Shown here: piece by piece, positions 1 to 64,000 of the stretch
How positions within the stretch are numbered: the stretch's first letter is position 1
How the letters are laid out: each line of letters starts with the position of its first letter
DNA from: Macrostomum lignano
Lineage: Eukaryota
Direction: 5' to 3'
Assembly (NCBI GenBank): GCA_002269645.1
Contig: NIVC01001135.1
Span: 1 to 64,000, forward strand
Length of the DNA: 64,000 nucleotides
Translations under genes and position numbers: made by a program
Notes under the pieces: model-generated
Database searches by the model: none
The model's input: the letters and a program-made list of their open reading frames with translations, nothing else
What the model was told of the DNA's origin: nothing

Positions 1-504
1 TATTCCCAGTATTTGGAGATTGTATCAAGAGGCATTGGGAAACTGTTTTTCATATTTCACAGCATGATGACAAGTTTCCTGGCTTCCATGCCTCTGCTTT
101 ACTTTTGGATAATTTTGTTTAGTTTGATTTTCTTCATCCTGGTTGACACGCAAGACTTTAGCACTGGTTCTCTATCTTTGTATTCATCCGTGAGAGTCAT
201 ACTGAACATGATCAACTTCAACCTAGACAGTTCCATCGTTCTCATTATTCATTTCGCATTCTTTATGTTTGTCAGCATCAACCTGTTGAACTTTCTCATA
301 GCGTCTGTCACAGAGACGTTCCAGCGGTGCATCAGCGATTTCGACGTGGCGTTCGACCTGCTGCGGCTTCTGGCAGCGCTGAAGACGTTTCGGTACTTTA
401 AGTTTGTACCCCGGTGCAATCACTGGCTAGAAGTGAGATCTCATGGCATCTGCAGACGTCGGGTGGTCGTTGAAGTTGTTCAACCGGCTTTTAAAAGGCA
501 ATAA
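1..504 (+). CDS. TRPV-like channel, C-terminal part (TM4-TM5, pore, TM6, TRP-helix region); runs off the window 5' end
   Basis: Frame is open from base 1 (YSQYLEIVSRGIGKLFF...). Hydrophobic TM5 WIILFSLIFFILV, pore helix, and TM6 ending NLLNFLIASVTETF match the TRP-family LLNxLIAxxxxT motif. About 77% identical (hand alignment, 167 aa) to the paralog at 2133-2700. Confidence 0.8.
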   Translation, partial: YSQYLEIVSRGIGKLFFIFHSMMTSFLASMPLLYFWIILFSLIFFILVDTQDFSTGSLSLYSSVRVILNMINFNLDSSIVLIIHFAFFMFVSINLLNFLIASVTETFQRCISDFDVAFDLLRLLAALKTFRYFKFVPRCNHWLEVRSHGICRRRVVVEVVQPAFKRQ

Positions 505-1305
505 TGTCCTAATCGTCTAAACCAGCGAATACCTTCGTGGCAAAATCCTTTGTTTGGAAGCTTGATTCGCGATGTTTAGCTGGATTAACTTGATTAGAGG
601 CAGGCGATTCAGCTTTCCTAATATTTCTCATACTGCTTAGTCATTGCGCAGAATGCTGTGTCGTTTACCTCGGTTTTCTCCCGTCTCAGTCCGTACATCT
701 ACGAGTACACTGCTTGAATATTTTGCATTCACGAATAAAACGTACTTTGAGCCAACATACGCTCGTATATTCAACTATTTTAATCGTAAGTTTCTGTTGA
801 GTACTACGAGTAGTTTTCACCCGTGAGTGAAACCAGCTTCATTATAAACCCTGGAAGGCGAGTGTTCAGCAGCTATTGCTACGAGCGTACGTACCGACCA
901 ATTTGGAAGGTTACAAATGAAGGTTAGATAAAAGGCTGGGACGTTCAATATTTATTGGCAGTTTATAGCAATCAATTAAAGGTTGTCCCGAAATACTAAA
1001 TGACGAAATTAGCACTTGCTCCTAGCGACTCTTGGATGCTTATCACAGAATCGCGCTTAGAATTTTTATAGTAGATTACGACGCTTGTACAATAATTTAC
1101 CGATTGTAAAGGAATTACACGTAGTACAATAAGGGCCACTTCAAAGCAGCAGAGAAGTTAATCCAAGATTTAAAAGGTTTCCAGAAAAACTTTAAGAAAA
1201 CACATTTGAAAGAGATATGGGATGGGACTTTTGCAAAGGAAAATAGTGCAAAACGAATGACGCATAAATATGAAACTGCAATATTGTTTTGCGCTCTAAG
1301 GTTCA

Positions 1306-2097
1306 TGTTGTACTCGCGACTCTCAGGAAGGTGCACCTACGAGGGTCAGAGTACGCGGGCCCGTGCTGGCCTGCGTCGGGACGCGAGTGTCCGCACGGGA
1401 CCCTAGGTCTGGGCGTCAGGACGCACCCAAGTGGCCGGCACACGCGTAGGGACGCTGTGATGTCGATCACCTTTAGCAGGGCGTCAGGGCGCACAAGCTG
1501 GCGTCTATGTACAGCGGGCTTACAGTACAGGGTGGCCCGTAGCTGACTACCTGGCCTAGTCCCCTGAGTCGGCGTCAGGTCACACGGACTGTCCCTGCTA
1601 CAGCTCCCGAAATGAAGAGACAAGGCAGTGACTTACTTCGCGGATAGCTCGCCCTTGCGCGTGCGGTCAATAAATCGTAGCTGAGGTCTGCTCGCGGCTG
1701 GCGGACCCGATGGTAACGTTTATTGCGTATGTGTTAGGGGAAGGACGGTCTAAAGACGCTGTAATCGGCGCTCTGGGCCTGCGTTGTAGAGTGCGGCAAA
1801 CCAAAACAACCACGGGCCGACAGCCACCCGCCCCGGCCGCGCCTTAAAATGCCACGACCCTCCCGGACCGGGGGCTCCCCCCCGCCCACCCCGCCCCACC
1901 CCGCCCAGCCACCCACCGGCCAATCACGGCGCAGCTGGGGGAGGCAGCCCGGGAGGAAGGCCAAAAGAAAAGGCGGCCCAGCCAACCAGCGCGCAGACAA
2001 CCCAAAGGGCTAAGCGGCTTACACCGCCGAGCCTATCACACCAAAAACAAATACGGAGCAGAGTGCACTTTGGCAGGGCAAGCGCACGGGCACAACG
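1306..2097. mobile_element. Candidate solo LTR (about 792 bp)
   Basis: GC-rich block in AT-richer flanks. Termini TGTTGT...ACAACG (6-bp inverted ends, one mismatch). Perfect 4-bp flanking duplication TTCA at 1302-1305 and 2098-2101. AATAAA near 1669. Confidence 0.55.
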
Positions 2098-2132
2098 TTC
2101 AGAAAGTCGTCGAAAATCTCTAAAAGAATGCA

Positions 2133-4019
2133 TTAAATATCCGGCAAAGATTCCATTTCTCGACTACAGGATCTAAAATTTTGCTGCTTCCGCTTGAATT
2201 CACTTTTCGAGTACAGCCTCTTGAACACCGGTTGAACAACCTCAACGATAACCCGCCGTCTACAGCTGCCGTGAGACCTCACCTCGAGCCAGTGCTTGCA
2301 CCGAAACACGAACCCGAAGTACCGAAACGTCTTCAACGCTGTCAGAAGTCGCAGCAGGTCGAAGGCCACATCGAAGTCGCTGATGCACCGCTGGAACGTC
2401 TCCGTGACGAACGCGATGAGAAAGTTCAGCAGGTTGAGGCCCACAAACACGAAGAACAGCACGTGGATGATGAGAACCATCACGCTGTCCAAGCTGAAGG
2501 TGATCATATTGAGGATGACCTTGACCGACGAGTAGAGCGACAACAGGCCGGTCTCGAAGTCGGGCGAGTCACCAAGATGAAGAAGTCCAGGCTGAAGAGA
2601 ATGATCCAGTAGAACAGCAGCGGCAGCGCGGCCAGGAAGCTGGACAGCATGCAGTGGAAGGTGAAGAAGAGCTTCCCGACCGACTTCGTCACGATCTCCA
2701 TGTACTGCGCAAAGTGCAGCAGCGTGAACGCGATGAAGAGAGTGTTGGACCCAATGAACAGTTGCTCCACAGCTCTACCGTTGCTCTGGTCGCTTGGATA
2801 CAAATTTTCATAGAAATTATCGGACCTCAGGAACGTCGCGACAACTAGAAAGCAGATGCCACTCGCGATTGCAACAAAGTGATAAAAATCAAAGATGGCC
2901 CGTCGAACAAATCTGTCAAGCAGCGACCAGTTGTCCGCAGTCAATATTTTTTTCTTATTTTCGTGTTCAAGCGCAGAGAATCCAGTCTTCAGAGCCGCAG
3001 TGACGCACATGAAGGCAGTCACGAGACTAATCACCAGAAAGTTTATGTCGATGGATTGAAGAAATTCTGCACAGCTTTTGACTTTATTTTTTGCTGATTA
3101 AAAAACGTAAAATAAATGGTTAAATTGCTCAAAACGCTGGCATTGTATCCTGATGATTTTGCAGCAGAAAATGTTGCTCGGTTGCAGTGAATGAGGTTGC
3201 CAAAACAGGCCACCGTCAGCATGATTGATTCGTTCACGGCTGTAAGAAGAAATACCGATGTTGGAACGCTCATCACCAGCAGCCTCAGAAATGTGATCGC
3301 TCGAGTCTGACGGTACGTCAACCGAAGCCACTGTCGGATGAGAGGGTCCTCCATCAGCTTGGACTTCTTGAGCGACTCGACCTGACTCGACGCTACATAG
3401 GTGAGCAGGTGCAGAGGACTCGAGTTGCACCGGCTCCCGTGACACAGGTCGTAGTCGGTGAGGTCGTAGAGACGGACGGCCCAGCCGCCGGATCGAGTCT
3501 CCGATTTCAACAGGTAGTTCGGCAGGTGCAACATCTTGCGGGCCAGTCGGAATGCAGCGAACTTCACGCACGCCTCCAGAGGTCGGAGACCGCTCGAGTC
3601 CTCCTGGTGACCAGCCTGTCTAGCAGACGAGGCTCTCTACTCAGCGTCGAGAGGAGCGCCGTCTCCAGACGCTTGGCTCGCTTGAACCTCGGCGCGTACA
3701 TCTGGCAGCGAGCCAGACTGTGCACAACGGTGCTGCCGTCGAGCTCGAGCTGAGCCGCGTGCTCGGAGCTGTCTTCCAACAGAGCCTCGAACACGCACGG
3801 ACTGCAGCAGAATCGCCAGGTGGATCGCGTATCCGAACTGCAGACTGACGAAGCCCCACTTTCGGCGACTTCTCGGCAAGCGACACCGGATCTCGTGGCT
3901 TTCGGTCACGTCGACCAGAGGCTGGGCGAGCCTTCCCGACAGGTCCGGCTTCAAAGCTCGCATGAAGGCGTCAGGGTCGTCATCACCAGAGCAGCCAGCG
4001 CCGCTTCTGCCGATTCCAT
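2133..4019 (-). pseudogene. Intronless TRPV-like channel (ankyrin repeats + 6TM) broken by about five 1-bp frameshifts; pseudogene or sequencing-error-disrupted gene
   Basis: Joining frames gives MESAEAALAAL/DDDPDAFMRAL...FGYAIHLAILL/FEALLED...DGSTVVHSLA...LVT/EDSSGLRPLEAC (ankyrin-like motifs), then RLYDLTDYD (TRPV LYDLxxxD motif), TM segments and NLLNFLIAFVTETF. Shifts near 3985, 3795, 3603, 3085-3110 and 2570/2571; the last is confirmed by alignment with the intact paralog. Confidence 0.75.
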
Positions 4020-4354
4020 GCTTCGTGTGTTAGAAAGCATAAATGATTGACGGCTATATCTTGAACTTTTTAGCTGCTGCGTCAGAAGACGAGCTGCAGT
4101 CTGTCTCCTGAAGAATAACTATACCAACTATACCTAATATATGACAGAAGTGCTCACGGAGCAATTGCTGATTCAGTCTTCCTATCCCTATGGAACAGCG
4201 TTGTTGGAGGATTCGCTGAGTGGGCGCTCTCTAACCGCGTGCCTCCTATTTTGAATAATTCTGCCCGGGCCCTGTGCCGATCTCCGCAGCTCGTGAGCAA
4301 ACATGCTGTTCTTGTCCCGCTGCGGGGACGCTTCGAGGCTGTAGTCAACTTTCG

Positions 4355-4368
4355 ATCGCCATGGCAAC
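4355..4368. promoter_or_regulatory. RFX X-box motif ATCGCCATGGCAAC upstream of the TRPV-like gene
   Basis: Matches the 14-bp X-box consensus RTHNYYWTRRNRAC; about 340 bp upstream of the ATG at 4019 (minus strand). Confidence 0.55.
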
Positions 4369-5295
4369 AAGCATTGATTAATCTGCGCCTGCGTGCTTGT
4401 CCCATTTCCTCACTAGGATTTCGTGGGATTTCGATAACGATTTTACAAGGGGCCTAATAGGGAATCGGCAATAGACGAATCGGATACAGTGTTTGAAGTG
4501 CTCTCCTTGCCCTTTAGCTATTGGAAATCTAAAATAAACAGTAAATGGCCGATATTTTGTTTAATCTGTGAGTTTACTGTTTCACCCAGAGCTGATTGCT
4601 AATTTCATATTACTGTTTGCCCGCGTGAACAACCTGGTGGCCTGGAGTACTTTTGGCTCAGTGCTATATAGTTAATAACGAAGTACCTGATGTTAAACTC
4701 AGAACAAGTTTTAGACTCGTGAGGTTCTGGTAGTCCGGGGGTTGCAATTTACTTTTATAGCTTCAACTTTCATGTCGGGGTTTCGCCAGTGAGTATGCGT
4801 TTTTAAGCGCAATAAAAATGCGTCAAGCTTATGTAAGTAAAGCTACAAGTCTCAAGCAGAAATTACGGTAAATACTGTTTAGGCGGTGAAAGCGGATTAA
4901 TACATTATTATGTTGGGTAGGATAATTTATTACTGGCTTGTGCCAAATTTTTCTAGCAACAAAGGAGAAGGGAGGGCGAAACTAGCTCGGCTGCAATGAG
5001 GAAACGAACAATTTTTTTATACGGGAAAACTCTACGAATAGTAAGTAGTATGCTAAGCGCATGACAGGCATATATTATTAATCTCATTATAAAAGCTCAG
5101 TCGATCCTTCAATTAAATCGATGTTTTTGTTTCTTAAGAGCAAGCGAGGTGAGAAAATGCAGAACGGCGCTTATCATGAGCTTCTGTACAAATCCGATCG
5201 CGCCTTGGTCGGGGCGCGCTGATCCGAGGCAAAGCTAGGCAAGGATGACCGTGTGACGAAGGAAGCGAAGGAAGCCAGTAAACCAGGTGCTCAGC

Positions 5296-8200
5296 TCAGT
5301 TACCGCCGCCTCCGGTGAACAGCGACACCAGCTTGTTTGGCTTCAGCCGCGACGTCAACGAAGACATCTTTCTGCGCACCGGAGAGGTTGCCGCGGCAGC
5401 CGTCGACTTTGCAGCCGATGCTGCGGCACCCGCCGCCGACTGTTGCTGCTTTGGTGCCTCCTGAAGTCGATTGGCAACCTCTTGAGCGCGCCTGGAATCA
5501 ATGCGTGCTTGGATTCAAGAACGGTGCAGTATGGAAGCCCTCAGTTCGATGACCTCAGTTTGATTTGACCCCAGATTAAAAGAGAAATACGCATTCGACC
5601 TTTGCGCTGAACTGCCAGTTGAAATCTGCAGCCTTCCAGTCTACGCAGCTGCATCAAGCCCTATTAGATATTTTATTGGGCAAATTGCAGCCGGCCCAAT
5701 GCGCAGCAGTTAAAAAAACAATGGCCTGCTGTCATTCTGGACCCACCCCCGGCTGCAACTCTTTCCTGTGCAGATCACTTCCGAAGTGGTACTGGATGAA
5801 TTGGAATTCCGGAATTACATGTTAAGCAGCCTGGGGCCGCCCCCCCCCCGTAAGCCATTTGGATTGTAAATAAAAACTTCAAAGGAAGTGCGCACGAGTG
5901 AATAGAGAATGCATTGCACTCAAAAGCTACATTTAGGTGCATAACAGCTTCTCAGAGATTTGATGTTACAGGGGAGGCCCGTAGCCTAGTGGTCTAGCGC
6001 AAGCCCAGGCTCGATTCCAAGTGCAGCCAAATTAATTTGGGGCTAAATTGGAATCTCGGCTTGGCTCTGCTCGTGCAATTAACGCCCTTGAGGGCCAACC
6101 TACCAAGGCCCAGTGAAGTGTACATGCCTAACGATAAATAAAGTTAAGGCCGCTGTACACTCTTGTGTGAGTGTGCCTGTGCGTCCCGGTACCCAGGCTA
6201 AGAAGCGCCCTAGAGTCAATTGTGTCGCCCCAGAGTCGTTTCAGAGTCGCTGCAGCTAACTCAGGTAAAATACGAAAGAAGCGACTCTAGACGACTCTAA
6301 ATAGACGAGATTTCACCGAGAAGTCGCCAAAAAGTCGTTAAAGAATCGTCCAAGAGTCAATTTTAAGCGTTCTATTGTCTGCGACTCTGAAATCACTCTG
6401 TGGCGACACAAGTAACTCTGGCACGACGATATGACGAGCTTGGGCCGTAGGGTTATATTTGAGGCGTGCTAGAGTCGCTGTAGTTAAGCGCCAACACGAC
6501 GACTCTTGGACGACTCTTTCGTGACTCTTACGACTCTACAACTCATGTGACGTGCTCGTGACGCAACAGTCGCATTAGGTGCGTTTGGGTCGTTAAAAAG
6601 TCCGAGAGTCGATCCAGAGTCCCTAGAGTCACTAGTCAGCTGTTTGCAACGACCTTTTAGTGATTCTTTGTCACGGTATCGTTTTCAATGGGCGTATGAC
6701 TGCGTACGTATCCGCACACTTGTGTGCCTCCTGCTCAGGGGAGTCGGTGGAATGGGCAATAATGGACACAGCCCTTCTGCCTCCAACAACAAATCGGATG
6801 TTGCAGAAACCTACCTGGTGAGATCTTCAACCTCCACCAGCATAGAGTCCTGCTCCATGTGCAGATCGTCCCGCTCAATTAGGCTTTTAACCAGGTCCTC
6901 GTTGTGCGCTGCGCGAATGGGTGAGAGGCGGGTTTGAAGCGTTTGTTTATTTAGTGAACCGATTTGTTTAAATTAGCTTGTTAGGTCTTAGTGGCCAAAA
7001 TCGCCGAAAGATAAAAGCGATAAAGGCTCTCGCTTTGTTTGTGCGTCCATCGTCTGGTTAAGCTAGCGATGTGACCGATGTCCTATTCTGGCCTAATTTT
7101 CTTTCGCTGAGAAAATGAATGCCAGCCACTAATGGATCATCTCTATAGAGTCGCTCCTATAGAGGCTCTCTGTCAGCCTCTGGAGCTGTCAGATGCAGCA
7201 AAGCAACGCTTTAAGCCTGGAGGCTGTGCTGGAGGTCCAAAAATTCGAGGCTAAGAGGCGAAAAGGGGGAGAGCGAACAGCGGAAAGACGCGCGCGCGAA
7301 GCCTCGCCTTCGCCTTTGGAGAGGCTCGCGGGCTTCAGGCGGGCGCAGATAATGGATGACGGCGGCGAGTGTTTTGGTCCCGAGGCCCGAGGGCTGCCCG
7401 GAATTCAAGACGGCTCGCCACGGGTCCCGTTGAAGGCCAAAATGGAGAGAAAACACACACGCAGCCGGGCAGACAGACAGCGCCAATGCTTCATTTTCTT
7501 CCCAACATATTTTTCCTTGCCCGGAAGAATTACCCGTATTTTCCCCCATTATAGTTCCCACTATACTGCTCCCATATTCGCCAAATAGAACTGTATACAC
7601 TTTTGTGCATTACTGCATCCTGGCAGACTGGGGGAAAGGCCGATGGAGGCTTCCCGTTTTCACTTTCTCTGCAGTGATTACCCGAACGCCCACGGACGCT
7701 TGCGCAGCTACTGGGCCTCCCAAATCTCTTCATGCTGCAGAATATCATGGCCAATTCCATATGCCAGTTCCACGGCGTGGGAAACAGGGGACCCCGATTC
7801 CTTCTGAGGTCGAACGGGACGGGACGGGACGAACTTTCGGGCCGAGGCGATGCAGGAGCAGCTGCTAAAAGTCGGACGTCATTATCTTCTGGGCCGCAGT
7901 CTCGACGATGCGGCGCGACCCTCTTCCCCCCCTGGAATTCTAGGAAATAGTGCAGCTCGCTAGCGGCCGCTTATATGGTCAGAATGAGGACTCTACACCA
8001 GCCCATCAGCGAAGCTTTATGATGGCCCAGTCGATCTTTACTGCCATTGCTGGCTGGCGCTTTTCGTTATATTTTTCCTAAGCTACCATCTATATAGTCA
8101 AAATAATAACGGATGATAATAAGCAATAGCAGGTGCGCTCGTTAAAACTGATGTGCAGGTGCTGTTTTACAGCCCAAAACAGGACGGGACAAGTCGCCGC

Positions 8201-11200
8201 AAGCTACCGATGGGAGGGGCCTAATGAGCTGTCCAAAATGGCGCTGAATAGCAATGTAGCCCGAATAGTTCCGGCTAATCTGCGAGGAAGAAACTAGGTG
8301 TGTATACACTCACTCTCAATGCGGCACAGCAGGTCATTGTGAATGACTTGCAGGGCCCCGAGGCTCAGCTGCTGCAGGTGGGCCCGGTGGAAACGGCGTG
8401 CTGCGGCTGGGCTGACGCCCATCAACTCGGCAACGAGATCGCGGCTGGCGCGGCTGCGCTGCTCGTGGCGTTCCACCTCCAGTTGCATGCGGGCCATTGG
8501 TCGGGCCTGGAGGTCGGTTGGTTGGTTTGTTAGGTTGCATATTGGAGCTTAGTGGGGTGGGTGTGCGGAGTGAGGTGGGTGTGTAGAGTGAGGTGGGCGT
8601 GTGGAGTGAGGTGGGTGTGCGGAGTGAGGTGGGCGTGTGGAATGAGGTGGGCGTGAGGAGTGAGGTGGGTGTGCGGAGTGAGGTGTGTGTGCGGAGTGAG
8701 GTGGTGAAGAGAAAGTGAGATGCAAGTCAAGAGTAGCGAATTGAACTTTCTACGATGGGACCCGGCTGTCTGGTACACCATAAATTAATCTTGGATTTTT
8801 AAGGACAGAAGAGAACGCACTTGTGCCAGGGCCAGCTGAGCTTCGGCCTGCAGTTGCGCCTGCCGAGTCAGCAGGCCATCGCTGGCTTCTGAGCAGCAGG
8901 TGCCGGCCGAAGCGGCGGCGCCAGCGGTAACAGCAGATGCGGAACCGGATGCAGAACCGGACAGGCTGCTGGTACTGCAGCAACTGGTAGCTGCGGCGGT
9001 AGATACGCCAGTAATTTGACTGTCCGATGCTCCCGATGGGTTCAGCGGCTGAAGCTGTCGGATTCAGACTTTGAGGCTTATCTAATGATCATAAAACTTC
9101 TAATAAAATCGTAAAAGACTTTCTAAGACTCGAGGAAGACTTTCTAAGAATAAAATATGATGACAGCATCCCACAAGGATGCGAGTTCTCCATCTCTCAC
9201 CTCGGATTTGTAGGCATCGCAGATTCCGGAGTCGGAGACCAGCGTAGAAGAATTGGCGCTGGCGGCTGTTGAATCATCGGTGTCGGCCGCGTCGTCTTGG
9301 CGGGCTCCGTCGGCAGTGGCGCAGTCGCCGTCCTCTTCGTCGCTGGTGAGATCGCTGATGAAGCAAAGCTGCATGGGAGCAGCAGCCTGATGAGGGATTT
9401 CAAAGTGAGTTGAGTTGTTAGCGTGGTTATTTAACCTCAAGTTCTGTTGTTAAACTTCCAGATTTTTTTCAACAATAATTAAAAAATTTAGGTTACCATG
9501 GCAACGAAAAAACTCGTTTTAACGATGCTTCCTCTTCCAGCAGGTTTGACTAATCTATGGGATAAGCCTATGCTTGTGATTACTCAACCCAGTTCTACTG
9601 CGAATGGTTTCTTCACCTGCGACACCTGTGCTCGCCGCCGTTTTTGCTGCGGCCTGAAGCTCTGCTCTCTGTCAATCGCTGCGCCATGATTTTCAACACC
9701 GTCCGGCCCGTCGGCCGGGCTGGCGGCCTCCTCCGAGCAGTCCGAGTCCGAGGCGGCGTCGTTGCGGAAGCACATCTCCATGCCGTTCGACTGCGCCGGT
9801 GCCAGCGCCAGGCCGGAGCCCGCCATGGTTGCCGTGGCCGATGATGACGCGGTGGTGGCCGTTGACGAGGACAGGCCGACGCAGCCGGGAACGCCGTTGC
9901 CAAAGCAACCGGCTACGGCCGCCGAAGTTGAAGCCAAGCCGCTGTCCACATCGTCATCTTCGACCGACATGCTCAGTGCCTGCAGCACGCGTTCCCGCTC
10001 CGAGAGGCCGGCAGTCTGGGTTATGGGGTGGGTTAAATGCTTTTGAATTCATTGTACAGACTTCTCTCTCCCTCTCTCCCACACTGTACACTGAATGTAC
10101 ATAAAGCAGTCAATCTGTCGTCCCCCTAGGCCCTTCTTTCCAAACCAACCCCCAATTTACACCCTGCCCCCTTGTTTCGCGTACATTGATGTACACAGCG
10201 TCTGCCATATTAAGCTTCTTGGGTCTAAGCTCTCGATCATCATCTTCTCTTTTGTCAATTTCATGCCATCGTTTTTGTGTGCGTCATGGTTAAAGTACAT
10301 GAACCAAACAGACTCTTTCTGACTTTTTTCGAATCGATTGAAATAAAATGTTAGAAAATTTTGGTCGATTTTATGTCAAGAATTCATGCAGTACCGTCAT
10401 TTCAATATTAAACTAGGATGGGAGATCTGCATCGTTGAAAATTACCACAGGACGAAAAGGCGTTGATGAAGCAAATGAAATTTACTTCGCAAAAAGCGAA
10501 AGAGCTGCGTAATTAACAGAGGAACGGAGGAGCCAAAATGAGCTTCAAGCAGACTACTTTTTCACGCCAGCTTGGCTTAGCTAGGCTTGACTTGACTTTT
10601 CACTCATTAGTGTTCCAGGCGGTCCCGATTCTCAGTTACTCTGCTTCTTTCCTTGAAGCTCAGTGAGGATTCAGGAAGACTTTTGCTGCTATTCTATTCT
10701 GCTGAAAAAACACACAAACTTCCAGAGCAAATAAAATGAGCCCTCGTGCTTGAATTAACTTGAGTTGAGAGATTTAAAGAGAAAAGGCAGACGAGGGAGA
10801 AGACTGGTAGCTCGTAGCGGCAGAGTGAGATGCGGCTGCTTCTCAGGACTTCTCCTAAGCTGAGTGAAGAGTTCTTAATTGCTGCTCCATCCGTCACGCC
10901 AGTTGGGTATAGCAAATGGCACTTCAACTTGACGATGGTAGCTTTGTTCAAGACAGCCGCTCGCTCCCGGTCCTCTCTCCTTCATCTTTATACACCAGCT
11001 CCCGTTCCTCGCCCGATTCCAGCGTCCGTGCTTCATCCTACTTCATCGCGACTCATAAAAATCGTCTTTACTGACGATCAATCGATCCTGACAGACGGAA
11101 CTTTGCATTCTGAGTAGTCAGAGGCTGTGACAGGAATTTTTTGTAGAGCCAAGTGCTACAGCAGGCGTCTAAGTCTTGGAATCGAACACACCCGGGTTCG

Positions 11201-14200
11201 ATTCCGCTCGATACGCGGAAACTGACCTGAGCCTTGTTAGAAGTACCGAGCTGGACGTTATCGTACGATTCACACTACCCATGAGGGCCAACCCCCGAGG
11301 CACAGAAAGTGTACATGACTGACGATTGGAAAGTCGTCGCAGTCGAAAGAATTGCCGCATCGCTGGTTGTGTGACCATGTCGCTGAAGGTGTTGCGCCAG
11401 GGTGCACCCTTTTGTGCAAATATCTGTTATACTTTTATGCCCCGGATCCTAACCTTACTTCAAGAATATTTGATATGAGACGCAAAAAGTTGTTTTCGAG
11501 AACGGCCGACAAGCAAACTTATAATTCCTTCGCTCAGCCGGGCAATTTTCGCATAATTTTTCTCTCCTCAAGAGCTCTGTAATTCTTGTCTCTTGTCTTT
11601 AAATTATACTCCTCGACGCACTTCAAAACGACAGTCGATCCGCAGCCAGAATAGAAGCAAGGGGTTTTGCCCATTCCGCCACCCCCGAGCATGCGGGTGC
11701 ACGCGGACGAGTACGCAGTCACGCACTCGCGCATACAGTAGGCACGCTTTGGGGGCTCTTCAATGCGGCTTGAGTTGCCCAGCCTAATGACCAGTAGGCA
11801 CGCTTTGGGGGCTCTGCAATGCGGCTTGAGTTGCCCAGCCTAATGACCAGTAGGCACGCTTTGGGGGCTCTTCAATGCGGCTTGAGTTGCCCAGCCTAAT
11901 GACCAGTAGGCACGCTTTGGGGGCTCTTCAATGCGGCTTGAGTTGCCCAGCCTAATGACCAGTAGGCACGCTTTGGGGGCTCTTCAATGCGGCTTGAGTT
12001 GCCCAGCGTAATGACCAGTAGGCACGCTTTGGGGGCTCTTCAATGCGGCTTGAGTTGCCCAGCGTAATGACCAGTAGGCACGCTTTGGGGGCTCTTCAAT
12101 GCGGCTTGAGTTGCCCAGCCTAATGACCAGTAGGCACGCTTTGGGGGCTCTGCAATGCGGCTTGAGTTGCCCAGCCTAATGACCAGTAGGCACGCTTTGG
12201 GGGCTCTTCAATGCGGCTTGAGTTGCCCAGCCTAATGACCAGTAGGCACGCTTTGGGGGCTCTTCAATGCGGCTTGAGTTGCCCAGCCTAATGACCAGTA
12301 GGCACGCTTTGGGGGCTCTTCAATGCGGCTTGAGTTGCCCAGCCTAATGACCAGTAGGCACGCTTTGGGGGCTCTTCAATGCGGCTTGAGTTGCCCAGCG
12401 TAATGACCAGTAGGCACGCTTTGGGGGCTCTTCAATGCGGCTTGAGTTGCCCAGCGTAATGACCAGTAGGCACGCTTTGGGGGCTCTTCAATGCGGCTTG
12501 AGTTGCCCAGCCTAATGACCAGTAGGCACGCTTTGGGGGCTCTTCAATGCGGCTTGAGTTGCCCAGCCTAATGACCAGTAGGCACGCTTTGGGGGCTCTT
12601 CAATGCGGCTTGAGTTGCCCAGCCTAATGACCAGTAGGCACGCTTTGGGGGCTCTGCAATGCGGCTTGAGTTGCCCAGCCTAATGACCAGTAGGCACGCT
12701 TTGGGGGCTCTTCAATGCGGCTTGAGTTGCCCAGCCTAATGACAGCCGATTTTGTAATCAACTTTCGTCAGCAATGTTTAATCAGAGCTCGTTCTCGAGT
12801 CGCTGTCGTCGCTGAGCAGACACCTGTCAACGCCGCGGCTTGGTTGGCCTACCTGGCTCTGCTCCGGCGCGTAGATCCATCGCACGCTGCTCAGTCCGAG
12901 CATGTCGGCCGGTCCGAGCCACAGCTCGCCAATGGCGGCCAAGAACCCGTAGCCGCTGTTGATGCCGCCTGCTCTGCGCGGGTCCAGCTGCATGGCAGGC
13001 AGCCCAGGCAGCGAGCGGACAGGCGGGCGGGCGGCCGGTCGGAGGGAAAGCTGGCCAAGCCGCGCGTCCTGCTGCTACTTTTCTGTCTGTAGCAGCGATC
13101 GGGGAGATTGGGAGGGGAGGAGCAGCTTTGCCGGCCGGGGATTCGGCGGGCGGGAGAAGAGAAAGAGCATGGGGATCATGGGTCGAGATTATTATTGGGG
13201 AGAAAGACGAGTTTGCAAACGAAACTGAATGAGGGGAGCGGAGCGGGTGAAGGCCGGTTGTTCCGGCCTAGAGAGAGAGGGAAGTTTATGCACGCTTGAT
13301 GGCGGCCGCGTCTGGGCCAGCCTTCGATGCTGATTAGGAAGTTTCGTCGGTTCCTTGGAACTTTTTAGGGAAGTGAAAAAATGGTTGAAACTTGTTGGGC
13401 TTATTGGGCATCCGTAGCTCAGTGTTCCACAAGAATTCAACAGAAATGAATGCGGAAGACGTGGAGTTCTTGGCCTGGAATCCGGAATGGAGAACTCTGG
13501 AGAGAGAAATCCAGACATTGGGCTTCACACTCCCAGATATTGCAAAGCAGAAAGGATACAAGATAAGTAGAAGAAGCAGCGCAGAAAGCGAAGCGGCTGC
13601 GGATTATGAATTGATAAACAGTTCCGGGCTCACTGGAACTTTTGGAGGGGCCAAAAAAAGCAGCGGCAGTCGAAAAATCGCAATGCAATTTTGTGTGCGC
13701 GAGGATCTGCGCTCCCAACCCTTGGTCGCTTCCTTCTCCGTCTCAGTGTTTTTTTGCCCCGTCGGCTGCAACGGGAACCAGGGCTGAGAAAAAGTTTCTA
13801 GGGAATGCCATCGCAGCTCGCCCCATAGTGGGAGAGACAGATCAAACCTCCTCTTCTATTGCAGCAATTCAGTCAACTGTACGAGCGCACAGAACTTCTC
13901 TTCCTTCTCCAGCTCCGTCGGTCCTTCGGGCGGACGAAAATATTCCCAGTTTCTTTTCGCAAGTTGGAAGATGCAACAGCGACTCAGACAGTCGGATCCC
14001 ATGGGGGGGGTCTATACTTTAGGGTTCAAGCACGGTCGGTAAGGCTTGAAGGAGAAGATTTACTAAGCTTCTCAGGCGGTTCAGAACCAATTGTGTTGAA
14101 AATTTTTCATTAATATTCTTTCCATAGTCGATTCAGTGCACCAAAAATAGCCGAGAAGTTATTGATTGCAAAATTTCTTTAAACAGAAATCTCCCTAAAA

Positions 14201-17200
14201 TAGTTGAAAACGCTTATCCCAGTTTGCACTACTGTAGGAATAAGCAACAGTAGTATCATAAGAAAATTGGTTTTAAAATGAGTATTAACCCCAGTTCCTC
14301 AGTCCCCACCAGGCCTGCTCTCCGCCGAACTCACCCTCCTCAGCGGCACAGCTGCCGACTCGCCATCGGCAGCAGCTCCAGCTGCCGCGGCAGTTAGCGA
14401 GCCGTGCCCGGCAGCGAAGAGACCCGCCAGCCGCTGCTGCCGCTGCTCGCGAGCCTCCGGCGCCGTCAGCATGGTCAGCGGCACCGGCACCAGGCTGTAG
14501 GTCTCGCCAGTCGTTTCTTCACCTTGTTCAGCATCTCCAGCCTCATCGCCCACGGTTCCGTCTTCATCATCCTCGTCGTCCTCATCCTCGGAGCCGGCGC
14601 AACCCAGCCGGTGCAGGTTGAACGGCAGGGCGCGGGCGTTGCGCCGCTTCAGCTCGGCGAACTCCTGCGCCAGACTGAGCAGGTTGGCCTTCCGCTCCTC
14701 CCGCCTGGCCTCCTCGGCCGCCTCCTGCGGGTCTTCCGGCTGAGAGGCACCGCCGCCGCCGTCACCGCGCAACGACGACGCCGGCTGTTGAGCTCGACGC
14801 TGCGGCGAGGAAGTCGTCGAGGACGTCGGCTGCAGCGTCCACGACGACGTCGGAGTCGGTGGCGACGCTGGGGGATGCAGCTTGGGCCGGAGCAGGGCGT
14901 CCTGGCTGGCCAGCTGCTCCTTCATCAGCTTGCCGACCTCGCCCATGAGCTCGGAGCAGTCAGACATGATGGAGAGCGAGTCAGCCTCTTTCAGCTGTTC
15001 CAGTCGGCGGCTGCGCAGCGGAGTTGCCGAGGCCGCCGTTGGAACGTCGCTGGCCGCAGCGCCGCCCAGGTTGTCCTCGGTGTTGGAGGCGGAGACGCGC
15101 ATCCAGTCGCTGAAGGAGTTGGAGTTGCGCATGATGTCGCTGCTGAAGCAGCTGCTGATGCTGGCGGTCATGTAGCCGGAAGTGGCCAGGGTTCGCTGGG
15201 CCACCTCCTCCTCGGCCGCCTCCTGATCGATCGGCCAGCAGCGACTGCTCGCGCCGATGCCGCCGCTGACACCCCGGTAGCCGCGGTACCGTCGCCAGGC
15301 TCGTTGAATTCTACGGTGAAAATAGTGAGCGATATATTCAGTTAAAATGCGAACTATGCTACTGAATTTATCGATTTATCAGTAGGCAACAGAGAATATT
15401 TATTAGTTCACATTTTTAACTACTATTGAAAAAATTGAAATAGCGGGCAAATTGAAGCAAATCTTTGCAAAATCCATTTAAGAGGAACCGAAATGTATTT
15501 TGAGCCTTGTGAGTGCGCCTTAGACAAAACACCGATATTTGCAAAATCGGAAATCCAGAAGATTAGAAATTGTGAATTTAGTGCTAAGAAACTGCAAGCT
15601 TCCTTTCTCGCAGGCGTCGCTTTGAGAGCAGCTCTGGAGCACCCTGAGACTGTCTTGAAAAAAAGTTAATTGCGCAACTTGCAAGCTGCAAGCCCACCGG
15701 GAAAGCGAAAGCTGTAGCTAGTAGAAGTTTCCAAGGAGAAAAGTTTCTCAATATTGTTCAACAGGCAGCGCATGATTGATAGGTCTCTGGGCCACTTTGG
15801 GTGCAGCTCGCTCCCAAACTCCCAGGAGGCTCGCGCACCAGTTTTCCTTCGCGTCAGGACTTTTTCCAGCGAAGAAGAATAAGTTTTCCCTGGGATGTGG
15901 CAGCCCGCAAACTCAGCTGTCTCAAGACTATGTTTGGGATTTTTTAATTGTCAACAAGAGAGGCTAGCGGCTCTGCGCATGTTTTTTGTGTGTACTTTTC
16001 GTGCTCCATCGGTGCTTCGGAATATTAATGAGTGTGTAGAGTCTGGCGGATTGCAGAAATTCTCCATTTCCTCGATTTCAGCTCATAACACATTTTGTTC
16101 AGTTCATCACGTTTTGGAGTTTGCACCGCACTAAAGACTGGATCGCGCAAGGCCGCTCGCAAAAAACCTTTTTGGGGCCTGTTTATCGGGATTGCCCAGT
16201 TCCTGTTGTTGGCTGCTCAGTTCCTGTTGTTGGCTGCTCAGTTCCTGTTGTTGACAGCCTAGTTCCTGTTGTTGGTTGCCTAGTTCCTGTTGTTGACAGC
16301 CTAGTTCCTGTTGTTGGTTGCCCAGTTCCTGTTGTTGGTTGCCCAGTTCCTGTTGTTGGTTGCCCAGTTCCTGTTGTTGACTGCCTAGTTCCTGTGGTTG
16401 GTTGCCTAGTTCCTGTTGTTGGTTGCCTAGTTCCTGTTGTTGGCCGCCTAGTACCTGTTGTTGGTTGCCTAGTTCCTGTTGTTGGCTGCTCAGTTCCTGT
16501 TGTTGACAGCCTAGTTCCTGTTGTTGGTTGCCTAGTTCCTGTTGTTGACTGCCTAGTTCCTGTTGTTGATTGCCCAGTTCCTGTTGTTGATTGCCCAGTT
16601 CCTGTTGTTGACTGCCTAGTTCCTGTTGTTGACTGCCTAGTTCCTGTTGTTGATTGCTCAGGTTCCTGTCGTTGGTTGCTCAGTTCCTGTTGTTGGTTGC
16701 TCAGTTCCTGTTGTTGGTTGCTCAGTTCCTGTTGTTGGTTGCTCAGTTCCTGTTGTTGGTTGCCTAGTTCCTGTTGTTGGCTGCTCAGTTCCTGTTTTTG
16801 ACAGCCTAGTTCCTGTTGTTGGTTGCCTAGTTCCTGTTGTTGATTGCCCAGTTCCTGTTGTTGATTGCCCAGTTCCTGTTGTTGATTGCCCAGTTCCTGT
16901 TTTTGGCTGCTCAGTTCCTGTGGTTGGCCGCCTAGTTCCTGTTGTTGGCCGCCTAGTTCCTGTTGTTGGTTGCCTAGTTCCTGTTGTTGGTTGCTCAGTT
17001 CCTGTTGTTGGTTGCTCAGTTCCTGTTGTTGGTTGCCTAGTTCCTGTTGTTGGTTGCTCAGTTCCTGTTGTTGGTTGCTCAGTTCCTGTTGTTGGTTGCC
17101 TAGTTCCTGTTGTTGGTTGCCTAGTTCCTGTTGTTGGCCACCTAGTACCTGTTGTTGGTTGCCTAGTTCCTGTTGTTGGCTGCTCAGTTCCTGTTGTTGA

Positions 17201-20200
17201 CAGCCTAGTTCCTGTTGTTGGTTGCCTAGTTCCTGTTGTTGACTGCCTAGTTCCTGTTGTTGATTGCCCAGTTCCTGTTGTTGACTGCCTAGTTCCTGTT
17301 GTTGACTGCCTAGTTCCTGTTGTTGACTGCCTAGTTCCTGTTGTTGATTGCTCAGGTTCCTGTCGTTGGTTGCTCAGTTCCTGTTTTTGACAGCCTAGTT
17401 CCTGTTGTTGGCCGCCTAGTTCCTGTTGTTGATTGCCCAGTTCCTGTTTTTGGCTGCTCAGTTCCTGTTGTTGGCCGCCTAGTTCCTGTTGTTGGCCGCC
17501 TAGTTCCTGTTGTTGGTTGCCTAGTTCCTGTTGTTGGTTGCTCAGTTCCTGTTGTTGGTTGCTCAGTTCCTGTTGTTGGTTGCCTAGTTCCTGTTGTTGG
17601 TTGCTCAGTTCCTGTTGTTGGTTGCTCAGTTCCTGTTGTTGGTTGCCTAGTTCCTGTTGTTGGTTGCCTAGTTCCTGTTGTTGGTTGCCTAGTTCCTGTT
17701 GTTGGTTGCCTAGTTCCTGTTGTTGGTTGCTCAGTTCCTGTTGTTGACAGCCTAGTTCCTGTTGTTGGCCGCCTAGTTCCTGTTGTTGGTTGCCTAGTTC
17801 CTGTTGCTGGCCGCCTAGTTCCTGTTGTTGGCCGCCTAGTTCCTGTTGTTGGTTGCCTAGTTCCTGTTGTTGACTGCCTAGTTCCTGTTGTTGATTGCCT
17901 AGTTCCTGTTGTTGATTGCCCAGTTCCTGTTGTTGACTGCCTAGTTCCTGTTGTTGACTGCCTAGTTCCTGTTGTTGGTTGCCTAGTTCCTGTTGTTGGT
18001 TGCTCAGTTCCTGTTGTTGGCCGCCTAGTTCCTGTTGTTGGCCGCCTAGTTCCTGTTGTTAGGCACCTGGTTCCTGTTGTTGTGCACCTAGTTCCTGTTG
18101 CTGGCCGCCTAGTTCCTGTTGTTGGCCGCCTATTTGTGTTTCAGCTCCATTTAGGACGGTGAAACTAGAACCCCAAACTCAGTTTTGAAGCGCCAACACT
18201 GTTTTATCAGCGCCACTAAATATCCCATCTGTTGAATATCTATAAATATCAGACCCGAGCAGCCAGGTTCAAATGGATACAGTTTGCATACTTGCAGCTT
18301 ACTTTCCTAATATAGTTAGGCATGGTGGGGGGGCTCTAATATCTGCGCAGCACAGCGCACAGCAACTGTTGCTATGCCGGGTCGGCCAGGTTAGACAGGC
18401 AGAAACAGGCACAAAAAAGGAACGAAAAAAGTCATAAGTGGACGCAATTGTCTCAGACTGAAGAGGAAGGAGGACAGGAGGCATTGGGGAGCAGAATGGA
18501 ATGGCCGCATTCCAAGCCTGGGGTGGGGGGGTGGGAGATGAGGCTCTGTTCTGTACACTTCGCTTCGATTTCGAAGCTGTTTCACCGAGCGGCAAACGGC
18601 GGGAAAGTGCACTGCCGCAGTTGTTGCTAGGGCGAAGAAATTCGCGACAGGCACCTCGCGCGGCTCCCAATTCCAAACTGGGATGCTGGCCGGCTGTGTA
18701 GTCAAATTCCTTCCTGCGGCCTCATTCGGCACTCTTTTTAAATCCCCTTTGACTTTTCTTCACCTCTTCGAGTGTTTTCTTTTCGCTAAAAAAGAAAACT
18801 AAAATTTTCTGCTGAACTGCAAATATCCGTAAGCGGTTGACTGACAGGCAGTTTTGCTTTGAACTTCTTTGGAACAAATAGAAATCCTACTGACCTGACT
18901 TGCCTGAACAGTAGAGTGTCTACCCAAAACAGCATCGGTAGAGTGTCTACCCAAAACAGCATCGGTAGAGTGTCTACCCAAAACAGCATCGGTAGAGTGT
19001 CTACCCAAATCAGCATTGGTAGAGTGTCTACCCAAATCAGCATTGGTAGAGTGTCTACCCAAATCAGCATTGGTAGAGTGTCTACCCAAATCAGCATTGG
19101 TAGAGTGTCTACCCAAATCAGCATTGGTAGAGTGTCTACCCAAAACAGCATCGGTAGAGTGTCTACCCAAAACAGCATCGGTAGAGTGTCTACCCAAATC
19201 AGCATTGGTAGAGTGTCTACCCAAATCAGCATTGGTAGAGTGTCTACCCAAAACAGCATCGGTAGAGTGTCTACCCAAAACAGCATCGGTAGAGTGTCTA
19301 CCCAAATCAGCATTGGTAGAGTGTCTACCCAAATCAGCATTGGTAGAGTGTCTACCCAAATCAGCATTGGTAGAGCAGTGTCTACCCAAAACAGTATTGG
19401 TAGAGTAGTGTCTACCCAAATCAGCATTGGTAGAGTGTCTACCAGTACCCAAATCAGCATTGGTAGAGTGTCTACCAGTACCCAAATCAGCATTGGTAGA
19501 GTGTCTACCAGTACCCAAATCAGCATTGGTAGAGTGTCTACCCAAATCAGCATTGGTAGAGTGTCTACCCAAATCAGCATTGGTAGAGTGTCTACCCAAA
19601 TCAGCATCGATAGAGTGTCTTCCCAAATCAGCATCGATAGAGTGTCTACCCAAATCAGCATTGGTAGAGTGTCTACCCAAATCAGCATTGGTAGAGTGTC
19701 TACCCAAATCAGCATTGGTAGAGTGTCTACCCAAATCAGCATTGGTAGAGTGTCTACCCAAATCAGCATTGGTAGAGTGTCTACCCAAATCAGCATTGGT
19801 AGAGTGTCTACCCAAATCAGCATTGGTAGAGTGTCTACCCAAATCAGCATTGGTAGAGTGTCTACCCAAATCAGCATTGGTAGAGTGTCTACCCAAATCA
19901 GCATTGGTAGAGTGTCTACCCAAATCAGCATTGGTAGAGTGTCTACCCAAATCAGCATTGGTAGAGTGTCTACCCAAATCAGCATTGGTAGAGTGTCTAC
20001 CCAAATCAGCATTGGTAGAGTGTCTACCCAAATCAGCATTGGTAGAGTGTCTACCAAAATCAGCAGTCGATGGTATCCCATACCTTTTGTTTATTCAGCA
20101 AGCCCAATATTTCCCTCTTCAAGCATCCCCGTTTTCAATATCTGCCCATCAATCTGTTGGAACGCAATCGGACTCTCTAATTAGTGTTGGTTGGCAAAAC

Positions 20201-20507
20201 AGGATTAGGGAAAAGCTTTAACGGCTTGTTTGCACAGGTGGGCAATTCGATCCGGTTGGAGTGGCACCAATTTGCTGTTTGCCGGGGCCGGCAGCGGTTT
20301 TATGCCTTTTAGTGGCGCATTAGCGCGGGGGCTGTGCTTGGGGCTTACAGAAAGGCGGCCGTGTCCGAATCCATCTCCACGGTGAGGGGGTCGTTAACGC
20401 CGAATTCCTGGAAAAGGGATATCCTGTTTTCGCCTCTGCCGCTGCCGCCGCCGCTGCCGCTGCCGCCGCCGCTGCCGCTGATGTAGTCAAGACTGGCTGC
20501 AGAATCC
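5296..20507 (-). CDS. SCHIP1: SCHIP1 (schwannomin-interacting protein 1) homolog with an N-terminal IQ motif (IQCJ-SCHIP1-like), multi-exon, at least about 810 aa
   Basis: Phase-consistent GT-AG exons: 20349-20507, 14335-15310, 9617-10015, 9201-9386, 8821-9054 (acceptor may be 9048), 8314-8506, 6815-6908, 5296-5491. Spliced product contains LLTRQAQLQAEAQLALAQARPMARMQLEVE and [45 protein letters not shown], which match the SCHIP1 C-terminal coiled coil as I recall it ([24 protein letters not shown] / [45 protein letters not shown]). The five 3' exons are firm; linkage of the IQ exons rests on splice-phase compatibility. Confidence 0.85.
5971..6793 (+). mobile_element. tRNA-headed SINE copy 1, split by a MITE-like insertion
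   Basis: A-box-like GTAGCCTAGTGG and B-box-like GGCTCGATTCC. Body nearly identical to 34578-35171. A-rich tail AACAACAAA. Decayed TSD GATGTT(A/G)CA. Confidence 0.75.
6190..6696 (+). mobile_element. Non-autonomous element (ACCC...GGG ends, GAGTCG/CGACTC-rich) inserted in SINE copy 1
   Basis: Interrupts the SINE relative to the 34.6-kb copy. Homologous in reverse complement to 48261-48656 (shared TACCCAGGC.AAGAAGCG, ATTGTCTGCGACTCT and CGTTTTCAA.GGG). Confidence 0.6.
8552..8705. repeat. 18-bp minisatellite (GTGGGTGTGCGGAGTGAG), about 8 copies, intronic
   Basis: Direct tandem repeats visible. Confidence 0.9.
9492..9505. promoter_or_regulatory. Canonical RFX X-box GTTACCATGGCAAC inside SCHIP1 intron 9387-9616
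   Basis: Near-palindromic 14-mer matching the X-box consensus; 118 bp upstream of an in-frame ATG at 9374 (MQLCFISD). Confidence 0.6.
11143..11420 (+). mobile_element. Diverged tRNA-headed SINE (copy 3 or a related subfamily)
   Basis: B-box GGGTTCGATTCC near 11195. Shares GAGGGCCAACC...AAGTGTACATG and CCATGTCGCT...GCCAGGGTGCAC blocks with the 34.6-kb copy. Confidence 0.6.
11736..12743. repeat. 56-bp minisatellite, 18 copies
   Basis: Unit CAGTAGGCACGCTTTGGGGGCTCTTCAATGCGGCTTGAGTTGCCCAGCCTAATGAC; period 11736 to 11792; nearly invariant. Confidence 0.97.
12853..12993 (-). CDS. Possible alternative first coding exon of SCHIP1 (MQLDPRR...YAPEQSQ)
   Basis: ATG at 12993, 47 codons, donor CAG|GTAGGC in phase 0, compatible with the phase-0 acceptor at 10015. 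No homology support. Confidence 0.35.
16191..18132. repeat. 21-bp minisatellite (AGTTCCTGTTGTTGGTTGCCT), about 92 copies
   Basis: Tandem units; source of the spurious VPVVGCL and PSSCCW ORFs. Confidence 0.97.
18911..20066. repeat. 27-bp minisatellite (GTAGAGTGTCTACCCAAATCAGCATTG), about 42 copies
   Basis: Tandem units with occasional 3- or 6-bp insertion variants. Confidence 0.97.
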
Positions 20508-20562
20508 CTGGAAGCCGGGAAAGGGGTTTGGGTGCAGTTTTAGGACTTAGTGCCTTTTGGCC

Positions 20563-21423
<861 letters not shown>

Positions 21424-21526
21424 CATGGCCAGTATCTATCAGGGTGAGATCTGTCTATCCTACGCGGGGCATCAGGCATTGGGAATCCGATATAATGCCA
21501 GGATCAATACTTCCAACTCCACTAAC

Positions 21527-21723
21527 AGCCATCGATCTCGCACACCGCGCAGGCAGGATGAGTCAGCTGATAGCAGTTCCACAGCTGCATGCCCCAGAGC
21601 TCCGCAGCCTGGCAACCCCCGGTTCTCTTTTCGGCTCCAAAGCAGACGCTCCGCACTCCGTTGCGGCAGGGGACCCAGAAAATTGCGTTTCCTCATCCTC
21701 CTCTTCTCTTCTCCCCAGTCTCC
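21527..21723 (-). CDS. Tentative further upstream exon of the IQ-SCHIP1 gene
   Basis: Acceptor CTCCCTCCAG at 21724 and donor CT|GTTAGT at 21526 in phase 2, compatible with the acceptor at 20507. Frame is open but has no recognisable homology. Confidence 0.3.
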
Positions 21724-22107
21724 CTGGAGGGAGTTCGCAATTTGCATTTCCCAAGCGCGACAGAGGGGACCACCGCTTCCCCTCCATCATTCCCAGCCTC
21801 CATCATTCCCAGCCAGTGGCGACGGATTTTCTAATTTGAGAATTCAGTCGCCAATTTGCGTTTATCGTTTCTCGTCTTTTTATTGGGCAAAGCTGGCACC
21901 GCGCGCTCGTGCCTGGCTTCTTCCTGCGGCCTTCGGTCTCTGCTTCTCCTGGTGGTTTCGGTGACCTGCTTTAGAACTGCTTTGGCTATGCTCACCAACT
22001 GGACTGCGAGCTGGCGTCCTTAATACTGGGCTTGAAAATTTTCCACAAATAATTGCACCTATTTAAGGTATTTTAAAGGGAATTTCTGCACCTTCTGCAC
22101 CTTCATT

Positions 22108-22515
22108 CCCTCTCTCTCCCTTTCTCTCTCCCTCTCCCTCGCCCTCTCCCTCTCCCTCTGGCTCACCTCACTCCCTCTCCCTCTCATCACTCTCTCTCCC
22201 TCTCCCTCTTCTCACTCACCTTCTCCCTCTCCCTCTCATCACTCTCCTTCTCCCTCTCCCTCTCCCTTTCTCTCTCCCTCTCCCTCTCATCACTCTCTCT
22301 CCCTCTCCCTCTTCTCACTCACCTTCTCCCTCTCCCTCTCCCTTTCTCTCTCCCTCTCCCTCTCATCACTCTCTCTCTTTCCCTCTCCCTCTTCTTACCC
22401 TCCTTCTCCCTCTCCCTCTCCCTTTCTCTCTCCCTCTCCTCTCATCACTCTCCCTCTCTCCCTCTCCTTCTCCTCCCTCTCACTCTGCTTCTTCCTTTTT
22501 ATCTCCCTCTCCCTT
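22108..22515. repeat. CT-rich low-complexity repeat
   Basis: CTCTCC/CCCTCT runs. Confidence 0.9.
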
Positions 22516-23284
22516 TTATTCCACACTTTAGTCTACCTGTAACTACCTGTCCAACTGAGTCATTATCACGATGTATTGTTCAAGTATATTTTCTACATGC
22601 ATAATTAATTCATGCCCTTCACGCTAAAAGCAGAAAAACTCACTTAAAGTTAACTTACATTTCCAGCCGAGTCTAGACCCTAACCTCTCCTTTGTCGCTG
22701 CCAGCACATTTGACTCAGAGGTTACTAAGCCGCATACTTCAAAATTGGAATAATATATCTCTAAATTGCAACAGATACGAAGGCTAAGTATATGCCCTAT
22801 AACGACTAGTTGTTCTCTTTGGCATGTTCAGCCAAGTGAAACCTCTAAGCGAGAGAGAGAGAGCGAGAGAGAGAGAGAGAAAGAGAGAGAGGCTCAGAGC
22901 GAGCGAGTGAATGAGACTTGAGTTAGTTTCCAAGTGCAGTACCAACTTATTTTTGTCCGTCTGCACGCATTCATTGGCGCCTGCCCTGACCCGCTCTCCT
23001 GCGACCTCGTGCTGGGTGGTCCCCCCTCTCTCCCCCCTGCATCTCTGCCACCCTATTACGGCACCCTAGCTCAGGAAGAGAAGAAAGAGAATGCACAGCA
23101 AATTTTGGATAAACTTTTTTAGGCTGCTATTCAAATAGAGTCGATTTAGTCACTGTGCCATTGTGGCGGTCTGCAAACTTCACACTTTCTCTCTTGCCAA
23201 CGCATTGCGTAAAGAAGAGCACATTTGAGTGAAAATTTCAGAAACTTCTAGTGGTTCTTAAGCAATGGAATCAAGCGATTCTTT

Positions 23285-24160
23285 CACACCTGACAACCAA
23301 TCAAAATCACAAGCTGTGGCACACCTGACAACCAATCAAAATCACAAGCTGTGGCACACCTGACAACCAATCAAAATCACAAGCTGTGGCACACCTGACA
23401 ACCAATCAAAATCACACACTGTGGCTCACCTGACAACCAATCAAAATCACAAGCTGTGGCTCACCTGACAACCAATCAAAATCACAAGCTGTGGCACACC
23501 TGACAACCAATCAAAATCACAAGCTGTGGCTCACCTGACAACCAATCAAAATCACAAGCTGTGGCTCACCTGACAACCAATCAAAATCACAAGCTGTGGC
23601 ACACCTGACAATAAATCAACATCACAAGCTGTGGCACACCTGACAACCAATCAAAATCACAAGCTGTGGCTCACCTGACAACCGATCAAAATCACAAGCT
23701 GTGGCTCACCTGACAACCAATCAAAATCACACACTGTGGCACACCTGACAACCAATCAACATCACAAGCTGTGGCTCACCTGACAATCAATCAACATCAC
23801 AAGCTGTGGCTCACCTGACAACCAATCAAAATCACACACTGTGGCACACCTGACAACCAATCAAAATCACACACTGTGGCTCACCTGACAACCAATCAAA
23901 ATCACAAGCTGTGGCACACCTGACAACCAATCAAAATCACACACTGTGGCACACCTGACAACCAATCAAAATCACAAGCTGTGGCTCACCTGACAACCAA
24001 TCAAAATCACACACTGTGCAGTGGCTCACCTGACAACCAATCAAAATCACAAGCTGTGGCTCACCTGACAACCAATCAAAATCACACACTGTGGCTCACC
24101 TGACAACCAATCAAAATCACACACTGTGGCACACCTGACAACCAATCAAAATCACACGGT
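23285..24160. repeat. 35-bp minisatellite (CACCTGACAACCAATCAAAATCACAAGCTGTGGCT), about 25 copies
   Basis: Period 23287 to 23322. Confidence 0.97.
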
Positions 24161-25026
24161 GGCAGATCGGACAGAGGTTTCTAGACTATTTTCGGCCATA
24201 TGCTAATAATAATTCCGAAGTACAAAGCGCACTTTCGTTGAGCTTCTCTGGCCCTATGTCGGAATAAATTAATCCCGCAGGATTGATCCCTATCCGCCAG
24301 CCAGTCTCTCATATCCCATCAGCCTACCCGTATCGCTTCAGCCGGATTGGAAGTCCCTCTTTTATATTCCTGGATAATTTAATAAAGACTCCCTCTTGTG
24401 CCGGCCGCGTTGCCGGGCTGAGGGGCTCAAGGAGCCCAGGGCCCAGCTAATGGACACTCACTATGCTATTGCTAGACAGGATATTTGAGCGACGCTAGGG
24501 CTGTTGAGCCGATGTTGCTAACACAGTTTCTGATTAGCTGAGCGAGCCAGCCACCCAGTTCATCTCTGAGTGAGCAGTCAGTCAGTCAGTCAGTCTATCG
24601 ACCGCCTCTGAGAGAGAGGGAGAGAGAGACAGGGGAGCCACTGCGGCAGCCCCCTCGCCCAGTAGTCTCCAGAAGGAATTCCTATAGCGATAGGGCAAGA
24701 AGGCCTGCAGCTGTGAGCATTCGGTATCAGTGCCTGCCGGGAACTCAATCAGCCAGCGCTTCAAGGCGAGGCGCCTCTCGGCCGCATGGTGCAAGTCGCG
24801 ATTTCCCATTCCACGCTTCGCCAGCTGAGCGAATGGGCCAGAGCTGCACTAGCGAGACTGATTATTGTGCCACTTCTTGAGATGAAATTTGAGGAAAACT
24901 GGGGTCTGAGAAAAACAATAATCGCATTAAGCCTTGTGAGATGGAATTTACAGATGGTTGGCGTGGAATATGGAATGTTTATGGCGCCACTTTTTTTAGA
25001 ATTGTTCTGGTGGACTTTTGTGACAA

Positions 25027-25372
25027 TGTCTGGAAGGTGACAGGGGTGTCTGCAAGGTGACAGGGGTGTCTGGAAGGTGGCTGGGGTGTCTGAAAGGTGA
25101 CTGGGGTGTCTGGAAGGTGGCTGGGGCTTCTGGAAGGTGACAGGGGTGTCTAGAAGGTGACAGGGGTGTCTGGAAGGTGGCTGGGATGTCTGGAAGGTGA
25201 CTGGGGTGGCTGGAAGGTGACAGGGGTGTCTAGAAGGTGACAGGGGTGTCTAGAAGGTGGCTGGGGTGTCTGGAAGGTGACAGGGGTGTCTAGAAGGTGA
25301 CAGGGGTGTCTAGAAGGTGGCTGGGGTGTCTGGAAGATGACTGGGGTGTCTAGAAGGTGACAGGGGTTTCTA
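25027..25372. repeat. 20-bp minisatellite (GGAAGGTGACAGGGGTGTCT), about 17 copies
   Basis: Tandem units. Confidence 0.93.
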
Positions 25373-25408
25373 AAAGACGCCAGATCAGAGTCAATTCTGT
25401 TACAAGTA

Positions 25409-26157
25409 GGGTGATGGCAGGGTGATGGAAGGGGGCAGGGTGATGGAAGGGGGCATGGTGATGGAAGGGGGCAGGGTGATGGAAGGGGGCAGGGTGATGG
25501 AAGGGGGCATGGTGATGGAAGGGGGCATGGTGATGGAAGGGGGCAGGGTGATGGAAGGGGGCAGGGTGATGGAAGGGGGCAGGGTGATGGAAGGGGGCAT
25601 GGTGATGGAAGGGGGCATGGTGATGGAAGGGGGCAGGGTGATGGAAGGGGGCATGGTGATGGAAGGGGGCAGGGTGATGGAAGGGGGCAGGGTGATGGAA
25701 GGGGGGCAGGGTGATGGAAGGGGGCATGGTGATGGAAGGGGGGCAGGGTGATGGAAGGGGGCAGGGTGATGGAAGGGGGCAGGGTGATGGAAGGGGGCAG
25801 GGTGATGGAAGGGGGCAGGGTGATGGAAGGGGGCAGGGTGGTGGAAGGGGGCATGGTGATGGAAGGGGGCAGGGTGATGGAAGGGGGCATGGTGATGGAA
25901 GGGGGCAGGGTGATGGAAGGGGGCAGGGTGATGGAAGGGGGCAGGGTGGTGGAAGGGGGCATGGTGATGGAAGGGGGCAGGGTGATGGAAGGGGGCATGG
26001 TGATGGAAGGGGGCATGGTGATGGAAGGGGGCAGGGTGATGGAAGGGGGCAGGGTGATGGAAGGGGGCAGGGTGATGGAAGGGGCAGGGTGATGGAAGGG
26101 GGCAGGGTGATGGAAGGGGGCATGGTGATGGAAGGGGCAGGGTGATGGAAGGGGCAG
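25409..26157. repeat. 18-bp G-rich minisatellite (GGGTGATGGAAGGGGGCA), about 41 copies
   Basis: Tandem units. Confidence 0.96.
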
Positions 26158-28480
26158 GCGCACTACAGCAGCAGAGTCAGCTAAGGTTCTCAGAGCAGCT
26201 ATTGCATAAGTCATTCATCCATTGCTGTAGCCATGGAGACGGGCAGTGCCAGTGTTTCTTTAGAACAAAGTGAAGAGGATTTGCTAGCGGATTTTATTCT
26301 CTCTTTTTGTTCCTCGGTTTTTTCTCCCGCAAAGCCTGGCAGAAAAGATAAGGGCGGGATAGACTGGGGAGATGTCCGAGGGTGGTCCATTGCTGGCCGA
26401 AACCGCAAGCTTTTGTCGCGGCCGTTTTCTGCCGCAGTGGAATTATAAAAATTGCATTCTTTTCTGCCGAAAATGTTCCCGGATTAGCTACGCTTGGAGA
26501 TTTACGAGGATTAGCTGCGATAGGCCGTGCCACTAGATACTGTTGGGCTCGGAGTGGACTATAGAAAGATAGCAAAGCTCTCGACATATTGAATCGATTT
26601 TTCATTTCCATACCAGATTTCAAGTCTGTATTGTCCAGAGCAGAGTACAGTGTCAAGTGCTGAGCACTGCAGGTCAGCTTAAACATGACGCTTAGATATG
26701 AGGATGGCATAGCAATTAGCAAACTGGCTGACTTTTTTGACAGACACGGCAAACTCATCAAAATATCACGCCAATTGCTGGCAAAAGTACCGAGTAGACA
26801 CGACGCTGCACTTACCCGACTCAGCGATGGATTCCGAAGTCGGTCAGTCTCCAACTGCGCGCAGACTAGTGTTAATAATGAATGCTATCCCAGGTTGGGC
26901 TCAGCTGCTCTCTGGCAGGCAGACGGGCACAACAAGATGCGGGCCTGCAGGACAGACACACTTTTATAAGCCTCGAACAGAAAACTGCAGATGGTTTGGG
27001 AAGGAAAAATTCTTTCGAGGCTCGGTCGCGACGCAAATTTATGGGGATCTCGATGCTATGGAAGCGAAAGGGCGCAATGTTATAGTCGGGATGGGAAGGG
27101 CCAGGTTTATAAGCGAATGAGAGGGCCTTTGGCTTGCATCCCGGCTGCTTTGCACACTTTATAGTCATGCAGAGCAAGCGGCTGGTATTTGTACGCTGGG
27201 GAGACGTCAGGGGGAGAGGATGAAGGGGAGAGAGCGGCTGCTGGCTGATTCACAATTCGCCCCTCGCAATACCATAGCCCTCCGTCCGCTCCGCTCTTTC
27301 TCTCTCTCTCTCTCGCCGTCCGCTCCCATAGCAAAGCCTGTCCTGTCCCCATTCACATCCCTTTCTTCCCGATCCGCTACAACCAAGGGAGAATCATCTA
27401 TGTCAATCGGGGGGGAGGGGCGCTCAGGGCGAGATGGAGGGGCGATTGGGGAAAGCCACAACCAATCGCCTCTCAACACACAACAGCAGCGCAATGATCC
27501 TTTACTGCTCCAGCTCCGTTACTCGCATGCTCGGGTCCCCTGCTCGTGGCAGCCACCCCCCGCACCGATGTCAGAGCCATGGTCTTCTCAGGTCATGGGT
27601 GTTTTTGGTATCGCTACCTCTAGGGAAAAATCCGGTAGCGATAGGAATGCGTAATTCTGCCTCTCCGGTGTTGAGAATGCGAGCACTTTATCTGTGAATG
27701 CCCCGCCTTTACTCAGGACAGACTCACCTACCTCGGCCCAACCCGGACCTCTCCGAGGTTTTCAGGCCCAAGAACCCCTGCTAGCTCGTCCGCTACCTAA
27801 GGGCTACCGGGTGAGCGACCATCCACCTCCTGGACTCTCCGGAGGGGCACCGGATCTCCCTGAGCGACACCACAGCACCAGCTGCCCGCGGTCGCCAGGG
27901 GTTGACGGAATGGATGGCGACGCCCCTCTGCTGTGTATCCGGATGCCCGGCTGCCACCAATCTGTGTGTGTGTGTGTGGGGGGGAATAAAATCCCAGCTC
28001 ATGAAGGAGTGAGAAAGCAGAGAGCCCCAGAGCTTTCCTGGCATCGCGTGATAAATTACTGCCTCCAACCCCAGCCAAGTGGTGGGTGACGGCGAATGAT
28101 TAACTGGCATTTCATCTGGCAGCGCCGCCTCTGCCTTCTTCTCAATCTCTCTGCTTTTTTATGTGCTCCGTTTGATTTCTCTCTCCCTCTCTCGCCCTCC
28201 ATTATAGATTCTTAAGCGGTCCTTCTTTCCACTATGCCGCCTTGGCACAGCCAGACGGCTGTCTCCACTGAATCTACTCGCTTGCTCACTGCAAGTCGGA
28301 TAGAAAACCGATTATCCGAAATCATTCTTTTCTGGGAAATTCCGTCTTAGCGGCTTTGGACTCTGGCGGCAAAACTGACAGTGGATAAATAGGAAGCAGA
28401 TTGCATGATTTACTGCCAAGTGTGATAACAGGGGGTGGGAGTGTTTGAAACTGGGGTTTTTGGCTACGTTTGTTAAGCCT

Positions 28481-28887
28481 ATTTTGGCGCCATTCATCTG
28501 CTTTGGCGCCTTTGGATCTATTTTGTCGCCATTGGCCTATTTTGGCGCTTTTGGGTCTTCTTTGGCGCCATTGGATGTATTTTGGCGCCACTGGGCCTAT
28601 TTTAGCGCCATTGGATCTATTTCGGCGCCATTGGCCTATTTTGGCGCTTTTGGGTCTATTTTGGCGTCATTGAATCTTTTTGGCGCCATTGGATGTACTT
28701 TGGCGCCACTGGGCCTATTTTGGCGTCATTGGTTCTATTTTGGCGTCATTGAATCTTTTTTGGCGCCATTGGATCAATTTTGGCACCATTGGATCTATTT
28801 TAGCGCCATTGATCTGCTTTGGCGCCATTTAGTCTATTTTAGCACCATTGGTTCCATTTCGGCACTAATGAGTCCATTTTTGCGCCA
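28481..28887. repeat. Degenerate 20-21-bp minisatellite (TTTTGGCGCCATTGGATCTA)
   Basis: Recurrent TTTTGGCGCCATTG. Confidence 0.88.
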
Positions 28888-29362
28888 ATGAGTTTATGAT
28901 AGCATTTCTCCTCCGCAGGTCAGGACAGGAACTTGCGCGACTCCCCAACTCATGTAGATCGATTCGATTGGAACTCGACGCTCGACAGGAAGAAGTGCAC
29001 CCTGCATTGAGCGCATGACGCTGATGTACAACTAGCATGCAGCAGTCAGTGGCTCTGCCATAGTATACAGTGCATGCCTAATCCCCCCGGCGGCTCAAAA
29101 TTGGGCAATAAATTCTGAGCTGAACTTTCAGCTGCTGGGGTTTGGCAAACTGCCAACCGTTTCTTTTCAAAAAGACACACATTTTTTGTGGGCGCAGGGA
29201 CAGAGTCAGCTGATATAAAATATAGGGGCTCAGTTGAACTGCTTCATTTGTTTAACTCCAGTCTGAATTCATGCGCAACTTAAGTGCATCCAGTTGAAGC
29301 TACACGCAATTTTTTGTTTTGTTCACATTTTTTCTAACGCATTCTTCTTGCCCGAGATTGCT

Positions 29363-31066
29363 AGTGTCAGTGATGTCAGTGTCAGTGATGTCAGAGTGTC
29401 AGTGATGTCAGTGTCAGTGATGTCAGTGTCAGTGATGTCAGAGTGTCAGTGATGTCAGTGTCAGTGATGTCAGTGTCAGTGATGTCAGTGTCAGTGATGT
29501 CAGTGTCAGTGATGTCAGTGTCAGTGATGTCAGTGTCAGTGATGTCAGTGTCAGTGATGTCAGTGTCAGTGATGTCAGTGTCAGTGATGTCAGTGTCAGT
29601 GATGTCAGTGTCAGTGATGTCAGTGTCAGTGATGTCAGTGTCAGTGATGTCAGTGTCAGTGATGTCAGTGTCAGTGATGTCAATGTCAGTGATGTCAGTG
29701 TCAGTGATGTCAGTGTCAGTGATGTCAGTGTCAGTGATGTCAGTGTCAGTGATGTCAGTGTCAGTGATGTCAGTGTCAGTGATGTCAGTGTCAGTGATGT
29801 CAGTGTCAGTGATGTCAGTGTCAGTGATGTCAGTGTCAGTGATGTCAGTGTCAGTGATGTCAGTGTCAGTGATGTCAGTGTCAGTGATGTCAGTGTCAGT
29901 GATGCCAGTGTTGTCAGTGATGTCAGTGTTAGTGATGTCAGTGTCAGTGATGTCAGTGTTAGTGATGTCAGTGTCAGTGATGTCAGTGTGAATGATGTCA
30001 GTGTCAGTGTCAGTGATGTCAGTGTCAGTGTCAGTGATGTCAGTGTCAGTGTCAGTGATTTCAGTGTGAATGATGTCAGTGTCAGTGATGTCAGTGTCAG
30101 TGTCAGTGATTTCAGTGTGAGTGATGCCAGTGTCAGTGATGTCAGTGTCAGTGTCAGTGATGTCAGTGATATCAGTGTCAGTGATGTCAGTGATATCAGT
30201 GTCAGTGATGTCAGTGTCAGTGATGTCAGTGTCAGTGATGCCAGTGTTGTCAGTGATGTCAGTGTTAGTGATGTCAGTGTCAGTGATGTCAGTGTGAATG
30301 ATGTCAGTGTCAGTGTCAGTGATGTCAGTGTCAGTGATGTCAGTGTCAGTGATGTCAGTGTCAGTGATGTCAGTGTCAGTGATGTCAGTGTCAGTGATGT
30401 CAGTGTCAGTGTCAGTGATGCCAGTGATATCAGTGTCAGTGATGTCAGTGTCAGTGTCAGTGATGTCAGTGTCAGTGTCAGTGATGTCAGTGTCAGTGTC
30501 AGTGATGTCAGTGTCAGTGTCAGTGATTTCAGTGTCAGTGTCAGTGATGTCAGTGTCAGTGTCAGTGATGCCAGTGATATCAGTGTCAGTGATGTCAGTG
30601 TCAGTGTCAGTGATGTCAGTGTCAGTGTCAGTGATGTCAGTGTCAGTGTCAGTGATGTCAGTGTCAGTGTCAGTCATGTCAGTGTCAGTGTCAGTGATGT
30701 CGGTGTCAGTGATGTCAGTGTCAGTGATGTCAGTGTCAGTGATGTCAGAGTGTCAGTGATGTCAGTGTCAGTGATGTCAGTGTCATTGATGTCAGTGTCA
30801 GTGATGTCAGTGTCAGTGATGTCAGAGTGTCAGTCATGTCAGTGTCAGTGATTTCAGAGTGTCAGTGATGTCAGTGTGAGTGATGCCAGTGTCAGTGATG
30901 TCAGTGTCAGCGATGTCATTGTCAGTGATGTCAGAGTGTCAGTGATTTCAGTGTGAGTGATGCCAGTGTCAGTGATGTCAGTGTCAGCGATGTCATTGTC
31001 AGTGATGTCAGAGTGTCAGTGATTTCAGTGTGAGTGATGCCAGTGTCAGTGATGTCAGTGTCAGCG
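29363..31066. repeat. 15-bp-based minisatellite (GTCAGTGATGTCAGT) built from 6- and 9-bp subunits
   Basis: Tandem units; source of the TDTDI and SVM ORFs. Confidence 0.97.
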
Positions 31067-31309
31067 TCTGCAGTCTAAAGAATCGACGTCACGTATACCA
31101 AATGCCTAAGACTATTGTCGTAAATTTTTGCCTCTCATGCAGCCAGCAGCGTTTTCACTGCATATTCTTGAAAGTAGTATGGGTAGTCTGAAAAATGATA
31201 GGAATGTAAGGATAAAATACTAGCGTACGAGTAGAGCAGAAATACTCATTTAAGTGCGCAGTGTACGGCCTTATTTAGCTTCGTACAACAGTAGTACCTG
31301 TGCATTCTC

Positions 31310-31324
31310 GTTGCCAATAGCAAC
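31310..31324. promoter_or_regulatory. RFX X-box GTTGCCAATAGCAAC upstream of TTC26
   Basis: Matches GTNRCC-N(0-3)-RGYAAC; about 400 bp upstream of the ATG of a known ciliary (IFT-B) gene. Confidence 0.7.
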
Positions 31325-31706
31325 CCAATGAACGCTAGTTTGTTTCTTTCGCGCCTTTCTGTCCCGCACAGCCACTCTGCACTCGCGTCCGCAGTTGGCC
31401 GGGCGGGACAGGAGGGCAGGGGGCTGCGCCGAGTGCAGTGAGATGAGCGGCTGGGGAGAGAGAGGCAGGCCAGGTAAATTCTCTTACCCCTCTCCCCCCG
31501 GAGGCCCGAGGAAGCCCCCGCGACCCAGCCCCGCCACCCCAACTCCGAGACAAGCTTTGCTCAATCCAAAGCTCTCACCCCCTCTCTGCGCGGCGCGAAT
31601 TCAAATTGGCATTCCAGCAGCAAAAACGCGGCGACGTTCCAAACTTCTCTGCAGAGCTGAGACCCTAACGAAAGTTTCTCAAGCACAGGTCCTTAACAAC
31701 AAGCAG

Positions 31707-33380
31707 ATGCTGCTTCAGCGAGCGAAGCCGGCAACGCAGCAGGCGGCCGGTGCTGGCCGAGTGGAGGCGGCCAAGAAGGAGCCGCCGAAGCTGGATCAAT
31801 TTCTGGACAATCGCGACTTCACCGGCGCAATCACGCTGCTGGAGTTCGAGCGGAACTCCAGCGAGGACAAGAAGAAGAGCACGGAGGAGCAGGACTCTTG
31901 GATTGCTTACTGCGCGTTTCACCTCGGCGATTACAAGCGAGCCGCCGAGGAGTACGAAAAGATGACTAAGAAAAAGAACTGCAACCCGGACGTGTGGGTG
32001 TTCCTCGGCTGCTGCTACTTCATGCTCGGCATGTACAAAGAGGCCGACGAGGCGGCGCAGAAGGGGCCGAAGAGCCGCCTGCAGAACCGGCTGCTGTTTC
32101 ACGTGTCGCACAAGTTCGGCAACGAGGCCCGACTGATGGGCTACCACCAGCAGCTGCAGGACAAGGAGGAGGACCAGCTGTGCCTGGCCTCAATTCATTA
32201 CCTGCGCAACCACTACCAGGAGGCCATCGACATCTACAAGCGCATCCTGCTGGACAACAGGGACTACCTGGCGCTGAATGTCTACGTGGCCCTGTGCTAC
32301 TACAAGCTTGATTACTACGACGTTAGCCAGGAGGTGCTGGCAGTGTACCTGCAGCACTATCCTGACAGCGTCACCGCCATCAACTTGAAAGCCTGCAACC
32401 ATTTCAGGCTGTACAATGGCAAAGGCGCCGAGGCGGAGCTCAAACAGCTGCAGGAGATTGCCTCGCCGAATTTCGCGTATGCTCGAGATCTCATTAAGCA
32501 CAACCTGGTTGTGTTCCGCGGCGGCGAAGGCGCACTGCAGGTGCTGCCGCCGCTGATTGACGCGCTGCCGGAAGCGAGGCTCAACCTGGTGATCTTCTAC
32601 CTGCGCCAGGACGACATTCAAAACGCGTACGAGCTGATGAAAGACGTGGACCCGACATCGCCGAATGAGTACACCCTCAAGGGCGTGGTGAACGCAGCCC
32701 TGGGCCAGGAGCAGGGATCTCGAGAGCACTTGAAGATTGCTCAGCAATACTTTCAGCTCGTTGGAGGCTCAGCCTCTGAGTGCGACACGATTCCGGGCAG
32801 GCAGTGCATGTCCAGCTGCTTCTTCCTGCTGCGCCAGTTCGATGACGTTCTTATCTACCTGAACTCCATCAAGAGCTACTTCTACAACGACGACACCTTC
32901 AATTTTAACTATGCTCAAGCCAAGGCTTCGGTCGGACACTTCAAGGAGGCTGAGGAAATTTTCCTTCTGATTCAGAACGAGCGCCTTCGTCAGGACTACG
33001 TGTACCTGAGCTGGCTGGCTCGCTGCTACATCATGAACCAGAAGGCCCGGCTGGCTTGGGAGCTCTACCTGAAGATGGAGACCTCCACTGAGTCGTTTAG
33101 TCTTCTTCAGCTAATCGCCAACGACTGCTACCGCATGGGTCAGTTCTACTACGCTGCCAAGGCGTTCGACGTCCTTGAGCGGCTGGACCCGAACCCGGAG
33201 TACTGGGAGGGCAAGCGAGGCGCCTGCGTCGGCGTCTTCCAGATGATCCTAGCTGGCAAGGAGTCCAAGGAGCGGATACGCGAGGTGCTGCAGATATTAC
33301 GCAACACTAGCAATCCTCAGACTGAGTACATCATCAAGGCGATGCGAACGTGGGCCAGTCGAGAGAATGTGCCCGTGTGA
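31707..33380 (+). CDS. TTC26: Intraflagellar transport protein 56 (TTC26/IFT56), TPR protein, single exon, 557 aa
   Basis: MLLQRAKPA...[23 protein letters not shown]...[15 protein letters not shown]...[19 protein letters not shown] matches TTC26 along its length. The start is placed at 31707 because TTC26 begins MxLSRAKPA; the preceding 104 codons of the ORF are non-conserved. Confidence 0.96.
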
Positions 33381-34577
33381 GCTGACTGGCTGGATGCTCC
33401 TCTTTTCACTGAGTCGAGCCTATACAATTACAATAAGACTAAATCTGTCCCTCATTTGATACTTTGCTTTCTATTAATTAATATTTGTTTGATCTTGAAG
33501 ATTTAAGGTAAAAATAAGCGCGACTTCTAAGTCCGTGACTATATAATATTTCTCCATGCCCCCACAATAAAATTAATTGCCTTAGTTTTTTATCGCTAGA
33601 ATATCAACGTAAGCTCGTACTTTTAAGCTCGTAAGAGCATGCAAGAGACAAATACGCTACTTTGATTGAATGAATTCAAGGATTTTTGTTAGCAATCAGG
33701 GCTTCATCAAAAAGACTGCATGGGGTGCAACGGCAGCCTGCAGGGAACGATTTTCATTGTGCATCTTTGGATACTTTCCGGGCTGACTACCCAAGAAATT
33801 CAGAAAACTGTACATACACACAACTTGCAGTGTAACTGCATGCAAATATATTGAATAATTGGTCATACAGAAAATACGCAGTCTTTATTGCCTACGCATA
33901 TGTAGATCTTTCGATTTGAATTGGTATAAGCGAAGAGGCCAACAAGAAGTTTTTATTGAAATAGCCAAATGAAGCTTCTTACATGCATTCAAAATGTGTG
34001 ACACGTACTGACAATTAAGGCGCAGAAGAGAAAGACATTTGATGGCCGTAATTCTAGTATAAAGTATATGTAATGTACGAGCTTACCTCCACCTTGTCCG
34101 GCGGACCTTGTACCTTGTCCGGCAGCAACAAGGTCTGACTGTTTGGCTTGGTGGGAGCGTCGGTGTGATGTGAATCCTGATACTCATCGTAGCTTTGGGC
34201 GCATAAGCATCTTCCTATCAGACCTTCAGGCGATTTGGAGATGCATACATGAATTTAGGGCTAGGGTCTGTCTGTTGTATAACCAATTATACAACAATCA
34301 ATCAAATGTTGCACGAAAACTTTCCAAACTTACTCTCCGAGAGACTGCAGAGAGAGATACATATGTAGATTATAGATAGAGATAGAATCAGGGGCGGATT
34401 TAAGGGGGCAAACCGCACCCACACCCCAGTGGCTGGCGATGATGGCGCGTTGGCGCCCCTTTTCCTTTGGACTAAAAAAGGCCCTCTGCAACCACCCTAA
34501 TTTTGCTCAGTGTGGCGCCCCTCTAGTGTATAATGGCGTCCGTCTCGTCTATACAATCTATATTATGGTGGCGCCCC

Positions 34578-35171
34578 GGGGGGGGGGGGCGTAGCCCAGC
34601 GGTAGCGCAGCTGCTCTGGTGTGCCAGCGACCCAGGCTCGATTCCAAGTGCAGTCACATTAATTTGGGGCTGAATTGGAATCTCGGCTTGGCTCTGCTCG
34701 TGCAATTAACGGCCTTGAGAGCCAACCCCCCAAGGCGCAGTGCAGGGGCGTAGCCAGAGGGGGGGCAAGGGGGCCGTGGCCCCCCCCCCCAATCACCAAC
34801 TCTGGCCTTGGCGCCCCCCCCCCCTAAAAGAAACTGGCGCCCCCCCCCCTATAAGAAACTGGCGCTCCCCCCCTAAAAGAAACTGGCGCCCCCCTATAAG
34901 AAGCTGGCGCCCCCTAACTCACGGCCCCCCCCCCAATCAAAATTCCTGGCTACGCCCCTGGCGCAGTGAAGTGTACATGCCTAACGATAATATAAAGTTA
35001 GGGCCGCTGTACACTCCTGTGTGAGTGTGTGCCTGCGTACGTATCCGCGCGCTTGTATGCCTGCTCAGGGGAGTCGGCGGAATGGGCAGTAATGCCTCTC
35101 GCCGGTTGCGTGCCCATGTCGCTTAAAGTGGGCCAGGGTGCACACAACCCCCCTGCCTCTAATAAAAAAAA
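34578..35171 (+). mobile_element. tRNA-headed SINE copy 2 with poly-A tail and 13-bp TSD
   Basis: TSD ATGGTGGCGCCCC at 34565-34577 and 35172-35184; A-box-like GTAGCCCAGCGGT; B-box-like GGCTCGATTCC; tail AATAAAAAAAA. Confidence 0.85.
34743..34960. mobile_element. hAT-type MITE (218 bp) nested in SINE copy 2
   Basis: Perfect 15-bp TIR CAGGGGCGTAGCCAG / CTGGCTACGCCCCTG and 8-bp TSD GCGCAGTG (34735-34742, 34961-34968). Confidence 0.9.
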
Positions 35172-35949
35172 ATGGTGGCGCCCCTCTCGTCTATATTATG
35201 GCATCCCTCTCGTGTATATTATGGCGCGCCCTAAACTATGGTTAAAATCAACCCCCTCATTTTATATTTATAAATCCGCGGTCTGGAGTGTTTGATCTCA
35301 TGCTTATCATAGAAAATATTAATACTATTAATTTTAAATAGCGGTGAGCTATTCCTGTAAAAAATTGCCGTGCCAACTTCCTGTTTGTAGTTTGATTTTT
35401 GGTAAACTTAATTCCCTCATCGAAAATTTTGTGGATCGGCTCTTGTTTTATTTTTCTCTTAGCTAATTGTGTCAATAAAGCTAACATGCATTACACAAGA
35501 ATACCACTATCCGCTAAAGGCCGGCATATTATTTGAAAAAGGTGTCTATCTAGGTTCTGCGTTGTTATACTTTTTTAAATGCACGCCGCGGATTCGTGAA
35601 CTAATGAAGCTGTTATGACTGGCCGTATGGACTATGGAGGGTTTTTCGAGATTTAAAAGATTGTACGTTGTCCTTTAACTCTTATTATTTTATTTAAGTT
35701 AGGCCCTAACCTTGATTAGGTAAACTAAAGAGATAGTCATGATTTTTTCTTGAGTAATATCTTTATATAGTAGGGGCAAAGTAGCTTAGACCTTGTGACA
35801 ATAATATTAATTAATAATAATATTAATATAAAAAGTTAATAAAGAAGAATTAAAAAAGTTTAAATTATAAATATAAAGGCCTTATTCATTGCCTTTGCAT
35901 TAGCCCTACATAGGCCTAGTGAACTTTTCTGATAGAGTTCTTAAAATTT

Positions 35950-37610
35950 TTATTCTATGTATTTTTCTCTAGGCCTATGACAGAACAATCAGAATCTCGG
36001 CTTCATCCTCTGCCTAAAGGCTAAAGCAGAGGGGCCTAAATGTAGTTGTATATACCCTTTGCACTGCTTCTCTCTTTGCTGCTGCTGGCAAAGTCCAAGG
36101 CCATCTACCATATTCTTCCAATAGTTCTCATTGGGCCACAGGTGTTCAGTGGTACAGGAGCCTTGCAATAGCAGCATGGATGCCTGGATGCATGTGACTG
36201 GAGGCCACAAATGAGGTTTGCAATCTTTATGTCAGCTGTTATTGCACTCACTCACTATTACTTTCTGAGGCTCAAATATTGAAAAAGAACTTTGATACTA
36301 TTGTAACACTTGCTCATGTCTGGCATAGCTACTAGCAACAATAGCTTTTTTACTCCAAACTTGGCAAACAACTGGTCCTTTGTCGACAGACTTTCTTGGC
36401 TCTCACCTCAATGTAGCAGCAGGCTGGCGCAAATTAAAAATCCACCATCTCCATCAAGACCAAGTTTTATGTCAATATCTATATAGCCTCTCTTAGAAGT
36501 GACCTTCTCAATCAAGCCTCATACATTGCTATAGATAATGGCATTTTTTGTAGTACCCACTTTGCTATTAACTTCAAGCAGCTTGATCACAAAAAGTCCT
36601 TCAGATGCTAGTTTCTGTCAGTAAGGCTTGCACCCAAGTTCGAATACACAGCCTTCCCCATACATGCGCAATGTCCAAAATTCGGTCAGCCATGCGACTT
36701 AGTTTTAACAAAAATGCGACATAGTTTTTGGGCAAATACATGTAAAAAAAAACCTGAGGCAAAATTAATGCAACTTTGGGAAAATGGCGGGAGTAAGTAT
36801 GACTATCATATCAGGCAAAAATGCCTCATCAGCTACTTAGTACTACTACTTAGGTATTTTTTGGGTGGGCATTTTTGCAACTTCTTTGGTTGGCTGCCAA
36901 ATCAGTCGGCCAGATCGGCCAACTCGGCCAACTGTTGTGCATGTATGGCCTTCCTTGAGCTGGCTCCATTTTGCAAAATGCTGGCTACTTATAGAGTTTG
37001 CCAGTTGCTGAGATTTAATGCAACTTTCAGCTAAAGCATTGTGTTTGCTATTGTTGGAACCAGCTGTCTTGTGCTGCAGGCTGTGTTGGCTACAGTGATG
37101 GCTAGAGGCCTGCTTCCTTGCGTTCTTTTCAGAGCAACAGTGCTTGCCCCAGTGGCCTATAATTTGGTAGCAACTATGGTGCTAGCAACTTGCTCTACTG
37201 TTCTAAGGCTAATCAAGCTGCTTAGATTTGCTAGCTAGGTTGCTTTGTTGCAGCAATGTAGTTTTCCCTTGCCAATGGGCGAGTGGCAGCCAGAGCAGAG
37301 CCACACAGGAGACTGGGCTACATTTGTACTAGTCAAAGGTCAGCCTCTGGTGCTGTTTAATATACCAATTGCATAGATGCTGCATGGATCTGAATTTTTG
37401 TACAGGTTGCTGTAGGCAATCTTGCAGATCTTGCATGGGCAGTTTGGTTGCAATCTTTGACTTATAAGAATGCTGCTAAGACCTGCTAGCATTTGCTTGT
37501 AGTAGAGTCTAGGCGGCAAAGGATGAGGTGCTAGGCCTCCAAATAAAGAAATAATTTGACAGTAGCACTCGCAAACTCCAACAGGCAGAAGATACCATAT
37601 AGACAAATAG
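35950..37610 (-). mobile_element. Fossil DDE DNA transposase with Transib/RAG1-like motifs (multiple stops and frameshifts)
   Basis: Minus-strand translation through stops: CPCKICKIAY ... SNLGASLTDRNxHLKDF ... AIIYSNVxGLIEKVTSKR ... IKLGLDGDGGFL ... GVKKLLLLVAMPD ... ITADIKIANLICGLQSHASRHPCCYC. Confidence 0.7.
36658..36948. mobile_element. MITE inserted in the fossil transposase
   Basis: TIR CCATACATGC(G/A)CAA and flanking CCTTCC duplication; retains CpGs unlike its host. Confidence 0.65.
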
Positions 37611-39730
37611 TTTGGAAGGATTTATTGCTCAACAATTGTGACTTCATTCAGGCAGTGCTCAGCCCTTTGTAGACTGGGTAGACATACACTCTGAGCTAAG
37701 TAAGACATACACTCTGCTGGCATTGGTCATGGGATTTCAAGCTTTTGGGCATTGTTTAATTAACTATCTTTTTAAAATAGAATTCAGGGTTTAGCTAGAA
37801 TTCAGGTGTATGAGCTAATTTTCTTGACCATTGTTACACTAACAATATTAAGTTCAATGCTTCTCTCACTCGTTATATTAACCCATTTTAATGCCAATCA
37901 ATAAATTGAAAGTAACATTTATTGATTAAGGCTAAATGCACTATATAAGAGCATTCATTTAGAACCAGTAGGATAGATGCAGTTGCACCTAGAGAGGTGA
38001 ACACTACACAAATATACTCTTATAAGTGTTAAATTGGCTATATCATGATTAGACAAGCACTTATTTTTTAAAATATGTTTAGATGGCTGAGGCACTCTAG
38101 TTTGCAACATGAGTAACCATTTTCTTATGCAATTTTTTTAATCATTTTGCCATGTGAGAAGCACCGTGGCCTATTATAGAAAATGAACAAATAATATCAA
38201 AATGTTATACCAATATATTCTATACTGACTAGGCCTATAGCTAATAGATGTATTGTACTAACACTATGAGGCCTAGGGCCTATGCCAATTTCCAATTACC
38301 AATTTAAATTTATACTAGGCCTAAAAATTGGTATAGGACCAAGACTGCCATATCAAGACTGCCACACTTGGGGGAGCTTGTCCAAACTTTGTCCAAATTT
38401 GGCTTAATGTATTATTAGATAGTGCTAGAAAGAAGATAAGTGGGTAGGAGAGCCAGTAGAACAAAGCTGCAAAAAGGAACCTATGAAAGGAATAGCAATG
38501 CTAGAAAATTAGTAGCTCCCCCTTAATACCAGTAGCCAGTAGTAGCTATGGTGGTCTTAGTATATAGTGGTCTTAGTCATGTGCCTAAAAATTGAATTTT
38601 TAGTATTATAGTATAGGACCTATCTTATATTATATGATTTTGATTTACTAATATAGGGTGAATATAACAACCTAATAATATTTAATACCTTAACAATTAA
38701 AAATTCAAGGTTGCCTAGTACCCATAGTCAGGAAGATGGCCTTTTTCACGGAAAATTCTGGCGCAAAAGGGGTTGGACATGCACTAGTCTGGCGCATTCT
38801 GGTGCAATAGTAAACAAGGAAAAAGTAGACGGCTTTTTAATTAACATACATTAACATTGCATTTTCTATAAAACAGATTCAAATACAAGCTTTACCAATG
38901 GTAAGCAAACTTTTTTGTTAGGCCTAGGAATAGTTCTAGCATATGATGCAAGCACATTTTTCTGATAGGATTTGTTTTGGTGCAGGTGTGCCATGATCCT
39001 GACTATGGCCTAGTACTTGTCTATAGCTAAGAATTCTATCTAGGTAGAATCATAGGCCAGAGCCATATCTTTATTTATAGGCCTAGTCTAAATTAATGTC
39101 ATTATAGTTAGGTACAAAAGTATATTTGACCAATTTATGGTTAATTATAAAAAAAGGATTACAACTTTAAAGAAATTATATAACCCTAATAACTAGCCTA
39201 TGGCTTATCTTTTTAGTTTTTATCAATATCAGATATTATATTAGCTAGTAATAATATGCTATATATTATAAAAATCATTCTACCATCACCAAGAAAAAGA
39301 TCTTCTATCTACTAATGAATGATTGACTTATATTTTTTAATATCTATAATTGAGGGGTTATATCAGGGTTGACCATATCAATCTCTCTATTATTATTAAT
39401 ATCCTTATATATTATCTAAAAAACATAAGTTCTTTTTCAAAGTTATATAAGCAATCTATATATAAAGCAAAAAAATCGATTTAATTTTTACTACTTATAC
39501 TTGTACAATGTATGTATTAGGAAATTGCCATTTTTTTTCAAGCATTTGAAAGCACAGTTATATACTAAATGTGTATATAGTAAGACAGACCAGGCATTGT
39601 GCGTTATATATTGCAGTTAGTGTGTAGATACCCAGTCTGTGACTGGCTTGATAAAAGTAATTTTAATTTTGCCATTTTTGATGCCAATTGCCATCCAGGC
39701 ATCAACCAAAAGCACCAAGTATTTGCCGTA

Positions 39731-42700
39731 ATGGCAGCCCCATCTGCTGAGCCACACGAGTCCTGGGACGAGCTTCTGTTAGCTGGGCCTTCAACCCTGT
39801 CCAAGGACAATGCACCCGCCCCCTATCCATGTCGAGCATTCGCTGATCTGTTAGAGCAGTCCCCATTTGGTCAGAGCCGTGCATCTGACCAGCCCGACTC
39901 GGCTGAGGAGCTCCGCTGCCTGCGAGTTCTATCGCTGCACTTCAGCGATCCAATGACCCTCATGAGGAGTGTCGCCACTGCCGGCCGACTGGGTTATGCT
40001 AGTGTGCACTGGCAGATTAATTGCGAATGTCCGGAGCTGATGGCCAGGTCTGACATCTTTATTGCAATGCTTCTTATTTACATGGATTTTTTAGTGTACC
40101 CCATTCCCCATTAATCTTCAATCACAGGTATCCCCATTCCCCATTAATCTTCAATCACAGGTATCCCCATTCCCCATTAATCTACAATTACAGGTATCCC
40201 CATTGCCCATTAATCTTCAATCACAGGTATCCCCATTCCCCATTAATCTACAATTACAGGTATCCCCATTCCCCATTAATCTTCAATTACAGGTATCCCA
40301 ATTCCCCATTAATCTACAATTACAGGTATCCCAATTCCCCATTAATCTTCAATTACAGGTATCCCATTCCCCATTAATCTACAATTACAGGTATCCCAAT
40401 TCCCCATTAATCTTCAATTACAGGTATCCCATTCCCCATTAATCTACAATTACAGGTATCCCAATTCCCCATTAATCTTCAATCACAGGTATCCCCATTG
40501 CCCATTAATCGTATCCCATTGCGGATTGCACATGAGCCACAGGTATCCCATTCCTGATTGCACATGAATCACAGGTATCCCATTCCTGATTGCACATGAA
40601 CCACAGGTATCCCATTCCTGATTGCACATGAACCACAGGTATCCCATTCCTGATTGCACATGAACCACAGGTATCCCATTCCTGATTGCACATAAATCAC
40701 AGGTATCCCATTCCTGATTGCACATGAACCACAGGTATCCCATTACTGATTGCACATGAACCACAGGTATCCCATTCCTGATTGCACATGAATCACAGGT
40801 ATCCCATTCCTGATTGCACATGAATCACAGATATCCCATTGCGGATTGCACATGAGCCACAGGTATCCCATTCCTGATTGCACATGAATCACAGGTATCC
40901 CATTCCTGATTGCACATGAGCCACAGGTATCCCATTCCTGATTGCACATGAGCCACAGGTATCCCATTCCTGATTGCACATGAACCACAGGTATCCCATT
41001 CCTGATTGCACATGAATCACAGGTATCCCATTCCTGATTGCACATGAATCACAGGTATCCCATTCCTGATTGCACATGAATCACAGGTATCCCATTCCTG
41101 ATTGCACATGAACCACAGGTATCCCATTCCTGATTGCACATGAATCACAGGTATCCCATTCCTGATTGCACATGAACCACAGGTATCCCATTCCTGATTG
41201 CACATAAATCACAGGTATCCCATTCCTGATTGCACATGAGCCACAGGTATCCCATTCCTGATTGCACATGAATCACAGGTATCCCATTCCTGATTGCACA
41301 TGAATCACAGGTATCCCATTCCTGATTGCACATGAACCACAGGTATCCCATTCCTGATTGCACATGAGCCACAGGTATCCCATTCCTGATTGCACATGAG
41401 CCACAGGTATCCCATTCCTGATTGCACATGAACCACAGGTATCCCATTCCTGATTGCACATGAGCCACAGGTATCCCATTCCTGATTGCACATGAATCAC
41501 AGGTATCCCATTCCTGATTGCACATGAACCACAGGTATCCCATTCCTGATTGCACATGAATCACAGGTATCCCATTCCTGATTGCACATGAATCACAGGT
41601 ATCCCATTCCTGATTGCACATGAATCACAGGTATCCCATTCCTGATTGCACATGAATCACAGGTATCCCATTCCTGATTGCACATGAATCACAGGTATCC
41701 CATTCCTGATTGCACATGAATCACAGGTATCCCATTCCTGATTGCACATGAATCACAGGTATCCCATTCCTGATTGCACATGAGCCACAGGTATCCCATT
41801 CCTGATTGCACATGAATCACAGGTATCCCATTCCTGATTGCACATGAATCACAGGTATCCCATTCCTGATTGCACATGAACCACAGGTATCCCATTCCTG
41901 ATTGCACATGAGCCACAGGTATCCCATTCCTGATTGCACATGAGCCACAGGTATCCCATTCCTGATTGCACATGAACCACAGGTATCCCATTCCTGATTG
42001 CACATGAGCCACAGGTATCCCATTCCTGATTGCACATGAATCACAGGTATCCCATTCCTGATTGCACATGAACCACAGGTATCCCATTCCTGATTGCACA
42101 TGAATCACAGGTATCCCATTCCTGATTGCACATGAATCACAGGTATCCCATTCCTGATTGCACATGAACCACAGGTATCCCATTCCTGATTGCACATGAA
42201 TCACAGGTATCCCATTCCTGATTGCACATGAATCACAGGTATCCCATTCCTGATTGCACATGAATCACAGGTATCCCATTCCTGATTGCACATGAATCAC
42301 AGGTATCCCATTACTGATTGCACATGAATCACAGGTATCCCATTGCGGATTACGCACTCAGGTGTATCGGGTGCAAATACATTAAAACACCTATGCACTC
42401 CCCATTAGGAACCTGCTGCTGCTCTGCGTGGCCAGAACAGCCGACGGTCCCGAGCACTGGCGCTTCTTCTGGAGCGTCTTCTTCAATAAGTACATCCTAA
42501 CTGAGCACAAGATCCGGCTCAAAACGCTGCTCAACAACCTGGCCGAGGGCGGCGCCAACGGCGGCCGCGCCGACCCGCTGCTCGCTGGCGTAAACGCCCC
42601 GGAGCCCGTGCTAAACAAGCTGCGCTCCATTTGGAAGTCCTGGCTGGGCGGCCTAAAAAGCCGTAGCAACAGCCTGCCAGGCTGGGGGTCGCAGGCCGTC

Positions 42701-45700
42701 TCCGAGGAGGATCACTTGGCTAATAACGAGTCGACTCGAGCCGCAGTTGACTGGCTCAGCGCCCGGAAGCTCTGGGCACGAGAAGAAGTGGTCAAATCTG
42801 TCTATCGCTATCTTGTTGCTCCCAAATTATTGGACCATCAGCTTAATTACGATTCGTCCGCCTTCAACGTCTGGGCCAATCCTCTGGTTGCGGCGTTCTG
42901 GCCGGCTGTCGAACGGGACTCCCTGCTGCCCTTCGATCTGTTTGCTCCCTACGATGCCGCCTCTGCTGGCCTCTCGGCGACACCTGCTGGCGATTCTGCC
43001 GATTCCATTTCTGCCGCGAGGTTTGTTGGAGCTTCGTTCTGATTTCTGATTTCTAATCACGCAAAGACCCATCCTTTGGTGCATCACACAAAGACCCATC
43101 CTATCGCCCATCACACAAAGACCCATCCTATCGCCCATCACACAAAGACCCATCTTGTCGCCCATCACACAAAGACCCATCCGATGACATATCACACAAA
43201 GACCCATCCTATCGCCCATCACACAAAGACCCATCCTATCGTCCATCACACAAAGACTCATCCTATCGTCCATCACACAAAGACCCATCCTTTGGTGCAT
43301 CACACAAAGACACATCCTATCGCCCATCACACAAAGACCCATCTTGTCGCCCATCACACAAAGACCCATCCGATGACATATCACACAAAGACCCATCCTA
43401 TCGCCCATCACACAAAGACCCATCCTATCGTCCATCACACAAAGACTCATCCTATCGTCCATCACACAAAGACCCATCCTTTGGCGCATCACACAAAGAC
43501 ACATCCTATCGCCCATCACACAAAGACCCATCTTGTCGCCCATCACACAAAGACCCATCCGATGACATATCACACAAAGACCCATCCTATCGCCCATCAC
43601 ACAAAGACCCATCCTATCGTCCATCACACAAAGACTCATCCTATCGTCCATCACACAAAGACCCATCCTGTCGTCCATCACACAAAGACCCATCCTATCG
43701 CCCATCACACAAAGACCCATCCTATCGCCCATCACACAAAGACCCATCTTGTCGCCCATCACACAAAGACCCATCCTTTGGCGCATCACACAAAGACACA
43801 TCCTATCGCCCATCACACAAAGACCCATCTTGTCGCCCATCACACAAAGACCCATCCGATGACATATCACACAAAGACCCATCCTATCGCCCATCACACA
43901 AAGACCCATCCTATCGCCCATCACACAAAGACCCATCCTATCGTCCATCACACAAAGACTCATCCTATCGTCCATCACACAAAGACCCATCCTGTCGTCC
44001 ATCACACAAAGACCCATCCTATCGCCCATCACACAAAGACCCATCCTATCGCCCATCACACAAAGACCCATCTTGTCGCCCATCACACAAAGACCCATCC
44101 GATGACATATCACGCAAAGACCCATCCTATCGTCCATCACACAAAGACTCATCCTATCGTTTATCACACAAAGACCCATCCTGTCGTCCATCACACAAAG
44201 ACCCATCCTATCGCCCATCACACAAAGACCCATCCTGTCGTCCATCACATAAAGACCCATCCTATCGCCCATCACACAAAGACCCATCCTGTCGCCCATC
44301 ACACAAAGACCCATCCTATCGCCCATCACACAAAGACTCATCCTATCGCCCATCACACAAAGACCCATCCTATCGCCCATCACGCGGTGAGATCGCACGC
44401 AGAGACCCAAGGATCATGCAAGAAAATTAGCTGTTCACACCCTGTGTGACCGCCCAGAGGCCAGCGGAATGGCACTAACGACTGTCACTCCTGATTTTCC
44501 ACAGTGCCCGAACCCCTACCGCAAGCTTCGTAACCTTCCCTACCGCAGCAGGTCCGTCCGATCCCTGACCGAGTTCTGCTTCGATCGGGCCGCCGACCTT
44601 GTCGCCGAATTCGCCGCCGCCTGTCGGTCGAACTCGCCCAGCTTAACCATCGGTGTCGGGCTGGGCAACGACCTCCTGGCGGCCAGCCGGCACAGGGCGG
44701 CCGGGCGGCGCTACCACCTGGTGGACGCTGGCAACCTGGCCGACAGCTGTCCGGTGTGCGACATTCTAACCGCCTGCCAGCCGCTGCTGCTGGCCTCACA
44801 GTCTGTGCTGATGACCATTACCAGCCGGTGGCTGGGCCATTATCCAAGCGCCCCGGCCTATGTAACTGCGGCTGTTGGCCGCCTGCCGGAACTGCTGTAC
44901 GGCCTGAGGCTGTACAAGCCTACTGAATCGGAGCTGCTGGCCTCCGGCAGGATCAGCGACCGGCCACAGCTGCTGCTTCGATGGGCGCCGCATGTCACTA
45001 ACATCTGCAAGGATGCTGAGGCTGACAGCTGCAGGGATGCTCAGGTAGATTCTTTTGCATGCCTATGTTGTTGCAGTCTTTGTTCTTGGAGGAGTCTTCG
45101 TTCTTGAGAAACTGTACTTGTACTAGCCTTTGTTCTTAGAGGAATCTGTTCTTGAAAAGACTGTTCTTGTAGTAGTCTTTGTTCTTCGAGGAGCCTTTGT
45201 TCTTAAGAGGATTCTTTGTTCTTAGAGGATTCTTTGTATTAGAGGAGTCTGTTCTTAGGAGTCTGTTCTTGAGAAGTATTTTCTTGTAGTAAGTAGTTTT
45301 TGTTCTTAAAAAAGTCTTTGTTCTTGCGAAGACTGTTCTTTTAGTATTCTTCGTTCGTAGAGGAGTCCTTGTTCTTAAAGTCTTCGTTCTTGACTTTTTT
45401 CGGTTTCCTTATGCTTCATAAGTGTACTTGCCAATATCTGCAGCAACTATCACACCCGACCTTACAGGTGGCGAGTATGCTCGACAATCTGCTTCCGCAT
45501 TGCATCGGCCCGCCAGCCTACGGTCGTCTTGCCTATGGTTGCTACCCGGTTGCCGAGGCCCGTCTCAGTCCGCGCACTTTGCACCGGTTACTAAGAAACC
45601 ACGGTCTGCACTATTTCGAACTGGATCTGAGCTCCCGCCTGCCAGCCCTGGCCAGAGCTCTGCTATCAACTCGCCAGGGGGAGCAGTTCGATCCCCACTA

Positions 45701-47381
45701 CCTGCAATTCTCGGTGCTCTGCCGGCCGCAGCCGCTGGCCTGCCTCACTCTGGACCTGCGCCGGCCCGGCACTCTGACTAACCTGGACGAGCTCTGCGCC
45801 CCGGGTGCCCAACTCGTGGCCATTGTGTTCGAATCTCGAATAGACGTGCCAACGTTTCTGTCAGCCTACAATGACAAGATTAGCGAGGCCCCCGACACGG
45901 TTGCTACGGACGCCTGCGCCCTGCTGCAGCGCCGGCTGGCCGGCCGGGTTCGAGCCTTCGAACGGGCGTTCCACGTGCTGTCGCTGGTGCCGGTGGGCGC
46001 GGGCGGCACCAGCGTGGCCAGGGTCTTCCTGCCGCCGGACACCGCCGACCAGTTCGGCCCCTGCTGCTGCCTGCTCATGGAGCCCGGCCGCTGCGTGCTC
46101 GGTCAGACTCGAAACAACCGCGTCCTGCTCTGGTCCAGCCTGGTGGCCGGCCGGCTGGCCGATTTCTGCCCGGCCACCGGTCCGCATTGGCCGGGAGCCA
46201 CGCGGCAGCTTATGTTTAAGGAACTGCCGCTGCAGGTCTGGCTTATTTACTTACTCACTCACTCACTCACTCACTCACTCACTCACTCACTCACTCACTC
46301 ACTCACTCACTCACTCACTCACTCACTCACTCACTCACTCACTCACTCACTCACTCACTTACTTACTCACTCACTCACTCACTCACTCACTCACTCACTC
46401 ACTCACTCACTCACTCATTCACTCACTCACTTACTTACTCACTCACTCACTCACTTACTTACTCACTCACTCACTCACTCACTCACTCACTTACTTACTT
46501 ACTTACTTACTCACTCACTCACTCACTCATTCACTTACTCACTCACTCATTCACTCACTTACTCACTCACTCACTCACTCACTCACTTACTTACTTACTC
46601 ACTCACTCACTCGCTCATTCACTCACTCACTCACTTACACACTCACTCACTCATGAACTCACTCATGAACTCACTCATGAACTCACATTTTTATGTGCCG
46701 TTACACCCTAGAAGAATTTACTAAACTCATTAATTAACCCAGTTCATTTTGAACCCCTTCTATTCCTTTCCTCAGACTGCCGCTTGCCAGTCCGAATCGC
46801 CTGTCCTGTTCGGCGTCCGGCTTTGCGTGTCCCGTCCGCCAGCCGCGGCCGCCACACAGCTGTCCGCCCTGCTCGGCCAGTCAGCCTATCCGGCAGTGTT
46901 CGACCGTCTGGCGGCCAAGGCCACCATCAGTGCCAGCTGCCCCGGCGGCGGCGGCGGCTTCGCCAGCCCGGAGCTCGAGGCCGCCGATCACTGGGCCGCC
47001 TTCGTTGCCCAGCTGCTGGCCCTGTACTGGTCGGACGTCGGCCACGTGTTTCTGCGCGACCTCAGCTTCCCCCACAAGCGGGTCGGGCTGCGGCTCCGGC
47101 TGCTGGACGCCGGCTATCGGAGCGGCGGCCGGCCGCTGCTGCTTGTTCAACGCGAGTCGGCGGCGGCTCCTTCGTCGGCTAGCGTCACCGTGAAGTGCCC
47201 ACTGGCGCTGATGAGCGAGCTGGAGGCCGCCCTGACCCAGTGCCAGGTGTGCCCGGACGTCAGCTACCTGCTGCTGCCCCTGCGAATGCCGGTGTGGCCC
47301 AGGCGGGCTCGGCAGCTGCGGCAGCTGGAGCTGATGCAGGACCGGATTGGCAGGAGGGACTGCGCGCCCTGCCAGGTGTGA
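39731..47381 (+). CDS. DUF4470-domain protein (DNAAF3/MYND-DUF4470-related family), at least 5 exons, about 950 aa; both ends uncertain
   Basis: Exons 39731-40047, 42409-43020, about 44465-45044 (acceptor uncertain), 45468-46235, 46776-47375. The splice creates CECPELMAR|NLLLLCV (ARNxLLL hallmark); VDAGNLADSCPVCDILTACQPLL resembles the DTSNLxD..G..NxLxxxxPLL motif of these proteins. Confidence 0.7.
40099..40510. repeat. 33-bp minisatellite (CCCATTCCCCATTAATCTTCAATCACAGGTATC), about 12 copies
   Basis: Tandem units. Confidence 0.93.
40511..42350. repeat. 32-bp minisatellite (GTATCCCATTCCTGATTGCACATGAATCACAG), about 57 copies
   Basis: Tandem units filling the first identified DUF4470 intron. 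Confidence 0.97.
43057..44384. repeat. 27-bp minisatellite (CATCACACAAAGACCCATCCTATCGCC), about 49 copies, with higher-order variants
   Basis: Tandem units. Confidence 0.97.
45075..45400. repeat. Degenerate TTGTTCTT-based low-complexity intronic repeat
   Basis: Recurrent TTGTTCTT/GAGGAGTC. Confidence 0.7.
46247..46685. repeat. (CACT)n microsatellite
   Basis: Starts about 12 nt after the donor at 46236. Confidence 0.97.
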
Positions 47382-47502
47382 CTGCCTGCTAACAGGTGGT
47401 CAAAATCGAAATATTCAGTCTGACTGCCCCCCCCCACCCTGAGGCTGTGCCAAGATATCTGATGTTGTCTGGCTTTAAATGCATTTTAACTGTTGTTATT
47501 GG

Positions 47503-47956
47503 GAATGGCTAATCCTAGAGCTCTGATGGATTAGGAATGGCTAATCCTAGAGGTAATAGCTAATCCTAGAGGTCTGATGGATTAGAAATAGCTGATCCTA
47601 GAGGTCTGATGGATTAGGAATAACTAATCCTAGAGGTCTGATGGATTAGGAATGACTAATCCTAGAAGTCTGATGGATTAGGAATGACTAATCCTAGAGG
47701 TCTGATGGATTAGGAATGGCTAATCCTAGAGGTCTGATGAATTAGGAATGGCTAATCCTAGAGGTCTGATGGATTAGGAATGGCTAATCCTAGAGGTCTG
47801 ATGGATTAGGAATGGCTAATCCTAGAGGTCTGATGAATTAGGAATGGCTAATCCTAGAGGTCTGATGGATTAGGAATGGCTAATCCTAGAGGTCTGATGG
47901 ATTAGGAATGACTAATCCTAGAGGTCTGATGAATTAGGAATAGTTAATCCTAAAGG
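47503..47956. repeat. 32-bp minisatellite (GCTAATCCTAGAGGTCTGATGGATTAGGAATG), about 14 copies, internally palindromic
   Basis: Period 47701 to 47733; CTAATCC/GGATTAG are reverse complements. Confidence 0.93.
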
Positions 47957-48260
47957 TTCATGCTGTTATGCATTGAAGAGTCGAGTGATTGATATATAGA
48001 CTTAACAACCCAGCGAACTTTGCCTCATAGCAAATATTTAATATTTTACTCTTGAAATGGCGCCACCGCCCACTGCTCTGCCGTATTTCTATCTGCTCAG
48101 CGCAAGCTGCGAAGCCAATTTGAACGAGTTTTTATATACTAACCGCTGTCGGCATTTTCTAACCTGCTCTTTGTATTATTCAGGTAACCCACGCTTTTGC
48201 TTTGCAACCAGTCCTGAATGAAATTCATCTGAATGGTAAAGCCTGAAATAACCTAATTAA

Positions 48261-48656
48261 ACCCGTTGAAAACGGTTCCGCGACAATAAAAGTCACTGCA
48301 AACAACTCACTGGTAACTCTTGCGACTTTTTAACAACTCAACCGACTGCAATGCGAGGAAGAGGCGAATGTTGAGTCACGAGCACGTCACGTGAGTTTGA
48401 AGAATTATAGCATGGTCGCGAAAAGTCGTTCTTGTGCTTAACTTGCTACTAACTCAAGTAGACTGAATAGAGTTGTTTTAAATGCGAAATTCGGCTCTTA
48501 TATTAGGTACGGCTCTACGGCCCTAAGAGTCGCAGACAATGAAACGCCTCAAATTGACTTTTTTTACCGCGACATCTCGTCGTTTTTGAGTCGTTTAGAG
48601 TTGATCCGATTCTATTTCACCTGTGTTGTCCCGGACGCTTCTTCTTGGCCTGGGTA
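48261..48656 (-). mobile_element. Second copy of the ACCC...GGGT non-autonomous element
   Basis: Reverse-complement similarity to 6190-6696. Confidence 0.6.
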
Positions 48657-51587
48657 CAGTTTTCGTCATGAAGGGTGTTTAAATTTGTCGCTTTTAAAAA
48701 ATGATATTTTCACGTTCAAGCAATTTGCTTCGCTGCTGCGCAATTCCAAATTATAGTCGGATAAAAGGAATCGATAAAAAGTCGGTGACTGTATCGAACA
48801 GTGTGAAAACTTAGTACAATATATTATATGAATTATATGATATGATACAAGTCGCCTATAAAAATTACTTCAGAAGCTGGCGCGCATTTATCTTCCCTAA
48901 CTGTTTGCTTTTCCTTAGTTTGTTGATTTTAACTGACTTCGGCTTTTGCTGTTATTTCATGTAGTTAGTTAAACAAAGTTAAGAATTAAATTTCCCTAGC
49001 TTCACAGTGAGTATTGTATAATGCAACTACGCGGATCTAATTATTTGTTCTTTAAAATTAAATTCCCAACTTACCCTAAGAAGCCTTTGCGGTTACTCCT
49101 TGCACATTGTAGAACATGGCTTATTGATTTTTTATTATTTAATTTCGCGCCGAAGTTAAATATGGAATACATACATGTGCCTGCAAAGCGTCCACCAGCC
49201 AAGCATGTCCTGCAGTGTCGTACTGGAAACCTCGTTTCTTAGAAAAAGTTTTTTGTGCGAAATATACACTACGGAGGTGGGAACATTTTTCATTAACAAT
49301 TAAAACAAAAAATGTCTTTTTATTTGGTTTCTTTAAAAAAGGGTTGCAATTGTACGACTTGACGGACGCGTTACAACAGAACAATTTCCTCCGTTCTTTT
49401 TCAACGAAAATATTGCATGGACTAAGGCCTATTAGCTCCTCGCTGCTGTGACTTCTTGACTGGAGATGCGGGTTATACGATCTTCGACCGTTTTATGACT
49501 CAGGTTTCGGGATCGACAAACTAATTTCGAGCAAAATTTGAACCGGTGACTGAGTAGACCACACGTGACAAAGAGTTGAAGTGCAAGCATGCTGCGGACG
49601 ACAAAATTTTGCAGTGGCCATGAACATGAAAGAAGCCATTTCACTTCGTTTAAACCTCTGCTGCTGGTCATAGAAAGGGCTGGAGTAGAAAACAACCATA
49701 CACTACTATAGCTAATTGAAATATATATTGTTACATGTAGCTCGTACTACTGCTGCTTGGTCGAGTAAGGAGACCGCGTACATGTACGTATTGTGCGGCT
49801 GCGGTGCCACCGCGCGTCTTACTGGATTTATATTAAAGCAATAAGTTTATGGATTCAAACTTCTTCGAGTTTATATAAATACATGTAGTAGCCAGCCCAC
49901 AGTTTCTGCACGATGGTATAGAAATGTGGTTTTATACATTGCTAAGGAGTTAAATGTAGAATTACGATCATGACGTAAACACGTACAATATAATGTAGGT
50001 CCGACGGCGACCAGCTGTCTTATTAGCTACGACAGAACCTAATGAAGAATTGACTGCATTACTTACATGTAAAAGGTTTCACTGAATGATTTTTCTGAAC
50101 ATTTTACTTGGGGATGCATGTGCATGTCAAGGACCACTGTATATAACAGCCGTAGGATTTTTAGAATCGCCCTAAATGTACTGCACATGTATATATAATC
50201 TATAAATCTGCTTCCAGTTTTAAAGGTACAAGTATTATTGAAATGCTCTTTTTCAAATTTAATCAGCTGCCAAAATGTTTTCTGAGAAACGAAGTTTTGC
50301 CTCCTTAGTTTTACTACACGTACATATCGTCCTTGATATGATGACGCGTTGTACACTTTGAGATCAAAATAAAATCAGTTATTTGCCTTAGTTATACTCA
50401 TCAATTATTGGGTTGCGTAAATGCGAACCGTATATACACGAGTAAGTATCAATGTTGGTGAAGCAATTATTATTTAATCAAGCTGTGTTTGTAATTTTCA
50501 AAGAAAGACGTACAATTGTAAATGAGTTAGCTTTGTCATTGAACTTGTCACCGGTCGTTTCTTTCATCATGTAAACGATTTGTGTATGTTAAAACAAATA
50601 CTTATTGCTGTCGTGAAAAATAAACTTTTATAAAAAAGGAAAAGGTGTACTATTCTGTGTTTTATTTTTCTTGTTTAGTATATATTCTAAATTTCTGTTT
50701 TAAAAGATGAGAAAAGCAATTGTTTTGAAACGTTTGAATAGATGTGCGCTAAATAGCAGTCCATTTTTCACTTACACATATTTTAATCTTTTAGCCGTAG
50801 TATTTGTTTTTTATTTTATACAAACAGCTAAATGAAATGTGTATTGTATTTGATCTATGAGTCATCCCGGTATTGAAGTTCTACCGGTTAAGAAAAATCA
50901 GGTATGTTTATTCATAAAAATGTTTTACTACTGCATTGTAAATGTAATGTAATTTGTAAATTTAATATGCCATAGGGGCTACTCAGAATGATGTCCTTTG
51001 CCTGGAAAATTACGACGCACAGAAACTTTCTCAGATAAATACCTCGGCGTCGAGCCATGCGGTGCAGTTGCAGTGCAGACACAGTTCACAGTGCAGTGCA
51101 GGCTGTATTGTGTTTAAAGTGTAGCATATCAAATATTAAATATCAAATCAGACTTTTATTTAGTATACTGTATTGTTTGTTTTTAGTAATAACACTTTTT
51201 AATACTGATATTATTCCATTTCGCACACACTGTGCTTTTTTCTAATTTTTCTAATTTGGCAAAAGCTCTAAATAAGTTATTTTTATGCTTGGTAAAATTT
51301 GCCATTAAATAAAGAATGCAAATCAAATTCCTTCCAGTATATAACTAGCATGATCTAGACTAAAGTATAAATATTTTTAGCTCTTAAAGTATTTTTGCAA
51401 TAAAAATAAAGAAAATAAAGTGGATTTACAAAAATAAGTGCTTATACAATATAGATATATTCAATGATATAGAATTGTAATATGCTATACCATATCTCAA
51501 GAAAACATGTTTTTCTATTTATTTTATTATATTCTATGTCACAAAGCTAATCTATACCATAGCATGTTACCTTTACTATGCAATAGC

Positions 51588-52867
51588 CAGTGTTAGGCAT
51601 AATTCCAAAACTCTGATATTCTAATATTCCAATACTTTTGGTGATACCTTTTGGGTATTGGAGTATCAGAAGCCAATACTTTTTTATGGTATTAGACTTT
51701 GGTAACTTCTGATAAAATTTTCAAATTTTCTTCAATTTCAAATCTATCAAATTTTAGTTTGATAGTCCATCAATAGTTTGATAGTCCAATACTTTTAAAA
51801 TTTTGAGCTAGCAAACTATTAAAATTTCATTAAAATGAATGAAATAGTTGTAGAAATTTGCAGAAAGAAATGATAAATTACTTCATTTTTATGTCAATGA
51901 AGCTGAAATAATTAATACTTTCATCCTTAAAACTGGTTTTTAAAACTTTTTAAAATTGCTTGCGCTATATATACTCTATCATGCAATTAGTTAGTAATTA
52001 GTAATTCTTATCAAAATGATATTATTTAGTCAATTATCATACTGCAAGTTCTGCAACATTGTCACTATCAGCACTGATTCAGATTGCCAATTGATTCTAC
52101 AATTTCTACAATATAGTGTATATATGAGTATTACACAATAATAATAAGCAGTTTAGTGAACAATGCATACATGTAAACAGTCAGCAATAAATAAATAAAT
52201 ATACTATTTTGGATACATATATTAGGCAAGGCCAAGTTGAGTAAATAAAAGGAAAAGAAATGACATGATTTATTTAAGTTTAAATGTATAAAAAGCAGAG
52301 AAGTGGGGTGTCAGCCAATCAGAGATAAGGCTTTAAAGTTTGTACCTCCATTTAGAGCATTTGGTCTAGCTGGCTGGCTACATGTACATGTAAATGCACT
52401 CAATCCAAAAAACAAGGCTATAGTTAAGTGTGCCGGTGCACCAATCTTAGACTAGCAGGCTACCACACTATACTAAAACAATAATAATACTAATAGGCAT
52501 AAAAAAGACTAACAATAGTGGCTAATAAGCAGTTAATTGATGACTACAGTGGCAACATTAGTTTTCATTTGTTGATTTTATTTTATTTGTTTTACTAAAG
52601 GCTTCATCATTTAAAACAATGCTAAGCTTGCTTTATTTGCCTGAGAAACCAAGGAGAAGGTCTGAGAAGCTTAAATTATATACATTTTTATTCCTTAAAC
52701 ATTTATTTTTGCAAAAACCAGGTATTAGAATAGAGTATCAGAATTAGGGTATTGCTGATACTCAAATTTGGATATTGGACTTTCAGGTATTGGTGATACT
52801 TTTTTTAGAAAAGATATCAGAGTATTGGTTTTTACCAATACTTTTTTGAGTATCATGCCCAACACAG
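51588..52867. mobile_element. hAT-type non-autonomous element (1280 bp), CpG-decayed
   Basis: TIR CAGTGTTAGGCAT / (rc) CTGTGTTGGGCAT and perfect 8-bp TSD GCAATAGC (51580-51587, 52868-52875). Confidence 0.85.
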
Positions 52868-54845
52868 GCAATAGCCAAATGCATGCCAATATTTTTTGGC
52901 CAAACCAAATGCATACTAAAATTTTCTTGCATTTATTTGTTTGCCCTTTGGAATTAAGGCATTTTAAAATTTATATTGTCCATTTTAGTTTTGTAATATT
53001 ATTAAGAAATTAGCAATATTATATATAAAAATGACACAAGTTAACAAAAGCCATTTATAAATTTATTGTTATTCCTAGATTCAATAACTTTGATGTCTTT
53101 GTTTTCATTTAAATTGAATTGAATAGGAACTCTGAGCAGTCTTGTTGATTATAAAATTAACAATTATAATGTTATTATTTTATAACAAATTAGCAAAAAT
53201 GCAAAGAATTATAAAAATTATAAAAATCATTAATCAATTATTGATAGTGATCAAGGTTGATTGATATTATTAATATTAATACTGATACTGATCTAAGCCA
53301 TGTGCCAATTATGCCAAGTTTCAGACCTTCATTTTTCTTTTTGCACTAAATATGCTAAGTGTACCAAAGAAGTGGCCTCTATACTAGAAAATTTGGTGAA
53401 ATCTACTGCTTTCCTAACAATGAAACTATAGAATATAGCTGGTGTATTATTAGCATACTAAATAGGGGCAGTTGTTATATTTACTCCAAATTAAATAACA
53501 AACTTGCAACAAATAATAAAAGGTTATTAAATTAAAAAAATAATGAAGTGTATTATTAATATATTGATACAATAGTAACTTCTAATGATTATTGTCAGAC
53601 TTTTGTTTGCATACCTAATGTAATTGTAACTATTTAATATAGAAAAAATATCTTTCCCATGATCCTAAAAGTAGCAAAAAAATGCAAAGGCCAACTAGCA
53701 AAAATGCAATGGCCAAATATTGACCATTTTGCTTCTTATGAATAGTGACTATAAATTAAGTTTCAGTATTTATAGTTACATTAAGTTAAAGCCTTATATA
53801 TTGACCTAAGGATAATGTTTTTATTGATGACTTTAATATTCACTCATTTTTATATAATTAATAAATTTCCCAATTGTTTGGCCTAGTTATTATTCATTTC
53901 TTGCCATATTAAAGATGGTAAGAAGATAATAAAAGAATCTTTTTAGGTATAAGGACTCCTATGAGATTTTAAAGGTTTTAAAAAAATTTGCAAAAATTTT
54001 GCAAATTTTGTTAGGACAATTTTTTCCTATTGGGGGATAAAAAACCTTTCATCAATAGAAAAAATTGTTTTGTTCTTAGGTTAGACAATTTAGCAACATT
54101 TTCATATAGTCATAACAAAAATATACAAGTAAAAATGACTATAATTAAAATCTTGCTACTTATTCTGCAACTAAGTAGAGAATTATAGTTTTTGATCTAT
54201 TTCTAAGCAAACTATACAAACAATTTTATCTAGTCAATGTAAACTTTTGACCCTCAACTAAGCAGGTGTCTATGCCATTCTTGTAAGTCTAATGCTGAAA
54301 TTGCAAACCCTATCCTTTACTACAATATATGCAATCTGATTGGTTGGGTCATAGAGGTATTGTCTTCATATGGACTTGTGACAATAGCCTTAAGTTTTCA
54401 TTAAAACTATGAAAATATATTTATAAAAACACACTTCTAAAATAACTGACATAAGTATAGTTTGACTCTGGCATAATAATTATAACCTATAAAAAACTGA
54501 TATTACAATAAAGTGTGTATACAGTTACTTTAAAGCCAATCCATATGCATTAGCATTTATGCCAAGGCTATTCTTCAGGTTGAATTTATGCTAGCACTTA
54601 TGCTAGCTCCCAATACTAAATCTAAATTGATTCTGAAAGTTTTTTGTATACATGTAGGTAACATGATCTAGATTATGGTTAGTATACATGGCATATAGCA
54701 TGGGTGATGGTATGTGTTGGCAATATTATTATATTTGATGCTGGGCCACCCTTCCAGATCCTCTCTTGCTAGGCTACTATCCTAGATCCCCAGTTGTTAA
54801 GCCACCAAAGCCTCTAGGATCTGGGACAGTGGCTGGGCTGCTTTC

Positions 54846-54976
54846 ACAGACCCCGAGTTGCTGGGCCACCGCCACCTCGCAGACCCCCCAGTTGCTGGGC
54901 CACCGCCACCTCGCAGACCCCCCAGTTGCTCGGCACCGCCACCTCACAGACCCCCAGTTGCTCGGCACCGCCATCT
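54846..54976. repeat. About 33-bp minisatellite, about 4 copies
   Basis: CAGACCCCCAGTTGCTGGGCCACCGCCACCTC units just upstream of the acceptor at 55026. Confidence 0.85.
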
Positions 54977-55026
54977 CCCAGCTAACACCAGCTGAAACAT
55001 CGCATCGCCTCTCCCGTCCTTCGCAG

Positions 55027-58000
55027 CAAATCTTTTCAAACGCGGCCCCAACGGTCTACCCCAAGCAATCTATAGCCATCGGCTTGGCGACTAGCGTAGC
55101 CAAGCGCCCAGCAACTGCAGCCCTGTTTGACTCAGATGACGAATCGGCCCCGTCCGGCAAGCGACTCACGCAGGAAGCCGACGCGGTCGATAATAACGGT
55201 ACAGTTGTCGATACAGAGGCGGGTAACGAATTAGCACTGGCTGAAGATAACGGCATCGGTCTGGATAGCAACGAGAATATGAGCCTGACAGTGGAGCACA
55301 GCATTCCGGACCGCCTGGTTGGCCTCATGATTGGCAAAGGCGGCGAATCTATTAATAGACTGCAGGACGAATCCGGCGCTAGGATTCAAATTAGTACGGA
55401 TAATAGCGGCCCGCAGCGCCAGGTGAGACAGGGTTCGGTATACTATTACAGTTGTAGGTGCATGCGATTGATTCAGATCAGTGTTAACTAGAATATATAT
55501 TGGGTTGACTCTTGTGGATTGATTGATTAGGAGTGGGATATCGGGATTGAATTGATTGAATATTGACTGTGATATCGATTGATTGTGATATCGATTGATT
55601 GAGATATCGATTGATTAGGATATCGATTGATTAGGATATCTATTGACTGTGATATTGATTGACTGTGATATTGATTGATTGGGAGATCGATTGACTGTGA
55701 TATCGATTGATTAGGATATCGATTGATTGTAATATCGATTGACTGTGATATCGATTAATTATGATATAAATTGACTGAGGTATCGATTGATTGGGATATC
55801 GATTGATTGGAACATCGATTGATTGGGATTTAGACTTATTGTAGTATTGAATGATATGAGATATTTATTAATAATTCGATAAAATTTATCAATTGGTTTT
55901 CATTGATCATTATTATAATAATAGTTAGCATTTGAGAGTATTGGTTTATTTAGTTATCTATTCGTAAGATTCGATTAAAATTTCTGCAGACACTTCACCG
56001 CCACAACAATTCAGCAGTTATAATATAATCCTAAACTCGTCATTCCCATTGCCCAGGTGACAATCACTGGCACTCAGGAGCAGGTTGAGCGGGCTCGCCA
56101 GCTCATGGACACCATCGTGGCCAATGCTGAGAGAAGCGGCGGCGAAGGCGGCAGCGGCGGCACTTCGTCGCGCGACGGCGGCTTAGGCGGCGGCGGCGGC
56201 GGCGGTCAGGACAGCATCGTCATACAGGTGCCCGCGCCGAAGGTCGGCCTGCTGATTGGCAAAGCTGGCGAGACTATTAAAAGTCTGCAGGATAAGGCCG
56301 GAGTTCGGATGCTGCTAGTGCAGGACTCCACCACCTCTGCGCTGCCCGAGAAGCCTTTGAAAATTATTGGTATGCATTGCTAATGACTCGCCTGCATTGC
56401 TTTATGACACACATGTCTCCATTTATGACTCACCTGTCTCGCTTTATGACACACCTGTCTCCATTTATGACTCACTGTCTCCATTTATGACTCACATGTC
56501 TCGCTTTATGACACACCTGTCTCCATTTATGACTCACCTGTCTCACTTTATGACACACCTGTCTCCATTTATGACTCACCTGTCTCGCTTTATGACACAT
56601 TTCTTCATTTATGACTCACCTGTCTCGCTTTATGACACACCTGTCTCCATTTATGACTTACCTGTCTCGCTTTATGACACACCTGTCTCCATTTATGACT
56701 CACCTGTCTCGATTTATGACTCAACTGTCTCCATTTATGACTCACCTGTCTCGATTTATGACTCACCTGTCTCGCTTTAAGACACACCTGTCTCCATTTA
56801 TGACTCACCTGTCTCGATTTATGACTCACCTGTCTCGCTTTATGACACACCTGTCTCCATTTATGACTCACCTGTCTCGCTTTATGACACATTTCTTCAT
56901 TTATGACTCACCTGTCTCGCTTTATGACACATTTCTTCATTTATGACTCACCTGTCTCGCTTTATGACACACTTGTCTCCATTTATGACTCACCTGTCTC
57001 GCTTTATGACACACCTGTCTCGATTTATGACTCACCTGTCTCGATTTATGACTCACCTGTCTCGCTTTATGACACACCGTCTCCATTTGTGACTCACCTG
57101 TCTCGCTTTATGACACCCGTCTCCATTTATGACTTGTCTCACTTGTCTCGCTTGTCTCACTGACTCACCGATCTTATTCACTGACTCACCAGTCTCACCC
57201 AGCCTCATTGCGAGTTCCCCCCTTCCCCCAACTGCGCCCAACCAGGCTCGCCGGACCGTCTGAACCACGCTCGCGAGCTGGTGATGGAGCTGCTGAACTC
57301 CAAGGACGCCAGAGAATTTTCGCCTGGCCAACGCGGCGGCATGGGCGGCGGAGGCCCCGGCATCATGGGCGGCTTCGATTCTCGTGGTGTTCGAGGCGGC
57401 GGCGGCATGGGCGGTGGCGGCATGGGCGGCGGTGGCATGGGCGGCGGCGGCATGGGCGGTGGCAGCTTCGGCAGTTTTGGCGACGCCTACCACGAAATGA
57501 AGGTGCCCCGCCGATGCGTCGGCGTTGTCATTGGCAAAGGCGGCGATATGTTGCGCAAAATTAATCAAGAGACGGGCGCCAAGGTGCAGTTCCGACAGGA
57601 GGGACCAGCGGACAGGGAGCTGCCCGAGCGAATGCTGCAGGTGTGTTGTCTCACTATGCCTACTGACTAATTAGATGGCGATGGCAGATGTATTAGCCAG
57701 TAGTAGTTACTCCCGCCGTTTACCTTTTGCCTGAAATAAAAAACTGCTCTTGTTACGATACCACTGTGAGTAGTGCGATCCGTCTATATATAATTTCACG
57801 CTATCCTAACCAACTAAAGGTGTCCGGCAGCAACTCGGCAGTGCAGCAGGCCATGGAACGGGTGCAACACCTTATCAGCGCTGTGCTTAGCGGCGAGATT
57901 CCCGTGACTGACCGGCCGCGCGGGCCCGAGAGCCGCACCGTCACCTACGCCGTGCCGGCCGAGAAAGCCGGCCTAGTTATTGGCAAAGGCGGCGAGACCG

Positions 58001-60966
58001 TCAAAGAAATTAATCGCATCTCTGGCGCCTACGTTGCTATCCAGCGGGAGAATCCTCCGAACGGCTCCACTAAGGTGTTCGATATTCAGGTAATAGTCTT
58101 TGCTCTTTCGGTTTTAAAAGTGTCTTTTCTGCTTTCTTGACTTTAGATCTAGAATCAGACAAGTATTTAGTGTCAAAATGGCACTCTGTGTAGAAATGGC
58201 ATTATTGGTGTCAAAATGGCAGTCCTATTATCAAAATGGCATTTCCAGTGTCAAAATGGCAGTCCTAGTATCAAAATGGCATTTCCAGTGTCAAAATGGC
58301 AGTCCTATTATCAAAATGGCATTTCCAGTGTCAAAATGGCAGTCCTATTATCAAAATGGCATTTCCAGTGTCAAAATGGCAGTCCTATTATCAAAATGGC
58401 ATTTCCAGTGTCAAAATGGCAGTCCTATTATCAAAATGGCATTCCTTAGTGTCAAAATGGCATTCCCAGTGTCAAAATGGCATTCCCAGTGTCAAAATGG
58501 CATTTTCAGAGTCAAAATGGCAGTCCTATTATCAAAATGTCATTCCCAGTGTCAAAATGGCAGTCCTATTATCAAAATGGCATTCCCAGTGTCAAAATGG
58601 CATTCCCAGTGTCAAAATGGCATTTTCAGAGTCAAAATGGCAGTCCTATTATCAAAATGTCATTCCCAGTGTCAAAATGGCAGTCCTATTATCAAAATGG
58701 CATTCCCAGTGTCAAAATGGCATTCCCAGTGTCAAAATGGCATTCCCAGTGTCAAAATGGCATTCCCAGTGTCAAAATGGCATTTTCAGAGTCAAAATGG
58801 CAGTCCTATTGTCAAAATGTCATTCCCAGTGTCAAAATGGCATTTTCAGTGTCAAAATGGCGTTCTCAGTATCAGAACAGCATTTCTAGTGGCAAAATGG
58901 CATTCCTAGGAAAAAAATTAGCACGTCGAAATGGCTGCCTTAATGATAGCTCGTAAAAGGGCCCAGGGCACTCCAAAGCCTCATTGTTTAAACAATTTGA
59001 ATAAACGCATCCGCAGGGCTCGCCAAGCCAAATCGCCGAGGCAATTCGCCTAATCTGCGAGAAAGCCGGCCTGCCCCAGCAGCCGCAGCAGCAGCAGTCG
59101 GCCGGTTTCTATGGCAACGGTGGTGGAGTTGCCGGCGCAGCCGGCGCCGGCGATTCCGCTCTGGCTCAGGAGGCTCTGCCGGCGCCGCAGTACAACAGCC
59201 AGACTGGCCAGATGGACTACAGCATGGCCTGGGCCGAGTACTACCGCAGGCAGGGCATGCACGAGTACGCTGACGCCATCCTGCGACAGGCCGGCCAGCA
59301 GCAGCAGCCGCAGCAGCAGCAGGTGTGTTGCGATATCCCCCCTGGTTCCTTGCTTATGACTGCTGGCCGCTATCCGCCCCTCTGGTCTCTCATGACAGGC
59401 CACTATCCGCCCCTTGGTCTCTCATGACAGGCCGCTATCCGCCCCTTGGTCTCTCATGACTGGCCGCTATCCGCCCCTTGGTCTCTCATAACAGGCCGCT
59501 ATCCGCCCCCTGGTCCGTCATGACTGGCCGCTATCCGCCCCCTGGTCTCTCATAGCTGGCCGCTATCCGTCCTTTTATATATCTCCAACCCCTGTTGAGT
59601 TTCTGTCTGCCCACTCTAGTCTCAAGTAGCTGAAATCGAATATATACATTAGGCAACATCCTGTCTGCAGGACCAACAGTGGCAGCAGTGGCAGCAGTGG
59701 CAGGCCTGGCAGAACGGCGGCCAGAACCAGCAGCAGGCGGCTGCCGGCGCCGGAGCGGCCGGGGCCCAGCAGCAGCAGCCGGGCAGCCAGCCGGGCGGTC
59801 AGGCCCAGCAGCAGGCGGCAACCGCCTGGGCTGGCGGCGGCTGGCAGCCGACTGGAGCTGCCGGAGCCGCGGCTGCTGGCGGAGGAGCCGGTGGAGGCTG
59901 GGATCCGGCTGGCGACGTTGCCCAGCAGGCTGCCGCAGCCTGGGGCGGACCGGACGCTGGCGGCCAGCAGCAGAACTGGTGGTACGGCAACAATAGCGGC
60001 CGGTGAGCGGGGAGAGCGCTGATATGGTGGGGGAATTGGGATACTTCACATTCGGAGTTGGGGTATTCACATTCGGAGTTGGGGTATTCACATTCGGAGT
60101 TGGGGTATTCACATTCGGAGTTGGGGTATTCACATTCGGAGTTGGGGTATTCACATTCGGAGTTGGGGTATTCACATTCGGAGTTGGGGTATTCACAATC
60201 GGAATTGGGGTATTCACATTAGGAGTTGGGGTATTCACATTAGGAGTTGGGGTATTCACATTCGGAGTTGGATTATTCGCAATCGGAATTGGGGTATTCA
60301 CATTCGGAGTTGGGGTATTCAAATTCGGAGTTGGGGTATTCACATTCGGAGTTGGGGTATTTACATTCGGAGTTGGGGTATTCACATTCGGAGTTGGGGT
60401 ATTTACATTCGGAGTTGGGGTATTCACATTCGGAGTTGGGGTATTCACATTCGGAGTTGGGGTATTCACATTCGGAGTTGGGGTATTCACATTCGGAGTT
60501 GGGGTATTCACATTCGGAGTTGGGGTATTCAAATTCGGAGTTGGGGTATTCACATTCGGAGTTGGGGTATTCACATTCGGAGTTGGGGTATTCAAATTCG
60601 GAGTTGGGGTATTCACATTCGGAGTTGGGGTATTTACATTCGGAGTTGGGGTATTCACATTCGGAGTTGGGGTATTTACATTCGGAGTTGGGGTATTCAC
60701 ATTCGGAGTTGGGGTATTCACATTCGGAGTTGGGGTATTCACATTCGGAGTTGGGGTATTCACATTCGGAGTTGGGGTATTCAAATTCGGAGTTGGGGTA
60801 TTCACATTCGGAGTTGGGGTATTCAAATTCGGAGTTGGGGTATTCAAATTCGGAGTTGGGGTATTCGCAATCGGAATTGGGGTATTCACATTCCGAATCA
60901 GGCTGCGACACTTTCTACGAAAATTAATTGTTCCCACCAATCAACCTATGAAACCATTCCAGGTAA
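55027..60966 (+). CDS. FUBP1: Far upstream element-binding protein family (FUBP1/KHSRP/FUBP3, Drosophila PSI) RNA-binding protein with 4 KH domains; 5' exon not firmly located
   Basis: Phase-consistent exons 55027-55422, 56057-56369, 57246-57640, 57820-58089, 59017-59322, 59671-60002 (+60963-60966). Four KH GxxG loops (VGLMIGKGGE, VGLLIGKAGE, VGVVIGKGGD, AGLVIGKGGE) plus the FUBP-specific motif DYSMAWAEYYRRQG. The symbol denotes the family, not one-to-one orthology. Confidence 0.92.
55505..55850. repeat. Degenerate about 18-bp repeat (GATATCGATTGATT...)
   Basis: Recurrent motif in an FUBP intron. Confidence 0.85.
56400..57135. repeat. 21-bp minisatellite (TTTATGACACACCTGTCTCCA)
   Basis: Tandem units in an FUBP intron. 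Confidence 0.95.
58169..58905. repeat. 20-bp-subunit minisatellite (GTCAAAATGGCATTCCCAGT / ATCAAAATGGC variants)
   Basis: Tandem units in an FUBP intron. Confidence 0.95.
59345..59570. repeat. 32-bp minisatellite (GGCCGCTATCCGCCCCTTGGTCTCTCATGACA), about 7 copies
   Basis: Tandem units in an FUBP intron. Confidence 0.92.
60037..60891. repeat. 21-bp minisatellite (GGGGTATTCACATTCGGAGTT), about 40 copies
   Basis: Tandem units. Confidence 0.97.
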
Positions 60967-62289
60967 AATGTACGTGCTATACCTTAGCAACAGAGGTTGA
61001 GGCTCTGTCAGCTGCCGAGGCGCTGGGGCTGTAGCCGTCTCTGCCCCTCCATCTCACTATCTGGTGTGGCGAGTCGCCTGCAGTTAAAAAAATCTGAACA
61101 CTTTTCGCTTATTAAACATCCCAGCAGAGCTACTTGGCCGCAGTTTTCTTCCCATAATAAAAAATGGCTAATCATTTAAGGTTAATTGGTTAACGCGGGA
61201 GTTCTAGAAATTAATTGACCCCTCTTCTGTTCTATTTTTAGCTCTGTGCAACTGCCCTGGGAGTTTCCCGAGCAAGCTATATTGGTTTTTAACTTTTGAC
61301 GTGGTGTTTTCTCTCTTCATCTGGCCCCCTGCTCTGCTTGTCTGTAACTATGCTTACTCAGTTAAGTTTTTAAATTCAAACAAAATCATTGCGAAACATT
61401 AAAATTAATTTAACGAGGATTGATAACCTTCCGTTTGGAGGGGGTGAAAATAATCGTTTATCTTTAATCAACTGGACTGATTCTGTGTTTTCTGTTTCAT
61501 CTGACTCCCCTCTCTCCCCTTCTAATTATCGCATCAATAAGTAGTTTGGTAGATTTGTACTTTTACTAATTTAGCTTCTCACGCTTATCCTTGCTTATGG
61601 TAATAATACAACAGGCTCAATGCGTCCCCAATCCAGCGCACTCTGCTTATTATACTATAATAACACATAATATACTACTTATATTGATTTTACTAGCAGT
61701 AGTCACACTAATTCCCCTCTGATCGTGTTTATTCTATCTGTTGTTGTTGTTGCGCGTTTCAAAGTTAATTAATTTTGTTGTACTGGAGTTGTGCAGCCGG
61801 TTCTTATTTTACAATAATGCTATATTAATATTATTATTATTCATGTTGCCGCTATCAAACTCGTAGCTAGCAGGGAGCTGTGCCCGTTTTTAACTGTTTT
61901 GCTTGTCAGTTGTTTGTTTGTCTGTCTCACACCTTAGCTGCTTAAGATTCAATTTGTGTTGCGTCGGCACTGGAAGCCAAGAATGCAGTGATTTTTTAGA
62001 GACTGAAGCCATCCATCTTTTGTCATTGGGAGATGTCCGTCAGCTTAACCTGTTTGTTTAACTCTCTGTGTGTAGCATTTTTTATTTCTTTACTTCCTCG
62101 ATAATATATTAATTAATGTGTTTGACAGACAGATGATTGCCTGAACCGGTTTAACTGAAGGGGTTCCACAGCGATCCTGATTACATTTGCTTACCGTTAA
62201 TGATAATAATAATAATGTTAGTCTCTCTGCGTCTCTCACTCACCTGTGCTGGCTAATTGTTTGACTAAGTTTATTTTTTCCGGCTTTGC

Positions 62290-62295
62290 AATAAA
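62290..62295 (+). terminator. Candidate polyadenylation signal (AATAAA) of the FUBP-like gene
   Basis: Ends a long U-rich tract after the stop; another AATAAA near 61156 is an alternative. Confidence 0.3.
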
Positions 62296-62748
62296 ACTTA
62301 AACAAAACACAAATTGCGCACGCTCTGTCTCCCTCTCTCTGTCCCATGCTGCGTTGATCTGCGGGCGTTTTTTAAAATTATAAAGTCCAAACTTGAAGCT
62401 GTTTGTTTAGCATGTGTGTTTTTTAAAGTTTGTCATTTTACTTTCTTTTTGTGTCAGCTTTGCTGTTCCAAATTTGTCTGTTCTCTATCTGTCATCTATT
62501 TAAGATTCAAACTACAACTAAAATGCTGAGTTTAAAGCACCAGGCAAATTTAAGTAATCCTTTTGCTGCAAAAAGGCTCTTTGTCTTATGATAAATCCGT
62601 TTTACTGCGCGTCTCTCTTTTGGTTATTTTTCATTTTCCTGTGTCAAATATTTCTCTATAAACAGGAGTAAATTCTTGTTAAAGACCTTGCCTGAAAAAG
62701 AACTGCAGCTTGTTAATAGATCCTTAAAAGACCTATGTGTACGAGCAG

Positions 62749-63112
62749 CATACTTGCAACATGCATTCTAATAATAGATCACCAATGGCCGGAAACCCAT
62801 ACTTGCAACATGCATTTTAATAATAGATCACCAATGGCCGGAAACCCATACTTGCAACATGCATTCTAATAATATATCACCAATGGCCGGAAACCCAAAT
62901 TTGAGGCATATATTCTAAAAATAGATCACTAATTTCAGGAAACCCATATTTGAGGCATATATTCTAAAAATAGATCACTAATTTCAGGAAACCCATATTT
63001 GAGGCATATATTCTAAAAATAGATCACTAATTTCAGGAAACCCATATTTGAGGCATATATTCTAAAAATAGATCACTAATTTCAGGAAACCCATATTTGA
63101 GGCATATATTCT
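62749..63112. repeat. 49-bp minisatellite, about 7.5 copies, two subtypes
   Basis: Period 62749 to 62798. Confidence 0.92.
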
Positions 63113-63424
63113 ACGAGCTGTTGAAACCCGCGGATTTTGAACCCAGGGAATTCCAATCCGCGGAAATTTTTGCATGTCCTTTTCCTTTCTGAAATCTGAG
63201 GCCATATACATGTACAAACAACAACTTGTTAATAGTTAGTAGGATAGAAGTAAACATAAAATAGAGTACATTCGTGTATAATTAGGATTTGAGGCAAACA
63301 TTGATATTGTTGGCTGGGGTGCTGCGCAGAATGTCAGGCAATGTCTGTCTGACTCTTAAACATGTATTGGCAAACTCTGGCTTCTGCATCTGCCTCTCCC
63401 TACATCCCTTGGATCCTTTGAAAC

Positions 63425-64000
63425 TTCTATTTTCTTTTCTTCATTCTTCTCTCTTGTCCCTTCTCTCAACTCTCTCCTCTACTCTCTCATCTCTACTCTT
63501 TCCTTTCTGTCTCTCCTCTCATCTCTTCTCTTCTTTCCTCTTTCCTCTTTCCTCTCTTCTCGTTTTTGCTCTCTCATTTCTCCTTTCTCTTCTTTTATCT
63601 TTTATCTTTTCTCATTTTTCTCCGTTCTCTCTCTCTCTCTCTCCGCCTTTCTCCCTCTCTCTTACATGTATCTCTCCTCTTCCATCTCTCTTCTCCTCTC
63701 TACTCTTCATTCTCCATTCTCCTCTTTCCTCTCCTCTCTCCTGACTCACTTCTCTCTCCCTTTGTCTCTGCTACTGGTATCTCCTCTGGTATCTGTAATC
63801 TCATCTCTCTTACCTCTTATCTCTCCTTTTCTTCTCTACTCTCCCATCTCTCGTCTGTTCACTCTCGTCTCTGCTCTCTCATCTCCCCTCTCTCATCTGT
63901 AATCTTTACTCTCTTAAATGTTCTCTCACCTCTCTTTGTACTCTTTCTTTCCCCTCTTTTGACACCTCACTTTTCTTTCTCCTTTCTTCTCTTCTCTTCT
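63425..64000. repeat. CT-rich low-complexity sequence
   Basis: Polypyrimidine run to the window end. Confidence 0.9.

What the first reader, a model, noticed from the sequence alone, without database searches (positions are those of the whole stretch)
14335..20507. Invertebrate SCHIP1 carries an IQCJ-like IQ motif split by an intron: the IQCJ-SCHIP1 'fusion' may be ancestral
Seen: the exon at 20349-20507 ends ...MDSDTAAF-CT|GTAAGC and the exon starting at 15310 begins A-ATT-CAA-CGA-GCC-TGG. Splicing gives DTAAFLIQRAWRRYRGYR, a calmodulin-binding IQ motif that is invisible in the ORF track. That large exon ends AGG|GTGAGT in phase 0, matching the phase-0 acceptor of the SCHIP1 exon at 10015. 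Established: vertebrate IQCJ-SCHIP1 is described as a read-through of two adjacent genes, and human IQCJ contains IIQRAWREY (from memory). Inference: an IQ+SCHIP1 polypeptide in a probable flatworm suggests the combined architecture predates vertebrates, with later fission or alternative promoters.
Basis: partly seen in the sequence, partly recalled or inferred. Interest (0 to 1): 0.78.

Follow-up and report, generated by a model that had tools for sequence, protein, structure and literature searches.

The report
Flatworm IQCJ-SCHIP1 gene with split IQ
The window holds the Macrostomum lignano (flatworm) copy of the scaffold gene IQCJ-SCHIP1: its calmodulin-type IQ motif really is split by an intron and joined to SCHIP1 in one protein, as in many other invertebrates, so the human 'read-through fusion' is an old single gene, but this protein and its relatives are already in public databases.

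Summary
On the minus strand, exon 20374-20349 (…MDSDTAAF-CT|gtaagc) joins exon 15310-14335 (tag|A-ATT-CAA…) to give MDSDTAAFLIQRAWRRYRGYR. That exon ends in phase 0 and joins 10015.

My eight-exon, 767-aa model differs by one residue from GenBank PAA57421.1 (Macrostomum lignano BOX15_Mlig007663g3), which comes from an RNA-seq-based annotation. An alternative first exon (12993-12853) gives an IQ-less 480-aa isoform identical to PAA46232.1.

The interpretation also holds. Single polypeptides with 'IQRAWR' plus SCHIP-1_C occur in brachiopod, nemertean, annelid, mollusc, echinoderm, hemichordate and amphioxus; a horseshoe crab carries the variant 'IQRGWH'. RefSeq already names some of them 'IQCJ-SCHIP1 readthrough transcript protein-like'.

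The intron sits in the same place (phase 2, in the codon before the Ile of IQ) in flatworm, leech, nemertean and starfish. Most non-vertebrates have two IQ motifs flanking a short coiled coil; the flatworm keeps only the second, IQCJ-type one and does not match Pfam PF15157.

The result is real and ancestral, but largely already in databases, and one paper (PMC6101605) already suggests the human locus is a single gene. Interest is modest.

The parts
20349..20374 (-). Coding exon 1: ATG GAT TCG GAC ACG GCC GCC TTT CT| (MDSDTAAF + 2 bases of Leu9), donor gtaagc. The open frame and a candidate acceptor extend up to 20507 (5' UTR, upstream exon or trans-splice site; undecided).
   Evidence: The start matches PAA57421.1 and paralog P0010, which begins MDANTAAV.
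15311..20348 (-). Intron 1 (5,038 bp), phase 2, lying in the codon just before the Ile of the IQ motif. It is filled with minisatellites: a 21-bp unit x92 at 16192-18132 and a 27-bp unit x42 at 18911-20065.
   Evidence: The same position and phase occur in paralog L001, Helobdella, Tubulanus and Asterias.
14335..15310 (-). Coding exon 2 (976 bp). It encodes the third base of Leu9, then IQRAWRRYRGYR, the TSGYMTASISS motif, SIMSDCSELMG and NLLSLAQEFAELKRRNARALPFNLH. It ends AGG|gtgagt in phase 0.
   Evidence: A local HMM of the equivalent invertebrate region scores 40.9 bits against at most 6.7 bits for 500 shuffles.
12853..12993 (-). Alternative first coding exon (MQLDPRRAGG...APEQSQ, donor CAG|gtaggc), lying in the 4.3-kb intron 2. 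Spliced to 10015 it gives the IQ-less 480-aa isoform.
   Evidence: The product is 480/480 identical to PAA46232.1/PAA71799.1 (P0279).
9617..10015 (-). Coding exon 3 (TAGLSERERVLQAL ... GMEMCFRNDAASDSDCSEE ...), phase 0 at both ends.
9201..9386 (-). Coding exon 4 (AAAPMQLCFISDLTSDEEDGD...), carrying a second copy of the MxxCF + acidic Ser/Asp/Glu motif.
8821..9054 (-). Coding exon 5 (Ser/Ala-rich, ending LLTRQAQLQAEAQLALAQ); start of the SCHIP-1_C match.
8314..8506 (-). Coding exon 6 (ARPMARMQLEVERH...[13 protein letters not shown]), part of SCHIP-1_C; ends in phase 1.
6815..6908 (-). Coding exon 7 ([30 protein letters not shown]), the most conserved part of SCHIP-1_C. Donor CAG|gtaggt, not the in-frame TAG.
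5296..5491 (-). Last coding exon (RAQEVANRLQ...KLVSLFTGGGGN) with stop TGA at 5298-5296.

Best explanation
Window 5296-20374 (minus strand) is the Macrostomum lignano ortholog of the bilaterian IQCJ-SCHIP1 gene. It is one gene with two alternative first coding exons. The distal start (exons 1+2) yields a 767-aa protein. That protein opens with an IQ-like helix (LIQRAWRRYRGYR) interrupted at the DNA level by an ancient phase-2 intron. Next comes a long, mostly disordered acidic/Ser-rich region with conserved short motifs (NLLSLAQEFAELK, MxxCFxxD-acidic clusters), then the C-terminal SCHIP-1_C coiled-coil domain. The proximal start (12993) yields a 480-aa protein without the IQ.

By analogy with vertebrate IQCJ-SCHIP1 (inferred, not tested here), three things are expected. 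The IQ-like motif should recruit calmodulin. The acidic Ser clusters look like CK2-type sites that could control partner binding. The C-terminal coiled coil should mediate self-association and docking to cortical-cytoskeleton partners of the ankyrin/spectrin/FERM type. Promoter choice would then decide whether the scaffold is calmodulin-coupled.

The IQ+SCHIP1 arrangement is ancestral to Bilateria. The ancestor probably carried IQ1, a short coiled coil and IQ2. The flatworm and the leech retain only IQ2, which is the motif found in vertebrate IQCJ.
For: Shown:
- The junctions and phases are exact.
- The model equals PAA57421.1 apart from one residue, and the short isoform equals PAA46232.1 exactly. 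The GenBank annotation of NIVC01 was built from RNA-seq (StringTie/TACO plus a de novo transcriptome, ORFs by TransDecoder; PMC5730564).
- SCHIP-1_C scores 134.9 bits against a cut-off of 23.5.
- Paralog P0010 (PAA81594.1) starts MDANTAAVRIQQAWRGWQNR and has the same split codon, AG|G ATT CAG.
- A phmmer search of 1.84 billion representatives gave 206 family members. IQ-bearing ones come from Lingula, Tubulanus, Branchiostoma, Helobdella, Haliotis, Patella, Saccoglossus, Anneissia, Asterias, Tachypleus and vertebrates.
- The phase-2 intron lies in the codon before the Ile of IQ in Helobdella (AG|G ATC CAA), Tubulanus (AC|G ATT CAA) and Asterias (AC|G ATC CAA). In the last two species it is the second IQ (ITIQRAWR) that is split; IQ1 lies inside an exon.
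- An HMM of the invertebrate IQ2-to-LSLAQEFAEL region hits the flatworm N-terminus collinearly at 40.9 bits, against a maximum of 6.7 bits for 500 shuffles.

From the literature:
Against: - The flatworm protein does not match Pfam PF15157 (IQCJ-SCHIP1 N-terminal) even at E<=10, and its IQ scores only 11.6 bits on PF00612, below the 20.3 cut-off. The human IQCJ IQ is also sub-threshold, at 13.6 bits.
- The residues before the motif (TAA-x-x-IQ), and the canonical IQxxxRGxxxR pattern of paralog P0010, resemble IQ1 of other phyla, so the assignment to IQ2 rests mainly on intron position and collinearity.
- At the collinear locus of the Mlig_3_7 assembly (L003) the deposited model omits exons 1-2.
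- I did not see reads. Transcript support is second-hand, through the GenBank annotation.
- Calmodulin binding and every downstream function are inferred from vertebrates.
Confidence: 0.88

Rival explanations
1. The 767-aa ORF comes from a precursor or read-through transcript. On this view exons 1-2 form a separate small IQ gene, and the mature SCHIP1 mRNA starts at the internal exon (12993) or at a spliced-leader acceptor, as in M. lignano polycistronic transcriptional units.
For: About 7% of assembled M. lignano transcripts are multi-gene precursors (PMC5730564). An IQ-less isoform with its own ATG exists. The model at the collinear locus L003 lacks exons 1-2.
Against: Exon 2 has no stop codon. 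It ends in phase 0 at a consensus donor, AGG|gtgagt, that matches the phase-0 acceptor at 10015. The annotation pipeline cuts transcriptional units at trans-splice sites and still deposited the 767-aa gene. The region homologous to exon 2 is contiguous with SCHIP-1_C in proteins of many other phyla.
Confidence: 0.06
2. The flatworm IQ is orthologous to the first, canonical IQ motif (IQ1: AAxxIQxxFRGxxxRKxY) of other bilaterians and not to the IQCJ-type IQ2, so it is not 'IQCJ-like' in the strict sense.
For: 'DTAAFLIQ' and 'NTAAVRIQ' share the (T/A)AA-x-x-IQ prefix of IQ1. P0010 fits IQxxxRGxxxR. The motif lies at the extreme N-terminus.
Against: In Tubulanus and Asterias IQ1 is not interrupted by an intron, whereas IQ2 is split in exactly the flatworm position and phase and opens the large exon that continues into the LSLAQEFAEL region, as in the flatworm. 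The IQRAWR core is identical to IQ2 and to human IQCJ.
Confidence: 0.08
3. The IQ motif arose independently in flatworms (convergence or lineage-specific exon gain) and says nothing about the vertebrate fusion.
For: There is no PF15157 hit. IQ motifs are short and arise easily. Paralog P0002 has no IQ[RQK]AW[RK] within its 31-kb locus. Insect representatives show no IQ.
Against: Five gene structures from four phyla share the same intron position and phase. The hexapeptide IQRAWR is identical from flatworm to human. Downstream motifs are collinear.
Confidence: 0.02

Closest known systems
Human IQCJ-SCHIP1 readthrough transcript protein (NP_001184042.1 / UniProt B3KU38, 563 aa)
   Same: It has an N-terminal IQ-like motif with the identical core IQRAWR, a long acidic/Ser-rich linker and a C-terminal SCHIP-1_C domain. 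IQ-less isoforms arise from internal first exons (by literature for human; for the flatworm). The IQ scores below Pfam's IQ cut-off in both proteins (13.6 and 11.6 bits).
   Different: The human protein has about 50 residues (coiled-coil remnant [21 protein letters not shown]...) before the IQ and matches PF15157 at 155 bits. The flatworm has 8 residues before the IQ and no PF15157 match. The flatworm has two MxxCF-acidic motifs. The human locus also produces a stand-alone IQCJ product; no such terminal exon was seen in the window.
Invertebrate RefSeq proteins with IQ1, coiled coil, IQ2 and SCHIP-1_C (e.g. Tubulanus XP_074657986.1, Lingula XP_013392216.1, Haliotis XP_071086652.1 and Branchiostoma XP_066266423.1 'IQCJ-SCHIP1 readthrough transcript protein-like', Asterias XP_071798389.1)
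   Same: The order is the same: IQ2, then Ser/acidic region, then LSLAQEFAEL, then MxxCF-acidic, then SCHIP-1_C. The phase-2 intron before IQ2 is the same, and so is the large exon beginning at IQ2.
   Different: These proteins carry an additional canonical IQ1 and the coiled coil QVEEGELLVENHKLEV upstream. No such exons are detectable within 43 kb upstream in the window.
Helobdella robusta XP_009019680.1 (566 aa)
   Same: It has a single IQ (VLRIQQAWRRYRESQ) with the same split codon (AG|G ATC CAA) plus SCHIP-1_C, and no PF15157 hit. It is the closest architecture to the flatworm protein.
   Different: It has a 64-residue unrelated N-terminal extension. The sequence outside the motifs is highly diverged.
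Macrostomum lignano paralogs PAA81594.1 (P0010, 381 aa) and PAA63315.1 (P0002, 548 aa)
   Same: They belong to the same family. P0010 has the same MD-x-x-TAA-x-x-IQ start and the same intron.
   Different: P0010 is much shorter and lacks the LSLAQEFAEL region. P0002 has the TLATSGYMT motif but no IQ in its locus.

Membership tests
SCHIP1 family (Pfam PF10148 SCHIP-1_C) | C-terminal SCHIP-1_C coiled-coil domain scoring above the gathering threshold | tested here: met
   134.9 bits (E=5.5e-39) against a cut-off of 23.5, residues 525-712 of the 767-aa protein.
IQCJ-SCHIP1 long isoform (Pfam PF15157 'Fusion protein IQCJ-SCHIP1 with IQ-like motif') | Match to the PF15157 profile (coiled-coil remnant + IQ2 + downstream, 99 positions) | tested here: not met
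   No hit at E<=10 for P0280 or P0010. Hits were obtained for Tubulanus (45.6 bits), Branchiostoma (45.0), Asterias (30.2) and human (155.3), with a cut-off of 28. The flatworm lacks the part of the profile upstream of the IQ.
IQCJ-SCHIP1 long isoform | IQ-like motif with core IQRAWR N-terminal to SCHIP-1_C in the same polypeptide | tested here: met
   LIQRAWRRYRGYR at residues 9-21 of the spliced product, identical to GenBank PAA57421.1. The core is identical to human, amphioxus, nemertean and starfish.
IQCJ-SCHIP1 long isoform | Phase-2 intron in the codon immediately before the Ile of the IQ2 motif | tested here: met
   Window CT|A ATT CAA; paralog AG|G ATT CAG; Helobdella AG|G ATC CAA; Tubulanus AC|G ATT CAA; Asterias AC|G ATC CAA. 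Vertebrates could not be tested because no vertebrate genomic DNA was obtainable.
IQCJ-SCHIP1 long isoform | Collinear conserved motifs between the IQ and SCHIP-1_C (…SDxSE…, LSLAQEFAEL) | tested here: met
   A local HMM built from ten non-vertebrate proteins scores 40.9 bits on flatworm residues 1-335 (IQ at 9-20, LSLAQEFAEL block at 202-245). The maximum for 500 shuffles was 6.7 bits.
Ancestral bilaterian two-IQ architecture (IQ1, coiled coil, IQ2) | Canonical IQ1 (IQxxFRGxxxR) and the QVEEGELLVENHKLEV coiled coil upstream of IQ2 | tested here: not met
   tblastn with nine pre-IQ2 segments and a six-frame regex found nothing on either strand of the window. The deposited CDS starts 8 residues before the IQ.
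Canonical IQ calmodulin-binding motif (Pfam PF00612) | Score above the gathering threshold / consensus IQxxxRGxxxR | tested here: not met
   11.6 bits against 20.3; the motif has Arg instead of Gly at position 7. Human IQCJ scores 13.6 bits and P0010 15.2 bits. All are 'IQ-like'.
Canonical IQ calmodulin-binding motif | Physical binding of (apo-)calmodulin | not testable with these tools
   Known only for vertebrate IQCJ-SCHIP1, from the literature (title cited in PMC5343793).

The most novel reading that the evidence does not exclude
IQCJ and SCHIP1 were never two genes. The bilaterian ancestor had one gene encoding IQ1, a short coiled coil, IQ2, a disordered acidic linker and SCHIP-1_C, already with nested alternative starts giving two-IQ, one-IQ and IQ-less isoforms. 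Vertebrate 'IQCJ' is simply the 5' part of that gene after it acquired its own terminal exon: its Met1 (MRLEE...) aligns with the internal Met of the coiled-coil exon (MRLEK / MRMQR / MRQEK in invertebrates). The official 'readthrough' label would therefore be backwards, and calmodulin coupling of this cortical scaffold would predate myelin, nodes of Ranvier and vertebrate axon initial segments.
Probability: 0.6. Interest if true: 0.45.

Novelty: new member of a known kind. Interest (0 to 1): 0.33.

Why it matters
It corrects a nomenclature-driven view. HGNC and NCBI, and studies of transcription-derived gene fusions such as PMC6764479, treat IQCJ-SCHIP1 as a read-through of two genes. The comparative gene structures here show one ancient gene with a conserved intron inside the IQ motif.

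For the SCHIP1 field, it points to a calmodulin-regulated long isoform and an IQ-less short isoform as an old regulatory pair. M. lignano is a transgenesis-capable flatworm, so the pair could be studied there.

For annotation, it shows that short N-terminal motif exons are dropped in some deposited models (P0001, and the collinear locus L003).

The gain is modest, for three reasons. The 767-aa protein is already in GenBank and UniProt. RefSeq already labels invertebrate orthologs 'IQCJ-SCHIP1 ... -like'. And a single-gene status for the human locus has been suggested in print (PMC6101605).

Tried and rejected
- **N-terminal word-index search:** a search with the 378-aa N-terminal model found nothing. 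It was probably swamped by low-complexity words (GSGGG, EDEDD, AAAA), because relatives sharing clear motifs turned up later. It is not evidence of absence.
- **C-terminal profile search:** it returned 444 hits, but the 120 listed were all fragments of 219 aa or fewer, useless for an N-terminal survey.
- **Exon-fragment alignments:** MAFFT alignments of exon fragments to P0010 were badly misaligned and were abandoned. P0010 alone was used instead.
- **A transient confusion:** an apparent 99% copy of exon 2 'upstream of paralog P0002' was an artefact of two loci stored in one file. The copy belongs to L003, the collinear locus of P0001.
- **Gene-structure look-ups that gave no usable DNA:** Lingula X2, Haliotis X2, Asterias X3 and Anneissia X1 were not on record (only the longest isoform is); Branchiostoma gave a 2-kb stub; Tachypleus was too long at over 100 kb. 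As a result Mollusca, Brachiopoda, Cephalochordata, Ecdysozoa and vertebrates were not tested for the intron.
- **Papers not held:** Martin 2008 and Martin 2017 were not in the library.
- **ORFs at 13-3567:** Pfam found nothing.


Full report
**1. Observation**

The gene lies on the minus strand. The sequence reads ...GAG ATG GAT TCG GAC ACG GCC GCC TTT CT|GTAAGC, with the exon ending at 20349. The next exon begins ...caccgtag|A ATT CAA CGA GCC TGG CGA CGG TAC CGC GGC TAC CGG at 15310.

Joining them gives MDSDTAAF-L-IQRAWRRYRGYR, with the Leu codon split CT|A (a phase-2 intron of 5,038 bp). The 976-bp exon ends CTG AGG AGG|GTGAGT at 14335 in phase 0. The next acceptor, acccag|ACT GCC at 10015, is also phase 0.

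The mechanical ORF list misses the motif, because its ORF in this exon begins only at 15204. Only the 5' end it gave for the first exon (20507) remains unverified. A candidate acceptor is there and the frame stays open, but the coding sequence most likely starts at the ATG at 20374.

**2. Gene model and identity**

Following consensus splice sites and frame, I assembled eight coding exons: 20374-20349, 15310-14335, 10015-9617, 9386-9201, 9054-8821, 8506-8314, 6908-6815 and 5491-5299, with a TGA stop. All have GT..AG borders and compatible phases.

The 767-aa product has a strong SCHIP-1_C domain: PF10148 at 134.9 bits against a cut-off of 23.5.

A protein search with the C-terminal half identified the organism as the flatworm Macrostomum lignano, through P0001 (BOX15_Mlig007663g2) at 99% identity. 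The 90% cluster of that hit contains PAA57421.1 (BOX15_Mlig007663g3, UniProt A0A267E772), 767 aa. It differs from my model at one residue, A247S.

The GenBank annotation of assembly NIVC01 was derived from RNA-seq: StringTie/TACO transcripts merged with a de novo transcriptome, boundaries set from trans-splicing and poly(A) reads, and ORFs called by TransDecoder (PMC5730564).

**3. A second promoter**

The partial model P0001 uses a different first exon. I located it in the window at 13035-12853, inside the 4.3-kb intron between exons 2 and 3. It has an ATG at 12993 and a donor AGC CAG|gtaggc.

Spliced to 10015, it yields a 480-aa protein identical over 480/480 residues to PAA46232.1/PAA71799.1. 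The locus thus makes an IQ-bearing long isoform and an IQ-less short isoform from nested starts. This is the arrangement described for vertebrate IQCJ-SCHIP1 versus SCHIP1.

**4. Paralogs**

M. lignano paralog PAA81594.1 (P0010, 381 aa) begins MDANTAAVRIQQAWRGWQNR and ends in SCHIP-1_C. In its locus the first exon ends ...GCT GTG AG|gtgagc and the second begins G ATT CAG CAG GCC TGG. This is the same phase-2 intron in the codon before the Ile. A third paralog (P0002) shares the TLATSGYMT motif but has no IQ[RQK]AW[RK] anywhere in its 31-kb locus.

**5. Other phyla**

A phmmer search with P0010 against 1.84 billion representatives returned 206 family members. Scanning the retrieved sequences for IQ motifs and naming the hits showed single polypeptides with IQ plus SCHIP-1_C in these taxa:

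| Taxon | Group |
|---|---|
| Lingula anatina | Brachiopoda |
| Tubulanus polymorphus | Nemertea |
| Helobdella robusta | Annelida |
| Haliotis spp., Patella spp. | Mollusca |
| Tachypleus tridentatus | Chelicerata |
| Asterias spp., Anneissia japonica | Echinodermata |
| Saccoglossus kowalevskii | Hemichordata |
| Branchiostoma lanceolatum | Cephalochordata |
| vertebrates | Vertebrata |

RefSeq already calls the abalone and amphioxus proteins 'IQCJ-SCHIP1 readthrough transcript protein-like'.

Most non-vertebrate long isoforms carry two IQ motifs:

- a canonical IQ1 (AAxxIQxxFRGxxxRKxY);
- a short coiled coil (QVEEGELLVENHKLEV);
- then RRNRSRxY..ITIQRAWR (IQ2).

Human IQCJ ([39 protein letters not shown]...KIIQRAWREY) aligns with the coiled coil plus IQ2. 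Its Met1 corresponds to the internal Met of the coiled-coil exon, seen as the MRMQR / MRMKK / MRQEK starts of Saccoglossus, Anneissia and Haliotis isoforms.

Pfam PF15157 ('Fusion protein IQCJ-SCHIP1 with IQ-like motif') matches Tubulanus, Branchiostoma and Asterias above threshold. Insect representatives showed no IQ, which suggests loss in that lineage.

**6. The intron is ancient and identifies the motif**

I obtained genomic DNA for three further species.

- Helobdella...GTG CTA AG|gttaag ... ttcag|G ATC CAA CAA GCC TGG.
- Tubulanus...ATC ATT AC|gtgagt ... ttgtag|G ATT CAA AGA GCT TGG.
- Asterias amurensis...GTA ATC AC|gtaagt ... ccatag|G ATC CAA CGA GCC TGG.

In all three the intron is phase 2 in the codon preceding the Ile of IQ, exactly as in both flatworm genes. 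In Tubulanus and Asterias the split motif is IQ2, and it opens a large exon, as in the flatworm; IQ1 lies within an exon.

A profile built from the IQ2-to-LSLAQEFAEL region of ten non-vertebrate proteins hits the flatworm N-terminus collinearly at 40.9 bits (IQ at residues 9-20, NLLSLAQEFAELKRRNARALPFNLH at 202-245). The maximum for 500 shuffles was 6.7 bits.

The flatworm IQ is therefore the ortholog of the IQCJ-type IQ2. The residual resemblance of its 'TAA' prefix to IQ1 is kept as a minor rival. No IQ1 or coiled-coil exon is detectable anywhere else in the window, so the flatworm, like the leech, has a reduced N-terminus. This explains why it fails PF15157.

**7. How it most likely works**

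Shown here: the architecture, meaning an IQ-like helix, a long low-complexity acidic/Ser-rich linker, two MxxCF-acidic clusters (MEMCFRNDAASDSDCSEE and MQLCFISDLTSDEEDGD), a C-terminal coiled-coil domain, and two alternative starts.

Inferred from vertebrate work:

- The IQ-like motif binds calmodulin (Kwasnicka-Crawford 2006, title cited).
- The C-terminus self-associates and binds ankyrin, and this binding depends on CK2 phosphorylation.
- In Drosophila, Schip1 links Expanded to Tao-1 (PMC5882220).

The flatworm long isoform is thus best read as a calmodulin-coupled cortical scaffold and the short isoform as its calmodulin-independent counterpart. None of this was tested here. The IQ scores below Pfam's IQ threshold in flatworm and human alike (11.6 and 13.6 bits).

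**8. Novelty**

The protein is deposited, as a 'hypothetical protein' in GenBank and as a 'SCHIP-1 C-terminal domain-containing protein' in UniProt. Invertebrate orthologs are machine-named after IQCJ-SCHIP1. Abascal et al. [quoted passage not shown]

Other work still treats it as a transcription-derived fusion (PMC6764479). In the searchable library I found no paper describing three things: the invertebrate two-IQ architecture, the conserved intron in the IQ motif, or the flatworm isoform pair.

The finding is correct and its inference is well supported. It is an incremental, database-visible result rather than a discovery of a new kind.

**9. Limits**

- Transcript support is indirect, through the annotation.
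- Vertebrate, mollusc, brachiopod, amphioxus and arthropod introns could not be examined.
- Non-bilaterians were not surveyed by name.
- The 5' boundary of exon 1 and possible spliced-leader usage are unknown.

Noticed in passing
window 16192-18132, 18911-20065, 20573-21423, 11736-12743, 8551-8704, 23287-24156, 25416-26158: The introns and flanks of the gene are packed with long, very regular micro- and minisatellite arrays: 21 bp x92, 27 bp x42, (CTAT)x213, 56 bp x18, 18 bp x8.6, 35 bp x25 and 18 bp x41. They generate many long spurious ORFs of up to 478 aa in all frames of the mechanical ORF list.
   Followed up: partly
window 9695-9790 and 9320-9386 (minus strand): The motif 'M-x-x-C-F-x-x-D + acidic Ser/Asp/Glu cluster' occurs twice, in consecutive exons (MEMCFRNDAASDSDCSEE and MQLCFISDLTSDEEDGD), and also twice in paralog P0002. 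The other phyla examined show it once (LQICFMND...). This looks like a Macrostomum-lineage duplication of the putative CK2/partner-binding segment.
   Followed up: partly
window 13-504 (+) and 2133-2543 (-), plus ORFs 2504-3034 and 3043-3567 (-): Two ORFs in inverted orientation encode similar hydrophobic, multi-pass-membrane-like sequences (…SLYSSV(R/K)VILNMI(N/T)F(N/S)LDS…TETFQRCISDFDVAFDLLRLL…). They appear to be an inverted partial duplication of the neighbouring gene. No Pfam family matched at E<=0.01.
   Followed up: partly
L003 (GenBank NIVC01001291.1) 7716-8689 versus window 15309-14335: The Mlig_3_7 contig that is collinear with the window (94-98% identity over about 21 kb) contains an intact copy of the IQ exon. 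The deposited gene there (PAA69799.1, 'partial') starts at the internal exon and leaves the IQ exons unannotated. The window is a second, near-identical copy, consistent with the known duplicated genome of this species.
   Followed up: yes
P0187 (human) versus P0193, P0194, P0263, P0133: Human IQCJ Met1 ([21 protein letters not shown]..ENHQL) aligns with an internal Met of the invertebrate coiled-coil exon (EEAMRLEKTMQQVDEGELLVGNHQL). Several invertebrate RefSeq isoforms start at that same Met (MRMQR.., MRMKK.., MRQEK..). An IQ1-less start therefore seems to be shared between vertebrates and invertebrates.
   Followed up: partly
L002 (GenBank NIVC01001856.1), locus of paralog P0002: This paralog keeps the TLATSGYMT/SSCF motif that follows the IQ in the window gene. 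It has no IQ[RQK]AW[RK] in any frame of the 31-kb locus, and its annotated first exon is unrelated. This suggests loss or replacement of the IQ exon in one of the three flatworm paralog groups.
   Followed up: partly
P0138, P0145, P0196, P0221, P0236: Long SCHIP-1_C proteins of about 860-1180 aa, of which only P0138 was named (the beetle Hypothenemus hampei), share a different conserved N-terminal motif (RGI(V/I)NPNYPGFQHLAHTL) and show no IQ. The horseshoe crab keeps IQ1 and a degenerate IQ2 (RIQRGWHSF). The IQ module may have been lost within arthropods.
   Followed up: no
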